Below the pieces are notes generated by a model. That model was not told where the DNA came from. It was given only the letters and a program-made list of their open reading frames with translations, and searched no databases. Of a DNA stretch of 64,000 nt, positions 1 through 64,000 are shown in pieces. The position numbers and the translations under genes are program-made. The stretch's first letter is position 1. Each line of letters opens with the position of its first letter. The stretch is from Bacilli bacterium (GTDB taxonomy: Bacteria > Bacillota_I > Bacilli_A > RF39 > UBA660): the NCBI GenBank assembly GCA_045627525.1, contig JAZQNW010000002.1, positions 102,304 to 166,303 on the forward strand, in the 5' to 3' direction.

Positions 1-645
1 AGCACCAACTAAACGCATAATGCTAATTTCCCTCTTACGAGCTGATATTGTTAATTTTATTGTGTTAACAATTAGGAAAATGGTTACTATTATTAGGGCA
101 ATTACTACTCCATAAGTAACTTTCTTAACCGCATCAAAGGCAGTTACTAGTTTTTCTACCATTCCCTCTCCATATCTTACTACAGATACTTTTTTAATAT
201 TTTTTATCTTATTTGACGTATCTTTTATTTTACTAATATTTTTTACTTTTACTTGAAATGTATCTTTTAATGGTATTTCATCATTATCCCATTCTTCAAA
301 AATTCTATTAAATACTTCTGATTCTTGTTGAATTTGATTTTTTACTTCTTCTTTAGATAAAAATGTAATTTTATCTACATTATCTATTTGTGATATTTCT
401 TTTTCTACAAAATTAATTTCTTTTTTGTTAACATCATTATCTAAGAAAACTACTATTGTTAAGTCTTTTTCTATTTCAGTAGTAAAGTTATTTACATTAA
501 ACGAAGCTAATATTGCGATTGATACAATAACTAGGGTTATTGTAATACATGAAATAGAAGCTAGTGATAAGCTAAAATTTCTAAAGACACTTTTAAATGC
601 ATCTCTAACGCTTCGTCCTAACATTCTTAATAGCTTCATCATCAT
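1..645 (-). CDS. ftsX: Cell division ABC permease FtsX (3' part runs off the window)
   Basis: Manual translation from ATG at 645/642/639: MMKLLRMLGRSVRDAFKSVFRNFSLSLASISCITITL, typical FtsX N-terminus; overlaps the end of ftsE. Confidence 0.9.
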   Translation of the reverse strand, partial: MMMKLLRMLGRSVRDAFKSVFRNFSLSLASISCITITLVIVSIAILASFNVNNFTTEIEKDLTIVVFLDNDVNKKEINFVEKEISQIDNVDKITFLSKEEVKNQIQQESEVFNRIFEEWDNDEIPLKDTFQVKVKNISKIKDTSNKIKNIKKVSVVRYGEGMVEKLVTAFDAVKKVTYGVVIALIIVTIFLIVNTIKLTISARKREISIMRLVGA

Positions 646-1336
646 AAACTCCTTTCTCTTTAAAGGTTACTAAATGTCCATCTTTTAATATAAGGACTTG
701 TTTTTTCATTTTATTAACAATTTCTTTATCATGAGTTGCCATTATAATTGTAGTACCACGTGTCTTATTAATATCTTCTAATACTTTTACAATTTCCATA
801 CTCATTTCAGGATCTAAGTTACCTGTTGGTTCATCGCATAATAATAATTTAGGATTATTTACTATTGCCCTAGCAATAGCAACTCTTTGCTGTTCTCCAC
901 CTGATAGTTGATCTGGATAATTGTGAACTTTATTTTTTAGTCCTACTTCTTCAAGTGCTTTTAACACCTTTACTCTTATTTCATCTTTACGAGTTCCTAT
1001 TACCTCTAAGGCAAAAGCTACATTCTCATAAACTGTTAATTTAGGTAATAATCGATAATCTTGAAATACTATTCCCAACTTTCTTCTCAATTTATATACC
1101 TTTTTATTTTTTAATTTAGCAACATCAAGGCCACCAACGATAATTTGGCCTTTTGTTGGTTTTTCTTCTCTATATAACATTTTTATTAATGTACTTTTTC
1201 CACTTCCTGAGCCGCCAATTACAAAGACAAATGAGCCTTTTTCAATGGCTAGATTTAAATCATATATAGCAGTAACTCCATTTTTGTATTTTTTATCAAC
1301 GTGTTTTACTCTGATTAAATCCAAATTTTTCACCAC
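605..1336 (-). CDS. ftsE: Cell division ATP-binding protein FtsE
   Basis: Walker A GGSGSGKST, VFQDYRLL, LSGGEQQRVAIARAIVN, DEPTGNLDP; upstream of ftsX. Confidence 0.93.
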   Translation of the reverse strand: MVKNLDLIRVKHVDKKYKNGVTAIYDLNLAIEKGSFVFVIGGSGSGKSTLIKMLYREEKPTKGQIIVGGLDVAKLKNKKVYKLRRKLGIVFQDYRLLPKLTVYENVAFALEVIGTRKDEIRVKVLKALEEVGLKNKVHNYPDQLSGGEQQRVAIARAIVNNPKLLLCDEPTGNLDPEMSMEIVKVLEDINKTRGTTIIMATHDKEIVNKMKKQVLILKDGHLVTFKEKGVYDDEAIKNVRTKR

Positions 1337-1410
1337 CTTTAGTTATACCATTATAGCATATTTTTTTTAATAAAAAAAGAAGAGAAATTTTTTCTCTTTC
1401 CGTATTTACA

Positions 1411-2268
1411 TTATTTTATATCTGATACTTCATAGGCATCTGTTACTACGAAAAAGGCTTCTTTGTCAATTAGTCTTATTCCTTCAGTTACTTGATAGTA
1501 ATTTTTTGTTGGAATTACTGTTAATATTACTTTTTCTTTTCCATCTAAAAATCCACCTTTAACATTAAAAATTGTTGCATTATGATCTAACATATTAATA
1601 ATGTAGTCTTTTACTTCCTTTTCTTCTTTTGTAATTATGTAAAATGCTTTATTGTTTGATATACCTAATAATACTTTATTAATAATAAGAGTATTTAAAT
1701 ATATAAATATTATGGCATACATGACATTAGTCCACCCAAAGAAGAATCCTCCAATTATAACGATAGTAGTGTTAGTTATGGCACTAGCTGTTGCTATTGG
1801 TATATTTAAAGTTTTATTTAAGATTTGATTTATTATTGGTAATCCACCATTACTATAACCTGTTTTATACATAATTCCATTAGTTATTCCATTTAGTATA
1901 CCTGCATATATAGTTATAATAAATAAGTCACTATAATCTATAGTTATCAATGATGCTATAGGAGATGTTATTTTTATAAATAATGGATAAATTAGACCAG
2001 CTAATATTGTAATAGCTGTATTTTCTGTTCCTAAATATAAAAGACTTAAAATAGCACAAGCTGTTGAAATAAAAAAAATCATAATTGCTGGATCTATTCC
2101 ATAAACATAATGAGTTATTGTCGCAATACCACCTGAACCGCCAGTTACTAAATTTACTGGTAACAAAAGCAAATTATATATAATTGAACTCATAAATAAA
2201 GCAATTAATAATAAAATTACTCTCTTATATACATTTCTTTTTTTTAAATCAGCAATATAGTTATCCAT
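1411..2268 (-). CDS. YitT family membrane protein
   Basis: TGGSGGIA and YSNGG motifs, C-terminal DUF2179-like IDKEAFFVVTDAYEV. Confidence 0.85.
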   Translation of the reverse strand: MDNYIADLKKRNVYKRVILLLIALFMSSIIYNLLLLPVNLVTGGSGGIATITHYVYGIDPAIMIFFISTACAILSLLYLGTENTAITILAGLIYPLFIKITSPIASLITIDYSDLFIITIYAGILNGITNGIMYKTGYSNGGLPIINQILNKTLNIPIATASAITNTTIVIIGGFFFGWTNVMYAIIFIYLNTLIINKVLLGISNNKAFYIITKEEKEVKDYIINMLDHNATIFNVKGGFLDGKEKVILTVIPTKNYYQVTEGIRLIDKEAFFVVTDAYEVSDIK

Positions 2269-3150
2269 CTATTCACCTCCAAAAACTTCGTAGGCATCTG
2301 TTACCACGAAAAAGGCTTCTGGATCAATAGTTGATATTCCTTCTTTTAATTTATAGTAATCTTTTGTTGGTAAGACACACATTAATACGTGTTCTCTTTC
2401 TTTATTTTTTCCACCTTTTGCATTGAATATTGTAACTCCGTGATTTAAATATTTTAAAATGTATTCTTTAACCGCTTCTTCTTCATTTGTTACAATGTGG
2501 AATGCTTTACTATCAGATATACCTAATATAACACGGTCTGATATATAACTAATTATGTATAAAACAATAATCGCATACATTAGTCTGTTTGTTCCAAAAA
2601 CTATACCTGATGATAAAACTATCAAACCATCACATAGCAGAATTGCTTTGCCAATGCTCATCTTACAATATTTATTGATTATTTGATTTAAAATATCTGT
2701 TCCTCCACCGGTATAACCGGCTTTAAAAATCATACCAGCACCAAAGCCATAAATTACACCACCAAAAACAGCAGACAATAATAATTGACTATTATCTATT
2801 GTAATATATGTGCCAATATTTTCTGTTAATCTTACGGCAATTGGGAAAAGTAGTGAGCCCATAATGGAAGCTTTTGTTTTTTCCTTACCTAAAAATATAT
2901 AACTTATTATCAATAATATTACATTTAGGATTAAAATAACAATGGCATTATCAAGGCCAAATAGTTTATTAAGAATAATTGCTATGCCACCTACACCACC
3001 AGATACAATATTATTGGGTGCTAAAAACAAATTATAAGCAATAGCAACTAAAAAGCATCCTAAAACAAACTTAAAAAATCTTTTATATTTAGATTTTTGT
3101 CTAATACTTTCTAGTACTTTTAAATTTTTATTTTCTAGAAAAATATTCAT
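2269..3150 (-). CDS. YitT family membrane protein (YvjA-like)
   Basis: SGGVGGIA, GYTGGGTDI, IDPEAFFVVTDAYEVFG; tandem paralog of the neighbour; position matches B. subtilis yvjA. Confidence 0.88.
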   Translation of the reverse strand: MNIFLENKNLKVLESIRQKSKYKRFFKFVLGCFLVAIAYNLFLAPNNIVSGGVGGIAIILNKLFGLDNAIVILILNVILLIISYIFLGKEKTKASIMGSLLFPIAVRLTENIGTYITIDNSQLLLSAVFGGVIYGFGAGMIFKAGYTGGGTDILNQIINKYCKMSIGKAILLCDGLIVLSSGIVFGTNRLMYAIIVLYIISYISDRVILGISDSKAFHIVTNEEEAVKEYILKYLNHGVTIFNAKGGKNKEREHVLMCVLPTKDYYKLKEGISTIDPEAFFVVTDAYEVFGGE

Positions 3151-3152
3151 AA

Positions 3153-4251
3153 TTATAACCCCTTTTTTAAATTTTCTTCAATAAATGCATCAATATCTCC
3201 GTCTAAAACTTTTTCTACGTTACTAGTTTCATAATTTGTACGATGATCTTTAACCATTGAGTATGGGTGCATTACATAACTCCTAATTTGTGAACCAAAT
3301 TCTATATTCATTTGATTTCCTTTTATTTGATTTAATTTTATAGATTGTTCTTCTAATTTTTGTAACAATAATTTATTTTTTAGAACTTTTATTGCTTGTT
3401 CTTTGTTTTGTATTTGACTTCTTTCATTTTGACAAGTAACTACTATTTTACTTGGTAGATGAGTAATTCTAACTGCTGAATCTGTTGTATTTACCCCTTG
3501 TCCTCCTGCTCCAGAGGAATGAAAAACATCAATTTTTAAATCTTTTTCATCGATTTCTATGGTATTATCTTGTTCTATTTCTGGGGTTACCTCTATTGAA
3601 ACAAAAGATGTATGTCGTCTATTATTGGAATCAAATGGCGATAATCTTACTAAGCGATGTACGCCTTTTTCATTTTTTAAATAACCATACGCATTCAATC
3701 CTTTTACTAGGAATGATACACTTTTTATTCCTGCTTCCTCACCCATCTGATAATCAAGAACTTCTATTTTATAGGACTTTTTTTCACACCAGCGTGTATA
3801 CATTCTATATAACATTTCGGCCCAATCACAAGCCTCTGTTCCGCCAGCTCCTGAATGAATATCGACAATACAATTATTTTTATCATATTCATCATTTAAA
3901 AGAACTAATAAGTTTAGCTCATTCATTTTATTTTCTAGTTGTATTATATAATTTTCAACCTGTTTTTCGATGTCATCATCCGGTTCTTCTTCTATCAATT
4001 CTAATAAGTCTTTATTTTCTATTATTTCATTTTTTAAAGTTTCAATAATTTCTACATTTGCTTTTTTTTCTGACAATTCTTTTATTATTTTTTCTGCACT
4101 ATCTCTATCATCCCAAAAATTTGGGGTTTCTATTTTAGATTGGAGTTTTGATAATTCTTCTTTTTTATTTTCTATGTCAAAGAGACCTCCATAAATTGTT
4201 TATGCTATCCAAATTATCTATTAATATTTTTTTCATTTCTTTTTTTTCCAT
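3153..4251 (-). CDS. prfB: Peptide chain release factor 2 (programmed +1 frameshift)
   Basis: SPF anticodon-mimic and GGQ motifs; true start ATG at 4251 after GGAGG; first frame ends CTT TGA, second frame continues DIENKKEELSKLQSKIETPNFWDD. Confidence 0.96.
4176..4190 (-). promoter_or_regulatory. prfB autoregulatory +1 frameshift site
   Basis: Minus strand GGAGGTCTCTTTGAC: internal SD followed by CTT-TGA-C, the canonical RF2 site. Confidence 0.95.
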
Positions 4252-4333
4252 ATTAAGCCTCCATTTATATATTACCAATTTTTATTTTATTTATACAGTA
4301 ATTTTTATAGCATTAGAATAACATATTTTTCTT

Positions 4334-4356
4334 TTTTCCACAATCTTTGTGTATAA
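4334..4356. promoter_or_regulatory. Inverted pair of DnaA-box matches
   Basis: TTTTCCACA (4334-4342) and TGTGTATAA (4348-4356, reverse complement TTATACACA) both fit TTWTNCACA, 5 bp apart. Confidence 0.45.
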
Positions 4357-4384
4357 ATATGATTCTAGTGCATATATTATTTAT

Positions 4385-4451
4385 GAGGAAGGTTCACTTA
4401 TAGTGTGAAGATCCTCTATTAATAGATTGGGACCATTAGGTCCCTTTTTTT
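4385..4451 (+). ncRNA. Candidate small RNA: stem-loop followed by intrinsic terminator
   Basis: GAGGA..TTCAC-loop-GTGAA..TCCTC hairpin (4385-4416), then GGGACC-atta-GGTCCC-T7 terminator oriented for the + strand, with no + strand gene upstream. Confidence 0.4.
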
Positions 4452-4466
4452 ATAAAAAAGAAGAAG

Positions 4467-6128
4467 TTACGCTTCTTCTTGTTCAATTAAATTTTTAGTT
4501 CTATTTTTTAATGATAATAGTATAAAAATTATATTTAGTAATATTAAACCTAATATTACTATTAACAATAGATCATTGAATGATGCTGCGTATTTTTTTA
4601 GTAATAAATAACTTCCTCCACAGATAATTCCACTAAATAGCATTGAAAGTCCCATAACTATAAATGTATTATAGTTTTCTCTTAGAGAATTATTTTCGTC
4701 ATCCCAAATTAATTTTGGTTGTATTGAATCTATATATGTTCCCATAATTGAAATTAATATTGTTCCTAAAAAGCTTATTAAATATAGTGATATAGCTAAT
4801 TTTAGGGGCATTTTTACTATTATATAAAATATAGTAGTAAAGAAATTAATACCAATAAAGGAAATTATAAAACTTGTTAAGATTTTTATATTCCATTGAG
4901 TTTCATATTTTAAAGGAATATATTTTATAAAATTAAAATGTTTTCCTTCTCTAGAAAAAGATGATGAAGCTATGCTGTTCATTGCTGGTAGTAATAATGA
5001 TATTCCTGTTATATAAATTAGTATTATTACTTTAGCAGTATTAGATGATAATATCAAAGTACTTATTTCACTAATATTATAAGTAGCACCGCTTACTTTG
5101 AAAATTAGGTATACAAAAATTGGCCATAAGAAATTAATCATTATACAGTTTATAAAGAAGGCAGGTGTTCTAAATAATATTTTTAATTCTTTTTCTAAAT
5201 ATGATCTTGCAGGGCTTTTAACTTTTGTAGTATTTAGTAATTTAGTTGATAATTTGCGTTTATTTGTATCTTTAGATGATAATTCTATAACACTATTTAG
5301 ATATAGATACTTGGCTGTAATAAGGAAGATTATTAAATAAATGGCATTTATAAGTATATATAATATTAATGATAATAAGTTTCCTGTTGTTAAAACATCA
5401 GTAAATAACTTAATATGTGGAAAAATCATTTCTAGTATATTTAAAAATTTATGATTGCCTAATGCAAATGATTCTATATATGTATTTATATCAAATTGTT
5501 GTAGGGTACCTATTATGCTAGCAAATAATACTAAAATGGCAAATACTAATATTATTCCTATTTTTCTTATTGTTTCTTTATTTTTTATTAATTTAGTAAA
5601 GCTCATTATTAATAGACTAATAATTCCACAATATACCATTGGAATTATAGGTAGTGTAATTATTCCTAAAATTGATAATAAAAAGTTGGGGATTCCTATA
5701 TTAAGAGCCTTTATGTAACCAATAACACTAACTACAACTAATAATATTTGCATTATATTTTCAGCGATAAAACAAGTTGTAAATTTTGCACCTATTATTT
5801 GCGTTGGTTTTAAAGGAAGTGGCATTATTTTTTCTATGTCATTACTAAAATAGAATTCATTTAATATTACACTAAAACCAAATGTAAATGTAAATATGCT
5901 AATCAGACAACATACTAATTCAAGACCTATAGTAGCATATCCTACTTCCTGTAAATTACTACTCATGCAGTAAACAAATATTCCACAGAAAAGTGTGAAT
6001 GGAATAAAGATAAGAAAAAATACTAACAATAATAATGTTCTAAACGCTATTCTTTGTCTTTTATTAGTAGCTTTACTCATCTTTAATGATTTTAAAAATA
6101 CTTTTGTAAGACTTAGATAATTATTCAT
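4467..6128 (-). CDS. ABC-2 type transporter permease
   Basis: Multi-TM protein with PLPLKP, EL(K)ILFRTP and SREG motifs; downstream of an ABC ATPase. Confidence 0.8.
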   Translation of the reverse strand: MNNYLSLTKVFLKSLKMSKATNKRQRIAFRTLLLLVFFLIFIPFTLFCGIFVYCMSSNLQEVGYATIGLELVCCLISIFTFTFGFSVILNEFYFSNDIEKIMPLPLKPTQIIGAKFTTCFIAENIMQILLVVVSVIGYIKALNIGIPNFLLSILGIITLPIIPMVYCGIISLLIMSFTKLIKNKETIRKIGIILVFAILVLFASIIGTLQQFDINTYIESFALGNHKFLNILEMIFPHIKLFTDVLTTGNLLSLILYILINAIYLIIFLITAKYLYLNSVIELSSKDTNKRKLSTKLLNTTKVKSPARSYLEKELKILFRTPAFFINCIMINFLWPIFVYLIFKVSGATYNISEISTLILSSNTAKVIILIYITGISLLLPAMNSIASSSFSREGKHFNFIKYIPLKYETQWNIKILTSFIISFIGINFFTTIFYIIVKMPLKLAISLYLISFLGTILISIMGTYIDSIQPKLIWDDENNSLRENYNTFIVMGLSMLFSGIICGGSYLLLKKYAASFNDLLLIVILGLILLNIIFILLSLKNRTKNLIEQEEA

Positions 6129-6843
6129 CTTTTATTACCTCCATGAATAGCTTTTCTAAATCTTTTTTATTATATTTTTTCTTCAAATCATCTAATGTTC
6201 CATAGTATACAATTTTACCTTTATTTATTATTGCTACTTTATCACATAATTTTTCTGCTATCTCTAAAACATGTGTTGAAAAGAAAACAGTATTTCCTTT
6301 ATCAGCATGTTCACGCATCATTTTTTTTAATGCTAATGCACTTTTGGGGTCTAATCCAATTAATGGTTCATCTAATATCCAAACAGCTGGTTCATGAATT
6401 AATGCTGCAGTTACCATCATTTTTTGTCTCATACCATGTGAGTAGCCTTGCATTGGTTTATCCAATAAATTAACTAGATCAAACTTGTGTGTTAAATAAT
6501 CTATTCTTCTTTTTCTAACACTTAATGGAACTTTATATATATCTGCTATAAAGTTAATGAATTCAATTCCAGTAAGCCTTAAAAACATATCTGGGCTATC
6601 TGTTATATATCCTATATTTTTTTTAGCTTGTATACCATCTTCAACTATGTCATAGCCATTTATGGTAATCGTTCCTTTATCTGGTCTTAAAATACCTGTC
6701 ATCATTTTTATAAGTGTTGTTTTTCCAGCACCATTTAGTCCAATAAATCCCACTATTTCTCCGGCATTTATATCAAGACTTAGATTTTTTATAGCTTTGA
6801 TTTTACCATTATATGTTTTACTTACATTTTTTATTTCTATCAT
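6121..6843 (-). CDS. ABC transporter ATP-binding protein
   Basis: GLNGAGKTT, YSHGMRQK, ILDEP, STH. Confidence 0.92.
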   Translation of the reverse strand: MIEIKNVSKTYNGKIKAIKNLSLDINAGEIVGFIGLNGAGKTTLIKMMTGILRPDKGTITINGYDIVEDGIQAKKNIGYITDSPDMFLRLTGIEFINFIADIYKVPLSVRKRRIDYLTHKFDLVNLLDKPMQGYSHGMRQKMMVTAALIHEPAVWILDEPLIGLDPKSALALKKMMREHADKGNTVFFSTHVLEIAEKLCDKVAIINKGKIVYYGTLDDLKKKYNKKDLEKLFMEVIKDE

Positions 6844-6935
6844 ATTGGCCTCCCATAATACTCGCTATTCTATATTAATTATTATATCATATACTATAAA
6901 TTTTAATCATAAAAAAAAGATAGTTATTACTATCT

Positions 6936-7751
6936 TTATTTTTCTATTTCTGATGATATGAACACATAATCATCATCTATATTTTTAAATGTTAATTTAT
7001 ATAAGCTTCCTTTTGATAGATTTTCAAGTGTGTAAGCCATATTCTTAGTATCTGGATCATCAATTGTATAATTTAGTATTGGATTTAAATGTGTTCTATC
7101 ACTGTAATATTTTTCACTGCGTTCATCATAAAAAATTGCTCTTACATAGATAATTAAGTTGTTATCTTCTTTATAAGCTGATGTTGGTAGTATTAAATTA
7201 TTGTATGGTCCTGCTGTACAACCACAACCATATTCTTTTGCACCTATATATGTTCTTGTTTTTTCATTATATGTCCAATCTGGACATGTTGGATAATTTC
7301 CATTATCAAAAACATAGTCGGTGCCTACTATACTATCAATCTTAGCTCGTAATGTTGATTCTGGAAAATCTTTAAATTGATGACCATATTCTGCTTCTTT
7401 ATCATATATTTGATCTTTTAATGAATTTAGTGCCATTAAGTATACATCTTCATTAGGTAAATCTGCTGCGGTTATTTTTTTATCTTGAAGATATGGATAT
7501 TCATTATGTCTACATGAAAAACCAAATTCTAATTTATTGAAAATTTCAGCTATTATATTATCTGTTACTTCAATAGGTTCTTTTGAACTAGTAGTTTCTT
7601 TTTCTTCTGTTACAGGTAATTTCTCTATATTTTCTTGATAATTTACTTTTACTCGCGTTTTATATATATACCATCCACCATAAGCAAAGGCAAAGATCAA
7701 TAATAGTATTAATATTAATACTCCAGCATTAGTTTTTTTGCTTTTTCCCAC
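6936..7751 (-). CDS. Hypothetical N-terminally membrane-anchored protein
   Basis: Lys-rich start, single TM helix, Cys-containing ectodomain. Confidence 0.7.
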   Translation of the reverse strand: MGKSKKTNAGVLILILLLIFAFAYGGWYIYKTRVKVNYQENIEKLPVTEEKETTSSKEPIEVTDNIIAEIFNKLEFGFSCRHNEYPYLQDKKITAADLPNEDVYLMALNSLKDQIYDKEAEYGHQFKDFPESTLRAKIDSIVGTDYVFDNGNYPTCPDWTYNEKTRTYIGAKEYGCGCTAGPYNNLILPTSAYKEDNNLIIYVRAIFYDERSEKYYSDRTHLNPILNYTIDDPDTKNMAYTLENLSKGSLYKLTFKNIDDDYVFISSEIEK

Positions 7752-7807
7752 GATATCACGCTCCTATTTTATATTATACATCTAATTTAATATAAATGAA
7801 ATAATTT

Positions 7808-8365
7808 TTATATAATTGATAAGTGTTCTAGTAATATTTTAGTTCCAATTATTATTAGTATCAGCCCTCCTAATATTTGGGGTGTTTTTTCATATTTAAC
7901 ACCAAATTTATTTCCTACTATTGCTCCTAAAATTGATAATATAAAAGTTGTTAAACCTATTATTAGTACAGACATTAAAAGGTTTACCTTTAAAAAGGAA
8001 AATGTAATTCCTATAGCCAGGGCATCTATACTTGTCGCTAGTGATAATGGTAACATTGTTTTAAAATTAACTTTATCGTTTATAGTCTCTTTATCTGTAT
8101 TTGCTTCTCTTATCATATTAATTCCTAATATCACTAATAACGTAAATGCTATCCAGTGATCTAAATTAATAATTGCATTTTTAAATGTTGAACCTAAGTA
8201 ATAGCCTATTATAGGCATTAGTGCTTGAAAAAATCCAAAATAAAAGCCTATTATGAATATTTTTTTGGCATTAAGTTTTTGCATCGATAATCCTTTACAT
8301 ATAGATACAGCCATAGCATCCATAGATAAACTTATTCCTAATATTATTATTTCAAATATCTGCAT
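7808..8365 (-). CDS. mntP: Manganese efflux pump MntP
   Basis: LSMDAMAVSICKG, FGFFQALMP, DHWIAF, ATSIDALAIG. Confidence 0.92.
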   Translation of the reverse strand: MQIFEIIILGISLSMDAMAVSICKGLSMQKLNAKKIFIIGFYFGFFQALMPIIGYYLGSTFKNAIINLDHWIAFTLLVILGINMIREANTDKETINDKVNFKTMLPLSLATSIDALAIGITFSFLKVNLLMSVLIIGLTTFILSILGAIVGNKFGVKYEKTPQILGGLILIIIGTKILLEHLSII

Positions 8366-8494
8366 ATATTACCCCTTGTATTCTACTAATATAAATTATT
8401 CAAAATAAAAAGATATATGTTTATATCTTCTTATTTTTTACTAAACAAAAGTTTTAGATTACTTTTTATGGAATTATTATACTTTTTTTATAAT

Positions 8495-8749
8495 TTAAAT
8501 CACACCCACCAATACCAAAATTATCAATAATATAACTCCTGGTAATCCTAATGCACCTGCTAGAAGCGAAGTTATAAAATTAAGTGGTATTGTTATTAAG
8601 CCAGTCCAATTAATAATCCATAGAACTATAAAACCTATTACTGCATTTAGTATTAGTCTTATTAAATTCTTACCAGTAAAGTGAAATAAAAACTTAGCAA
8701 TTAGAATAATAATTAATGCTGTAATAATTACTGTTAAATAATTTCCCAT
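8495..8749 (-). CDS. bofA: Pro-sigmaK processing inhibitor BofA family protein
   Basis: Small hydrophobic protein with N.VIG and IPLN....L.G.LGLPGV BofA signature. Confidence 0.75.
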   Translation of the reverse strand: MGNYLTVIITALIIILIAKFLFHFTGKNLIRLILNAVIGFIVLWIINWTGLITIPLNFITSLLAGALGLPGVILLIILVLVGVI

Positions 8750-8811
8750 CAGAATTCCTCCTTTGAATAATTATATCATATGTGTTATGTAATTATTCTA
8801 AAAAAAGACTT

Positions 8812-9273
8812 CTAAATAGAAGCCTTTTTTGTATATTCTTTTGGTTTATTAACTGGTGTTTTTGTTTTAATATTTGATATTGCTATAGATAATAAATTAC
8901 CATATTCTTCTTTTCTATTTTGAATAGCTACAGCCATTGTAGCAAGCTCTTCTTCGTTAAAGAATGGTTTTAGATTATTGTCATAATAAAGACTATATGC
9001 AGAAAATTCTGCAGTGTGGCTTTTATCTAGATGTCTATCACTTTTATGATAAGCAACTGTTGTATATATCATATTTTCATTAAGGCCTAAATTGAAATAT
9101 TCATTAGCTTGAAAAGCTTTTTCCATTACCTTACCTAAATATTCTAAATCGTATTTATCATTTTCTTCATATACTGGGAAAATGAATTCTTCTACATATG
9201 ATTTTAATTCTGGATTTACATTTTTTGTGTATTTACCCATTTTACATATTATTGTTTTGCTATTATTCCTCAT
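8812..9273 (-). CDS. Hypothetical protein (degenerate HD-domain-like)
   Basis: Long ORF with RBS; VAYHK and H...SA resemble a decayed HD fold. Confidence 0.55.
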   Translation of the reverse strand: MRNNSKTIICKMGKYTKNVNPELKSYVEEFIFPVYEENDKYDLEYLGKVMEKAFQANEYFNLGLNENMIYTTVAYHKSDRHLDKSHTAEFSAYSLYYDNNLKPFFNEEELATMAVAIQNRKEEYGNLLSIAISNIKTKTPVNKPKEYTKKASI

Positions 9274-9342
9274 ATTATACTAACCTCCTGATAATTATGA
9301 TTAATATAATTATAGCATATTTCTTATTATTTGTTAAATTTT

Positions 9343-10440
9343 CTATATTTTTATTGTACTAATTTGTTTTGTTTTACTTAATTTTTCATATAGCATTTTA
9401 TTATTTGTAAATATATATTTTATTGTAGATATTATATATATCATTAATAATATGATTAAATAACTAAATAAGAATATTAACTTAATCCAGAAATTATCTA
9501 TATTAAAATATGATATTGTGTAACTCATAAAATATGGTATTGCTATATAAATTATTACAAATATAGTCTTTCTTAATAATAAATTTAAGTAATTATTTTT
9601 ATCATTTTCATTAACAACTTTAATATTTAAAAATTTTTCGATAATTGTACTTCCTTTTGTAAAAATAGGAATAATAAAATAATATATAATTGAGATTATT
9701 ATATATGTATATTTAAATTTTATATAAAATGATAGTATAAAATTTATAGTAATAACAACAATAAAATCAGTAATTAAAGATGTAGTTCTTCTTAAGCCAG
9801 AAATGGTTTTACCTTTTTTCTTGGCCTTTTCTTCTATTTGTTTAGATGTTGGCAGAATTTTTAAGAATGGATTAATTATAAAATATCCAACTATTCCTCC
9901 TAATGTATTTAATAATAAGTCGTCTACGTCAAACAATCTATAGCCTCTTGGATAAATGAAATATAATCCTGTTAGTTGAGTTAATTCAAAGAATAATGAA
10001 AGCAAAAACGTAAATAAAGCTACTTTTTTAATATTAAGATTGAATTTATATTTTAAATACATGCCAAATGGCATAGTAAGGATAATATTATATAAAGGAA
10101 TATAAAAATGTGGAAGTGTTAAAATTTTTACTATATCTTTTAACCCCGATACTTTAATAGTTGGTAATTCCATTACAAAGTCATATATAAATTTAAACGG
10201 ATATAGTTGTGTTCTAGGCGCTGTTAATTTCGCAACTTTTTCTATTTCTGGTAGTGGTAATATCACTAGAAAATAAGCATTAATTAGATATAATACAAAC
10301 GAATAAGTTAATATAACTTTACCAAGTGAGATGGATCCATATTTATGATATTCTATTAAAATAAAAGGGAAACTTATTAATATCGCAATAAAGGGAAAGA
10401 AAATAAACGCTTCCTTTATTATTTCTAAATAAGCATGCAT
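9343..10440 (-). CDS. VanZ family protein with C-terminal RDD-like domain
   Basis: NIILTMPFG, FELTQLTG, RLFDVDDLLLNTLGG. Confidence 0.85.
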   Translation of the reverse strand: MHAYLEIIKEAFIFFPFIAILISFPFILIEYHKYGSISLGKVILTYSFVLYLINAYFLVILPLPEIEKVAKLTAPRTQLYPFKFIYDFVMELPTIKVSGLKDIVKILTLPHFYIPLYNIILTMPFGMYLKYKFNLNIKKVALFTFLLSLFFELTQLTGLYFIYPRGYRLFDVDDLLLNTLGGIVGYFIINPFLKILPTSKQIEEKAKKKGKTISGLRRTTSLITDFIVVITINFILSFYIKFKYTYIIISIIYYFIIPIFTKGSTIIEKFLNIKVVNENDKNNYLNLLLRKTIFVIIYIAIPYFMSYTISYFNIDNFWIKLIFLFSYLIILLMIYIISTIKYIFTNNKMLYEKLSKTKQISTIKI

Positions 10441-10441
10441 A

Positions 10442-12451
10442 TTATATCCTCTCCTTAATTATATTTTTACTACACAAATAGGTAATTACAAAATATATTC
10501 CATATATTATTATTAAAAATATGAAAGTATAAATAAAATCTTCTAATATATGGCTTACGCCTAATGAATTTAGTATTAAAACACAAAATTTTAAACCAAA
10601 TATTGTATGAACTATCGCTAATATAAATGGAGCTAAAAAGAATAATAAAGTTTGATAAAATAATGATTTATTTATATCTTTTTCATTAACTCCAATTTGT
10701 CTTAATACTTTATACTTATTTTTATCATCTATACAGTCTGACAATTGTTTAAGAGCAAGAATTGCTGATGAAGTTATTAGGAAAATTAAGCCTACATATA
10801 AGCCGATAAATGTTACTATTGCTGATAAACCAATACAGCTATCTTTAATATCTATTTTTGTATCAATTGAATATTTTTTGTTATTAAAATTCTTTCTTAA
10901 AAATTCGTAATAGTTTCTTTCTTCTTCTGATGTTACATTTTTTTTATAATTTCCAACCATAGTTATTTTATGCATATCATTATCAATTATAACTGAATCA
11001 TTTACTACTACAAATCCTGTGTTAGAAGGGTTACCACCTATATGTAAAAATCCATCTATATGATGATCATATTTAGGGGTTAATTCTTTTTCAAACAATT
11101 TAATTTTTTCTCCGTTTTTTAATGAACTATCGTATAATTGAGATTGAAAATTTGATACAATTGCATATTCATTTTCATTTAAATTAATTGATTCTAAATT
11201 AAATAGTTTTGAAAGTTTATTATAGTCTTTTTGACTAATCACCTCTATTTGATTATTCCATAAAACATAAGGGTATTTTTTTCTTAGAGCTTTTTCGTAA
11301 TTTCCAAAACTTTTACCATATGAGAAATTCTCATCAAAATATATAGTAGCTGCTTCTAATTTATCTACATTATTATAAAAATTATTATCAGTTTTCAAGT
11401 AATTTTTCATATCATCCATTGTTGATGGCAAATCATCTACTTCATACTTTAATATTTGAAAACTAGTAGGTGCATAAGTTCTTATAGAATTGTTAAAATA
11501 ACTTTTAATTGTAAAAGCGCTTGTTAGTAGGCATAATGTTATAAACAACATAATACATATTAATGAAATAGAAATAATCATTGTATTTACTTTACTACTT
11601 ATTTGTTTAAATGTAAAAGTATTTATATTTTTAAAATATATATTTTTACAATTTGAAATTATTTTTAAAAACATTCCAGCTATCGAATAAAAGAAACCTA
11701 TTGTTCCAAAAATTCCAAGGCCTATTGGTACTAATAATATACTAATATCATATTTTTCTAATAGTTCTAAATTTGTTACTAGATAATATGCACTAACTAA
11801 CATTATTATAGATAAAATGAATATTGATATACATAAATAAGGATTTCTTATTTTTATTTTTTCTTGTTTTTTACTTGCCTGTAATAGATTTATTAATTTT
11901 GTTTTTCTTATATTAAAAGTATTAAATAGCATAACTATAAAATATATTATTCCATAATATATACAAGTTTTTATCATTGCTGATTGAGAAAAATTAAATG
12001 TATATTTACTCATGTCTGCTTCAAATAGATTTGCAATAAATATGCTTGTTATTTGAGATGTTATTATTCCTATACCTAAACCTACTATTAATGATAAAAA
12101 TCCAATTAACAAAGTTTCAATTAATAATATAAATGATATCTTTCTTTTTGACATTCCAAGTGTCATATATATTCCAAATTCTTTATTTCTTTTTTTTATT
12201 AAAAATCTTGATGCATATATTATTAAAAAACCTAAGACAAAAGATATAAATACTGATACATATGATAATACATTTGTTAATAGTTTTATAATTTCTGATG
12301 TATTTTTTGATACTTCTAACATTGCTGTTTGTGAATCAATAGAATTAAAGATATAAAATATACATACTCCTAGTATTAATGTTACAAAATATATTCCATA
12401 ATCTTTAAAACTCTTTTTAATATTATTAAGAGATAATTTAAATAGCATCAT
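10442..12451 (-). CDS. BceB-type antimicrobial peptide ABC permease
   Basis: FtsX-like domains, KRNKEFGIYMTLGM, large extracellular loop, LRQIGV. Confidence 0.88.
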   Translation of the reverse strand: MMLFKLSLNNIKKSFKDYGIYFVTLILGVCIFYIFNSIDSQTAMLEVSKNTSEIIKLLTNVLSYVSVFISFVLGFLIIYASRFLIKKRNKEFGIYMTLGMSKRKISFILLIETLLIGFLSLIVGLGIGIITSQITSIFIANLFEADMSKYTFNFSQSAMIKTCIYYGIIYFIVMLFNTFNIRKTKLINLLQASKKQEKIKIRNPYLCISIFILSIIMLVSAYYLVTNLELLEKYDISILLVPIGLGIFGTIGFFYSIAGMFLKIISNCKNIYFKNINTFTFKQISSKVNTMIISISLICIMLFITLCLLTSAFTIKSYFNNSIRTYAPTSFQILKYEVDDLPSTMDDMKNYLKTDNNFYNNVDKLEAATIYFDENFSYGKSFGNYEKALRKKYPYVLWNNQIEVISQKDYNKLSKLFNLESINLNENEYAIVSNFQSQLYDSSLKNGEKIKLFEKELTPKYDHHIDGFLHIGGNPSNTGFVVVNDSVIIDNDMHKITMVGNYKKNVTSEEERNYYEFLRKNFNNKKYSIDTKIDIKDSCIGLSAIVTFIGLYVGLIFLITSSAILALKQLSDCIDDKNKYKVLRQIGVNEKDINKSLFYQTLLFFLAPFILAIVHTIFGLKFCVLILNSLGVSHILEDFIYTFIFLIIIYGIYFVITYLCSKNIIKERI

Positions 12452-13205
12452 TCATCTCTCCTCCAAGTAGTGTTAATACTTCAATAATATTTTCAAAGAA
12501 TTCTTTTCTTGTTAAATCGCCTTTATTTATTTCATTAAATATTTTGCCATCTTTAATAAATATTACTCGCTGAGCAAAAGATGCACTAAATGTATCATGT
12601 GTAACCATAAGTATAGTTGAATTTAATTCTTTATTTAAGTATTCAAAGCTGTCTAGTAATTGTCTTGATGATTTTGAATCTAATGCACCGGTAGGTTCAT
12701 CAGCAAGAATTAATCTTGGATTTATAATAATTGCTCTAGCACTTGCTATTCTTTGCTTTTCTCCACCGCTCATTTGATATGGATATTTATTTAATATTTT
12801 TTTTATATTAAGTTTTTCTGCTATATCTTCTATTCTTTTTTTGATTTCTTTCTCTTTAATATTTTGAATTGATAATGATAATGCAATATTTTCATATCCT
12901 GTTAAGGTATCTAATAAATTAAAATCTTGAAATATAAAACCTAGTTTTTCTCTTCTAAAAGTATTTAGTTTATTTCCTTTTAATTTAGTAATGTCTTCAT
13001 TATCAACATATATATTACCAGATGTAACTTTATCAATAGTTGATATTAAATTTAGCAATGTTGTTTTACCAGAACCGCTAGCACCCATAATAGCAACAAA
13101 TTCACCTTTTGATACATCAAAAGATATATTATTGACAGCTTTGGTAAGAGCGTTTCTACTACCATAATATTTTTCAACATTCTTAACTTTTAATATTTTT
13201 TCCAT
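12438..13205 (-). CDS. BceA-type ABC ATP-binding protein
   Basis: GASGSGKTTLLN, GFIFQDFNLLDTLT, ADEPTGALDSKSS. Confidence 0.9.
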   Translation of the reverse strand: MEKILKVKNVEKYYGSRNALTKAVNNISFDVSKGEFVAIMGASGSGKTTLLNLISTIDKVTSGNIYVDNEDITKLKGNKLNTFRREKLGFIFQDFNLLDTLTGYENIALSLSIQNIKEKEIKKRIEDIAEKLNIKKILNKYPYQMSGGEKQRIASARAIIINPRLILADEPTGALDSKSSRQLLDSFEYLNKELNSTILMVTHDTFSASFAQRVIFIKDGKIFNEINKGDLTRKEFFENIIEVLTLLGGEMNDAI

Positions 13206-13273
13206 TTTTTCACCTCTACTTAAAAGTTTACATCTATATATTAGTTATGTCGTATTTTAAATATTGCATAATA

Positions 13274-13287
13274 TTACATTTTTGTAA
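13274..13287. promoter_or_regulatory. Putative BceR-type operator upstream of the ABC transporter
   Basis: Palindrome TTACA-TTTT-TGTAA overlapping the kinase stop codon. Confidence 0.65.
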
Positions 13288-14293
13288 CATTGTATAAATT
13301 ATTTTTACCAAAGGAAATAATTATTTTTGTATATTTTCCTTTAATTGATTCTACTTCTATTTTATGGCCTAATTTGTCAATTAATTTATTAACAATATAT
13401 AATCCCATTCCCGTAGATTTAGTTTTATCTCTTCCATTAGATCCTGTAAAAGTTTTTTCAAATATTCGAGTTATATCTTTAGAAGGAATACCAATACCAT
13501 TATCAAGTATTATGAGTTTAATGCTATTTTTATCTTCTATTGTTTCTATCTTAATAAAAGAGTCTTTTTCTTTCTTATATTTTATACTATTATTAATTAT
13601 CTGATTGATAATGTATTCTAACCATTTTTTATCTGTATAGACCTTATTATTTATTTTACTTACTTCTAAATTTATTTTGTTTTCTAATAAATCATCTTTA
13701 TTTTTTAAACTTACATTTCTTATTACTTCTTTTAGATTCACTTCATTTATTAAGAAGTCTTTTTCTGGATTTTCACTTCTTACATAATACAATACGTCAT
13801 CTACATAATTATCTATTTTTCTAACAATATATAATAAATCATTACCATATTTTTCTTTATTATTGTGACATTTTAATACAAGAGATGATATAGGAAGTTT
13901 TACTTCATGAATCCATAATTCAATAAATTCTTTATATTCAGATAGATTATTTTCTTTAGCTTTAATATTTTCAATCATTGATTTATTAATATCATATAAA
14001 ATGTCATTAATTATTCTTTCTTCATTATTAATAGGTTTATATATAGTTTCTAGTATCAAATATTTTTTATCTAATTTTTCTAGATTATCTATTATTGAAT
14101 TAAAATATTTTCTTTTTGGTAAATAATTTATTAATAATATTACTAATCCAGTTAACAATTCTATTAATAATATAATTATTAAAATGTAATTATTTAAGTT
14201 AAATATTTTTAATATTAAACAAAGTAATGATACTTTTAAGATATATGCTAATATGCTTGGCAATTTGTCTTTTATATATAGGCTTAATTTCAT
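13274..14293 (-). CDS. BceS-type intramembrane-sensing histidine kinase
   Basis: Two N-terminal TMs without a sensor loop, WIHEVKLP H-box, DNGIGI, STGMGLY. Confidence 0.9.
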   Translation of the reverse strand: MKLSLYIKDKLPSILAYILKVSLLCLILKIFNLNNYILIIILLIELLTGLVILLINYLPKRKYFNSIIDNLEKLDKKYLILETIYKPINNEERIINDILYDINKSMIENIKAKENNLSEYKEFIELWIHEVKLPISSLVLKCHNNKEKYGNDLLYIVRKIDNYVDDVLYYVRSENPEKDFLINEVNLKEVIRNVSLKNKDDLLENKINLEVSKINNKVYTDKKWLEYIINQIINNSIKYKKEKDSFIKIETIEDKNSIKLIILDNGIGIPSKDITRIFEKTFTGSNGRDKTKSTGMGLYIVNKLIDKLGHKIEVESIKGKYTKIIISFGKNNLYNVTKM

Positions 14294-14952
14294 AATAGTA
14301 TGTACCCTATTCCCTTTCTTGTTTCAATTATTTCTTCTTCTGTTAATTCCTTTAATTTTGTTCTTAATCTACTTATATTTACTGTTAATGCATTATCATT
14401 TATGAATTCATCATTATTCCATAAATCTGTCATTAATTCATCACGAGTTACAATTCTTTCTTTATTATTTAATAGATAGTTAAGTATAATCATTTCATTT
14501 TTAGTAAGTACGATTTCTTTTTGATTTTTACTTATTATTCCTTTTTTTATATTTATATTAAAATCTTTATATTTGATAACATCTTGTGTCATTTCACATC
14601 TTTTAAAAATATTGGCTATTCTTAATAAAAGTATTGTTGGATTATATGGTTTAGTAATATAATCATCTGCTCCATAGCTAATTGATAAGACTTCATCTAT
14701 TTCACTTGATCTACTTGTAACCATAATGATTGGTATATTTGATTTCTTTCTTATTTCTTTAAGTAGTAGTTCACCATTTAAGTATGGTATGTTAATATCT
14801 AATAAAATTAAATCAATTTTGCTATTTAAAATTATATTTATAGCATTTTTATAATCTTCTAATATTAATACTTCATAATTTGAATTAACTAATAAGTTAT
14901 TCAACTCTTTAGAAACAGTATCATCATCTTCAACAATCATAATTCTTTTCAT
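14290..14952 (-). CDS. BceR-type OmpR family response regulator
   Basis: VEDD, LLDINIP, GADDYITKP, NALTVNISRLR, ETRKGIGY. Confidence 0.92.
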   Translation of the reverse strand: MKRIMIVEDDDTVSKELNNLLVNSNYEVLILEDYKNAINIILNSKIDLILLDINIPYLNGELLLKEIRKKSNIPIIMVTSRSSEIDEVLSISYGADDYITKPYNPTILLLRIANIFKRCEMTQDVIKYKDFNINIKKGIISKNQKEIVLTKNEMIILNYLLNNKERIVTRDELMTDLWNNDEFINDNALTVNISRLRTKLKELTEEEIIETRKGIGYILL

Positions 14953-14999
14953 AATAATTCACCTAGTAACATTATATCAAAAATATTTATTTATAAATA

Positions 15000-15013
15000 T
15001 TACACTTTTGTAA
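15000..15013. promoter_or_regulatory. Second BceR-type operator upstream of the response regulator
   Basis: TTACA-CTTT-TGTAA, same palindrome as 13274-13287. Confidence 0.6.
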
Positions 15014-15064
15014 TGTATATAAATTTTTGCATATAAAAAAGCTCATAAATTGAGCTTTTAATGT

Positions 15065-15580
15065 TTAAAGATTTTCTTTACTAAGGTATCTTAATTGTTT
15101 TATTTTAGCTTTATCTTCTATGTATTCAAATCTTGGTTTTACAAAATTTGTTGAACCTCTTTTTTCGTTTTGATATCTTGGAATTAATTGATAGTGAAAG
15201 TGATTCATTTTGCCATCACACATCGTACATAAATATACGCTTTCTGCTGAATATACTTTTTTTATAATATTTTGCATTCTTTTTGAGAGTATAATCATTT
15301 GTTTTAGTGTTTCGTCATCACACTCTGACATATCTTTGTAATGTATTTTTGTACTTATTATAGTATGTCCATATGCTCTAGGATTGCCAGCTAGAAAGCA
15401 TTCGAATAAATCATCTTCATAAATTATTTTATCTGTGTTATCGCCATATAAAATGGAATTATTTTCTTTATTAAAACATGTAGGACATATACCTGAATCA
15501 GTTAAATCAGCTGCCGTTACTTTCCCTTCTTTTATTAATCCAATTATTTCTTCAGTTGAAAATTTTTGTAAATTATTCAT
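15065..15580 (-). CDS. HIT family protein
   Basis: CPTC, PRAYGHTII, variant HIT motif HFHYQLIPR. Confidence 0.8.
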   Translation of the reverse strand: MNNLQKFSTEEIIGLIKEGKVTAADLTDSGICPTCFNKENNSILYGDNTDKIIYEDDLFECFLAGNPRAYGHTIISTKIHYKDMSECDDETLKQMIILSKRMQNIIKKVYSAESVYLCTMCDGKMNHFHYQLIPRYQNEKRGSTNFVKPRFEYIEDKAKIKQLRYLSKENL

Positions 15581-15666
15581 ATTTCCTCCTGTTCTTATAT
15601 TTTTTTCATTTTTTTAATGTTAGAAATAATTTTTATTGACACTTTTTATTAAGTATTTTATTCTCT

Positions 15667-15885
15667 CTATTTAAGCTTTTTTATATCACATACTAATCCA
15701 ACTACAAATGTAATAATACTTGGTAGTATAAATTCTATTAATCTTACTATTATATTTAAATAAAATGGTGCAGAAGTTATCATAGGATTATAATTTTTAT
15801 AATCATAAATTATAAATACTATAAATAGTATCAATAGAATTATTGATATTATATATAAAATTTTACTTATTGATCTTTTATTCAT
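15667..15885 (-). CDS. Small two-TM membrane protein
   Basis: RBS GAGG, two hydrophobic helices, SAPFY motif. Confidence 0.65.
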   Translation of the reverse strand: MNKRSISKILYIISIILLILFIVFIIYDYKNYNPMITSAPFYLNIIVRLIEFILPSIITFVVGLVCDIKKLK

Positions 15886-15928
15886 AGTTTTACCTCTTAA
15901 TTATTTATATTTTATTTTGATACATAAA

Positions 15929-16819
15929 TTAATGATGATGGTGATGTTGTAATGAATTGCTACTAGTAAGATTTATATTGCATTCTTTTTCATCACATAC
16001 TTCTTCTTCTGTTTCTAAAATAACATGACAAATATTATGTTCTAATAATTCTTCTCTAATTTTTTTCTTAATTTCTTTTGCATCTTTTAATTTTGAAACA
16101 ATATGCATAGTAGCATAATTATTATATCCGTCAATGCTCCAGACATGGATATGATGAATGTCTTCTACTCCGTCTATTTTAAGTAAATGTTTTTTTAATT
16201 TATCTAAATCTATGTCATTAGGTGTTTTTTCCATAAATAAATCTAATACATCTTTTAAATTTTTTATTGAGCTAATAAATATAAACAATGCTACAGCAAT
16301 ACTCATTAGTGGATCTAATATTTTTATATCGGTAAAATTCATAATTATTGCGCCTATTAATACAACTATCCAACCTAATACATCTTCTAACATATGGAGA
16401 TTAACGGCTTTTTGATTTATGGAATCTCCTTCTCTTGTTATACAAGCTGCTAAAAAATTTAATACTACACCTATTATTGCAAATATTATCATGCCACTAT
16501 AGTTAATTTCTACTGGACTAATTAATCTTTTTGTTGCATTAATAATTACCAATATCGAACCAACTAATAATATTGTAGTAGTAATAATCCCTCCTAAAAC
16601 CGAATATCTTATATACCCGTATGTGTATTTTTTATCTGCTTTCTTTTTACTTTTTTTCTCTAGGAAATATGATATTCCGATAGAAATTGCATCACCTAAA
16701 TCATGTATTGAATCAGATATAATCGCAACTGAACCTGTAATAAGTCCACCAAAAAATTCAAATATTGAAAATGAAATATTTAAAATAAATGCTATTAAAA
16801 TATTTTTTTCTGTTTTCAT
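15929..16819 (-). CDS. Cation diffusion facilitator (CzcD-like)
   Basis: SDSIHDLGD, LHMLEDVLGW, IHHIHVWS, His-rich C-terminus. Confidence 0.9.
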   Translation of the reverse strand: MKTEKNILIAFILNISFSIFEFFGGLITGSVAIISDSIHDLGDAISIGISYFLEKKSKKKADKKYTYGYIRYSVLGGIITTTILLVGSILVIINATKRLISPVEINYSGMIIFAIIGVVLNFLAACITREGDSINQKAVNLHMLEDVLGWIVVLIGAIIMNFTDIKILDPLMSIAVALFIFISSIKNLKDVLDLFMEKTPNDIDLDKLKKHLLKIDGVEDIHHIHVWSIDGYNNYATMHIVSKLKDAKEIKKKIREELLEHNICHVILETEEEVCDEKECNINLTSSNSLQHHHHH

Positions 16820-16875
16820 TTTTACCAGCTCCTTTTTATATTTAATTGTGAAAATTATTTTTGTACTTCTGATTT

Positions 16876-17580
16876 TTATATTGCATATAAGTAAATACTA
16901 AAAAATTGTAATACTGCACCTATTAATACAAATACATGAAATACTGAATGGATATATTTTTTCTTTGCTCCTACTAAATAAAATAGAGCTCCTAATGTAT
17001 AGGCTACACCACCAGAAACTAATAGTATTAATCCATTAACTGGTAGTAAATTCTTTAATGGTCCAATTGACGCTACTACCATCCAGCCCATTATCAAATA
17101 TAATATGAATGATATTACTTTATATTTTTCTAAATTTATAGCATTTAATATTACTCCAATTATCGCACATCCCCATATAACTCCAAATAATGTCCATCCT
17201 AGAGCACCACCTATTAAACTTATACAAAATGGCGTATAGCACCCAGCTATAAATACATATATATCGCAGTGATCAATTATTCTAAATACTTTTTTTGCTT
17301 TTATTTTTGGACTAAATGAGTGATATAGGCAGCTTATTGTAAACATTATTATCATTGTTGCGCCATATATAGATGAAGCAACAACACCTGCAGGATGATG
17401 ATTTATTGCCGCTCTAACAATTGCTAATACTAATGCTGCTATACCTAGTAACCCACCTATTCCATGTGTTATTGAATTTGTTATTTCTTCGCCCAATGTA
17501 TATTTGGGTATTTTTATTTTTTCCATATTTTCACCTCTTTGATTGTGTTCATTTTTAGTATAATACATAATTTTATTCAT
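16876..17580 (-). CDS. Hemolysin III / PAQR family membrane protein (likely start at 17526)
   Basis: EEITNSITHG, SCLYH, DHCDIYVFIAGCYTP, HSVFHVFV. Confidence 0.9.
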   Translation of the reverse strand: MNKIMYYTKNEHNQRGENMEKIKIPKYTLGEEITNSITHGIGGLLGIAALVLAIVRAAINHHPAGVVASSIYGATMIIMFTISCLYHSFSPKIKAKKVFRIIDHCDIYVFIAGCYTPFCISLIGGALGWTLFGVIWGCAIIGVILNAINLEKYKVISFILYLIMGWMVVASIGPLKNLLPVNGLILLVSGGVAYTLGALFYLVGAKKKYIHSVFHVFVLIGAVLQFFSIYLYAI

Positions 17581-18163
17581 TTATGTAATTGATTATTACT
17601 TTATCATATTTTTCTTTATTAACTTGTATTGACTTATCTACATTAATTATGTAATCTTGCAATGTACATTTTTTCTCTTCATTATAATATTCTTTTATTA
17701 GATTTCCACCAAGAGCAATCATTGTTTTTGCAGATGCTGGATTTTCTTTATCGCAGTCCATAAAAACTTCTTTAATTCCATGTTCTTGACAACATAGTAA
17801 TCCTAAATATAAATTTACCTTATTATATCCTTTGTTTCTCTCAGTTGGTCGAATACTGTAACCTATATGACCGCCAAATTTTTTTAAGCTTTCATTTAAT
17901 GCTAGTCTAATATTAATCATACCTATAATTTTATTATCTGACTCTCTAACTAGGAAAAAAGTTTCTGTAGGAACTCGTTCTTCTGTAACCGGTCTATTTC
18001 TATCTTCTTCTAATTTTTGTAACCATCCATCGTAGTTATTTAAAAACTTATCTAAACTACCTGATCCATTAACTTCTGAATTATATTCATAAAATTCTTT
18101 TATATATTCAATAGCCTGTGATTCATAATCTTTTGTTGGTCTTACATGTTTTAGTATTTCCAT
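17573..18163 (-). CDS. GNAT family acetyltransferase
   Basis: GGHIGYSIRPTERNKGY, CDKENPASAKT. Confidence 0.88.
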   Translation of the reverse strand: MEILKHVRPTKDYESQAIEYIKEFYEYNSEVNGSGSLDKFLNNYDGWLQKLEEDRNRPVTEERVPTETFFLVRESDNKIIGMINIRLALNESLKKFGGHIGYSIRPTERNKGYNKVNLYLGLLCCQEHGIKEVFMDCDKENPASAKTMIALGGNLIKEYYNEEKKCTLQDYIINVDKSIQVNKEKYDKVIINYINE

Positions 18164-18240
18164 ATAATCAACTCCTACATAAATTATATCATACTAATAA
18201 AAAAGATACGATTTTAGATTAAACTTTCATATCTTTTTTA

Positions 18241-18918
18241 TTACTTTATTTTTAAACTTTTTAAATATTCTTTTTGTTCTTCTGTTATTCTATAGCTTTC
18301 TCTGGCTTTTTGAATTGTTTTATTGTGAATCCACTTATCAAGTCTTTTTTCCTCAATATATTTAATTGTATCATCCCATTGTTTTGCTAAGGCTGTAGCA
18401 AAAAACCAAGCTATCATCATTTGAATGTAGTATTCATTTGAATGCACTTTAGCTGGTATATCTAAATATTCTTTTTTGAAGTCATCATCTAGATAATGAC
18501 TCATTAACATTTCAATTCCAAATCTACATGTATATATTTCTTTTGAATTTGACCACTGTCTTATTTTTTTTATTAAGTCAGCTTTATGTTTTTTAAATAC
18601 TTTTGGTGACATGATATCGCATACTGCCCAATTATCTACATATGGTAAAAATTTATCAATTTCTTCAATACATTTATCATAATCTTTTATTTCTGAAATA
18701 AGGAGTCCATGAAGCATATTTTCGTCATAATAATTATGTGGTAATGTTTTTAAAAATTCAAAAATTTCCGGTTCTTTTATATATTTTTTTGCTAATTTTC
18801 TAACTTCAGGAACCCTAACTCCAATGAATTTTTCTTTTGGAATTGTTGGTGTTAATTTACTTTGAAATTCTGCATATTCTTTATCTTGTAATTTTAATAA
18901 TTCATTTAATATTTCCAT
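18241..18918 (-). CDS. DNA alkylation repair protein (AlkD family)
   Basis: GVRVP, VDNWAVCD, EYYIQMMIAWFFATAL. Confidence 0.88.
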   Translation of the reverse strand: MEILNELLKLQDKEYAEFQSKLTPTIPKEKFIGVRVPEVRKLAKKYIKEPEIFEFLKTLPHNYYDENMLHGLLISEIKDYDKCIEEIDKFLPYVDNWAVCDIMSPKVFKKHKADLIKKIRQWSNSKEIYTCRFGIEMLMSHYLDDDFKKEYLDIPAKVHSNEYYIQMMIAWFFATALAKQWDDTIKYIEEKRLDKWIHNKTIQKARESYRITEEQKEYLKSLKIK

Positions 18919-18982
18919 TATATTTACTCCTAGTATACATTTTTTTCATTATTCTTTAATCTAGTTATATTGTTAATTAACA

Positions 18983-19495
18983 TTATATTTTTTCAAAGAA
19001 GTACACATTTTCTGGGAGACCTAATTTTTCAAAAATTCTTTGTTTAGCATATTTCCCACCTAAATGTTTATAAAATTCATTTGATGGATTACCATCTAAA
19101 CATCCAATAATCATTTGATTAAATCCCATCTTTTTTAACTCTTTTATTCCTGCTTGAAATAATTTCTTACCATATCCTTTTCTCTTATATTCATTAATAA
19201 TATAAATAGCATATAGTTCGCCACAATTTGGATATTCTTTTTCTTCTGTTGGACCTACATTTACAAATCCTACCACTTTGTTATCAATTTCAAGTACAAA
19301 TACGTGATTATTATTTTCATCAAAATTGTTATAAGAATTAATAGATCTTAATTCTTCGTTTGTATATAATTCTTTCAAAAAATCATCTGGTACTAGTCCT
19401 TTATATGTTTCATTCCAAGCTGTTGTTACAACTTTGGATATGGCTGAGCAATCGTCTTTTGCTTTTCTTCTTATTACAATTTCTATATAAATCAT
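18983..19495 (-). CDS. GNAT family acetyltransferase
   Basis: AWNETYKGLVP, GELYAIYI, KRKGYG, FYKHLGG. Confidence 0.88.
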   Translation of the reverse strand: MIYIEIVIRRKAKDDCSAISKVVTTAWNETYKGLVPDDFLKELYTNEELRSINSYNNFDENNNHVFVLEIDNKVVGFVNVGPTEEKEYPNCGELYAIYIINEYKRKGYGKKLFQAGIKELKKMGFNQMIIGCLDGNPSNEFYKHLGGKYAKQRIFEKLGLPENVYFFEKI

Positions 19496-19641
19496 CTCCT
19501 ATAATTATTATAACATTTTCACAATTTATTTCGTATAAAAAGGACACATTATACAAAATATAGTATGTCGTTGATTTACATATTATATAATTTTAGTGGT
19601 GGTAGTGTTATCTTCATCCTCACTATAACACTCTAATATAA

Positions 19642-20070
19642 CTAATTTTGCTGGATTAAGTCTAAGTTGCCATTAATAACAATTGGAGCAAATCCTTCTA
19701 TTTCATCAAATAACATTCCTTCTGGAATATCATTATATAAATATATAGTTTTGCCTAATCTAAATGCATCATACATTTCTAAAAATGTTGCTCCACCTAT
19801 GTAATTTTGATATAGTTTACCATCTTTTTCTTTATCTAAATTTAAGACTAACACAGCATCCATTTTTGATATTGTTTCTTCACTTTTCTTATACATTTCT
19901 GATTTAAATTTTTGGTGTTTTTCTTTTCCTAAATCCCACATTCTTTGTTCTGTTTCTGGATCTTCATAACAATTAGGTAGATAAACATCTATGTTTTTAT
20001 TTTCTAATACACTTTTTAATTCTTCTATTTTAGAATAAAAGTTTTTACTACAAATAATTAATATTTTCAT
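19642..20070 (-). CDS. Hypothetical protein, nucleoside 2-deoxyribosyltransferase-like fold
   Basis: DAVLVLN..YIGGATFLEMYDAFRLGK pattern (G...E...A...K). Confidence 0.55.
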   Translation of the reverse strand: MKILIICSKNFYSKIEELKSVLENKNIDVYLPNCYEDPETEQRMWDLGKEKHQKFKSEMYKKSEETISKMDAVLVLNLDKEKDGKLYQNYIGGATFLEMYDAFRLGKTIYLYNDIPEGMLFDEIEGFAPIVINGNLDLIQQN

Positions 20071-20181
20071 TTTTGTCCTCTCTTTTATTTAATACTATAC
20101 CACATAAAAGAGCAAATCAAAAGATTTGCCCTAAATTTATTAAATTAATTATCTATACATAAAATTAAAAATATTAACACA

Positions 20182-20841
20182 TTATTTAGAACTTCCAATT
20201 AAATTAGTATCACCATACACGTAGTCAAATAAATCATATAATTTTCCATCAGTTGTTTGAGCAACGACCGTTTGACCATTTGGAGAAACTGGTCTATCAC
20301 TACTCAATTTAACTAAATATAATTTCTTAACATTTTTTAAATTATTAATCCTATATAGACGGAAACCATATTTTACGTTTCCATTATTATCGCTTTCAAA
20401 TATTTCATATTTTAGATAATCAATATTTCCCTCTTCATCAAGAAATATAACTTTATATTCCTCCATGCCAGGTCCACCTTTATATATTAGTGTTTCCAAA
20501 TACATTTTATAATTATTTGTTAACTCGTATGTAATATTATATGTACTATCATTTACTACATACCCAGTTTCTGTTTTTTGAACAAAACCATTATCATCTT
20601 TTTGATCAATAACGCTATATTTATATGTTTCATCTTTATTATAAATATTATTTTCATTAAATACTAAATCAATGTTTTTTTCTTCTTTAGAATTTTTTTC
20701 TATATTATCAGCAGGTGTGTTGCTTGGAATTGAAACATCTTTTGATAACAATTTATCATATGCGATGTATCCCCCTAAAACAATAATAATTAATACTAAA
20801 ATAACAATAATTGATGATGAGTTTTTCTTCTTTTCTTCCAT
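20182..20841 (-). CDS. Hypothetical membrane-anchored protein
   Basis: MEEKKK start, one TM helix, low-complexity linker. Confidence 0.7.
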   Translation of the reverse strand: MEEKKKNSSSIIVILVLIIIVLGGYIAYDKLLSKDVSIPSNTPADNIEKNSKEEKNIDLVFNENNIYNKDETYKYSVIDQKDDNGFVQKTETGYVVNDSTYNITYELTNNYKMYLETLIYKGGPGMEEYKVIFLDEEGNIDYLKYEIFESDNNGNVKYGFRLYRINNLKNVKKLYLVKLSSDRPVSPNGQTVVAQTTDGKLYDLFDYVYGDTNLIGSSK

Positions 20842-21088
20842 AATAAATATTCCTTTCTATTTTATAATTTAATTATACAACAAAAAAAATAACGCCTACA
20901 TTTTTTTTAATATATTATTATGTTTTTGTATTTAAATACATAATTTTACATGTTTTTAGCATCAATAATTGCAAGTTATTATAATTACTTCTAATATTAA
21001 TGCATGTTCTTTATCATCTTTATATGTTCATATCTCTTACTTTTTTAATTCTGGAAATAAATAATTAATTATAAGCGGTATCTAAAAA

Positions 21089-22012
21089 CTACTTGTTTCC
21101 GACTATTACTTTTCCATCTAAATTACAAATATAGCAATCAGGTAATTTATTTTTAATATAATTTAACATATCTTGATTTTTTTCTATTTGTCTGCCAACA
21201 AAAATACCTTCAATTAACTTAGTTGGCATACCAAACATAATAGCAGATTCTCTATCTGTTGTTGAAGCATTTCTATTAAATCTTTCTTCTAAAAATTTTT
21301 GATAATATCTATAGTCTAAAAATTCTTTTAAACATTCATCTTCAAGTTCAGTATTCCATACATCTGCTTTTGCCATTTCTTTGGCATAATCATTATCCAT
21401 ATTTAAAATAAATGCTATTTGTCTTTTATTCGATACTAAACTTGGAATAAAACGAACCTCTTTTGTCTGTTCTCCAGCAAATGACCAGATATTATCATCA
21501 TCATTTATTTTTTCAGTATATTCATCGAATTTATGGTATGGTACCATTTCACTTTTTAATTTAGAATTAGGTCCTCTGCCGATATTATAAGTTATTGTAA
21601 ATCCACTATATTCATTTATGTAATCTCTTAATAAGCAGTCATCTTTTATATTCCACATTCCAATACTATTCTTTATTTTATTTTTACCTGCTGATGAACC
21701 TGTAAAATCATTACCTATAAATCCATTTTCTAAAATCCAATCAAAGTTATCTAACTTGCCGGGTATTCCATGAATAAAAGTACCTTTTTTCAATACTACA
21801 TCTTGGCCTTTTGTGTACTTATTTTTTGTATTAATTTCTGTTTCATCATAAAATAAATTAATATTTTTTAAGACTAATTCTAGTGCTTTATCTTTAAAAG
21901 TTTGATTTGCGTATGCAATATATTTTTCTTTATTCATAATATCACTGCCTTTTGATATGATTATACCATATTTTTTATAATCTTTATAATAGACTATTAA
22001 TGTTGTAATCAT
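21089..22012 (-). CDS. Hypothetical protein (likely start MNKEK)
   Basis: Long ORF with protein-like composition; FIHG..ILENGF motif. Confidence 0.7.
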   Translation of the reverse strand: MITTLIVYYKDYKKYGIIISKGSDIMNKEKYIAYANQTFKDKALELVLKNINLFYDETEINTKNKYTKGQDVVLKKGTFIHGIPGKLDNFDWILENGFIGNDFTGSSAGKNKIKNSIGMWNIKDDCLLRDYINEYSGFTITYNIGRGPNSKLKSEMVPYHKFDEYTEKINDDDNIWSFAGEQTKEVRFIPSLVSNKRQIAFILNMDNDYAKEMAKADVWNTELEDECLKEFLDYRYYQKFLEERFNRNASTTDRESAIMFGMPTKLIEGIFVGRQIEKNQDMLNYIKNKLPDCYICNLDGKVIVGNK

Positions 22013-22103
22013 TTTGTATACAACGGAGTTTAATTTGGTTTACTAAAAAACATCAAATTAAAAACGAACAAGTTATTTGTTCGTTTTTTAGCGTAGCTTT
22101 ATA

Positions 22104-22544
22104 CTATTTAAATTCAATGCTTGTAATTAAGTTTCCATCACCATTGTAATATTCGATAATAACAGCCTTAGTGTCTGGTGCAATGGTACGAACAGAATCA
22201 AGAACTGAATTAAAAGTGCTTGCTTGATTATTAATAGATGTTTCTAAAGATTCTTTCATAGTTCCAAGAACACTAGCATCGTATGTAGTTTTATAAGTAT
22301 AAACATACACTAAAGAATTATCTTTAGCAACTAAAGTAGCATCTAGTACACTATTAGAAAGATTTTCAACTGCTTCTTTGTTTTCTTCTACAAATTTTTC
22401 TAATTGATTAGTCTTTTCTTCTTTGACAGTACTATCAGTATTAGTAGTATTGTCATTATTATTAGCATTATCCTTTGAAAGACCACATCCAGCAAGAGCA
22501 AAAACAGCTATAACACATACAAAAAGCTTAATAAATTTCTTCAT
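22104..22544 (-). CDS. Lipoprotein (DUF4854-like)
   Basis: Lipobox LAGC; C-terminal EYYNGDG...S.EF. Confidence 0.75.
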   Translation of the reverse strand: MKKFIKLFVCVIAVFALAGCGLSKDNANNNDNTTNTDSTVKEEKTNQLEKFVEENKEAVENLSNSVLDATLVAKDNSLVYVYTYKTTYDASVLGTMKESLETSINNQASTFNSVLDSVRTIAPDTKAVIIEYYNGDGNLITSIEFK

Positions 22545-22611
22545 ACTTCTATACTCCTTCCTATTTTTTTCAGTATATCATGGATATTGTTCTTTTTCAA
22601 GGTGCTTAAAA

Positions 22612-22924
22612 GATATCTAATTTTCTTTCAACTAATAAATCTTAAACTTCTTTTTTGCTAGTAAATTTATCCTTTTCTGTAGCTGTTAAATACACTTTGA
22701 TTAAGTCTTCAATATTTGATATTACGCTTTTATCAAAATTATCTTTAGTGCATATCCATGTAGACCTGTTTTTTGATTCCCTACAAATTATATAATTTTT
22801 TTCGTCATTATATAATTCCAATTCTGGACTTGATAAATCACCTAAAATTAGATGGAATTTATATTTATCTTTTTGAAACTCTGCTGATTTAAATATATCA
22901 TTACTTTGAATCTATTTTTTTCAT
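22612..22924 (-). pseudogene. Frameshifted, truncated gene remnant
   Basis: MKKIDSK-stop, then a shifted open frame NDIFKSAEFQKDKYKFHLILGDLSSPELELYNDEKNYIICR..KKEV-stop-DLLVERK; own promoter (TGGTATAAT) upstream. Confidence 0.6.
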
Positions 22925-23053
22925 AATATCAACTACAATCTTGCTCTAATTATACCATATTAATGAAAAAGATACCCTTCATTATCTAAAAGGCCCTAAA
23001 AATGACTATTGGTAAAATATTTTCATAATATTTCAAACTCTTATTTATCTTTT

Positions 23054-23617
23054 TTAATTAATCTTCGTTAATGTAAAATTTGAATCAAAGAATACTGAAC
23101 CATATCCACCAACAATTTTAGAGCAGTCATCTGATATACTTAAAAATGAGAAATATTTTTCTGAACAATCAGATTCAGGACCACAAGTAGATGGAGCATC
23201 TTTTAATAATAGAGCATTTTCTATTATAGTATAGTGTCCAACCCAATATTGTTCGATACCACTTTTTGTTAATTTATAAGTACCATCTTCTTTTAAATCA
23301 ACAGTTATTGTTCCATTTACATTTTGCCCAGTTCTAGCATCTTGATAAATAGCTCCTTCACCACTATACGTTCCTATACAACTTCTTGTCTCAATGGTAT
23401 TGTTTTTTTCATTTGCTGTTTCTGTCTTAATTTGCGTTTCCTCTTTTTCAATTTTCTCTGTTGGTTCTTTCTTTTCAGCATCCGATATTGTTGCTCTTTC
23501 TTTAGACATTATTTTATCTTTGTTGACAAAGATAAATGCTCCCATTCCTACACATGCTATTAATAAAATAACTATAAGTACAACTAATCCTACATTACTC
23601 TTTTTCTTTTCTTCCAT
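23054..23617 (-). CDS. Hypothetical membrane-anchored protein
   Basis: MEEKKK start, one TM helix, Cys-containing beta-rich ectodomain. Confidence 0.7.
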   Translation of the reverse strand: MEEKKKSNVGLVVLIVILLIACVGMGAFIFVNKDKIMSKERATISDAEKKEPTEKIEKEETQIKTETANEKNNTIETRSCIGTYSGEGAIYQDARTGQNVNGTITVDLKEDGTYKLTKSGIEQYWVGHYTIIENALLLKDAPSTCGPESDCSEKYFSFLSISDDCSKIVGGYGSVFFDSNFTLTKIN

Positions 23618-23760
23618 TTAGATTACTCCTTTCTATTATATTTTGATTATATCATAGTTTTCTATCTTTGAATTAAAAAAAGACTTTTTCAAGTCTTTTA
23701 AATGCCTCTCTTATTCTTCCTTAAAATTATTTTCATATTCCCACAAAGTCTTGTAATTGC

Positions 23761-23805
23761 TTACTTTCCGCAACACGCCTTATACTTTTTACCTGAACCA
23801 CATGC
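23761..23805 (-). repeat. Displaced secA 3'-tail copy T4 (att-like site)
   Basis: gca tgt ggt tca ggt aaa aag tat aag gcg tgt tgc gga aag taa = ACGSGKKYKACCGK*. Confidence 0.92.
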
Positions 23806-24073
23806 AACAGCTAATACTGTCACACATTGTATTTTTATTCGTTAAATTCCCTTATTTAATGGCTTTTTGGTATATATTTTATACTTATTACCCTATTTTA
23901 GTAAATTGCTTACATAGGCTTATTTTATGCCTAATACTGGCTATTTAGCAAAGAAACTTTATATCATTTTGTCCACATCCAATGAGTTGCTATTCACTAA
24001 AAAAGACAATGTTACTACTATCTCTATAATTACTTCAAATATATTATTTTCTACATATTGAAATAATGCGTAA

Positions 24074-24970
24074 TTAGTTTTTTTTCTTAAATCTATTTTC
24101 AATTACAAAAATACTAATTAATATAATAATTGATATTATCATAATAATATACATTGTATTCATGTTAACACTATTATTAAAAAATTTTAAATTACAATCT
24201 AACGAATCTTTTATTCCATTAATAACTTCATTAGAAACACCATTATTAGATAATTCTTTTAACGATGCAGACATTGCATGATTTTTTATTAATGAAGTTC
24301 CATATGTGCCTGGCAAAAAAGATAAAACTTTTTGTAATCCAATATTAAATGAAGATATTGGCATATATGCTCCACATATAAAACCATATCCAGCACTGAC
24401 CATAGTTCCAACAGCAGATACTTGTCCTTGACTCTTTAATCTAAAATTAATAACAGATGATAAAGCACAACCAAATAAAGTTAAAATCACTATATCTAAT
24501 ATTAATAACAATATATCAGATACTCCATAAAACCACCCTTGAGTATATGTGTAAATTAAACATAATACTAAAGCTACTATATTTACAATAATTGTTGATA
24601 TAAATGATGCAAAGAAATAAGATAAACTTTTAATCCCATTACTTATTGGTGATATATCTATATCTTTTGCAGGACCATTAACTTTATCAGTTACCATTAA
24701 TAAATTAGAAGTAAAAGCCACTGTAATACAGCTTACAGCTAATAATGAAGATAATATCTCACCACTGACTAATGAATGTATTATTTTATTAGATATATTT
24801 AATTCTTCAGGAATAGCACTTATGAAACTATCTTCAAATATACCACCTAAAAATGAAGCATATAAAACTAATAGAATAGCAGGAGTAATTAGTGAAGTGA
24901 TAAACATTGATTTATCGCTAAAATAAACTTTAATATTTCTTAATGTTAAATTAATAAATTTTTTCATCAT
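24074..24970 (-). CDS. ABC-2 type permease
   Basis: RNIKVYFSDK, DKVNG...D..ISP, GFICGAYMP, PGTYG. Confidence 0.85.
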   Translation of the reverse strand: MMKKFINLTLRNIKVYFSDKSMFITSLITPAILLVLYASFLGGIFEDSFISAIPEELNISNKIIHSLVSGEILSSLLAVSCITVAFTSNLLMVTDKVNGPAKDIDISPISNGIKSLSYFFASFISTIIVNIVALVLCLIYTYTQGWFYGVSDILLLILDIVILTLFGCALSSVINFRLKSQGQVSAVGTMVSAGYGFICGAYMPISSFNIGLQKVLSFLPGTYGTSLIKNHAMSASLKELSNNGVSNEVINGIKDSLDCNLKFFNNSVNMNTMYIIMIISIIILISIFVIENRFKKKN

Positions 24971-25884
24971 TCTGCCTCCAATTTATAACCTGTTGCTTCT
25001 AGGAACACATCATCCATATTTCCTTTAATTATTTCATAATCTTGAAATACTTCTTTATTCTTTACTATTAAATTTGTTGCTTCTTTAGACGATTTAATAT
25101 TTAATTTATAAGAATTCTTTATCTTTTTATATGGTAAATTTAATTTCTTAACTAACTCTTCATCAGTATTATATAAATAAATTACATCTGATGCATATTT
25201 ATTTTTTAAATCAATTGAAGTACCTTCTGCAACTATTTTTCCTCTATCTAATATAACAATATAATCTGCATCTGTTGTTTCTTCCATATAATGTGTTGTT
25301 AAAAATATCGTCATTTTATAATCTTTTCTTAATTTTTCAATAATAGTCCAAATTTTTTTTCTAGTTCCTGGATCTAATCCTGTTGTTGGTTCATCTAATA
25401 TTAATATTTCAGGTTTATGAATTATAGATCTTGCTATATCTACCTTTCTTCTTTGTCCACCTGATAACTTACCAAGTTGTTGATTCTTAATATTCTTTAA
25501 TTCGAACAATTTATCTAATTCATTAAATCTATTAACAAAATCATTACCAACTATTCCATATAAGCCTGCTCTATACTTTAAATTTTCATAAACAGATAAT
25601 GATTTATCTAATACTGTATCTTGAAATACAACACCTATTAAATGTTTTATTTTACCAATATCAGTTGATACATCATATCCACATACATTAATAGAACCTT
25701 TATCAATATTAAGATTTCCACAAATCATACCAATTGTAGTAGATTTACCAGCACCATTAATGCCTAAAAAAGCAAACAATTCACCTTTCTTTACTTTAAA
25801 ATTCAAACCATTAACAGCTTTAACATCTCCAAACGATTTATATAAATTATTTATTTTAATTATATCATCCATATAACTCACCAT
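24967..25884 (-). CDS. ABC transporter ATP-binding protein
   Basis: GINGAGKST, LSGGQRR, ILDEPTTGLDP, TTHYMEE. Confidence 0.92.
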   Translation of the reverse strand: MVSYMDDIIKINNLYKSFGDVKAVNGLNFKVKKGELFAFLGINGAGKSTTIGMICGNLNIDKGSINVCGYDVSTDIGKIKHLIGVVFQDTVLDKSLSVYENLKYRAGLYGIVGNDFVNRFNELDKLFELKNIKNQQLGKLSGGQRRKVDIARSIIHKPEILILDEPTTGLDPGTRKKIWTIIEKLRKDYKMTIFLTTHYMEETTDADYIVILDRGKIVAEGTSIDLKNKYASDVIYLYNTDEELVKKLNLPYKKIKNSYKLNIKSSKEATNLIVKNKEVFQDYEIIKGNMDDVFLEATGYKLEAE

Positions 25885-25993
25885 CCATCAACAATTATAC
25901 ACTAAAAAAAGTATTTACCTATACCTTCTCATAAATTAGTTATTGCGCATTATTCCTTAAAAAACGAATCTAATCGCTAAATTGTAATTTGTT

Positions 25994-26710
25994 TTATTCT
26001 TTAACCTTTTTATTTATATAACATGAATAAATAAAAGGAACAATAATTAATACTATTGGTGCAATGTATAGTGAAATTGTGTTTTCAATATTAAATATTG
26101 ATGTTGCATTAATTACGATATGTGTCACAATACACGGAATAAGTGATTTACTTTTATAAAAAATAGTAACAAATAAATAACCAAGTGAAACTGCATAACA
26201 TATTTGTATTAAAGTTGGTATTAAGTCTGCACCATTTAATAAGTTAACTATATGGCCTATTCCAAATGTTAATGAACTTACAATAATTGCACTTTTTACA
26301 TTATCTTTAGCCATCATTTTAAATAGAAATCCTCTAAAAATTATTTCTTCAATAAACCCAACATTAATCATAGTTAAAATATGAAATATTATTTCAGAAG
26401 TTGATTTATTTAAATTAAACCCATTCCATAAATTTACACTTACTATTAAGAATAACGGAACAAAATATAAATATTCTTTTATATTATTAATTTTTCTTAA
26501 TCCATAGTACTCAATTCTTTTTAAAACAATCATAGTCCAAATCAAAACAAATGATAATATAGTATTTATAATAAAACTTATTAAACTCGCATAACCATAG
26601 TTTTGCATACAATATGAATTAACAAATACATATGCTATTATTAAAAGAATACAAAATAAAGTCTCATTTTTTTCAAATTTTTGTTTCATAAACAATCCTC
26701 CATTTAACAA
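25994..26710 (-). CDS. CPBP (CAAX/Abi) intramembrane metalloprotease
   Basis: EEIIFRG, FGIGH, H...N motifs. Confidence 0.88.
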   Translation of the reverse strand: MLNGGLFMKQKFEKNETLFCILLIIAYVFVNSYCMQNYGYASLISFIINTILSFVLIWTMIVLKRIEYYGLRKINNIKEYLYFVPLFLIVSVNLWNGFNLNKSTSEIIFHILTMINVGFIEEIIFRGFLFKMMAKDNVKSAIIVSSLTFGIGHIVNLLNGADLIPTLIQICYAVSLGYLFVTIFYKSKSLIPCIVTHIVINATSIFNIENTISLYIAPIVLIIVPFIYSCYINKKVKE

Positions 26711-26877
26711 GTTACTATTTATCTTTCTCTTACACCTATATTATACAACAAAAAAGATGGAATATTTCATCCACCTTTAAATAGCACCTTATTTTCCCTT
26801 AATTAAATCATCGGATCTAATTCGGATCTAAAGTCATATTTTTAATTTTTAAAATCTTCGTAAAGCCTTATATTTTC

Positions 26878-26922
26878 TTATTTTCCGCAGCATACCTTAT
26901 ACTTCTTTCCCGATCCACATGG
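26878..26922 (-). repeat. Displaced secA 3'-tail copy T3 (att-like site)
   Basis: cca tgt gga tcg gga aag aag tat aag gta tgc tgc gga aaa taa = PCGSGKKYKVCCGK*. Confidence 0.93.
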
Positions 26923-27187
26923 CTTTTTTATTTGGTCAATTCTACTCCATTTAATAGCATTTAACCGCCATTTCTCTTTAAAAAAGTTATATAGCTCACT
27001 TCTGTTCACTGTGGATTTTGTAGTAGAACTTATCTAAAAACTTATCCAAAAATCATTTTATTTTGCTTAATTCATTAATCATTCCAAATATATTTTTATA
27101 TGATACTGGTAGAATCTAGGAAAACAGACATTTTTATTTTATATTTTCCTACATTTTTATATCAGCTTTAAAATACGCCTTATAATT

Positions 27188-27751
27188 CTACTGATTTTTT
27201 TTATATTGAACCCCATCAATAATTACATATTCTCTATCATCACTAAATTCTATATTAAAATAATTAGGCACCTGTTGACTCGGAGCTAAATATTTTTTTA
27301 TATCTACTGAAATTTCATTCTCAGAAACAATATTTTCTAAATTAATATCACCTTGATAATATTTGCATAACACATAAGAATCAATTGGATATTTGTTGTA
27401 ATCAAATCCTATTATTTCCTCAATAGTTTCTAATTGATTAGTTTCTGGATTTATAAAATCCAATATTGCTTTATATTCAGGATTGTCATTTTCATATGAT
27501 CCTGTAGTTTGAATATCTCTAACTATTCCGTAACATTCAATACCATATTTTTTTGTTTTTCTATCCTTTATTATTTTTCTTAAACCACTAATTAACAGAT
27601 ATAATCCAATAACTTCAAATAGAATAAAAATGATAAATAGAAATGGATCCATGTCCACTCCACCTCTTTGCTCACCAGGAACAATCAAGCACATAATAAA
27701 TATTGGTGTTATAATACTTGTCCATACAAGTCCAAATTTAAATTTAAACAT
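27188..27751 (-). CDS. Hypothetical membrane protein (two TM helices plus DUF3592-like beta domain)
   Basis: Two N-terminal TMs, KKYGIECYGIV, soluble C-terminus. Confidence 0.65.
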   Translation of the reverse strand: MFKFKFGLVWTSIITPIFIMCLIVPGEQRGGVDMDPFLFIIFILFEVIGLYLLISGLRKIIKDRKTKKYGIECYGIVRDIQTTGSYENDNPEYKAILDFINPETNQLETIEEIIGFDYNKYPIDSYVLCKYYQGDINLENIVSENEISVDIKKYLAPSQQVPNYFNIEFSDDREYVIIDGVQYKKNQ

Positions 27752-27881
27752 ATCTTATACTCCTTTTTATACTATTTTATATACAATATTCTTTTATCAT
27801 AAAAAGCTTATCTAAAACTTATCTAAATGCAATTTTTTTCGTCTTTTTATTTTTTACATCTTTGCAAACCCTTGTAATTGC

Positions 27882-27926
27882 TTACTTTCCGCAACATTGT
27901 TTGTACTTTTTACCACTTCCACATGG
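27882..27926 (-). repeat. Displaced secA 3'-tail copy T2 (att-like site)
   Basis: cca tgt gga agt ggt aaa aag tac aaa caa tgt tgc gga aag taa = PCGSGKKYKQCCGK*. Confidence 0.94.
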
Positions 27927-28090
27927 TGTTAGGAAAGTTCCATTTTGGTTCGATTTAGCCAGTCAAACTTGCTATAAAGTTCGTCTTGGCTCGTCAAAGT
28001 AGCCTCAAACTTCGTTTTGGCACGATGGGTAAATTTTCAAAACGTATCTAAAATCGTATCTATCATATTATTTCGTTTTTGATTTCGTAT

Positions 28091-29020
28091 CTAATATTTA
28101 TTTGTTAAAGTACGATGATATAACATTTTCATTTTTGATTTATCTTGTCCAAGAAGCCAGATATAATCATTTATATCTATTCTTGAAATTTTATTATTAA
28201 GTTTATTTGCAATATAGTTAATTACAACAATATCATTCGCTCTAATTTCAATTTCCATTTTAGAATCTTTTTCTATTTCTATCTTATTATCAACTAAATT
28301 GGCTAATTCATCATTAAATTCTAAAATCCCATAACATCTCATTACTTGAGGTATTTTATAATCTGCACATCCTGCTAAATTCGAATAATCTACTTCGACA
28401 TTTTCTAATTTTTCTCTTACATGTAATATATCAGATGTAAGTAGTTGTGCTCTTTTGTAAAAATATACTTTGTAATTTGAGTATTCGCTTTCATCCTCGA
28501 AATAAGGAAACTTATCTATTATATAATTAAATAACTCATTATCCTTTGTATATTGTTCAATTAAAGAATAAAAATCATTTTGCTGTAAGATTTTATTCAT
28601 CTCAACTAAATTATCAAATCTGTCATCAAATAATGGGATTTCAGTATTGCCTTTTAATAACTTTCTAAATTCTTCTTTAGACATATTAAATTGGTTACCA
28701 TTTTTAATATTGTTTAAAACAATATACATCATTGCATAAGATCCATCTAATTTACCTACATCTGAATCAATTTCCCATTTTGGTTCTCCCCAAAAACAAT
28801 AATCCCCAATTGTGTGATAAACAATTAGAAAATTAATGATTGTTCTACAATCTGACTCCAAAATATTAAATGGATTCGTATCTAACCAATATCTTATTTT
28901 TGATATATCCAGATTATCAATCACTCTATCTAATACTTCAAAATTAATTTTGACATACTTAGATTCTTCACTTACCTTTTTGCATGATTCTATTACATTA
29001 CTCAATATATTTTTGCTCAT
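28091..29020 (-). CDS. Queuosine salvage family protein (Qng1/DUF2419-like N-glycosylase)
   Basis: FYKRAQLL..D, ADYKIPQVMR..GIL, EIEIRA, DYIWLLG, HRT...Y motifs. Confidence 0.85.
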   Translation of the reverse strand: MSKNILSNVIESCKKVSEESKYVKINFEVLDRVIDNLDISKIRYWLDTNPFNILESDCRTIINFLIVYHTIGDYCFWGEPKWEIDSDVGKLDGSYAMMYIVLNNIKNGNQFNMSKEEFRKLLKGNTEIPLFDDRFDNLVEMNKILQQNDFYSLIEQYTKDNELFNYIIDKFPYFEDESEYSNYKVYFYKRAQLLTSDILHVREKLENVEVDYSNLAGCADYKIPQVMRCYGILEFNDELANLVDNKIEIEKDSKMEIEIRANDIVVINYIANKLNNKISRIDINDYIWLLGQDKSKMKMLYHRTLTNKY

Positions 29021-29150
29021 AACAGACCTCCAAAATAATTATACCATATTAATAAAAAAGATACGATTTTGGTACTAAAATATCGTATCTAATGGTACTT
29101 TTTTACCATTTTTTGAATCTTATAAATCTTCGAAAAGCCTTATTTTATCG

Positions 29151-29195
29151 CTATTTTCCGCAACAGTTCTTATATTTCTTACCACTTCCACATGG
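29151..29195 (-). repeat. Displaced secA 3'-tail copy T1 (att-like site)
   Basis: cca tgt gga agt ggt aag aaa tat aag aac tgt tgc gga aaa tag = PCGSGKKYKNCCGK*. Confidence 0.94.
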
Positions 29196-29260
29196 ATGCG
29201 ATTTTTCGAACTCCCGAGGCTATAGTTGGCTTTAAAACCTTTATAAAACCTCATAATTTC

Positions 29261-29322
29261 ACGTTTGAGAACGTTTGAGAACTTCTGAGAACGCTACCAA
29301 AACGTATGTAAAAACGTATGTG
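29261..29322 (+). repeat. 10-bp tandem repeats plus 12-bp direct repeat pair (putative recombination arm)
   Basis: ACGTTTGAGA x2 + ACTTCTGAGA, then AAAACGTATGTA / AAAACGTATGTG. Confidence 0.8.
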
Positions 29323-29333
29323 AAATTCAAAAA

Positions 29334-30116
29334 CTAATTTTTCTTATTCTGCAGTTGTTTCACAAGTTTTCTAAATTGTTTGTCTATTCTAGATATCTGA
29401 TACTTATATTTTTCACAGGTAATAAAACATAAAAATTTTTCTATACATTTAAACATTTCATAACTTGCTATAATTAAATTTTCATCAAAATTAGTATAAG
29501 AAAAACTTAAATATGTTACTTTATCATCTTCTCCAAGTTGTAGTTTTTCCACTAATGACCCTATACCATAATGAGTATCTTGTGAAAGGAGTGAGTATTG
29601 TTTTTCATATTCTGATTTTAGTGAGCTATTATTTGCCCAAGATTCAATGCTCATTTTTTTATTTTCATAGTTATCAAAATCATAATCTTCTTTATTTATT
29701 TTATCAATTAAATCATCATACCAATTATTCTTATTATCCAAAATTTGTTTAGCCCAATATGTTGAATAATATTCTTGCTCTGCTACAACTTTATTATAAT
29801 TTCTTTTATTTTTTATAACAGCAAACAGTTTAAATTTTTTTTCATAAAATGTCCTTAAAAGTACACGGTAATCAGAAACTAATCCTCGTTCTAATAATAA
29901 TATTTCTGACGAATAAGTAGTATAGCAGTCATAAATTGTACATATTATATATTTTTCCCTATCATTAGTATATTTTTTACAATCCTCATCATTCATAATT
30001 TTATCAATTAATTCAATTATTGAAAAAACCAATTTATATTGCTCTGTATGTTTCTTTCTAAAATTATTAACTAATAAATAGGCATTATTATCTAAAAAAT
30101 CGTATTGAATATTCAT
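29334..30116 (-). CDS. DUF5677-like helical protein
   Basis: LLRTFYE and Y..LS..TH motifs. Confidence 0.55.
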   Translation of the reverse strand: MNIQYDFLDNNAYLLVNNFRKKHTEQYKLVFSIIELIDKIMNDEDCKKYTNDREKYIICTIYDCYTTYSSEILLLERGLVSDYRVLLRTFYEKKFKLFAVIKNKRNYNKVVAEQEYYSTYWAKQILDNKNNWYDDLIDKINKEDYDFDNYENKKMSIESWANNSSLKSEYEKQYSLLSQDTHYGIGSLVEKLQLGEDDKVTYLSFSYTNFDENLIIASYEMFKCIEKFLCFITCEKYKYQISRIDKQFRKLVKQLQNKKN

Positions 30117-30155
30117 TTAACCACTACCTCCATTTTTAAATTACATATACTTTTT

Positions 30156-30908
30156 TTAATGTTTTTGGGTATATTTACATTTAGGATAATTAGAACATCC
30201 AATAAATTTACCATACTTACTCTCTCGTCCAACTAACATTCCACCGCATTTAGGACATTTGTTAGTATCACTTCTCTCAATATTGCTTTTTATATTTTCA
30301 ATGTGTTCTTTTTTTATCTTTCTATCTTTTACATTGCTTTCAATCAATTGTTTATATAATTCATTGGCATTATTAATTATCTCTTCATCATATGACATTA
30401 TTTTATCAACAATAGTATCATACCTAACAAGTTCTCCATCATGTTCTATTTTTAATTTTGCCTTGCTTGGAATACAAACTATATTATTAATTTTTGATTC
30501 ATCTACATTTAATAATTCAGCTAATGCTTTGCAATGGCCATAGTTTTGCCTAATAGGATTTGTATAATAATAATTATTTTTACCAGCATGCCTTATCCAA
30601 TTTTTATCATATTTACTTCCTGTTATGTAACCATTATACTGTTTTGTCTCTATGGAAAATATTCCATATGGAGAAATAATTACGTGATCTATTTGATGAG
30701 TTAATCCATTAACTGATATAAACAAATTATTTATAATTTTATATTTGGCTTTAGGTAATTTACTTAAGGATTTTTTAGTCCAATGTTCACCAAACCACCC
30801 AATAATTTGTTTATAAAAAATTGCAGACATTAGTCCCAAAACTAATATTGATATTATTAATGGATTAGTTAGATAATATTTTAAAAATTCTTTAGTAAAA
30901 TCTGACAT
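30156..30908 (-). CDS. NERD nuclease-related domain protein with topoisomerase-type zinc ribbon
   Basis: N-terminal TM, GE, QIDHVIISPYGIFSIETK, NPIRQN, CPKCGG..GKFIGCSNYPKC. Confidence 0.88.
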   Translation of the reverse strand: MSDFTKEFLKYYLTNPLIISILVLGLMSAIFYKQIIGWFGEHWTKKSLSKLPKAKYKIINNLFISVNGLTHQIDHVIISPYGIFSIETKQYNGYITGSKYDKNWIRHAGKNNYYYTNPIRQNYGHCKALAELLNVDESKINNIVCIPSKAKLKIEHDGELVRYDTIVDKIMSYDEEIINNANELYKQLIESNVKDRKIKKEHIENIKSNIERSDTNKCPKCGGMLVGRESKYGKFIGCSNYPKCKYTQKH

Positions 30909-31103
30909 AATTACACGCTCTTTTCATTAATATTATATCATGAATTTTTATATTCTTTGTCTTGAACTATGGTGGCAGTGATCATTTCCTTCTGGAACCC
31001 TTATAAATAAAGGCTTTATAAGTTCCAAAATACTGGCTACATACGTTTTACATACGTATGTGGAGGCACTTTTTGAAGAAAAATTACAACTTTTTAGAAA
31101 AAT

Positions 31104-31137
31104 AAAAAGCCTGGAAACTCTTATATTTCCTGGCTTT
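31104..31137 (-). terminator. secA intrinsic terminator
   Basis: AAAGCC(t)GGAAA..TTTCC(t)GGCTTT inverted repeat with minus-strand U-tract. Confidence 0.7.
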
Positions 31138-31142
31138 ACAAG

Positions 31143-33635
31143 TTATTTACCACAACATTGTTTATATTTCTTACCACTGCCACATGGGCATGGTTCATTT
31201 CTACCTATTTTGTTAGTTCTTTTTGGGGCTTTTTTTGATTTTTCTTCGCTTTCATTTGTTATTTGTTTTTTTGCTACTACTTTTCTTTCAATATTTTGTC
31301 TTATTTCTGCTTTTATTAAGAATATAGAAACATCTTTATCAATCTTTTGTAGCATTGAATCAAATAAGTCATATCCTTCTGTTGTATATGCTCTTAATGG
31401 ATCTTCTTGGGCATATCCTCTTAAATGAATTCCTTCTCTTAGATGTGACATTGTATTAATGTGTTCCATCCAGTAATTATCAACTACTTGTAACATAATT
31501 ACTTTTTCAAATTCATTAGCTATTTCTTGTGGAATATCTTTTAATTTTTCTTCGTATTCTTCAATTACTAATTTTGAGATTGTATCTATTACTTCTTCAT
31601 TACTCATATTTGTAATATCAGATTTTTTTATATCTTTTTTTAGTAAGTTTTCATTAGTGAAATCAACTATTTCTTGTAAATCATCATCTGTTAATAATCC
31701 TTCTGGCGCTATATGTGAATTTACTAAGTCTTCTATATGATGTCTAAATGAATTAATTACCATTTCATGAATTGATTCACTATCTAAAATAGTATTTCTT
31801 TTTTCATAAATTATTTCTCGATGATTATTCATTACATCATCATATTGTAATAATTGTTTACGTATATCAAAGTTATTTCCTTCAACTCTTTTTTGAGCTG
31901 TCCCAATTGATTTTGTAAATGTTTTGCTTTGAATAGCTTGTTCTCCTAACCCCATGTTACTCATCATTGTTCCAATTCTATCTGAACCAAATCTTACCAT
32001 TAGATCGTCCTTCATAGACACAAAGAATTGAGTAAACCCTGGGTCACCTTGTCGTCCTGAACGTCCTCTTAACTGATTATCAATACGGCGTGATTCATGT
32101 CGTTCTGTACCAACTACACATAAACCACCTATTTCTCTTATTTCATCTGATAATTTAATATCTGTACCACGACCAGCCATATTAGTTGCGATTGTTACTG
32201 ATTTATGTTGACCAATTTTTGAAATTATTTCTGCCTCACGCGCATGATTTTTTGCATTTAATACTTCGTGTGGAACACGAGCTTGTGTTAATAGTCTACT
32301 AATTAATTCACTGGTTTCAATAGCTATTGTACCTATTAATACGGGTTGTCCTTTAGCATATTTTTCTTTAACAAAATTTATAATAGCTTTATATTTTGCT
32401 TCTTTTGTTGCATAAACCATATCTGGAGCATCAATACGAGCTATTGGTCTATTTGTTGGTATTTCAATAACATACATATTATATATGTTTCTAAATTCTT
32501 CTTCTTCAGTCTTTGCTGTACCAGTCATACCTGATAATTTTTTGTACATTCTGAATAAATTTTGGAAAGTGATAGTAGCAAGAGTTTTTGTTTCCTGATT
32601 GATGTTAACTCCTTCTTTTGCTTCTATTGCTTGATGTAAGCCATCAGAATATGCTCTACCTTTCATTAAACGACCTGTAAATTGATCTACTATTACTACT
32701 TCTCCTTCTTGAACAACATAGTCAACGTCTTTTTTCATTGAATAGTTAGCTCTTAATGCTTGATTAATGTAATGAAGAAGTGATGCATTTTCTATGTCAT
32801 ATAAATTCTTTATATTAAAATTGCTTTCAGCTTTATCTGATCCAGATTCTGTTAAATTAACACTTTTAGTTTTTTCATCATATATATAATCTTTTTCTAT
32901 TTTTAAACTCTTAGCGAATCTATCAGCATCAATATATAAATTAGCACTATGCATTTGCCCACCAGAAATTATTAATGGTGTTCTTGCTTCATCTATTAAG
33001 ACTGAATCAACTTCATCAATGATAGCAAAGTTTAATGGTCGTTGAACTCTTTCTTCTTTATGTACAACCATATTGTCTCTTAAATAATCGAAACCTATTT
33101 CATTATTTGTAGAATATAGGATATCGCAATTGTAAGCATCTTGTTTTTCTTTTGGACTTAAATCTCTCATATTAACTCCAACAGTTAATCCAAGAAATTC
33201 ATGAATTTTTCCCATCCATTCTGCATCACGTGTTGCTAGATATTCATTTACAGTAATAATATGTACACCTTTTCCTGTTAATGCATTTAAATAAGCTGGT
33301 AATACACTTGTTAAAGTTTTACCTTCACCAGTTTTCATTTCAGCAATATTACCATAATGTATTGCTAAACCACCTAGTATTTGAACATAGAAATGTTTTT
33401 CACCAATTACACGATAAGCTGCCTCTCTTGCAGTTGCAAAAGCTTCTACTAAAATATCATCTAATGTTTCACCATTGTTTAATCTTTCTTTAAATTGTTC
33501 TGTTTTACTTTGTAATTCAGTATCTGTTAATTTAGAATATTCTTCATCTAAGGCTATTACTTTATCTGCTATTTCTTTGAATTTTTTTAATTCTTTATAT
33601 TCGTGATCTAATAACTTTTTTAAAAGTTTCATCAT
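31143..33635 (-). CDS. secA: Preprotein translocase subunit SecA
   Basis: EMKTGEGKT, DEVDS, TNMAGRGTDI, RIDNQLRGRSGRQGDPG, SEC-C tail CPCGSGKKYKQCCGK. Confidence 0.98.
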   Translation of the reverse strand: MMKLLKKLLDHEYKELKKFKEIADKVIALDEEYSKLTDTELQSKTEQFKERLNNGETLDDILVEAFATAREAAYRVIGEKHFYVQILGGLAIHYGNIAEMKTGEGKTLTSVLPAYLNALTGKGVHIITVNEYLATRDAEWMGKIHEFLGLTVGVNMRDLSPKEKQDAYNCDILYSTNNEIGFDYLRDNMVVHKEERVQRPLNFAIIDEVDSVLIDEARTPLIISGGQMHSANLYIDADRFAKSLKIEKDYIYDEKTKSVNLTESGSDKAESNFNIKNLYDIENASLLHYINQALRANYSMKKDVDYVVQEGEVVIVDQFTGRLMKGRAYSDGLHQAIEAKEGVNINQETKTLATITFQNLFRMYKKLSGMTGTAKTEEEEFRNIYNMYVIEIPTNRPIARIDAPDMVYATKEAKYKAIINFVKEKYAKGQPVLIGTIAIETSELISRLLTQARVPHEVLNAKNHAREAEIISKIGQHKSVTIATNMAGRGTDIKLSDEIREIGGLCVVGTERHESRRIDNQLRGRSGRQGDPGFTQFFVSMKDDLMVRFGSDRIGTMMSNMGLGEQAIQSKTFTKSIGTAQKRVEGNNFDIRKQLLQYDDVMNNHREIIYEKRNTILDSESIHEMVINSFRHHIEDLVNSHIAPEGLLTDDDLQEIVDFTNENLLKKDIKKSDITNMSNEEVIDTISKLVIEEYEEKLKDIPQEIANEFEKVIMLQVVDNYWMEHINTMSHLREGIHLRGYAQEDPLRAYTTEGYDLFDSMLQKIDKDVSIFLIKAEIRQNIERKVVAKKQITNESEEKSKKAPKRTNKIGRNEPCPCGSGKKYKQCCGK

Positions 33636-33704
33636 ATCAGCTCCTCAAGTATTTATTTTATCAAAAAAAAAGGAAGAATAAAAGAACATTCTTCCTTTTT
33701 ATGA

Positions 33705-34235
33705 CTATTCTGACTCTAAAACTCCATAGTTTCCATCATTTCTTTTATATACTACAGCAGCTTGTCCTGTCTCACTATCTTTATACATGTAAAATTGATG
33801 ACCTAATAATTCCATTTGAAGAATTGCTTCTTCTTCTGTCATAGGTTTTACTTCTACTAGCTTTCTTTTTGAAACTTTTGTTGTTTCTTCTTCATCTTTT
33901 TCTATTTCAATCATTGACATATCAAAATCAGGCACTTGTTTAGGTTTTGACATTATCCTTGTCTTATTCTTTCTTATTTGTCTTTCTAAGGTATCTACAG
34001 CTTTATCTACAGCAGCATAAAAATCTTCTTTTGTTTCTTCTGTTCTTAAGATATAGTTCTTTAATGGTATTGTAATTTCTATGCGTTGTTCATGGCCTTT
34101 TACTTTTACTATCACATTTGCGCGAATACTTTCGCTATTTTTTAGGTATTTATTTAATTTTCCTATCTTTTCTTCAATATAATCATGCATAGATTCAGTA
34201 ATTTTAATTTTGTCACCACGAATTGTAATTTCCAT
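33705..34235 (-). CDS. hpf: Ribosome hibernation promoting factor (long HPF)
   Basis: DFYAAVD..LERQIRKNKT, KPMTEEEAILQMELLGH; upstream of secA. Confidence 0.93.
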   Translation of the reverse strand: MEITIRGDKIKITESMHDYIEEKIGKLNKYLKNSESIRANVIVKVKGHEQRIEITIPLKNYILRTEETKEDFYAAVDKAVDTLERQIRKNKTRIMSKPKQVPDFDMSMIEIEKDEEETTKVSKRKLVEVKPMTEEEAILQMELLGHQFYMYKDSETGQAAVVYKRNDGNYGVLESE

Positions 34236-34287
34236 ATTTATCTCCTCCTTATAATTTCAGTATAGCATAATTGATATAAAAAAACTA

Positions 34288-34509
34288 CTATTTTATAGTA
34301 GTAGTTTCTTTAACTAATTTTACGTTTATACCTTGATATCCTTTACTTGTTTCTACTAATTTAAATTCAACAAGTTGACCTTCAGATAAAGTTTTATAGC
34401 CTTCAATTTCTATAGCTGAATAATGAACAAATATATCTTCGTTTTCTTTATACTCGATAAATCCATACCCCTTTTCATTATTAAACCATTTAACGCGACC
34501 AATCATCAT
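34288..34509 (-). CDS. Cold shock protein
   Basis: [22 protein letters not shown]. Confidence 0.93.
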
Positions 34510-34641
34510 ACCACGTACACCTCTCATTCTACCATTTATTGTTTTTGTTGGTGTCTTTATATTACCAAATATATTTTAATTTTTTATTTTTTTCCTTTAA
34601 TTGTATTATTTATAGTCTTGTATTGCACGAAATAGTTATTT

Positions 34642-34658
34642 TTCGACAAAATTCGACA
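34642..34658 (-). promoter_or_regulatory. Tandem Spo0A boxes
   Basis: TTCGACA x2 (reverse complement TGTCGAA, perfect TGNCGAA) at 10-bp spacing between divergent csp and agrB. Confidence 0.6.
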
Positions 34659-34738
34659 TTTTAACTTTAGTATTTTTCATTTAAAACCATCATTATAATT
34701 TTTTATATATAAAAAATTATAATGATTATGGTGATTGA

Positions 34739-35335
34739 ATGAAGAAGAAATTTTTAAATAAATGCCTTGCTTTTTTAAAAAAATACAATTCATATACAAA
34801 AGAAGATGAGGAAAAAATTTTATATGGATTAGAGGGATTATATTTAACTTTTACTAAACTTATATTTATATTTGTACTTTCTGTTATTCTTGGAATCTTT
34901 AAAGAAGTTTTAGTTACTATTTTATTATTTAATATAATTCGATTTTTTGGATTTGGATTTCATGCAGAAAAAAGTTGGCAATGTTTAATTATTTCAACTA
35001 CAATTTTTGTTCTTGTTCCATTACTTTTTATTAATATAAAAATTAATTTGTTAACTAAAATTATTATATGTATTATTTGTATATTAAATTTTACATTATT
35101 TGCTCCTGCTGATACTGTTAAAAGGCCTTTACCAAATAAAAGAAAAAGATTAATAAGAAAATTAGGTACTATTATTATTGGCTCTATATATTTTGTTTTA
35201 ATTATTTTCTTTGATTCTTGGATTAGTCCATTATTATTAGTAGCATTAGTTAATCAGGCTATTGCTGTTAATCCATTGATATATAAATTATTTAAACAGC
35301 CTTATAATAACTATAAAAATTATATACCGGATTAA
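34739..35335 (+). CDS. agrB: Accessory gene regulator B (peptide cyclase)
   Basis: YGLE, RFFGFGFHA...WQC (catalytic His/Cys), APADT. Confidence 0.9.
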   Translation: MKKKFLNKCLAFLKKYNSYTKEDEEKILYGLEGLYLTFTKLIFIFVLSVILGIFKEVLVTILLFNIIRFFGFGFHAEKSWQCLIISTTIFVLVPLLFINIKINLLTKIIICIICILNFTLFAPADTVKRPLPNKRKRLIRKLGTIIIGSIYFVLIIFFDSWISPLLLVALVNQAIAVNPLIYKLFKQPYNNYKNYIPD

Positions 35336-35372
35336 ATACATTTGTATTTAAAATAAAAGAAAGGAGTTTATT

Positions 35373-35495
35373 ATGAAAAAAAGATTTGCATTCATTATAG
35401 CTGCTATTGCTATGATGGCTACTGGTGCTGCTAGTATGGGATGTTTATGGATTATGATTGATGAACCAAAAGCAATGAGAGCATTATGTGATTAG
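35373..35495 (+). CDS. agrD: Cyclic lactone autoinducer precursor AgrD (absent from the ORF track)
   Basis: AAGGAG RBS; MKKRFAFIIAAIAMMATGAASMGCLWIMIDEPKAMRALCD; directly after agrB. Confidence 0.88.
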   Translation: MKKRFAFIIAAIAMMATGAASMGCLWIMIDEPKAMRALCD

Positions 35496-35503
35496 AAAAA
35501 AAT

Positions 35504-36793
35504 CTACTTTTTAGTAGATTTTTTCTTTTTAATAATTAATTGTTGTATATAGTACTTATCTACTATATCTTGTTTTTCTTCTATCCAATCATTTTCTTTT
35601 ATTAATTTAGATGCAAAGTATAATCCGTATCCATGGCCTTCACCTTTTGTGGTAGTTCCTTTTTTATTTCTATCTTTTAAAACATTTTTAAAGGTATTAG
35701 AAAAGACAAAATTTACTTTATTATCAAATTCATAAATTTCTATTAGTACTTTTTTCTTTTTTGTTTCTGATGCAGCTTCTATTGCGTTATCAAAATATAT
35801 TCCTATCAATTTACATATTGTTCTTATATCTTTTTCGGATAGTCTATTCAAAATTGTTTTTTCCTCTAAGCTAGCATCTATTGTAATATTAATTTTTTTC
35901 TTTTGAGCTATGGCTACTTTGTAATACATTAATCCTTTTATTCCGCCTTTAGGTAGTACTTTTAATTCATTAATAGTAGTTCCATCAATATTTATGTTAT
36001 CTTCTAATATTTCATCTATTTTATTTTTTACTTTCTTTTCTTTTGTTAAACATCTTAATACAGCTAATTGATTTTTATATTCATGGCGGTTTAATCGCTC
36101 TTTTTCTATCCAATCTTCAAAGTTTTGAATATAATCAAATAATTGATCATATTCGATACTTAATTGATGATAGTTATTATTATTTTTAACATACATTAGA
36201 ATAATAATGATAACTGCTACCATCATTATATTATTTAGTATATAGTCAACACTCCATGCTTTTGCTGACATAATATTGTAGGCATTTATATTAAATTCTA
36301 CCATTAATAACGTTAATAATATAATTGTAGTAATTAATTGTTTTTCCAAACAGTATTGATAAAATTTTTTTAGGGTTTTATTGATTAATTTTATTTTTAT
36401 TAATAATATAGTTATACCAGCTATCACTATATTTGCTATTAATACCATCGTAAATTCATTTCTCATAAAATCTAACGTTAAGAAGCTTCTAAATATTAAT
36501 GAAATTAATAAATCAGAAATTGTTAGAATTAGCATCATTATACCAACAGAAATTATAGATTCTTCATATTTAATTTTAAATACATTTTTATATATTATTA
36601 CATTAATTATAAAGTTGGTTAGAATATTGAATTTATTATATTCAACTTTATACAATAATGTATCTATTACACCTATTGTTATAAGTAGTGCGATGTGTTT
36701 ATAATTTATTTTTTCCTGATAATTTATTATATTTTTTATTACATAATAGCCTGTAAAAGCCATTATCAAGCCACTAAGAAAGACCCCTAACAT
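35504..36793 (-). CDS. agrC: AgrC-type GHKL sensor kinase
   Basis: Multi-TM N-terminus, RHEYKNQL, DNAIEA, TKGEGHGYGL. Confidence 0.85.
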   Translation of the reverse strand: MLGVFLSGLIMAFTGYYVIKNIINYQEKINYKHIALLITIGVIDTLLYKVEYNKFNILTNFIINVIIYKNVFKIKYEESIISVGIMMLILTISDLLISLIFRSFLTLDFMRNEFTMVLIANIVIAGITILLIKIKLINKTLKKFYQYCLEKQLITTIILLTLLMVEFNINAYNIMSAKAWSVDYILNNIMMVAVIIIILMYVKNNNNYHQLSIEYDQLFDYIQNFEDWIEKERLNRHEYKNQLAVLRCLTKEKKVKNKIDEILEDNINIDGTTINELKVLPKGGIKGLMYYKVAIAQKKKINITIDASLEEKTILNRLSEKDIRTICKLIGIYFDNAIEAASETKKKKVLIEIYEFDNKVNFVFSNTFKNVLKDRNKKGTTTKGEGHGYGLYFASKLIKENDWIEEKQDIVDKYYIQQLIIKKKKSTKK

Positions 36794-37505
36794 AATTTAC
36801 TAGCTCCTTTTTTATAGTTCTTGATATATCGGTAATTTTTTGATTACTTTTTAAATATAGTTTATTTTCTTTTGTATTATAGCTTTCTATTTGTTCTTTG
36901 TTAATAATTATACTTCTATATATTTGTAGAAATCTTTTATCTAATTGATCCATTATTTTTTTTAATGAATCATTTGTATAATAAATTCCATGTGTTGTAT
37001 AAATTGTACATTTTTTACTATTTTGTTCTTTTTCGATATATAAGATATGTTTAAATTCAATATTATATACAATGTTTTTATAAGTAAATTTTAATGAATT
37101 TGGTTTACTATAATAATTTTTAATACAAATATCTAGTGCTTCAATTAGACGTTTTTCACAATTATCTAATTTGTTTATAAAGTCAACTAGCATTAATCTT
37201 TTTCCCAGTGCATCATACTTGTACTCGTTATATGCTGTTATTATCATTATCATTGATGACCAATCTTGAAATTTTTCTCTTATTTTTCTAGCAGCATTTA
37301 TTCCTGAGCCTTTAGATGTTTTTATATCTAGAAGATATATTTTAAAACTACCATCAGATTCAGCATATTCTTCCCATTCTTTATCATATCCATCAAATGT
37401 TTTAAACTCATAATCAATGTCATATTTCATCATATACTTATCAATTATAGAAATATATTTTTTTCTTAACGCTTCTTTATCATCACAAATTACAAAGTTT
37501 ATCAT
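36774..37505 (-). CDS. agrA: AgrA-type LytTR response regulator
   Basis: ICDD, YLLDI, GINAARKIR, C-terminal LytTR (ILYIE, RFLQIYRSIIIN). Confidence 0.85.
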   Translation of the reverse strand: MINFVICDDKEALRKKYISIIDKYMMKYDIDYEFKTFDGYDKEWEEYAESDGSFKIYLLDIKTSKGSGINAARKIREKFQDWSSMIMIITAYNEYKYDALGKRLMLVDFINKLDNCEKRLIEALDICIKNYYSKPNSLKFTYKNIVYNIEFKHILYIEKEQNSKKCTIYTTHGIYYTNDSLKKIMDQLDKRFLQIYRSIIINKEQIESYNTKENKLYLKSNQKITDISRTIKKELVNYVRGLS

Positions 37506-37590
37506 TTATTTCCCACCTTATAGAAATAATTTTACCATAATTTTCCAATTTTTGTATATTTTAGTATATAAAAATAACCTATATATTAGG

Positions 37591-38673
37591 TTATTTTTTT
37601 CTTTTTATTTTGGATTTTACTTTGCTAATTAATTTTGGATTTTTATCAGTAATAATTGTTGTATGAAATATAAGCCATAAAAATATTAACAGCAATATTA
37701 TATATAATATACTTCCTATTAACTGATCTTTTAATACATAAAATATTGATGCTGCGGCAAATAATATATTTATTCCATATATTATTAAAACAGTCATAGT
37801 TTGTGATATGTTCATTCCTAATAATTGATGATGTAGATGTTCTTTGTCTGCTTGAAATGGTGGTTGACCTTTTAATAATCTCCTTATAATTGCGAATAAT
37901 GTATCTAGTATTGGTATTCCTAATATCATAACTGGTATAAAAAATGATATTAATGCTGGGCCTTTAAATTCTAGTAATGTAATAATACTAATTATAAATC
38001 CCATAAATGTCGCACAGTCGCCAGCAAATATTGAGGCTGGATGAAAATTATGTAACAAGAAGCCTAATGTAGAACCTAGCATAATAAATGTTAAAATCAT
38101 TACTAAACTTCCATATCTGCCTTGATAGAATCCTATTATTCCAATGGTTAAATAGAATATACTACATATTCCACCACTTAATCCATCTAGACCATCTATC
38201 AAGTTAATTATATTAGTACAAGCTACAATAAATAGTATTGTTATGGGATAAGCCATTAAGCCAAAGTCAAACAAGAATCCAAATGCTGTTATATTATTTA
38301 GTAATATTTTCCCATAAAATACAATTATTGATGCTGCAATCAAATGGCCTATTAATTTTTGACTTGCTTTTATTGGTTTTATATCATCAATTATACCTGT
38401 AAGTACAATAATAAAGCTTCCAATTAAGATGGCATTCATTTTAACACTTTGTTCTCCAAATAGCATATAACCAAATAAGAAGGAAAGAAAAATTCCAACT
38501 CCTCCTAATTTTGGGGTAGCTTTGGTATGGATATGCCTATTGCCTTCTTCAGTTCTAGGAATATCAATAGCATTTATATGAATAGCAACTTTTTTCATAA
38601 GAATCATTATTATTGCTGAAAATAAGAATGTTATTAAAACTATTTTACTTGCAAATAGTATTTGCTGTTGCAT
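37591..38673 (-). CDS. tagO: Undecaprenyl-phosphate GlcNAc-1-P transferase (TagO/WecA)
   Basis: PKLGG, GIIDD, NLIDGLDGL, NFHPASIFAGD, DKEHLHH. Confidence 0.88.
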   Translation of the reverse strand: MQQQILFASKIVLITFLFSAIIMILMKKVAIHINAIDIPRTEEGNRHIHTKATPKLGGVGIFLSFLFGYMLFGEQSVKMNAILIGSFIIVLTGIIDDIKPIKASQKLIGHLIAASIIVFYGKILLNNITAFGFLFDFGLMAYPITILFIVACTNIINLIDGLDGLSGGICSIFYLTIGIIGFYQGRYGSLVMILTFIMLGSTLGFLLHNFHPASIFAGDCATFMGFIISIITLLEFKGPALISFFIPVMILGIPILDTLFAIIRRLLKGQPPFQADKEHLHHQLLGMNISQTMTVLIIYGINILFAAASIFYVLKDQLIGSILYIILLLIFLWLIFHTTIITDKNPKLISKVKSKIKRKK

Positions 38674-38739
38674 ACTACCACTTCTTTCTATATATAATTA
38701 TAGCAAATTTAAATATTTTAGCAAATAAAAAAGCCTAAT

Positions 38740-39729
38740 TTAGGCTTCTGATAAAATTTTAATATTATTTAATAAAACTCCTGTACCTTCTACTACACAT
38801 GTTAATGGATCATTAGCTATCGTTATCTCAACATTTAAGGCTTCAGCTATTGCTTCTCTTAAGCCTGCTAATAAGGCTCCTCCACCTGTTAGTACGATTC
38901 CTTTTTCAACAATATCAGATGATAATTCTGGATCTGTCTGTTCTAAAATATTTTTTGTTGTCATTATAATCTTATTAACACTGTCTTTTAATGCTAATTC
39001 TATATCTTCTTGATTTAATTCTATTATATCTGGTAAACCTGTTATTAAATTTCTTCCTTTAATAGACATTTTTTCTTTTTTATTAGGGCGATATACATTA
39101 GCTAAATTAATTTTAATATTTTCTGCTGTTCTATCACCTATTAATAATTTATAATGTTCTTTTACATATTTTATTATATCTGAGTCAAATGTATTGCCTG
39201 CTATTTTTAATGATGCGGAGTTTACAATTCCATTTAGTGATAAAATGGCTATGTCTGTAGTTCCTCCACCAATATCTATTACCATATTAGCTTCTGGTTT
39301 TGAAATATCCATTCCTGCTCCTATAGCTGCAACTTTTGGTTCTTCTTCAATATATACTTTTCTAGCTCCCATTCTTTCTGCGGCTTCTTTGATGGCATTT
39401 CGCTCAACAGGAGTAATATTAGTTGGACAACAGATAAGAATCCTTGGTCTTGAAAATAAATTTCTAGCTTTTATTTTTTTTATAAAATTATCTAACATTA
39501 TTTCTGTCACTTCAAAATCAGCAATTACCCCATCTTTTAACGGTCTGATAGCTTTGATTTTTCCTGGAGTTCTGCCAATCATTGCATGTGCTTCGTCTCC
39601 TACGGCTATAACTCGTTTAGTGTCTGTTTCTAAAGCTACTATGCTAGGTTCATTTAAAACAATACCTTCATTTTTTATATAGATTAGTACATTAGCTGTG
39701 CCTAAGTCTATTCCTATATCCTTAGCCAT
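38740..39729 (-). CDS. mbl: MreB-like protein Mbl
   Basis: DIGIDLGTAN, RPLKDGVIADF, DIGGGTTD, LTGGGALL; synteny with spoIIQ. Confidence 0.88.
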   Translation of the reverse strand: MAKDIGIDLGTANVLIYIKNEGIVLNEPSIVALETDTKRVIAVGDEAHAMIGRTPGKIKAIRPLKDGVIADFEVTEIMLDNFIKKIKARNLFSRPRILICCPTNITPVERNAIKEAAERMGARKVYIEEEPKVAAIGAGMDISKPEANMVIDIGGGTTDIAILSLNGIVNSASLKIAGNTFDSDIIKYVKEHYKLLIGDRTAENIKINLANVYRPNKKEKMSIKGRNLITGLPDIIELNQEDIELALKDSVNKIIMTTKNILEQTDPELSSDIVEKGIVLTGGGALLAGLREAIAEALNVEITIANDPLTCVVEGTGVLLNNIKILSEA

Positions 39730-39764
39730 CTTTTCACTTCCTTTCTTTAGTAAAAAAAGAGAAT

Positions 39765-40403
39765 TTATTCACTCTCTTTATTACTTTTTGGTATTTCTTT
39801 ATCTAAATAAAGAGTTGGATCTACTACTTGACCATTAGCATAAAATTCAAAATGTAAGTGATTACCAATTTCTTTATCTAATTCATTTGTTCCACTTTTA
39901 CCGATTACTTGGCCTTGATTTACAGTATCACCTTTTTTTACTGATACTTCAGATAAACTTTGGTAAATTGTTATATAATCGTTATTATGTTTTATTTCTA
40001 TTGTTTTTCCCAATGTTTCATTATCTGTTATTTCAGTTACTGTCCCATCTAATACACTAACTACATCAAATACATTCTCATTTACAAAGTCTATTCCTGA
40101 ATTTTGCATATAAGTATTTTCATGATATACAATTGACTTTTCTTGACTAGATGCATCTCCTTTATAATCATAAAAATATTTTCCTATAGTTACTGTTGCT
40201 TCAGTATATGGATTAATAATTTTGGCTGTTGTATTAATAACTGCTATATCATTATCAAGAATAGTATTTGTTACATAATCCACTGGATTCTTTTCATTTA
40301 AATTTGATTCCTTCATATTAATAATACTAACAAATACACCACTTATTAATAAGAATGCTGCTAATGATGGTATTACATAAGACTTCAATTTTCTTCTTCT
40401 CAT
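39765..40403 (-). CDS. spoIIQ: M23 family peptidase, SpoIIQ-like
   Basis: N-terminal TM, FYD, degenerate NSGID, YQSL, GNHLHFE; RBS-supported start at 40403; sigmaF-like GTATA..GGTTAAAACT upstream. Confidence 0.7.
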   Translation of the reverse strand: MRRRKLKSYVIPSLAAFLLISGVFVSIINMKESNLNEKNPVDYVTNTILDNDIAVINTTAKIINPYTEATVTIGKYFYDYKGDASSQEKSIVYHENTYMQNSGIDFVNENVFDVVSVLDGTVTEITDNETLGKTIEIKHNNDYITIYQSLSEVSVKKGDTVNQGQVIGKSGTNELDKEIGNHLHFEFYANGQVVDPTLYLDKEIPKSNKESE

Positions 40404-40454
40404 TTTTTTCACCTCATTATAAGTTTTAACCAAAAAAAAAGATTTATACTTCTT

Positions 40455-40652
40455 TTAAAAAATTTTTCCAGAAGTAAATAAATCCATTACAAAATTAGTT
40501 ACTAAATATATAATTGAAATAGCTAATAAAAAGTAAAAAACTCGTGCTTGTAATATTTTATTTTTTTTAAAAATTTGATTTATATTTACTGAATCTAATG
40601 ACCATATTACTAATATTGTTACAAGTATATAAACAAAAAATTTTGCACTCAT
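40455..40652 (-). CDS. DUF1146 (YwzB) membrane protein
   Basis: WSLDSVNINQIFKK..QAR..LV.NF signature. Confidence 0.85.
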   Translation of the reverse strand: MSAKFFVYILVTILVIWSLDSVNINQIFKKNKILQARVFYFLLAISIIYLVTNFVMDLFTSGKIF

Positions 40653-41095
40653 TAATGTTTATCCTCATATTCTGTTATTTTATTAATTCTTCTTTGATGT
40701 TTTTCTAAATTTGAAAAAGGTGTTTCAATAAATGTTTTTACAATATTTATAGCTGATTCTAAACTTGTATTTTCTCCAAAAGCTACTATATTAGAATCAT
40801 TATCTATTCTTGTAACTTCAGCTTCTTCTTTAGTCGTAACTTTTGCACATCTTATTCCTTTTACTTTATTGCAAGCTATACTTATTCCAATTCCTGATCC
40901 ACAAATAGCTATTCCAAATTCTACTGTTTTATTGGCAACATTTTCTCCTAATTTAAAGGCATAATCTGGATAATCTGTTGATTCTTGTGAATTTGTTCCA
41001 TAGTCTACTATTTCATAATTCATTTTTTTAAATTCTTCAATTAATTTTATTTTTAATTCATAACCTCTATGATCACTTGCAAAACCTAATTTCAT
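40652..41095 (-). CDS. rpiB: Ribose-5-phosphate isomerase B
   Basis: SDHRG, DYPDYA, CGSGIG, NKVKGIRCA, HQRRI. Confidence 0.92.
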   Translation of the reverse strand: MKLGFASDHRGYELKIKLIEEFKKMNYEIVDYGTNSQESTDYPDYAFKLGENVANKTVEFGIAICGSGIGISIACNKVKGIRCAKVTTKEEAEVTRIDNDSNIVAFGENTSLESAINIVKTFIETPFSNLEKHQRRINKITEYEDKH

Positions 41096-41165
41096 ATTCT
41101 TTCACCTCGATAATATTTATGATTTAATTATAACATATTAATATTTATAAAAACAAAAAAGCTGA

Positions 41166-41381
41166 TTATTCAGCTTCTTTTTGTGTAAATCCATATTTTC
41201 TGTTAAATTTATCAACACGACCTGCGCGTGATGCTCTACTTTGTTTTCCTGTATAGAATGGATGACATTTTGAACAAACTTCAACATTAATTTCTGATTT
41301 TGTAGATTTTGTTGTGAAAGTTTCTCCGCATGCACAAGTTACTGTACAATCCATAACTTCTGGATGTATTCCTTTTTTCAT
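41166..41381 (-). CDS. rpmE: 50S ribosomal protein L31 (Zn-binding type)
   Basis: [21 protein letters not shown]. Confidence 0.96.
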
Positions 41382-41385
41382 ACTA

Positions 41386-41420
41386 TCTCTCCTTCCGCCA
41401 TGACAACATTTGTCATAGTA
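41386..41420 (-). promoter_or_regulatory. Putative L31 ribosomal leader RNA
   Basis: Hairpin ATGACAA-atg-TTGTCAT followed by GGCGGAAGGAG directly before rpmE. Confidence 0.55.
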
Positions 41421-41450
41421 ATTAAATGCGTTATTAGTATAGCAACTATT

Positions 41451-42182
41451 TTATAATTTTTCAAGTTTTTTTCTTATTTTTGTTATTATTTCTTTAGATA
41501 TTGCTTCATATCCCTGTCTATTTGGATAAATACTTAGTGAATTTTCTCTATAATTATTGTTTTTAAATAGCTTATTAATATCAATATATATTATTTCTTT
41601 ATTACTTTGTAATATGTTATTTAAATTACTTAAAGCCTCCGTATAGATAGTACTGTTTGGATAAATATTATAATATCCTATAACATATATGTCATATTGA
41701 TAATACATTTTTATTTCTTTTATTAAATTATTATATGATGTTAGTATTTTTTTATTAATATTATTAATATTATAGGTATTATAATTATCAATTGTACTCA
41801 TTAAATATAATAGGTCATTTAAACCAACATTTATTGTTAATATTGTTGATTCTCTTAATTCTCTTCTTAAATTATATTCTTTTTTATTTAAAACTATCTT
41901 TTTATTATTTTTTATATCATTGTATAAACTTAAAATTGAAGAATCTTTTTCTGAAAATGATTTTATATATTTGTTTAAGTAATTATTATCTTGTAAGAAA
42001 TCCTTTACATAGTCACTATAGCCATAATCTATTTGACCATAGCAATCTATTCCTAAGGCATAACCATCTCCTATTGCTAAATAATTTTGATTATTTTTGT
42101 TGTTGGTTTTAAAAATTACAAAGATTGATAAAAAAACGCATATTGTTATAAGTAATTTGTAGTGTTTTAGTAAGAATCGCAT
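41451..42182 (-). CDS. SGNH/GDSL hydrolase family protein (degenerate motifs)
   Basis: YLAIGDG (block I, Ser replaced by Gly), GLND, IYPN..GY (His replaced by Tyr). Confidence 0.7.
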   Translation of the reverse strand: MRFLLKHYKLLITICVFLSIFVIFKTNNKNNQNYLAIGDGYALGIDCYGQIDYGYSDYVKDFLQDNNYLNKYIKSFSEKDSSILSLYNDIKNNKKIVLNKKEYNLRRELRESTILTINVGLNDLLYLMSTIDNYNTYNINNINKKILTSYNNLIKEIKMYYQYDIYVIGYYNIYPNSTIYTEALSNLNNILQSNKEIIYIDINKLFKNNNYRENSLSIYPNRQGYEAISKEIITKIRKKLEKL

Positions 42183-42212
42183 ATTACCTCCAAAAAAAAG
42201 AAATATATTAAA

Positions 42213-43466
42213 TTATATTTCTTTTATTCTTACTTTAGCACCTACACCTGTTAGTTTTTCTACAATTTGCTCATAACCTCTTAAGATATGTTCTACATTT
42301 GTAATTACCGTTGTTCCTTCTGCTTTTAATGCAGCACAAACCATAGCTGCTCCTGCTCGTAAGTCTGTTGCGACTACTGGAGTACCTTTTAATCTTGTAG
42401 GTCCAATAATTGTTGCTGTTTGATTTTTTACTACAATATCTGATCCTAGATCATTTAAATATGGAACATGCATAAATCTATTTTCAAATATTGTTTCTAT
42501 TACTTTAGATTTTCCTTTAGCCTGTGTTAATAAAACTGAGAATGGTTGCTGTAGATCTGTTGGAAAGCCTGGAAAAACTGCTGTCTTAACATTTGTTGCT
42601 TTGTATTCGTCTTGACTATTAACAATAACGTAATCTGAACCTATTTCTAACTCTACGCCTATCTCTTCTAGTTTTGATAATAGTGCATCTACGTGTTCAG
42701 GAATAACATTGTCTATTTTTAAATGGTTACCGCAAAGAGCTCCTATAATTATATATGTCCCAGCTTCAATACGATCTGGTATTACTTCATGGAAACATTT
42801 ATGCAAGTGTTCTACCCCTTCAATAGTTATTGTTGAAGTACCAGCTCCTGTAATTTTGGCACCCATATTATTTAAAAATGTTGCTACATTAACTATTTCA
42901 GGTTCTTTTGCTGCATTATCAATAACTGTTTTTCCTTTTGCTTTTACTGCAGCAAGCATTATATTTATTGTTGCACCTACTGATGCAAAATCTAAATATA
43001 TGTTTGCGCCTTTTAGTTCTTCTGCTTCTATTGTATATTTATTGCTTTCAATTGTAACAGTTGCTCCTAATGCTTCAAAACCCTTTAAGTGCAAGTCTAT
43101 TGGTCTTGCTCCAATTGAACATCCTCCAGGGAAATACATACAAGCTTTTCCAAATTTACCTAAAAGTGCACCTAAAAAATAGTATGATGCTCTTAATTTT
43201 TTTGAAAAGTCCTCTGTTATTTCTTGATTAATCATTTTTGTTGGATCAACTATTACACTTTCACTTGCTCTTTTTACATTAACATTTAATTCTTTTAGAA
43301 TACTACATAAATCATCAGTATCTGTTATTTCTGGAACATTACATATTGTTGCTTCTTCATCTGTTAAAATAGCTGCTGGTATTAAAGCAACTGTTGCATT
43401 TTTAGCTCCACTTACGCGTATCATACCGTCGAGTTTGCGGCCACCATCTATTTCTAATATTTTCAT
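42213..43466 (-). CDS. murA: UDP-N-acetylglucosamine 1-carboxyvinyltransferase
   Basis: SGAKNA, LRASYY, PGGCSIGARPIDLH, PDRIEAGT, DLRAGA. Confidence 0.96.
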   Translation of the reverse strand: MKILEIDGGRKLDGMIRVSGAKNATVALIPAAILTDEEATICNVPEITDTDDLCSILKELNVNVKRASESVIVDPTKMINQEITEDFSKKLRASYYFLGALLGKFGKACMYFPGGCSIGARPIDLHLKGFEALGATVTIESNKYTIEAEELKGANIYLDFASVGATINIMLAAVKAKGKTVIDNAAKEPEIVNVATFLNNMGAKITGAGTSTITIEGVEHLHKCFHEVIPDRIEAGTYIIIGALCGNHLKIDNVIPEHVDALLSKLEEIGVELEIGSDYVIVNSQDEYKATNVKTAVFPGFPTDLQQPFSVLLTQAKGKSKVIETIFENRFMHVPYLNDLGSDIVVKNQTATIIGPTRLKGTPVVATDLRAGAAMVCAALKAEGTTVITNVEHILRGYEQIVEKLTGVGAKVRIKEI

Positions 43467-43494
43467 ATTTTACCTCCGTATTTACTACTATATT

Positions 43495-44340
43495 TTATAA
43501 TCTTGTTTCAAATAATGTTACTATTTCATCTATTCTTTTTTTCATTGATTCTTCGCCACTACCTATGATTTTTCTTGGATCATAAATTTCATTATTGTCT
43601 ATTATATATTTTTTTACTGACTTAGACCAATTTGTTTGTAAATCTGTATTTATATTTATTTTAGAAATTCCATTTGATATAGATTTTTTTATCTGATCAT
43701 CTGAAATGCCTGTTCCACCGTGTAAAACTATTGGAATAGGTAGCTTTTCATTTAATATTTTCATTGTTTCAAAATCTAAATTTGGTTTTTCTTTATATAA
43801 ACCATGATGGTTTCCTAATGCAGGTGCTAGAGCATCTAATTTTGTTTCGCTATATATTTTCTGGCAATCTTCTAGAGTTGCATTTTTTATTAATTGATCT
43901 CCTTCTTTGCCAATATATCCTACTTCGCCTTCGACACTAACGTTTTTTTGATGAGCATAGTCAACTACTTGTTTTGTAATATCGATATTTGTATTCAAAT
44001 TTTTATCGGATGCATCAATCATAACACTGGTAAATCCTGCGTCTATAGCCTTTTTGCAGGAATCAATACTTGAACCATGATCTAAATGTAAGCATACTGG
44101 TATTTTTATATTTAAATCCTTTATCATTGCTTGTACCAGTTGACTAACAACATTGTATCCGCCCATATATTTAATTGCACCTTCACTTACTCCTAAAATT
44201 ACTGGTACATTTAACTTATTACATTCTTCTAATATATATTTTGTCCATTCTAAATTATTAATATTAAAATGTGGTACTGCATAATGTTCTAATTTAGCTT
44301 TATGTAATATTTTATTAAAATTTACGAGCACTCTTATCAC
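43495..44340 (-). CDS. fba: Class II fructose-bisphosphate aldolase
   Basis: FNINNLE, LHLDHG, GFTSVMIDAS, HGGTG, KININT, YDPRK. Confidence 0.93.
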   Translation of the reverse strand: MIRVLVNFNKILHKAKLEHYAVPHFNINNLEWTKYILEECNKLNVPVILGVSEGAIKYMGGYNVVSQLVQAMIKDLNIKIPVCLHLDHGSSIDSCKKAIDAGFTSVMIDASDKNLNTNIDITKQVVDYAHQKNVSVEGEVGYIGKEGDQLIKNATLEDCQKIYSETKLDALAPALGNHHGLYKEKPNLDFETMKILNEKLPIPIVLHGGTGISDDQIKKSISNGISKININTDLQTNWSKSVKKYIIDNNEIYDPRKIIGSGEESMKKRIDEIVTLFETRL

Positions 44341-44418
44341 CCAATTAAATCATAAGAAAAAGCTTTAATTTTGTCAATAAATTAGGCATATTATATAGTA
44401 AAAAAACGTAAATTTTTA

Positions 44419-44940
44419 TTATAAATACTTATCAATTATTTCTTTTATAAACGATGTGTATTCTACTTCATTTGTATTATTTTCATCGCCTTCTAAAAGA
44501 CATAGTGGTGGAAATAGTACACACCAGAAATTTTCACCCAGACCATCTCCTAAAGTTACTACTAATGATTCATACTCTCCTTCTTCATATGTTAAGCCTT
44601 TATATTCTTTTTTTGGAAAATAGTTAACGCCATAATTTATTGTATATTTCTTATTATATTTAGCCGATTCTAGTGTATGATTTATAATTTCGTCAAAAAC
44701 AGGTATATTTTGTTCTATTTTATTGCGTGATTCTTCAATGCTTGTTGAATTACTTGTAATAGTACTCAACTCAGTAGATAAATTATTTGCTACTACTTTT
44801 TTTATATTTTGATCATATTCATCATTACTATTAGCAATAACTCTAAAGCGAATAGAATTTTTAGGTATTATTACTTTTTCTGGTTTTATTGTACTTATCG
44901 TTAATATTATAATAGTTATTATTAATAAAATTTTTTTCAT
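44419..44940 (-). CDS. spoIIR: Stage II sporulation protein R
   Basis: IRFRVIANSN..DQ, FPKKEY, GEYESL..LGDGLGENFWCVLFPPLC. Confidence 0.93.
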   Translation of the reverse strand: MKKILLIITIIILTISTIKPEKVIIPKNSIRFRVIANSNDEYDQNIKKVVANNLSTELSTITSNSTSIEESRNKIEQNIPVFDEIINHTLESAKYNKKYTINYGVNYFPKKEYKGLTYEEGEYESLVVTLGDGLGENFWCVLFPPLCLLEGDENNTNEVEYTSFIKEIIDKYL

Positions 44941-44986
44941 TTAAAAACCTCACTTTCATATTAATTGTGAGGTTTCTTTTTATTTT

Positions 44987-45811
44987 TTATTCAAGATTTT
45001 GAAAAATAAATATCATTCTATCTTTTTCAGATAGATCTTTTTTTATTTCTATTTTTGAAGTTGGTAATACTTTTTTTATAAGCTCTTTTATTTGTTCAGC
45101 TTGAGTCATTCCTATTTCAAATGCTACTAAGCATCTTTCTTTCATATGTTCAGGCAAACTATTTATTATTTTTTTATAACAATCTAGACCATCTTCTCCT
45201 GCATACAAAGCTAAATGAGGTTCATTATTTTTAACAATATCTTCTATTTCTTCGGTTGTTTTGATATATGGTGGATTACTAATAATAATGTCATATTTTT
45301 TTGTTATATTTTCAAACATATCACTTTGGATAAGATTGGCCTTAGAATTTAAATATCCACAGTTTTTGTTAGTAACTTCGAGTGCTTCTTTACTAATATC
45401 TATTAAATCCACAGAATTTGTGGAAAGTTTTTTTTCTAAAGTTAATCCTATTACACCACTTCCACAACCTAAATCAATAATATCTAATGGCTCTTTAAAA
45501 TATTTATTTGCATATTTTATAGTGTTTTCAACTAATTCTTCCGTCTCAAATCGTGGTATTAGAACATTTTTGTCAACATAAAAGTTGTTGCCAAAAAAGT
45601 TTACATAGCCAATTACATATTGAATTGGCTTTCCCTCTTCTACTGCTTCTACAGCCTTTTTATATGTTTCTACTATTTCTTCTGGTACTTCTTCGTTTAA
45701 ATAATTTAACAATTCTAGGGCATTTTTGTTTAGTAATTCTGCTAATATAATTTTGGCATGATCGGAATGGATGTGCTGCTTAGCAAAAAACAGAAGATTT
45801 TCTACTGTCAT
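44987..45811 (-). CDS. prmC: Release factor glutamine methyltransferase
   Basis: PIQYVIG, VLIPRFETEEL, DLGCGSG, SNPPY. Confidence 0.95.
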   Translation of the reverse strand: MTVENLLFFAKQHIHSDHAKIILAELLNKNALELLNYLNEEVPEEIVETYKKAVEAVEEGKPIQYVIGYVNFFGNNFYVDKNVLIPRFETEELVENTIKYANKYFKEPLDIIDLGCGSGVIGLTLEKKLSTNSVDLIDISKEALEVTNKNCGYLNSKANLIQSDMFENITKKYDIIISNPPYIKTTEEIEDIVKNNEPHLALYAGEDGLDCYKKIINSLPEHMKERCLVAFEIGMTQAEQIKELIKKVLPTSKIEIKKDLSEKDRMIFIFQNLE

Positions 45812-46878
45812 TATTCTTCTGTTTCTCCTCTTAATTTTCTTTTTTGGTCTTCTTGAATTAGTGCATTTATTACATCATCTAAATCGCCATCCATTACACG
45901 ATCTAGATTTTTAGTTGTATATCCTATTCTATGGTCTGTTACACGGTTTTGTGGATAGTTATATGTTCTGATTTTTTCAGCACGATCTCCTGTACCAATT
46001 TTACTACGTCTTTCGGCTCCAGCTTCTTCTAATTGTTTTTGTTGTTCTAATTCATATAATCTTGTTTTTAAAACTTTCATTGCTTGTTCTTTATTTTGAA
46101 TTTGACTTCTTTCATTTTGACAAGTAACTACTGTATTTGTTGGTAAATGTGTAATTCTAACTGCTGAATCTGTTGTATTTACTCCTTGTCCACCGCAACC
46201 ACTAGAACGATAAATATCAATACGTAAATCATTTGGATTAATTTCAATATCTATATCATCATCTGCTTCTGGCATTACTAAAACTGTTGCTGTTGATGTT
46301 TGAAGACGTCCATTTGATTCTGTTACTGGGACACGTTGAACTCTATGAGATCCACTTTCATATTTTAATAATGAATAAGCATTTGATCCTTTTACTATAA
46401 ATTCTATTTGGCTAAATCCACCAGCTGTTCCTTCTACCGAATTATATACTTGATATGTAAATCCTTGTTTTTCAGCGTATCTTGTATACATTCTAAATAA
46501 ATCTCCGGCAAAAATATTTGCTTCGTCTCCACCAGCTGCTCCTCTAATTTCAATTACTACATTTTTTCCATCATTAGGATCTTTAGGAATTAATAATATT
46601 TCTAATTCACCATCTAATGTTGTTTTTTCTGACTCTAATAATTTTAATTCTTCTTTTGCCATTTCACCTAGTTCAGGATCTTTAGTCATTTCTTTAGTAT
46701 TTTCAATGTCTTCTAATACTTTTTTATATTTTTTGTAGCATACTACTATATCTTCTAGATTAGACATTTCTTTTGAATACTCTCTAGTCTTTTTTATATC
46801 ATTTAATACTTCAGGTTTAGTTAATTCATTTTCTAAATATAAATATTTTTCTAAAGTTGCTTCTAATCGTTCTATCAT
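45811..46878 (-). CDS. prfA: Peptide chain release factor 1
   Basis: PVT anticodon-mimic, GGQ, EKIRTYNYPQNRVTDHRI. Confidence 0.97.
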   Translation of the reverse strand: MIERLEATLEKYLYLENELTKPEVLNDIKKTREYSKEMSNLEDIVVCYKKYKKVLEDIENTKEMTKDPELGEMAKEELKLLESEKTTLDGELEILLIPKDPNDGKNVVIEIRGAAGGDEANIFAGDLFRMYTRYAEKQGFTYQVYNSVEGTAGGFSQIEFIVKGSNAYSLLKYESGSHRVQRVPVTESNGRLQTSTATVLVMPEADDDIDIEINPNDLRIDIYRSSGCGGQGVNTTDSAVRITHLPTNTVVTCQNERSQIQNKEQAMKVLKTRLYELEQQKQLEEAGAERRSKIGTGDRAEKIRTYNYPQNRVTDHRIGYTTKNLDRVMDGDLDDVINALIQEDQKRKLRGETEE

Positions 46879-46941
46879 ATTTTCACCCTTTCCATGTAAT
46901 CACGAGTATTATACCATATTTCTTTTAAGAAAAAAACTAGA

Positions 46942-47385
46942 TTATTGTTCTAGTTCTAATTCATCTTCATCGATAATTACTAAATCTTTTAGTTCTTCAT
47001 TTGCATCATCATCATAATTATCGTCGTCAGTATCATCATATGAATCTTCTTCATTTTGATCTTCTTGTTCTTCTTTTGGTTCTTCTTCTGATTCCTCATC
47101 ATCTTCTTCGTCTGCTAATTTTAATACTTTATCAGAAGTATGGCGACTTCTTAAATCCCAAGTACCATCTTCTAACATTATAAATCTTTTATCAGTAGTT
47201 AGTGATGTATAATAATCAGCTATTTTCTTTTCAAAAGTACTTTCTGGTAATTCTAATAATTTTATAATTTTTTTAAACAAATCTGCTGTATTGATAGATT
47301 TTTTACTTTCTTCCAATATTAGATTTGTGATATCTTTGTTTGATAATAATTCTAATTCGTCTTTGTTCATTTTTTTTAAGCTCAT
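46942..47385 (-). CDS. rpoE: RNA polymerase delta subunit
   Basis: YTSLTTDKRF..WDLR plus acidic C-terminal tail. Confidence 0.88.
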   Translation of the reverse strand: MSLKKMNKDELELLSNKDITNLILEESKKSINTADLFKKIIKLLELPESTFEKKIADYYTSLTTDKRFIMLEDGTWDLRSRHTSDKVLKLADEEDDEESEEEPKEEQEDQNEEDSYDDTDDDNYDDDANEELKDLVIIDEDELELEQ

Positions 47386-47493
47386 ATTGACCTCCTATGT
47401 ATAAGACATTATATGTAATTTTTAGTATTTTGTACAACTAAGAAAAATACCAATAAACTTATATCATATATTTTTCTTAATTACAACAATTTT

Positions 47494-49239
47494 TTACATT
47501 TTTTCTGGGATGCTTATTCCAAGTGTATTTAATAGTAATGAGTTTATGTTATAAATTATTTTTGTTAAAACTAACCAAGATTCTCTTTTTTGTTCATTTT
47601 CTTCACTAAGAATTCTATTTTCTGCATAAAAGCTATTATATTGAGATGTTAGTTTATATAAATATTCTGCAATTTCATTTAGTGATTTTGATTCTAATGA
47701 TCTTGTTAATACATTTGGCATATTTAATATTGTTATAGCCAAATCTTTTTCTAGTTCTGATGATAGAATGCTAATTTTGTCTTGTGATAGTCCTTCTGCT
47801 TTATTTAAAAGTGATTTCATTCTTATAGTTGAATATAGCAAATATGGACCTGTCTTACCTTCTAAATCAGCAAATTTTTCAACATCAAATACAAAATCTG
47901 TTCCACGGAATGGTAAGAAATCAGCATATTTAATAGTTGCAATAGCAATTTGTCTAGATATAGTATTTCTTTCTGCTTCCGGAATATTTTCATTTAATCT
48001 TTTTAATGTTTCATTATTTACTTCTTCTATTAATGTTTTAAGTGGCATTACTCCACCATCTCTAGTTTTAAATGGTTTTCCATCTGGACCATTCATTGTT
48101 CCAAAACCGTAGTTTAATAATTTTACATTATCACCAACAATCCTAGCTTTTCTTGTTGCTCTAAATACTTGTTCAAAATGAAGAGACTGTCTTGCATCGG
48201 TAAAGTACCATATTTCATCTGGATTTTGTTCTTTCTTTCGTTGAAGAATTGTAGCTATATCTGTTGTTTCATAAGAAATAGTACCATTTGATTTAATAAA
48301 TAATAATGGAGGCATTGGAGAATTATCTTCTTCTGTTGCAACATTTATTATTTTGGCACCATTGCTATCTTCTAAAATATCTTCCTTATCTATTATTTCT
48401 TTTAATTCATCAAAATATTCAGCAGCATCGCTTTCTCCATACCATAATTCAAATTCAACATTTAATTCATCATACACTTTTTTGATATCTCTTTTTGAGA
48501 TTTCTATTACTTTCTTCCAAATATCATAATAACCTGGTACATGATGTTGAATTTTATAAGTTACTTCTCTTGCTTCTTCTAGATAAATTTCATCTTCTTT
48601 TGCTTTGCTTGATGCTAATGGATATATTTCTTCTAAGTCTTTATTGGTTATTGGTAAATCTAGTTCGGAATAGTCACCTGTGTAATTTTCATTAAAATAT
48701 TCTAAGTTTGGATAACGCTTTTTTATTTCTAAAACAACTAATCCTAATGGTCTACCATAATCACCAAGGTGAGCATCACCAATTACTTTATGGCCTAGTA
48801 ATTTAGCTAATCTTTTTATTGCTTCTCCTATATCTGCACTTCTTAAATGTCCAACGTGTAGGGCTTTAGCAACATTGGCACCACCATAGTCTATGATAAT
48901 AGTTTTTGCTTCTTGCTTATCTATATTTTTTTCTATGTCATCATTTATTTTACTTAATAATGATGATAAATATTCATTAGTTAAAGTTATATTTATAAAT
49001 CCTGGTCCAGCAATATTTAAATTAGTAAATCTAGGATCTTTTTCTAATTCATTTACGATTTCTTCAGCAATTGCACGAGGATTCTTACCATATTTTTTTG
49101 CTAATTGCATGGAATCATTTATTTGATATTGTCCTAAATCTGGTCTAGATGATATTTGTAATACCAAATTATCTAAATCATATCCAACATTTTTTATTAT
49201 CTTTTTTATATCTTGTTCTAATTCTTTTATTAAACTCAT
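47494..49239 (-). CDS. argS: Arginine--tRNA ligase
   Basis: AGPGFIN, NVAKALHVGHLRS, FKTRDG, GKTGPYLLY, IPEKM. Confidence 0.96.
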   Translation of the reverse strand: MSLIKELEQDIKKIIKNVGYDLDNLVLQISSRPDLGQYQINDSMQLAKKYGKNPRAIAEEIVNELEKDPRFTNLNIAGPGFINITLTNEYLSSLLSKINDDIEKNIDKQEAKTIIIDYGGANVAKALHVGHLRSADIGEAIKRLAKLLGHKVIGDAHLGDYGRPLGLVVLEIKKRYPNLEYFNENYTGDYSELDLPITNKDLEEIYPLASSKAKEDEIYLEEAREVTYKIQHHVPGYYDIWKKVIEISKRDIKKVYDELNVEFELWYGESDAAEYFDELKEIIDKEDILEDSNGAKIINVATEEDNSPMPPLLFIKSNGTISYETTDIATILQRKKEQNPDEIWYFTDARQSLHFEQVFRATRKARIVGDNVKLLNYGFGTMNGPDGKPFKTRDGGVMPLKTLIEEVNNETLKRLNENIPEAERNTISRQIAIATIKYADFLPFRGTDFVFDVEKFADLEGKTGPYLLYSTIRMKSLLNKAEGLSQDKISILSSELEKDLAITILNMPNVLTRSLESKSLNEIAEYLYKLTSQYNSFYAENRILSEENEQKRESWLVLTKIIYNINSLLLNTLGISIPEKM

Positions 49240-49586
49240 TCTATCACCTCTATTTTATATTCAAATTGATCTTTGTCTAGTGTATAGTTTATTTCTATTA
49301 TATTTTTTTTATTAATTAATTTATTGGTTTTAATATAAACATTTAAAACTTTATCTAAGTCTTTTATTAAAATACTTCCTTCTGTTTTACTATTTAAATC
49401 AAATTTATATTTAAGACGTAATTTATTATTATCTCTTATTAGCTCGTTATTTTTAAAATCATATAGTACTTTTGTTTTATCTTTTTCTGTGTATATTATT
49501 TTTTCATTATTTATTACAGCTGTTGTTGTATAATCACAAATTTCTTCATTATTTTTTATTTGTGTTTTTACTTTGTATTTTGGCAT
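49236..49586 (-). CDS. DUF1934 (YwiB-like) protein
   Basis: Beta-rich small protein directly upstream of argS, as in Bacilli. Confidence 0.65.
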   Translation of the reverse strand: MPKYKVKTQIKNNEEICDYTTTAVINNEKIIYTEKDKTKVLYDFKNNELIRDNNKLRLKYKFDLNSKTEGSILIKDLDKVLNVYIKTNKLINKKNIIEINYTLDKDQFEYKIEVIE

Positions 49587-49694
49587 TTTTCCACCGCCTT
49601 AAATTTCTAGTTTAGATTATAGCATAAAACATTTAATTTTTATACATATTTTATTTTTTTCTTTTAATACTAATATTGAAAGGAGAGATTTTTA

Positions 49695-51653
49695 ATGTTT
49701 AAAAAAATTTTTAAATTAGTTAAGATCTTCCTAATACTTTTAGTACTAACAATATCTGGTATTTTTATTTATATAAAAGTATCACCAGTACCAGAAATAT
49801 ATAGTGCTAATAATTTAGTACTTTATGATAATAATGGAAATGTATTTTTTCAAGGAAATGAATCAAAGCAATGGATTAACTTAGATAATATTTCTGACTA
49901 TGTTATTAATGCTACTATTTTTACTGAAGATAAAAAATTTTATGAACATAAAGGATTTGATTTTACTAGAATTATAAAAGCTAGTTATGTTAATATTACT
50001 AATCGTTCTACAGTGCAAGGTGCATCTACTATAACTCAACAATATGCTAAAAATTTATTTTTAGATTTTGACAAGACTTGGAAAAGAAAATGGCAAGAGA
50101 TGTGGTATACAATAAAAATTGAAGCTAATTATACTAAAGATGAAATATTAGAAGGATATTTAAATACTATTAATTATGGTCATGGACAATATGGAATAGA
50201 AAATGCTAGTAAATTTTATTTTAATAAAAGTGCTAAGGATTTAGATTTGGCAGAGGCTACTATTTTAACAGGTATTCCTAAATCACCAGCTAATTATTCA
50301 CCATTAATAAATTATGATTTAGCTAAAGAAAGGCAATTATTGATATTAGAGTTGTTAGTAAAAAATGATATTATTTCTCAACAAGAAAAGGATAATGCTT
50401 ATAATGAAAAGCTTTCATTTATAGGTTTAGATAATAATACTGAATTGAGTACTGCTATGTATTATCAAGATGCAGTTATTGATGAATTAAAGACTATTGA
50501 TTCTATACCACTTTCATATAATGATAGTAAGGGTTTAAAAATTTATACTAATCTTGATATGGATGCTCAAAAAAATATTGAGATGACAGTAAAAGATAAT
50601 CTGCCAAGTGATTCTGAAATACAAACATCTATTGTAATGATGAATCCTAATACTGGTGGTATTATAGCGTTAATAGGAGGTAGAGATTATAACGTTTCTT
50701 CATATAATAGAGTTTTAAGTTCTAAAAGACAAGTCGGATCTGCTATGAAGCCTTTTTTATATTATGCTGCTTTAGAGAACGGATTTACTTCAAGTTCTGC
50801 CTTTACTAGTGAAGAAACTACATTTACTTTTAAAAATCAAGATGACTATTCTCCTCAAAATTACAATAATGTGTATGGGCATAAAGCTATATCTATGGCT
50901 ACTGCTATTGCTTATTCTGAAAATATTTATGCAGTTAAAACTCATTTGTTTTTAGGAAATGAGGCTTTAATAAATGTAGCTAGAAGAGTTGGTATAACTT
51001 CAAAATTAGAAGATATTCCCTCTTTACCTTTAGGAACTAATGAAATTAGTATTATTGAAATGGCTGCTGGGTATTCTTCCTTTGCTAATTTGGGATATAA
51101 GATAAAACCACATTTAATTGAAAAAGTGGTAGACGCTAATGGGAATGTTTTGTATGAAGCTGATAATAGTAAGGAATTAGTTCTTAATTCTAGTCTTACT
51201 TTTATTTTAAATAACTTATTAACATGTACTTATGACCCCGATTTTATTGATTATAATTATCCAACTGGAATTAACTTGTCGTCTAAACTTACTCATAAAT
51301 ATGGATTAAAAAGTGGAACTACTAGTGGAGATAATTGGAATATAGGATTTAATAATGATATTGTTACTGCTGTTTGGGTTGGATATGATGATAATAGAGA
51401 TTTAAAAACAACTGAATATAAATATGCTCAAAATATTTGGTATAAATCTATTGAAAATTATGAAAAAAACAAGCCTGATAGTTGGTATGAAATTCCAGAT
51501 AATGTTACTACAGCTATTGTAAATCCTATTACAGGTAAGCCGGTTACTAATGCTTCTGAAAAGCAGAAAGTCATGTATTTTATAAAAGGAACTGAACCAA
51601 ATATTACTGATTCAACATTTGACGAAAAAAATAGTCAATACAACGCTTATTAA
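49695..51653 (+). CDS. Class A penicillin-binding protein (PbpG/YwhE-like)
   Basis: EDKKFYEH, GASTITQQYAKN, GSAMKP, SEN, KSGT. Confidence 0.92.
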   Translation: MFKKIFKLVKIFLILLVLTISGIFIYIKVSPVPEIYSANNLVLYDNNGNVFFQGNESKQWINLDNISDYVINATIFTEDKKFYEHKGFDFTRIIKASYVNITNRSTVQGASTITQQYAKNLFLDFDKTWKRKWQEMWYTIKIEANYTKDEILEGYLNTINYGHGQYGIENASKFYFNKSAKDLDLAEATILTGIPKSPANYSPLINYDLAKERQLLILELLVKNDIISQQEKDNAYNEKLSFIGLDNNTELSTAMYYQDAVIDELKTIDSIPLSYNDSKGLKIYTNLDMDAQKNIEMTVKDNLPSDSEIQTSIVMMNPNTGGIIALIGGRDYNVSSYNRVLSSKRQVGSAMKPFLYYAALENGFTSSSAFTSEETTFTFKNQDDYSPQNYNNVYGHKAISMATAIAYSENIYAVKTHLFLGNEALINVARRVGITSKLEDIPSLPLGTNEISIIEMAAGYSSFANLGYKIKPHLIEKVVDANGNVLYEADNSKELVLNSSLTFILNNLLTCTYDPDFIDYNYPTGINLSSKLTHKYGLKSGTTSGDNWNIGFNNDIVTAVWVGYDDNRDLKTTEYKYAQNIWYKSIENYEKNKPDSWYEIPDNVTTAIVNPITGKPVTNASEKQKVMYFIKGTEPNITDSTFDEKNSQYNAY

Positions 51654-51715
51654 TTATATTTTCTTGTACAAAATATTTGTTTTTGATATAATCAATATAG
51701 TAGGAGGCGTTTATA

Positions 51716-51964
51716 ATGTCAAAGGAAGTTAAAAAGAAAGATTTTTATGATGGAAAAATAAGTTTAGAAGATAGAGTTATCATTCTATTTACTAGTATTT
51801 TATGTTTTCCAGTAGGTTTTGTTTTATACTATTATTTTAAAGATAAGAAAGAAGAATATCATGCAAAATTTGCAAAAACTGGTGCTTTATGTGGATCATG
51901 CATTACTATTTTCTTTATCTTATTAGCTATATTTTTATTATTATATGCAAACATTAATTTTTAA
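51716..51964 (+). CDS. Small membrane protein
   Basis: AGGAGG RBS, two hydrophobic segments. Confidence 0.65.
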   Translation: MSKEVKKKDFYDGKISLEDRVIILFTSILCFPVGFVLYYYFKDKKEEYHAKFAKTGALCGSCITIFFILLAIFLLLYANINF

Positions 51965-52038
51965 AAGCCAACATTGGCTTTTTTTATTTGTATATAATTT
52001 GTTATTTTGATATAATTACTTATGATAGAGGTGGTTTT

Positions 52039-52569
52039 ATGGAAATACTTATTGGAGTATTTATTCTAATTGCTATTATTTTTATTGTATTAATTATTGT
52101 TTCTAATAATAAATTTCAATTATCAATAATAAAAATTGAAGAAGCTGAAAATAATGTTGATATATTTTTACAAACTAAAAAAGATTTATTAGAGCGTACT
52201 TCTCCTATTATTATAAAATCTTTAAAAGTAGAAGACTTTTTACCAGAACTTTCTACTATAAGTAATGATTTTAATAATTTTGAATTATTTGATCTTTTGA
52301 AAAAATCTTATAATAAATTATTTGAAACACTTGATGAAAATGATAAATTATCTAAAAATAAAAAGTTAATAGAACTTATTGATAAAATTAATAATAATGA
52401 AATTAATTTAATGGCTGCGATTAAGTTCTATAATGATTCAGTAGTTTCATTTAATTCATTAGTTGTTACTTTCCCTGGTAGTATAGTAGCATTTTTTAAA
52501 AAATATCAAAAAAAGGATTTCTATAATAATGAAAAAAGGGAAATTTATGAAATTTTAAATGAAAAGTAA
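52039..52569 (+). CDS. LemA family protein
   Basis: N-terminal TM, FYNDSV..FN....FPG.IVA motif; RBS GAGGTG before MEIL. Confidence 0.75.
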   Translation: MEILIGVFILIAIIFIVLIIVSNNKFQLSIIKIEEAENNVDIFLQTKKDLLERTSPIIIKSLKVEDFLPELSTISNDFNNFELFDLLKKSYNKLFETLDENDKLSKNKKLIELIDKINNNEINLMAAIKFYNDSVVSFNSLVVTFPGSIVAFFKKYQKKDFYNNEKREIYEILNEK

Positions 52570-52580
52570 AGGGTGGTTTT

Positions 52581-53564
52581 ATGAAATTTATAGATAAAAT
52601 TAAAGAAAGAGCTAAAAATGATATTAAGACTATAGTATTGCCTGAATATATGGATGAACGTGTATTAGCTGCGGCTTCTATTGTTTTAAAAGAAAAAATA
52701 GCAAATATTATTATTATAGGTAAAAAGGATGAATTAGATAATTGTAAATATGATATTAGTGACGCTACAATAATTGATCCTGTTAATTGTAGTTTTACAG
52801 ATGAATTAATTAACAAGCTTTTTGATCTTAGAAAGAACAAGGGGCTAACCTATGATGAAGCCAAAGAGTTAGTTCTAAATGATTATATGTATTTTGCATG
52901 TATGCTAGTTAAAACTAATCGAGCTGATGGGATTGTTTCTGGTGCATGCCATTCTTCTTCGAATACTTTAAGACCTGCACTACAAATTATAAAAACTGAT
53001 GGGGAGGATGAATTAGTATCTGCTTTTTTCCTTATGTGTGTTCCTAATTGTGAATATGGAAGTAATGGTACATTTATATTTGCTGATGCAGGTCTTGAAC
53101 AAAATCCAGATCCAGAACGATTAGCAGATATTGCAAATAGTAGTGCTAAAAGTTTTCATTTTTTAGTTCAAGAAGAACCTTATGTAGCAATGCTTTCGCA
53201 TTCAACTCTTGGAAGTGCTAAGCATGAAGATGTAGATAAAGTTGTTGAAGCAGTTAATATAGCAAAAGGTAAATATAATTATAAAATTGATGGTGAATTT
53301 CAAGTTGATGCAGCTATTGTCCCAGAAATTGCTAAAATAAAAGCACCTAATAATGATGTTGCAGGTAGAGCTAATGTTTTGGTATTTCCTGATTTAGATG
53401 CTGGGAATTGTGGATATAAGTTAGTTCAAAGACTAGCAAAAGCTGAAGCTTACGGTCCTATATGTCAAGGTATTGCTTCACCAGTTAATGATTTATCACG
53501 TGGTTGCTCAGTTGAGGATATTGTTGGAGTTATATCTATAACTGCAGTTCAAGCTCAAAAATAA
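52581..53564 (+). CDS. pta: Phosphate acetyltransferase
   Basis: IVLPE, LRPALQII, DGEFQVDAAIVP, FPDLDAGN, DLSRGCS. Confidence 0.95.
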   Translation: MKFIDKIKERAKNDIKTIVLPEYMDERVLAAASIVLKEKIANIIIIGKKDELDNCKYDISDATIIDPVNCSFTDELINKLFDLRKNKGLTYDEAKELVLNDYMYFACMLVKTNRADGIVSGACHSSSNTLRPALQIIKTDGEDELVSAFFLMCVPNCEYGSNGTFIFADAGLEQNPDPERLADIANSSAKSFHFLVQEEPYVAMLSHSTLGSAKHEDVDKVVEAVNIAKGKYNYKIDGEFQVDAAIVPEIAKIKAPNNDVAGRANVLVFPDLDAGNCGYKLVQRLAKAEAYGPICQGIASPVNDLSRGCSVEDIVGVISITAVQAQK

Positions 53565-53588
53565 AAAAGAATCTTTATGATTCTTTTT

Positions 53589-54251
53589 TTATTCTATTCT
53601 CCAGTCAATTTCTTTTATATTATTTGCTTTTAAAAAAGCATTTGCTTTTGAAAATGGTTTACTACCAAAAAAACCGTTATATGCTGAAAATGGGGATGGA
53701 TGAGCTGATTCTATTATATAGTGTATTGGATTTGTTATTAGTTTTTTCTTGGCTCTTGCATAACTTCCCCATAATATAAAAACTACAGGTGTATTTTTTT
53801 GATTAATTATTTTAATAACACTATCAGTAAATTGCTCCCAACCATGATCTTTGTGAGATGTAGGATTATGTTCTTCTACTGTTAATACAGCATTCAATAA
53901 TAATACCCCTTGTTTTGCCCACGGTTTAAGTGAGTTATGTTCCGGAAAAGGGATTTTTAAATCATTTTCAAGCTCTTTAAATATATTTTTTAATGATGGT
54001 GGTTTTAGTACTTTATTACTTACTGAGAATGATAATCCTTCAGCCTGATTTGGTCCATGATATGGATCTTGACCTAAAATGACTACTTTTATTTTATCAA
54101 ATCTGGTGTAGCGAAATGCATTAAAAACTTCGCTTTGTTTTGGATAAATTTTTTTATGATTGTATTCATTTTTTATAAAATTAATGAGATTTAAAAAATA
54201 GTCTTTTTTTATCTCTTCTTTTAATAAATTATCCCAATCATTACCTATCAT
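53589..54251 (-). CDS. ung: Uracil-DNA glycosylase
   Basis: GQDPYH, PPSLKNI, GVLLLN, HPSP. Confidence 0.96.
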   Translation of the reverse strand: MIGNDWDNLLKEEIKKDYFLNLINFIKNEYNHKKIYPKQSEVFNAFRYTRFDKIKVVILGQDPYHGPNQAEGLSFSVSNKVLKPPSLKNIFKELENDLKIPFPEHNSLKPWAKQGVLLLNAVLTVEEHNPTSHKDHGWEQFTDSVIKIINQKNTPVVFILWGSYARAKKKLITNPIHYIIESAHPSPFSAYNGFFGSKPFSKANAFLKANNIKEIDWRIE

Positions 54252-54259
54252 ATTTCCTC

Positions 54260-54715
54260 CTATTTATGATAACTCTCATTATTCATTATTTTAAAGGCTC
54301 TATATATTTGTTCTAATAAAATAACTCTAAATAATTGATGGGGAAATGTCATTTTTGAAAATGATAAATGCATTTTTGCTTTATTTTTAATATTTTGACT
54401 TAGTCCATAGCTTCCACCTATTATAAAAGTTATATTACTGTTTTCTATTTGGATATTTGAAAGATTTTTTGAAAATTCTTCTGATGTTAATTCTTTTCCT
54501 TCTATTTCTAAGGTTATTATATAGTCTTTATCTTGAATATGTTTTTCTATTTTTTCAGCTTCTTTTTCTATTGCTTTAGATGGCTCTACTAGTCCTTCAT
54601 CTTTTAATTCTATTATTTGTATATTTGTGTATTTACTTAATCTTTTTAAGTATTCATCTATTGCTTCTTTTAAGTACTTTTCTTTTATTGAGCCGACGGT
54701 TATTATTTTTATCAT
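54260..54715 (-). CDS. rlmH: 23S rRNA (pseudouridine1915-N3)-methyltransferase
   Basis: FIIGGSYG, MTFPHQL, EQIYRAF, YHK. Confidence 0.95.
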   Translation of the reverse strand: MIKIITVGSIKEKYLKEAIDEYLKRLSKYTNIQIIELKDEGLVEPSKAIEKEAEKIEKHIQDKDYIITLEIEGKELTSEEFSKNLSNIQIENSNITFIIGGSYGLSQNIKNKAKMHLSFSKMTFPHQLFRVILLEQIYRAFKIMNNESYHK

Positions 54716-54716
54716 A

Positions 54717-55472
54717 TTACACCTCTATCATTAAACTTGACTCATCTTGTCTTGCTGCTAAAATGGTTATGTCTGTATCTTTTAGGCTTTCTTTTATTGT
54801 TCTTAATGCTAATTCTTCAGTGTTATTTGTTTCGCTTATATGTGCTAACAAAATTGTTTTAGTATTATCTCCTACTATTTTTGTTAAATATTTTGCTGTA
54901 GCATTATTGGAAAGATGTCCTATATCACTAATTATTCTTTCTTTTAAAAATCTTGGGTATGGACCATCCATCAACATCACTTCATCATGATTGCTTTCTA
55001 TAACGTAAACATTTTTATTTGATATTTTTGGTAAATATTTTCTATTTATATATCCCGTATCTGTTATATATACTAGGCTACTATTTTTACTAGTAATAAT
55101 AAATCCAACAGAGCTTGGAGCATCATGAGATGTATGAATTAGTTCTATTGTAAGATCATTTAAAGTAAATTTATCTTCGATAAATATACTACGTTCTTGT
55201 GGTAAATGTTCTTTTAGGCTATCATACATTGATTCTGGTATGTATACATTTAATTTGGTATGTTTTATTAATGAGGATAACCCCCTTATATGGTCTTTGT
55301 GACAGTGGGTAATTAATATACCATCAAAATTATCAAAAGAAAGGGAATTTTCTTCTAAACTTTTTTTTAAAGTTAAGTAGGAAATTCCCATATCTATTAT
55401 TAGATTTATATTTTCTGATAAAATGATAGTACAATTTCCTTTTGATCCACTGGCAATTGTTCTAACTTTCAT
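54717..55472 (-). CDS. walJ: MBL-fold metallo-hydrolase (WalJ/YycJ)
   Basis: SGSKGN, THCHKDH, SHDA, TDTGY, ESNHD, GHLSN. Confidence 0.88.
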   Translation of the reverse strand: MKVRTIASGSKGNCTIILSENINLIIDMGISYLTLKKSLEENSLSFDNFDGILITHCHKDHIRGLSSLIKHTKLNVYIPESMYDSLKEHLPQERSIFIEDKFTLNDLTIELIHTSHDAPSSVGFIITSKNSSLVYITDTGYINRKYLPKISNKNVYVIESNHDEVMLMDGPYPRFLKERIISDIGHLSNNATAKYLTKIVGDNTKTILLAHISETNNTEELALRTIKESLKDTDITILAARQDESSLMIEV

Positions 55473-56983
55473 TAATAGTAACTTAAAGCGTTTTGAGCTC
55501 TACCTCCACGATAAGGATAACCATACCATAATCCAAAGTGTAAGTGAACACCTGTTGCTGCTCCTGTCATTCCCATACCACCAATGACTTGTCCTTTTAC
55601 AACAGTATCACCAACACTTACATAACGACAGCCAGGACATAAGTGTGCATAAATTGTGTAATAACCATTTTTATGGTCTATTATTATATATTCTCCATTA
55701 TCTCCATAGCCACCTTTATAGCCACCATTTTTTCTTTGCGAAGCTACAACAACACCTGATTGAGCTGCAAATATGTTCGAACCATAACCACAACCTGCTA
55801 TATCAACACCATCGTGTAATGCTCCCCAACGGTAACCAAAACCACTTGATACTGATGAGCATGTTGCTGGCCAGCCCCATTCACCTCTTGTAGGTACGAC
55901 ACTTCCATAACCATGGACATTCTTTTTACCACCTTTTACTATTATTTCTGTAATTGGTTCTTTTATTGTTTCAGTATTAACAGTAACTAAGTTTGTAGTT
56001 TCGCCATTAACTTTTTGAACTTTTTGAGTTACTTTATTTTCACCATTTACACCTTTTTGTCTTATTTCAGTATAACCTTCATATTGATTATTATCATATT
56101 GTGTATCAGTAGTAAAATTCTTAGTTTCATAGAAAACAACATGATCAACTTCAACTATATTAAATTGAGGTTTTAAAACACCAATTGTTATAACTTGGCC
56201 AGGATATAATAAACTATTAGCATCTCCAATTGAAGGATTTGCTATTAACAATTCATTTGTAGATACCTTATTATTGAATGCTATATCTTCAAGCGTATCT
56301 CCATCTTGGACTACATACTTTTGTTGTTCGTCTACTGTACCAAATATTAAGTATTTACTCAAGTCTTCTTCATTTTGATAAATTGTTTTATTTACAGGAA
56401 TTTTTTTCTGCTTTATTGTTATTGTATTTTGTAAATAAATATTTTCTATAATTTTACCTGTATCATCTATTTTTGCTTGAGTATCATTAGCATATGCATT
56501 GTAATCCTCTTCTAAAATAAATGATTTTGCTACTTTATCAACTGCTTCTCGAAAAATATTTTTATCTAAAACATAAATAACATTATTTTCACTTTTTACT
56601 GTTTTTCCTGTAACATCTTGAGTTTCTACCCCATGAATAGTTATAGAATAACCCTTAATTGTAAATGGTGATATATCTTTTATTTCACTGTATATTTTTT
56701 CAACTGATGTTAAATTGTCATCATAAGTTATTTCTTTTATGATATCTAAATCTGATGGAATATATACTTTATCAACATTATATTTTGCTTTTATTTCAGC
56801 TTGTTTTTTATCAATATAATTTTCTAATTGTTCTTTTGATTTTATTAAGCCTAATGATTCTCCTTTTAAGTAAACTCTATATACTGTATGTGGAGTTAAT
56901 CTTTTTGGAGTAAATCCTGTCGATAATATAAAAGCTGCTAATGCTAACAAAATTACTAAATTCTTTAGTTTTTTATTTGGCAT
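55472..56983 (-). CDS. LysM/G5/M23 peptidoglycan endopeptidase
   Basis: LysM YVVQDGDTL, G5 domain, HDGVDI, YAHL, TGVHLHF. Confidence 0.88.
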   Translation of the reverse strand: MPNKKLKNLVILLALAAFILSTGFTPKRLTPHTVYRVYLKGESLGLIKSKEQLENYIDKKQAEIKAKYNVDKVYIPSDLDIIKEITYDDNLTSVEKIYSEIKDISPFTIKGYSITIHGVETQDVTGKTVKSENNVIYVLDKNIFREAVDKVAKSFILEEDYNAYANDTQAKIDDTGKIIENIYLQNTITIKQKKIPVNKTIYQNEEDLSKYLIFGTVDEQQKYVVQDGDTLEDIAFNNKVSTNELLIANPSIGDANSLLYPGQVITIGVLKPQFNIVEVDHVVFYETKNFTTDTQYDNNQYEGYTEIRQKGVNGENKVTQKVQKVNGETTNLVTVNTETIKEPITEIIVKGGKKNVHGYGSVVPTRGEWGWPATCSSVSSGFGYRWGALHDGVDIAGCGYGSNIFAAQSGVVVASQRKNGGYKGGYGDNGEYIIIDHKNGYYTIYAHLCPGCRYVSVGDTVVKGQVIGGMGMTGAATGVHLHFGLWYGYPYRGGRAQNALSYY

Positions 56984-56984
56984 T

Positions 56985-58337
56985 TTATCCCTCCGTATTC
57001 TCTTTTTCTCTTCTTAAGTTTAGGAATGTTGATGTATTCTTTTTAAATAGCAACTCTATTGTAGTAGTTGGACCATTACGATGCTTTCCTATTATTAGTT
57101 CACTTATACTAGTGTTATCTTCTGTTCTGGCTTCTTTATTATAGTAATCATCTCTATATAAGAATGCTACAATATCTGCATCTTGTTCAATAGAACCAGA
57201 TTCACGTAAATCACTCATTAATGGTCTTTTATCTTCTCTTCCTTCTACACTACGTGATAATTGTGATAAAGCTATTACCGGTACATTTAATTCCATTGCT
57301 AAAGTTTTTAAACTTCTTGATATATCTGATACTTCTTGTTGTCTATTACTACCATAATTTTTTCCACCTGATATTAATTGCAAGTAATCAATAACTACTA
57401 AACTTAATCCTTTTTCACTACTAGCAAGTCTTCTACATTTTGCTCTTATTTCACCTATTGTAATACCTGGTGTATCATCTATTACTAAATTTGTATTTGA
57501 TAATTGTGACACAGCTTCATTTATTCTTTTCCAATCATTATTCATTAAATTACCAGTTCTTAATTTGAAACCTTCTAATTGACCTAGAGATGATAATATA
57601 CGCATTGCTAATTGTTCTGCACTCATTTCTAAGTTAAATACTGCTACGCTTTTTTCTTGAGTCATAGCCACATGGGTTGCTAAATTTAGAGCAAAAGCTG
57701 TTTTACCCATAGCTGGTCGAGCGGCAATTATGATAAATTCATTGGGATGTAATCCTGTTGTTAGTCTATCAAAATCATACCATCCTGTTTCTAGCCCTGT
57801 TATTTCACCTTTGTTTTCGGATAATTTTTCTAAATCTGCTTGAGTCTTAGCTAGGACATCTTTTATTGAACGAAATTCACTCGACTTACGATTTTTAACA
57901 ATATTTAATATTCTTTTTTCCGAATTATCTAAAATTTCATTTACTGTTTCATCAGTTCTATATCCTTCTTCGGCTATATTTGTTGCTGTTTCAATTAAAT
58001 TTCTTAAAATTGCAGATTCTTCTACTATTTTTATATAGTAGTCTACATTAGTAGCTGTTGGAACAAAGTTTAATACTTCTGTTAAGTATTCTACTCCACC
58101 AACTTCTGTTAATTCATTTTTCTTTTTTAAATAGCTTGTTACTGTAGTAATATCTATTGGAGTCTTTTCTTCAGCTAAATTTACCATAGCTGAGAATATT
58201 TTGGCATTTTTATCATTATAAAATGCTTCTGGTGTCAAATTTTCATTAGCCTTCTGAAGAGCATATTTTGATAAAAAACAAGCTCCTAGTACTGATTCTT
58301 CTGCTTCTTGATTATTTGGCATTATTCTTGCTGGCAT
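56985..58337 (-). CDS. dnaB: Replicative DNA helicase
   Basis: AARPAMGKT, DYLQL, LSQLSR, DLRESGSIEQDAD, KHRNGP. Confidence 0.97.
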   Translation of the reverse strand: MPARIMPNNQEAEESVLGACFLSKYALQKANENLTPEAFYNDKNAKIFSAMVNLAEEKTPIDITTVTSYLKKKNELTEVGGVEYLTEVLNFVPTATNVDYYIKIVEESAILRNLIETATNIAEEGYRTDETVNEILDNSEKRILNIVKNRKSSEFRSIKDVLAKTQADLEKLSENKGEITGLETGWYDFDRLTTGLHPNEFIIIAARPAMGKTAFALNLATHVAMTQEKSVAVFNLEMSAEQLAMRILSSLGQLEGFKLRTGNLMNNDWKRINEAVSQLSNTNLVIDDTPGITIGEIRAKCRRLASSEKGLSLVVIDYLQLISGGKNYGSNRQQEVSDISRSLKTLAMELNVPVIALSQLSRSVEGREDKRPLMSDLRESGSIEQDADIVAFLYRDDYYNKEARTEDNTSISELIIGKHRNGPTTTIELLFKKNTSTFLNLRREKENTEG

Positions 58338-58347
58338 ACTACCACCT

Positions 58348-58788
58348 CTACTTTACTACGTGTACTTTAATTATAGCTTCAACCCCTGGATATAAATTTA
58401 TTTTAACATTATGGAAACCTAATGATGAAATCGAATTTGTATTATCTATTTGATTCTTTTCTATTTTGAACCCGTTTTTTTGTAAGGCTTCTTTTATTTG
58501 CTTAACACTAATACTTCCAAATACTTTATCGCCTTCGCCTGTTTTAACTTTAAATTCAATCACTTGCTTATCAAGCTGTTTTTTTATCTCTTCTGCAATC
58601 TTTTTATTTTCTTCTTCTGTTGCCGCTTTTTTTGCTTTTTCGTGTTCTAATTTTGAAAGATTTTCTTTTGTTTTTGCTACTGCATAACCATTTTTTATTA
58701 GAAAATTTTGTGCATATCCATCTTTTACTTCTTTTATTTGGCCTTTTTTACCTTGGTTTTTTAAGTCTTTAACAAAAATAACTTCCAT
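58348..58788 (-). CDS. rplI: 50S ribosomal protein L9
   Basis: [24 protein letters not shown]. Confidence 0.95.
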
Positions 58789-58790
58789 TA

Positions 58791-59780
58791 TTATTCACCA
58801 TCCTGTTTTTCAATTTCTTTCTTTAACATTTGCTCAACTTTACTTATAGTTGTTTTTTCAAATTTGGCTGCTCCATTATATGCGTCTCCACCGCCGCCTA
58901 ATTTTTCTAAGATAGGCTCTATTTCATAATTTCCTAGACTTCTAGCACTTAGACCTATTGTATCTTTGCCAATTTTACCTATTACAAAAGATGCTTCAAT
59001 ATTATTAAAGAATAATAATGTATCAGCGGTTTTTGCTAAGTCTTCACGACGATAAATTGTATATGGTGCTGCCTTAGTGAATGCTACTTTTCCATCTATT
59101 GTTTCTATTCCTGTTAATAATTTTTGACGTTCAGTATATTCCATTACATCTTGTTTTAGTAAATACTGCACTTTCTTAGCGCTTGCACCTAGACAAGATA
59201 AGTAGTAAGCAGCATAGTATGTTTCAGAAGTTGTTTTTAAAGTAAAATTGTTTGTATCTAATACTATTCCTGACAATAATATAGTTGCATAATATGGTTC
59301 GAACTCTACGTCATAATATTCTACTAAAGAAGTTATTATTTCGCAAGTACTGGATACTTCATTATCAATAATTGATAGGTCTGCTTTTATTGATGATTTA
59401 GTTTCATCATGATGATCTATCACTATTTTATTATCAATTAAATTTAGTACTTCTTTATTTTGTACTAATTCAGGTTTATTTGTATCTAGTATTATTAAAA
59501 GATTTTTATTAGCATTATGATTTAAATATTTTTCTATATCTTCGCTTTTAATTACTTTGATGCACCCTTCTAATTCACGTAATACTTTTTCTACACCTAA
59601 TTCATGTTTTTTATCATCAATAATTATATAGCAATTTTTCTTTTTATGACTCAAAATAACACTTAATGCTACAGAGCTTCCTAAAGCATCCAAATCTAAA
59701 TCTTTATGAGCCATTAAAAATATGTCTTTACTATTTTTTATTGCTCTATTAAATTGATTTTTATTTTCTAATATTCCCAT
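58791..59780 (-). CDS. DHH/DHHA1 phosphodiesterase (catalytic part of GdpP)
   Basis: [31 protein letters not shown]; gdpP position between rpsR and rplI. Confidence 0.85.
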
Positions 59781-59883
59781 ATTATCCTCCTGCTAAATAT
59801 CAATATTATTATATATCAAATTACTATATTTGTCTAATTGGTTTTGGGCTTTTAGAAAAAAAAAGAACCATTTGGTTCTTTTT

Positions 59884-60099
59884 TTATTTTGTATAAGGCA
59901 TTAAAGCAATAGCACGAGCTCTTTTTACTTGGTTTGCAATATATCTTTGATGTAATGCACAGTTTCCAGTAACTCTTCTTGGTACTATTTTACCTTTTTC
60001 ATTTGTATATCTTTTTAATGTTTCTGGATCTTTATAGTCAACTGGTGGCTTTCCAGAACACATAGCACATACTTTTTTCTTTCTTCTAAATTCTGCCAT
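59884..60099 (-). CDS. rpsR: 30S ribosomal protein S18
   Basis: [24 protein letters not shown]. Confidence 0.96.
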
Positions 60100-60114
60100 T
60101 ATTTTTCCTCCTTT

Positions 60115-60597
60115 TTAGAATGGTAATTCATCATCACTTATTTCAATACTTGAACCAAAATCAGCAAATGGATTACTTTCTACATCTGTTCCCTTAGGTT
60201 CTGGAGTATTTCCAAAATCATAAGGTGTTGGTCCCTCATTTGATTGAGCGTAACCGGTATTATTAGAATTATTTGAGGAAGATTTTGTTCCTAAGAATTC
60301 AACATTATCTGCGACTACTTCAGTAACATATCTTTTTTGGCCATTATTATCATCATAGCTTCTAGTTTGAAGACGACCATCTATTGCTACTTGACTACCT
60401 TGACTTAGGTAATTTTTAACATTTTCAGCTTGTTTTCTCCAAACAACTATATTAATAAAATCTGCTTCTCTTTCACCTGATTGATTTGTAAAGCTTCTAT
60501 TTACTGCTAGAGAAAAAGTCGCAACAGCTGTATTACTTCCTGTATATCTTAATTCTGGATCTCTAGTTAATCTTCCTATTAAAAATACTTTGTTCAT
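60115..60597 (-). CDS. ssb: Single-stranded DNA-binding protein
   Basis: GRLTRDPELRYT, C-terminal DDELPF. Confidence 0.97.
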   Translation of the reverse strand: MNKVFLIGRLTRDPELRYTGSNTAVATFSLAVNRSFTNQSGEREADFINIVVWRKQAENVKNYLSQGSQVAIDGRLQTRSYDDNNGQKRYVTEVVADNVEFLGTKSSSNNSNNTGYAQSNEGPTPYDFGNTPEPKGTDVESNPFADFGSSIEISDDELPF

Positions 60598-60612
60598 AAA
60601 TACCTCTTTCTC

Positions 60613-60909
60613 TTAGTCTTCTACTTTTACAACTAGATGACGAAGTAAACTTTCATTAATTCTAGCTACACGATCAAATTCTTTAACAGCTTCACTATTA
60701 GATTCTACAACGAATAAATAATAGTATCCTGTTTTGAATTTATTAATTTCGTATGCTAATTCTCTTTGACCCATAGGTTTTTCTTCTACAAGTTTAGCTT
60801 TTTTATCTGTTAATACCTTCTTCATGTCTTCAGCTGTTTTTGCAATTTCAGCTTCTTCCATGTCTGGTCTAACGATAAACATTACTTCATATTTGTTCAT
60901 ATTTCGCAC
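60613..60909 (-). CDS. rpsF: 30S ribosomal protein S6
   Basis: YEVMFIVRP, RELAYEI, GYY. Confidence 0.96.
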   Translation of the reverse strand: MRNMNKYEVMFIVRPDMEEAEIAKTAEDMKKVLTDKKAKLVEEKPMGQRELAYEINKFKTGYYYLFVVESNSEAVKEFDRVARINESLLRHLVVKVED

Positions 60910-60950
60910 CTCCTTTTGGACTAATGGCTATCAAATGATAGCAAGGAGCA
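60905..60950 (-). promoter_or_regulatory. S6:S18 ribosomal leader RNA
   Basis: Minus strand CTCCTT-GCTATCA-t-TGATAGC-CA..AAGGAG: anti-SD pairing with inner hairpin and CCR bulge before rpsF. Confidence 0.7.
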
Positions 60951-61000
60951 TTTTTAATACTCGGATGTATTATATCAAATGCTAATTATTTTGTCTACAT

Positions 61001-61774
61001 TTATTTATAGAAAAACCCTACAAAATTTTGACCTTTTTTATTTATTTTTCCATTATAAGCAGCTATATGTGAATAAAAGTAATCATCTGTTACTGTATCT
61101 CTGTTACTAAATTCTATATTTTTTATTCCTATCTTATTTAACTGATTGGTTATTGCTTGTACCATATCGATATAGTAATTATTGTTATTTTCGACTATAC
61201 AATTTTTCCAGACTTCTTTATTTGTTGCCCAAAGAGGATACTTATCATATATATATGTTTTTTTTGTAGCACAACTTCCTATATAAACATATATATCATT
61301 TAAATTACTATTATATTCTTTTTGTAAAGATTTTATTGTATCTATTGGTAACTTTCTATTAATATATACTGCTCCACAATGGGATAGGGCTGTTACACCA
61401 AGCTTTCTATCTTCAGCTATTAGAATTGGGCAATCTGCCATTTGGTGACCGACTATAATTCCTTTATGCTTTTGTTCTAAAATTATAATATCTGATGGTA
61501 TTTTTTCATTCCAATAATCTATTTCTTTAATTTTGTCTGGATCTAATACGTAATATGTTCCATCAGGATATTCACTGTCGCTTTTACTATTTTTTTGAAA
61601 TGATTGTACTATTTTATTTCCATCAATATTATACTTTTTTCCTAAATTATTTCGACATTCTTTAAATATACTTTTAATTTCTTGGGTAGTCATAGTTTTG
61701 GGATAAAAAACGGCATTTTTACTAAAAATACCATCTTTTATTCCAGTTTCTATTATTGTTATTTTACTTTTCAT
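61001..61774 (-). CDS. PgeF/YlmD family (laccase-domain) protein
   Basis: ADCPIL, HCG, YIG, FYSH motifs. Confidence 0.75.
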   Translation of the reverse strand: MKSKITIIETGIKDGIFSKNAVFYPKTMTTQEIKSIFKECRNNLGKKYNIDGNKIVQSFQKNSKSDSEYPDGTYYVLDPDKIKEIDYWNEKIPSDIIILEQKHKGIIVGHQMADCPILIAEDRKLGVTALSHCGAVYINRKLPIDTIKSLQKEYNSNLNDIYVYIGSCATKKTYIYDKYPLWATNKEVWKNCIVENNNNYYIDMVQAITNQLNKIGIKNIEFSNRDTVTDDYFYSHIAAYNGKINKKGQNFVGFFYK

Positions 61775-62874
61775 TAAACGTTAAATCTAAAATGGCAAAT
61801 ATCTCCATCTTGCATTAAATAATCTTTACCCTCTAGTCTTGCCTTCCCTGATTCTTTTACTTTTAATTCACTACCGCATTCAATTAAATCTGTATATGAT
61901 ATTACTTCTGCTCTTATAAAGCCTTTTTCAAAGTCAGTATGAATAATACCTGCACATTCTTTAGCATTCATTCCCTTTTTAAAAGTCCATGCTCTTACTT
62001 CATCTTTTCCTACTGTAAAATATGTAGCTAGACCAAGTATATCATATGTTGCTGTTATCAATTTATCAAGGCCAGAATTATCTAAGCCTAATCCCTCTAA
62101 CATTTCTTCTTTATCTTCTTTTGATAATTCACTTAATTCTTCTTCTACTTTAGCACATAAGCTTACTACTTTAGCATTTTCTTTTGATGCATATTCTTTT
62201 ACTAATTTTACATATTCATTATCTGGATTTCCTAATTCTGATTCTTTGATATTTGCTAAATATATTATTGGTTTTAATGTCAAAAAGCTATATGATTTAA
62301 TTATTTTCTTTTCTTCACTTGTTAAATTTATTCTACGTAATGGTATATTTTCTTCTAGGGCTTTCTTTGACTTTTCTAAAATTTCCACTTCTAATAGATC
62401 ATCTTTATTTTTTGTTGTTCTTGCTTTTTTTGCTACTTTTTCTAAACGATTATTTATTATATCTAAATCTGATATTGCTAACTCTAAATTTATTGTTTCT
62501 ATATCACGAATTGGATCAATATTACCATCTACATGTATAATTTTCCCATCATCAAAACAACGGACAACTTCAACTATTGCATCTACTTCTCTAATGTGTG
62601 ATAAAAATTTATTACCTAGTCCCTCACCTTTTGATGCTCCTTTTACTAGTCCAGCTATATCAGTAAATTCATAAGCTGTTGGGATAAATCTATTAGGATC
62701 GTACATTTCTTTTAACTTATCCATTCTTTTATCTGGTACGGTTACAACACCTACATTTGGTTCTATTGTTGCAAATGGATAATTTTCAGCTAATATTTTT
62801 TGATTAGTTATAGCATTAAATAGTGTTGATTTTCCAACATTTGGTAAACCAACTATTCCAGCTGTCAAACTCAT
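61774..62874 (-). CDS. ychF: Redox-regulated ATPase YchF
   Basis: GLPNVGKSTLFNA, DIAGLVKGAS, HTDFEKGFIRAE, FRFNV. Confidence 0.97.
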   Translation of the reverse strand: MSLTAGIVGLPNVGKSTLFNAITNQKILAENYPFATIEPNVGVVTVPDKRMDKLKEMYDPNRFIPTAYEFTDIAGLVKGASKGEGLGNKFLSHIREVDAIVEVVRCFDDGKIIHVDGNIDPIRDIETINLELAISDLDIINNRLEKVAKKARTTKNKDDLLEVEILEKSKKALEENIPLRRINLTSEEKKIIKSYSFLTLKPIIYLANIKESELGNPDNEYVKLVKEYASKENAKVVSLCAKVEEELSELSKEDKEEMLEGLGLDNSGLDKLITATYDILGLATYFTVGKDEVRAWTFKKGMNAKECAGIIHTDFEKGFIRAEVISYTDLIECGSELKVKESGKARLEGKDYLMQDGDICHFRFNV

Positions 62875-62951
62875 ATATATCTCCTCTTTTCTCTGTAAAA
62901 TATTATAATTTCTTTTTACTATTTAAGCAATAGAAAACACCTTTTCAGGTG

Positions 62952-64000
62952 TTAAATTGTTGGAAAAACTCCAGGGCCTATTGGAAGACCTGTTATATAC
63001 CAACATACTATTAATAAAATCCAACTTGCAGAAATTATTAACAAATATGGTGTTATTAATTTAAGTGATTTTTTAATACCATATGGTCTTCTAGTATTTA
63101 AATTATATATATTTAAATAGCCGATATAAATAACAAATGCTGCTAATAATGGTGTATATCCATTTGTCATTGAATCACCTGCTCTCATTACTATTTGAGC
63201 AAATTCAGCAGATATGTTAGATTGTAAAAACATTGGTACTATTACTGGAGAAAATATAATCCATTTTGTTGAAGTTCCAGTTAATACAAAATTAGATAAA
63301 GCAATCAAAACCATACTTATTATTATTAATGGTAAGCCTGTAAATTCTAATATACTTAGTAAATTAGCTAACCATGCTGTAATAACTGTTCCGATATTTG
63401 TTTTTTTAAATATTGCTATGAACTGAGCTACAACAAACATCAAAATAAATATATTTCCTAATTTAGAGAAGGCTTGCTCTGTCCTTTTAAACATTGCCTT
63501 ATCATTTTTTATAGTATGGGCTCCAAAACCATATGCTAATCCAGTTAATGTCAAGAATATAGCAACCATATAAGTAAATCCATCTTGAAAATAAGATTTT
63601 TCTCCAAATAATTGATTTAGATATGTTGTTTCATTTAAATCTAATAAAACTCCAGATTTTGGTAAACCAGGTATTATCATATATGCAAAAAGTAATAAAA
63701 TTATTATTCCTACGATTAGAGCTCTTTTTAAACCTGCTTTTTCATTTTTATCTCGTTGGATTTCTTCTTGTTCAATTTCTTCTAGATCTAATATTTTATA
63801 TTGTTCAGTTGGTGATTCCTCATCATCAATTTTATATTTTCCTATTTTTGGAGCTATCATTTTTTCAATTACGATAGTACCTATTATTGATAGTGCAATT
63901 GTTGCTACTATTATGAAAATTAAATTTGAGGATAGTGCAATATGAGCATTTTCATCGATTAATTTTGCTGCACTTTCTGTATAACCTATTAATGAAACTT
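62952..64000 (-). CDS. AbgT family transporter (5' part beyond the window)
   Basis: Frame open to the window edge; AQF, KW..FSP.IVPMF, R.GDS.TN..TP, GLPIGPG. Confidence 0.82.
   Translation of the reverse strand, partial: VSLIGYTESAAKLIDENAHIALSSNLIFIIVATIALSIIGTIVIEKMIAPKIGKYKIDDEESPTEQYKILDLEEIEQEEIQRDKNEKAGLKRALIVGIIILLLFAYMIIPGLPKSGVLLDLNETTYLNQLFGEKSYFQDGFTYMVAIFLTLTGLAYGFGAHTIKNDKAMFKRTEQAFSKLGNIFILMFVVAQFIAIFKKTNIGTVITAWLANLLSILEFTGLPLIIISMVLIALSNFVLTGTSTKWIIFSPVIVPMFLQSNISAEFAQIVMRAGDSMTNGYTPLLAAFVIYIGYLNIYNLNTRRPYGIKKSLKLITPYLLIISASWILLIVCWYITGLPIGPGVFPTI

Follow-up and report, generated by a model that had tools for sequence, protein, structure and literature searches.

Probable mini-elements stacked behind secA

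The region downstream of secA in the window (the whole 64,000-nt stretch of DNA analyzed here) is interpreted as a stack of non-autonomous, CIME-like mini-elements that borrow the integrases of phages, ICEs or IMEs at a shared attachment site (attB) in secA; we regard this reading as probable (roughly 0.75). Five same-strand copies of the last 15 codons of secA occur in the window (Table 1), as claimed in an earlier note made from the sequence alone, and repeat and pattern searches agree on their positions. They form repeat family D2 (44 nt; five direct copies, 75–100% identical to the reference copy). A degenerate tail pattern matches exactly these five places in the window (0.00 expected from 100 shuffles), and no further match was found elsewhere in the 1.15-Mb genome. 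Read on the minus strand, all five tails encode (P/A)CGSGKKYKxCCGK followed by a stop codon. Only the copy at 31143 runs on into secA, which bears out the claim that the displaced copies lack upstream secA sequence. Upstream likeness among the copies ends at CC(A/T)-TGTGG; the note had placed this limit at the Pro-Cys codons. In the copy at 23761, Pro is replaced by Ala. Past the stop codon, the four displaced copies have ~39 more nt in common (family D1, 83 nt). The spacings between successive copies (3117, 1004, 1269, and 1992 bp) reproduce exactly the unit sizes given before. A hairpin followed by a T-run lies behind tail 1 (folding: −13.7 kcal/mol, z −2.0), and another ~60–85 nt behind tail 5. 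The present last 15 codons of secA probably arrived with cassette 1.

Gene content of the four units bounded by these tails (cassettes 1–4) is as first listed, with Pfam in agreement; the 187-aa protein of cassette 3 has no Pfam match, and its N-terminal part contains two hydrophobic segments (by eye). Pfam and tblastn searches with three integrase types detected no integrase in the four units, upholding the view that they lack a recombinase of their own. Transfer genes are likewise absent from the units, which thus do not have the integrase together with a relaxase or oriT that is typical of IMEs. Matching arm dimers are present at both ends of cassettes 1–3; the dimer search found no matching dimer at the distal end of cassette 4, which is therefore possibly composite. 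Beyond the last tail, the segment with eight small accessory genes is a probable older, decayed part of the same island, and two of its genes occur as cassette cargo in other genomes (G018 and G084).

Table 1. Features of the secA region, in window coordinates.
Feature	Coordinates	Strand	Basis
secA (830 aa; target gene)	31143..33635	-	ORF; SecA homologues in same-genus genomes at 86-89% identity
Tail 1: SEC-C tail now joined to secA, attL core; terminator-like hairpin after	31143..31187	-	repeat and pattern search, reading frame
Tail 2: displaced SEC-C tail, attR/attL core between cassettes 1 and 2	29151..29195	-	41 bits
Tail 3: displaced SEC-C tail	27882..27926	-	41 bits
Tail 4: displaced SEC-C tail	26878..26922	-	31 bits
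Tail 5: last recognizable displaced tail, Ala-Cys not Pro-Cys	23761..23805	-	33 bits
D2 repeat copies	23762-23805, 26879-26922, 27883-27926, 29152-29195, 31144-31187		
Cassette 1	29196..31142	-	Pfam; dimer search
Cassette 1: NERD/Zn_ribbon_Top1 protein	30156-30908	-	Pfam
Cassette 1: DUF5677 protein	29334-30116	-	Pfam
Cassette 1: ACATACG-type arm repeats	31039-31056 (proximal), 29303-29321 (distal)		dimer search
Cassette 2	27927..29150	-	Pfam; dimer search
Cassette 2: queuosine-salvage protein (Q_salvage)	28091-29020	-	Pfam
Cassette 2: AGATACG arm repeats	palindromic pair ~29059-29091 (proximal); phased dimer 28043-28062 (distal)		
Cassette 3	26923..27881	-	Pfam; dimer search
Cassette 3: 187-aa membrane protein, no family	27188-27751	-	
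Cassette 3: AGATAAG arm dimers	27807-27825 (proximal), ~27027-27049 (distal)		
Cassette 4	23806..26877	-	Pfam; dimer search
Cassette 4: CPBP/Rce1-like protease	25994-26710	-	Pfam
Cassette 4: ABC ATPase	24967-25884	-	Pfam
Cassette 4: ABC-2 permease	24074-24970	-	Pfam
Cassette 4: AGATCCG dimer	26812-26830 (proximal)		
Older island part: eight small co-oriented accessory genes	17573..23760	-	repeat family D3, pair I22, intergenic sequences
Vestigial arm pieces in older part	18164-18240, 21066-21088, 22923-22981		

The secA tail as an attachment site in relatives

The secA tail is a genuine attB, at which phages and conjugative elements land at the end of an essential gene. In 24 of the best 30 loci among relatives, a tail lies 210–290 nt upstream, on the same strand, of a 421-aa tyrosine integrase, so that the recombinase beside a secA tail that the earlier note had proposed to look for does exist. 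The secA-tail integrase gives a weak Arm-DNA-bind_4 match and has a SAM-like N-terminal domain. In one genome (G017), two tails enclose genes for an integrase, a Mob_Pre relaxase, and type I R-M, and two others (G160, G239) contain elements of at least 20 kb that encode ParA/ParB-like proteins and a 2367-aa protein (from N-terminal motifs, by eye). On five IMG/VR phage contigs, a tail is accompanied by a dimer of the AGATACG or AGATAAG type and by a convergent gene for a 373–387-aa integrase; repressor-like and replication genes are also present (by eye). One of the five, 35,139 bp long (CheckV 100% complete), is bounded by two tails, and its distal dimer is at −133, the same as in the cassettes. 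ICE-like elements, IMEs, and prophages are the related autonomous elements at this att site; they share the arm architecture of the cassettes, and their recombinases fall into at least three groups. The integrases beside tails and the two-tailed complete prophage support the proposal that the zinc-binding tail is an attB; the integrase-bearing relatives likewise support the proposal that integrating elements bring a replacement tail and shift the old one downstream. A literature search found no paper that names secA as an attB.

The elements have 11-bp-phased dimer repeats at ~+110 after a tail and ~−130 before the next, except at the distal end of cassette 4. At least 12 arm motif types were distinguished overall, with about ten among the 24 loci, and the motifs differ between integrase groups; the integrases of AGATACG and AGATAAG phages are only 52% identical. 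Phased repeats in both arms that vary in step with the integrase group are a trait of integrases with arm-type sites, and the repeats are predicted to bind integrase. Proximal and distal dimers share at least 10 identical nt in 30 of 34 cassettes, whereas 500 shuffles gave 9.1 such cassettes on average (sd 2.1) and never more than 15; because related genomes and cassettes are not independent, this test overstates significance. Mismatched arms were seen in three integrase-containing cassettes. Proximal arms of 230–310 nt, at 78–89% identity, are common to cassettes with unrelated cargo. Phage counterparts were found only for the AGATAAG type and for AGATACG dimers of 11-nt period; the exact AGATACG dimer of cassette 2, whose period is 12 nt, had no viral match, and no integrase-bearing element was found for the ACATACG and AGATCCG types of the window.

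Distribution and exchange of cassettes

The survey covered 301 genomes of the family, which comprises small-genome Bacilli known only from metagenome assemblies. The tail pattern is present in 255 of these and a control pattern in none; by hand count, about 115 genomes have at least two matches and 30 have at least three on one strand, with the longest arrays reaching 8 tails. Cassette number and order differ among relatives, as a comparison proposed in the earlier note was meant to reveal. The 58 closed cassettes, from 34 loci, have a median length of 1757 bp (smallest 719 bp); 51 have no integrase match, five contain split or truncated integrases, and 123 of 134 ORFs point the same way as secA. 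N-terminal integrase stubs also lie directly behind tails in several genomes, so decay clearly occurs. The cargo includes many GNAT acetyltransferases, along with restriction-modification methylase and AbiE-type genes. Boxes resembling −10 elements precede cargo genes (by eye); a consensus scan gave 56 sites vs. 69.3 in shuffles. The residual phage genes expected of a prophage remnant did not turn up: no phage-type (type C) integrase fragment was found in the 34 array loci at E ≤ 0.01, and phage structural families are absent from the top 25 Pfam families of 86 cargo ORFs in integrase-free cassettes.

Whole integrase-free cassettes have spread horizontally. The first cassettes of G222 and G055, which belong to two genera and have secA genes only 69.6% identical, are the same over 962 of 962 nt and encode no integrase; identity begins and ends at CCTTGTGGAAGTGG in both tails, with a shared edge of 14 nt on each side, and the neighbors differ. 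Cassette 2 of G181 and cassette 3 of G062 are 95.8% identical (secA 74%), with a boundary ~30 nt deeper into the tail than in the former pair. A related cassette with a 160-aa ORF occupies array positions 1, 1, 3, and 4 in four genera. The G013 array differs from that of G014 by a single additional 871-bp NTPase cassette, which is inserted tail to tail; in G007 the NTPase cassette persists, but decay has left the second tail with only 8 bits. In the NERD gene region, 23 metagenome contigs that are nearly identical show synteny breaks at +351 after a tail, at the start of a distal arm, and inside a gene copy. The expectation that variation breaks at the tails holds in three same-genus comparisons but fails for many breaks at arm/cargo borders in these contigs, and the latter indicate that homologous recombination between shared arms also reshapes arrays.

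The units could instead be remnants of separate phage, ICE, or IME insertions, each stripped in place of all but the att ends and some cargo genes, and immobile since. The integrase fragments and stubs, the composite cassettes with mismatched arms, the eroded second tail of G007, and the vestigial, tail-less arms that lie beyond the window's last tail are all in keeping with such decay, which is also the published origin of CIMEs (review PMC5704250). We nevertheless consider it unlikely as the explanation of the arrays: the 962-bp unit is identical from tail to tail between genomes with divergent secA genes and different neighbors, most cassettes retain no integrase trace and none a phage-type one, cassette ends largely match, and closely similar proximal arms stand beside unrelated cargo.

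Alternatively, tails and arms might be portable homology only, with cassettes swapped by homologous recombination after DNA uptake and no site-specific recombinase involved. This would account for synteny breaks at arm/cargo borders rather than at tails, for arms of 230–350 nt common to different cassettes, and for the differing boundary position within the tail in the two shared-cassette pairs. It is improbable as the principal process, however: the left flank (secA) of the identical cassette is only ~70% identical, and 14-nt shared edges are too short for the ordinary process. Nor would it explain why the two ends of a cassette agree in motif when at least 12 types exist, or why complete phages and integrase-bearing ICE-like elements use the same site.

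The host genome is a MAG (18 contigs, 1.15 Mb, 94%-complete) in which XerD and an XerC-like protein, both encoded on other contigs, are the only tyrosine recombinases; one large serine recombinase is encoded far from the array. As the genome has no matching integrase, we infer that the array is now at rest. Movement of the cassettes by host XerC/XerD, as for Xer-exploiting elements at dif and the pdif modules of Acinetobacter plasmids, would fit this recombinase inventory but is very improbable: the tail shows no dif-like inverted XerC/XerD half-sites (by eye), the arm architecture is that of elements with their own arm-binding integrases, and the tails are all direct repeats, whereas pdif sites alternate. 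A metagenome-assembly artifact, which the 18-contig MAG and the many relatives' contigs that stop just after secA might suggest, can practically be dismissed, since the repeats are only 45–85 nt long, 75–86% alike, and separated by unique sequence, and the same architecture occurs in dozens of independent assemblies (including the one-contig genome G160, IMG/VR contigs, and 24 of 34 metagenome contigs).

Comparison with known systems

The closest likeness is to the CIMEs and tandem accretion at a gene 3' end described in PMC5704250 for streptococcal IMEs and for the Streptococcus thermophilus elements ICESt1/ICESt3. As in those accounts, the window units have attL/attR flanks in which the target gene's 3' end is duplicated (the five tails, and the matched dimers of cassettes 1–3), lack integration and transfer genes, and belong to a system in which units stand in tandem with, or beside, related integrase-bearing elements and integrase genes decay. 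They differ in that the target is secA, a term absent from that review. Further differences from CIMEs are the length of the arrays, the very small, often single-gene and largely co-oriented units, the scarcity of integrase matches, a site common to at least three integrase groups including temperate phages, and identical mini-units in different genera.

The earlier note had proposed a Gram-positive analogue of an integron. Integrons have an IntI-type integrase and an attI site beside the array, and their attC sites are imperfect inverted repeats that fold as single strands; the cassettes are small, mostly promoterless, and co-oriented behind a common promoter. The secA arrays are alike in layout (at one fixed place in the chromosome, small, co-oriented cassettes that hold one to a few genes and vary in number and order; cargo rich in GNAT acetyltransferases, with methylase and AbiE-type genes), but the analogy fails for the mechanism. 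The array has neither an integrase resident next to it nor attI/attC, the bounds being direct repeats of a coding tail (attL/attR) with phased arm-type sites; the recombinases, of at least three groups, are phage-/ICE-type integrases with arm-binding N-termini rather than IntI; and the cassettes may bring their own promoters.

Lambda- and Tn916-type systems resemble the secA elements in having phased direct repeats in both arms around a short core, an integrase gene beside one arm, and the 3' end of a conserved gene as target, with a replacement end on the element; they differ in that the arm motif at the secA site is very finely diversified and mirrored by non-autonomous units. Like phage satellites, the small secA-site elements share a helper's site and may depend on its protein, but genes for packaging, replication, or regulation are absent from the cassettes, which have only their att ends in common with the phages.

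Proposed mechanism and implications

The last 45 nt of secA, encoding the SEC-C zinc-binding tail, serve as the attB for at least three groups of tyrosine-integrase elements: temperate phages, whose integrase gene converges with secA; ICE-like or IME elements, in which this gene comes immediately after the tail; and elements that have it at their far end. Every element brings its own tail copy flanked by predicted arm-type integrase-binding sites. In the mechanism that we propose, crossover near the 5' end of the tail would give secA the element's tail and push the old tail downstream, and repeated integration would build stacked units. The window units would be minimal non-autonomous members: one to three cargo genes accompany a tail and its proximal arm, and cassettes 1–3 have a matching distal arm as well. 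Their most likely mode of movement would be excision as small circles by a matching integrase from a co-resident or incoming phage, ICE, or IME; for mobilization in trans, the matched arm sites and the identical integrase-free cassettes in distant genera provide the sequence-based argument.

More tentatively, the arrays may constitute a true cassette system rather than mere wreckage, in which each minimal cassette, hardly more than a replacement secA tail, two matched sets of arm sites, and one to three genes, is "keyed" by its arm motif to one integrase specificity. The cassettes would circulate among genera of small-genome gut Bacilli with integrases borrowed from the temperate phages and conjugative elements that share the site. 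If so, the system would parallel the integron but be driven by phages and ICEs, and these reduced genomes would owe much of their gene gain to it.

Tail-bounded units and their gene content

The last 15 codons of secA, which encode its SEC-C tail, recur in the window as a 44-nt unit in five direct copies, and a degenerate tail pattern gave exactly five matches there (0.00 expected from 100 shuffles), so that the repeat and pattern searches both returned precisely the five tails described in the earlier note. All five read (P/A)CGSGKKYKxCCGK-stop on the minus strand, the four displaced tails also have in common ~39 nt past the stop codon (repeat family D1), and no further match to the degenerate pattern was found elsewhere in the host genome (1.15 Mb, 18 contigs). 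The tails bound four cassettes, numbered from secA, whose previously proposed gene content and lack of a recombinase were confirmed by a Pfam scan. The NERD protein of cassette 1 gives only a weak PglW-domain match in PADLOC, and the cassette was not called as a known defence system. The observation of tail-bounded units is real, and richer than was visible from sequence alone.

Features of the secA tail array and of the host genome
Feature	Position	Strand	Tail-to-tail spacing (bp)	Description
secA ORF	31143-33635	minus		830 aa; precedes the tail at 31143, the sole tail copy with secA ahead of it
Tail 1 (44-nt copy)	31144	minus		
Cassette 1	between tails 1 and 2		1992	NERD/Zn-ribbon + DUF5677 (Pfam)
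Tail 2 (44-nt copy)	29152	minus		
Cassette 2	between tails 2 and 3		1269	Q_salvage (Pfam)
Tail 3 (44-nt copy)	27883	minus		
Cassette 3	between tails 3 and 4		1004	187-aa protein without Pfam family; two hydrophobic N-terminal segments by eye
Tail 4 (44-nt copy)	26879	minus		
Cassette 4	between tails 4 and 5		3117	Rce1-like CPBP protease, ABC ATPase, ABC-2 permease (Pfam)
Tail 5 (44-nt copy)	23762	minus		
Region behind last tail	17573-23760			Eight small co-oriented accessory genes
Arm remnant without tail	22923-22981			
Arm remnant without tail	21066-21088			
Arm remnant without tail	18164-18240			
Large serine recombinase	G000:C2:20366-20818			514-aa open frame, outside the window; ~110 kb from secA, same contig

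Folded as RNA, the sequence behind tail 1 forms a convincing terminator (-13.7 kcal/mol, z -2.0), that behind tail 5 has a hairpin with a T-run, and those behind tails 2-4 show no terminator; the idea that every cassette brings its own terminator was therefore dropped. A consensus scan of 23600-31300 gave 56 promoter-like sites (69.3 in shuffles) and 2 terminators (1.2 in shuffles), counts that the AT-rich DNA makes uninformative.

The accessory genes behind the last tail include, by eye on translations, GNAT-like, DNA-alkylation-repair-like, and deoxyribosyltransferase-like genes, as well as a Pfam match to DUF4854; two genes of this region occur as cassette cargo in the related genomes G018 and G084. 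The region, with its arm remnants, probably represents an older portion of the island that has decayed.

Spread among relatives

A SecA match was obtained in 40 of 41 related genomes, many of whose contigs stop within ~1 kb behind the gene (including those of G010, G011, G008, G021, G003, G020, G009, and G004); these ends are consistent with assembly being interrupted by strain-level variation or repeats at the site of the tail array. At least two tails were present in 8 of 17 downstream regions by regular expression, and in 9 of 17 by a tail-built profile at 25 bits or better. Across the family, 255 of 301 sampled genomes have a match to a codon-level version of the tail pattern, and none has a match to the reversed control. 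Two or more matches were obtained in ~115 of the 301, where the second match could be another protein ending alike, and at least three on one strand in 30 (hand count); in every array retrieved, all matches were tails that follow secA on the same strand. A further 16 regions, chosen from the pattern matches for having at least two tails, hold arrays of 2 to 8 tails (maximum in G053), and cassette number downstream of secA varies among relatives, much as the earlier note would have it.

Integrases at the secA tail

In genome G017, a truncated integrase gene immediately follows secA; the same segment, bounded by two tails, also encodes a complete integrase (420 aa), a Mob_Pre relaxase, and the methylase and specificity proteins of a type I restriction-modification system. 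Homologues of integrases encoded directly behind a tail (type A; query, the 421-aa integrase of G227, E <= 1e-20) occur in 59 of 301 family genomes, many of them split or with stops. In 24 of the 30 best type A loci, a same-strand tail precedes the integrase by 210-290 nt; of the other six, a contig end truncates one, the tail lies downstream of the integrase in one, and no tail is present in four. These last five loci belong to a subgroup at 43-47% identity, in which the integrase gene stands at the unit's far end in some arrays. In G160 and G239, elements of at least 20 kb behind secA, encoding ParA/ParB-like proteins and a 2367-aa protein (N-terminal motifs by eye), look ICE-like.

Following up the arm motifs of the window's cassettes revealed a third group, phage integrases convergent with secA (type C). 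Exact AGATACG and AGATAAG dimers are present in six IMG/VR contigs, five of which carry the secA tail or its downstream core plus the dimer, then a convergent 373-387-aa integrase, together with, by eye, genes for a repressor-like protein and for replication (an SSB among them). One 35,139-bp IMG/VR contig (CheckV 100% complete) has a tail at both ends, its far-end dimer lying 133 nt ahead of the second tail. The integrase variants of the AGATACG and AGATAAG phages are 52% identical, and searches of viral contigs with the type C integrase (single protein; alignment A2) yielded one new relative only, at 44% identity and with no tail. In a large family of gut Bacilli, phages, ICE-like elements, and IMEs share the secA tail as an attB; the tail had been proposed as an attB with tyrosine recombinases to be sought beside it, a proposal upheld by the type A loci and the two-tailed phage contig.

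The family sample of 301 includes 93 genomes that encode type C-like phage integrases, but a secA tail is present at just 1 of the 24 best loci; the others, which have other phased dimers, presumably use other sites. At type C-like loci away from secA (L139-L141, L144, L150, L153, L156-L159, and L161), phased dimers lie directly behind the 3' ends of the integrases, with the motifs AGATCCA, GAGCCAT, ACCACTTATT, TATGTAAC, and TCAACCA. The arm-dimer design is general in this phage integrase family.

The host genome (94% complete) encodes no helper integrase, and its tyrosine recombinases are only XerD (337.8 bits, above cut-off) and an XerC-like protein (320 bits, just below cut-off); Xer recombinases were rejected as movers of the cassettes. 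Its only serine recombinase is encoded outside the window (see table). For ACATACG or AGATCCG arms (cassettes 1 and 4), no integrase-bearing element was found, and the exact dimers of cassette 1 and cassette 2 (distal) had 0 matches in viral contigs.

Architecture of the arms

Type A loci have an invariant order: the tail, a short conserved stretch (…ATAAAATAAGGGTTTGCGAGG-like), one single site, a dimer phased by 11 nt (~+100 to +125 from the tail), ~60 nt with a small palindrome (CCTTATAAAATAAGG-like), inverted site copies, a hairpin, and the integrase gene. The dimer motif varies with integrase group (GTTTGTAAA, GTGTGCA, GTCTACA, GTTCGCA, GTCCACA, GTGCACA, GACCACA, GTCCTC, and GTTCCC at type A loci), and type C phage variants pair with AGATACG and AGATAAG dimers. 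The same plan is found in integrase-free cassettes, of which seven from four genera have in common their first 230-310 nt (tail, hairpin, forward dimer, palindrome, and inverted dimer) at 78-89% identity, with different cargo. The CCTTATAAAATAAGG-like palindrome occurs at two places, immediately after the stop codon of the tail and in the interval that separates forward from inverted dimers, in integrase-bearing elements (L072-L101) and integrase-free cassettes (L058, L062, L059, and L068, first 310 nt) alike.

In all arrays, the proximal dimer follows the tail at ~+90 to +135, and the distal dimer precedes the next tail at ~-125 to -160. Once one duplicate cassette had been removed, the two arms matched over at least 10 identical nt (longest common substring, both strands) in 30 of 34 cassettes with two dimers; shuffled distal arms gave a mean of 9.1 (sd 2.1, max 15; 500 shuffles). 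This measure replaced a cruder one, a shared exact 7-mer (22 of 33 vs 10.1 shuffled). Three of the four exceptions hold integrase genes or fragments, and look composite. Within the window, the arms match at both ends in cassettes 1 (ACATACG), 2 (AGATACG), and 3 (AGATAAG), and cassette 4 has an AGATCCG dimer at its proximal end only. The array is a four-unit stack of integrase-free mini-elements, with sites matched between arms in cassettes 1-3. The last 150 nt ahead of a tail often contain multiple ATAATACT-like repeats or a TGnTATAAT-like box that faces outward (distal arms of L040, L057, L059, and L070; L166); we speculate that these repeats or boxes might be outward promoters that restore downstream expression.

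Movement, decay, and rearrangement of integrase-free cassettes

The 58 closed cassettes in 34 loci have a median length of 1757 bp (range 719-10,821 bp); 51 have no integrase match, two have a full-length one, and in five it is split or truncated, and 123 of 134 cassette ORFs are co-oriented with secA. Phage-type (type C) integrase fragments were detected in none of the 34 array loci at E <= 0.01. Cassette 1 of G222 is identical to cassette 1 of G055 (962/962 nt), the secA genes of the two genomes being only 69.6% identical and their next cassettes different; the limits of identity fall at CCTTGTGGAAGTGG in both flanking tails. Similarly, cassette 2 of G181 and cassette 3 of G062 are 95.8% identical over 712 nt (secA 74%), the identity starting ~30 nt deeper in the first tail than that of G222 and G055. 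The end of this 720-bp cassette carries ~110 nt of foreign secA coding sequence resembling the secA of a third genus (L061 ~4650-4794; L062 ~8110-8252, oriented), a possible sign of an imprecise crossover or of one at a different place. Relatives (81-100% identity) of a cassette with a 160-aa ORF were found in four genera, where they occupy array positions 1, 1, 3, and 4. In the window's own genus, G013 differs from G014 by one additional 871-bp NTPase_I-T cassette, which is inserted tail to tail; this cassette is also present in G010, and in G007, where its second tail is decayed.

Decay of elements at the secA site is real, as seen in integrase stubs, composite units, and tail-less vestigial arms. 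The properties of integrase-free cassettes and their sharing between genera fit site-specific movement of such units better than independent decay.

Homologues (~86%) of the cassette 1 NERD gene occur in 40 metagenome contigs, with tails in 24 of the 34 analysed; the tail lies ~120 nt behind NERD, and the ACATACG distal dimer is kept. In a contig read closely, NERD does not stand ahead of DUF5677 but follows a RhuM-type gene, or such a gene's 3' copy. The earlier expectation that breakpoints coincide with tails is borne out by the G013/G014 insertion but not by 23 near-identical contigs compared with one reference, whose breaks cluster 351 nt after a tail, at the start of a distal arm, and inside a gene copy. 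These contigs (L174 and 22 others, L168-L191) have rearranged cargo modules, and the gene copy with breaks is a duplicated 3' end of the RhuM-type gene. From such synteny breaks at arm/cargo borders it follows that homologous recombination between shared arms also reshuffles cargo. Pure homologous recombination as the sole account of the arrays was rejected, as was an assembly artefact as the source of the repeats.

Cargo of the cassettes

Typical cargo classes are GNATs, transporters, nucleotide/queuosine salvage, extra aminoacyl-tRNA synthetases, restriction-modification, and abortive infection. Pfam matches over 86 ORFs of integrase-free cassettes comprise GNAT acetyltransferases (9), ABC ATPases (3), NTPase_I-T (3), and RhuM, DNA methylases, Q_salvage, and Peptidase_S51 (2 each), besides class I and class II aminoacyl-tRNA synthetases, AbiEii, a CfrBI-type endonuclease, AsnA, and one IS110 transposase; further matches, to methyltransferases and candidate systems, came from PADLOC. 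An IS110-family transposase gene (L038, oriented 799-1992) is inserted, reversed, in the proximal arm of a methyltransferase cassette that is intact in G014 and G006. Queuosine-salvage homologues at 24 loci of other genomes are tail-flanked in only one (L115, of a different arm type) and ordinary chromosomal genes in 23.

Relation to known systems and significance

The closest described system, going by passages of PMC5704250, is the CIME/tandem accretion of streptococcal ICEs and IMEs, and all the CIME-defining features examined here were found. The array is unlike an integron in its integrase and recombination sites and alike in layout alone; the integron analogy of the earlier note therefore holds for layout but fails for the other two. 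Full-text searches of the main texts of mostly open-access articles yielded no paper naming secA as an attachment site; in passages that mention secA, it is only a neighbouring locus, or the gene is SecA2.

The Bacilli of this uncultured group, known almost only from metagenomes, have genomes of 0.8-1.6 Mb. In such MAGs, the tail pattern is a simple finder of mobile cargo and prophage borders. The arrays also represent a natural experiment in the diversification of integrase arm specificity, with non-autonomous DNA tracking it. Given the share of genomes with an extra tail, the 3' end of secA may therefore be among the main places of accessory gene gain in these Bacilli.
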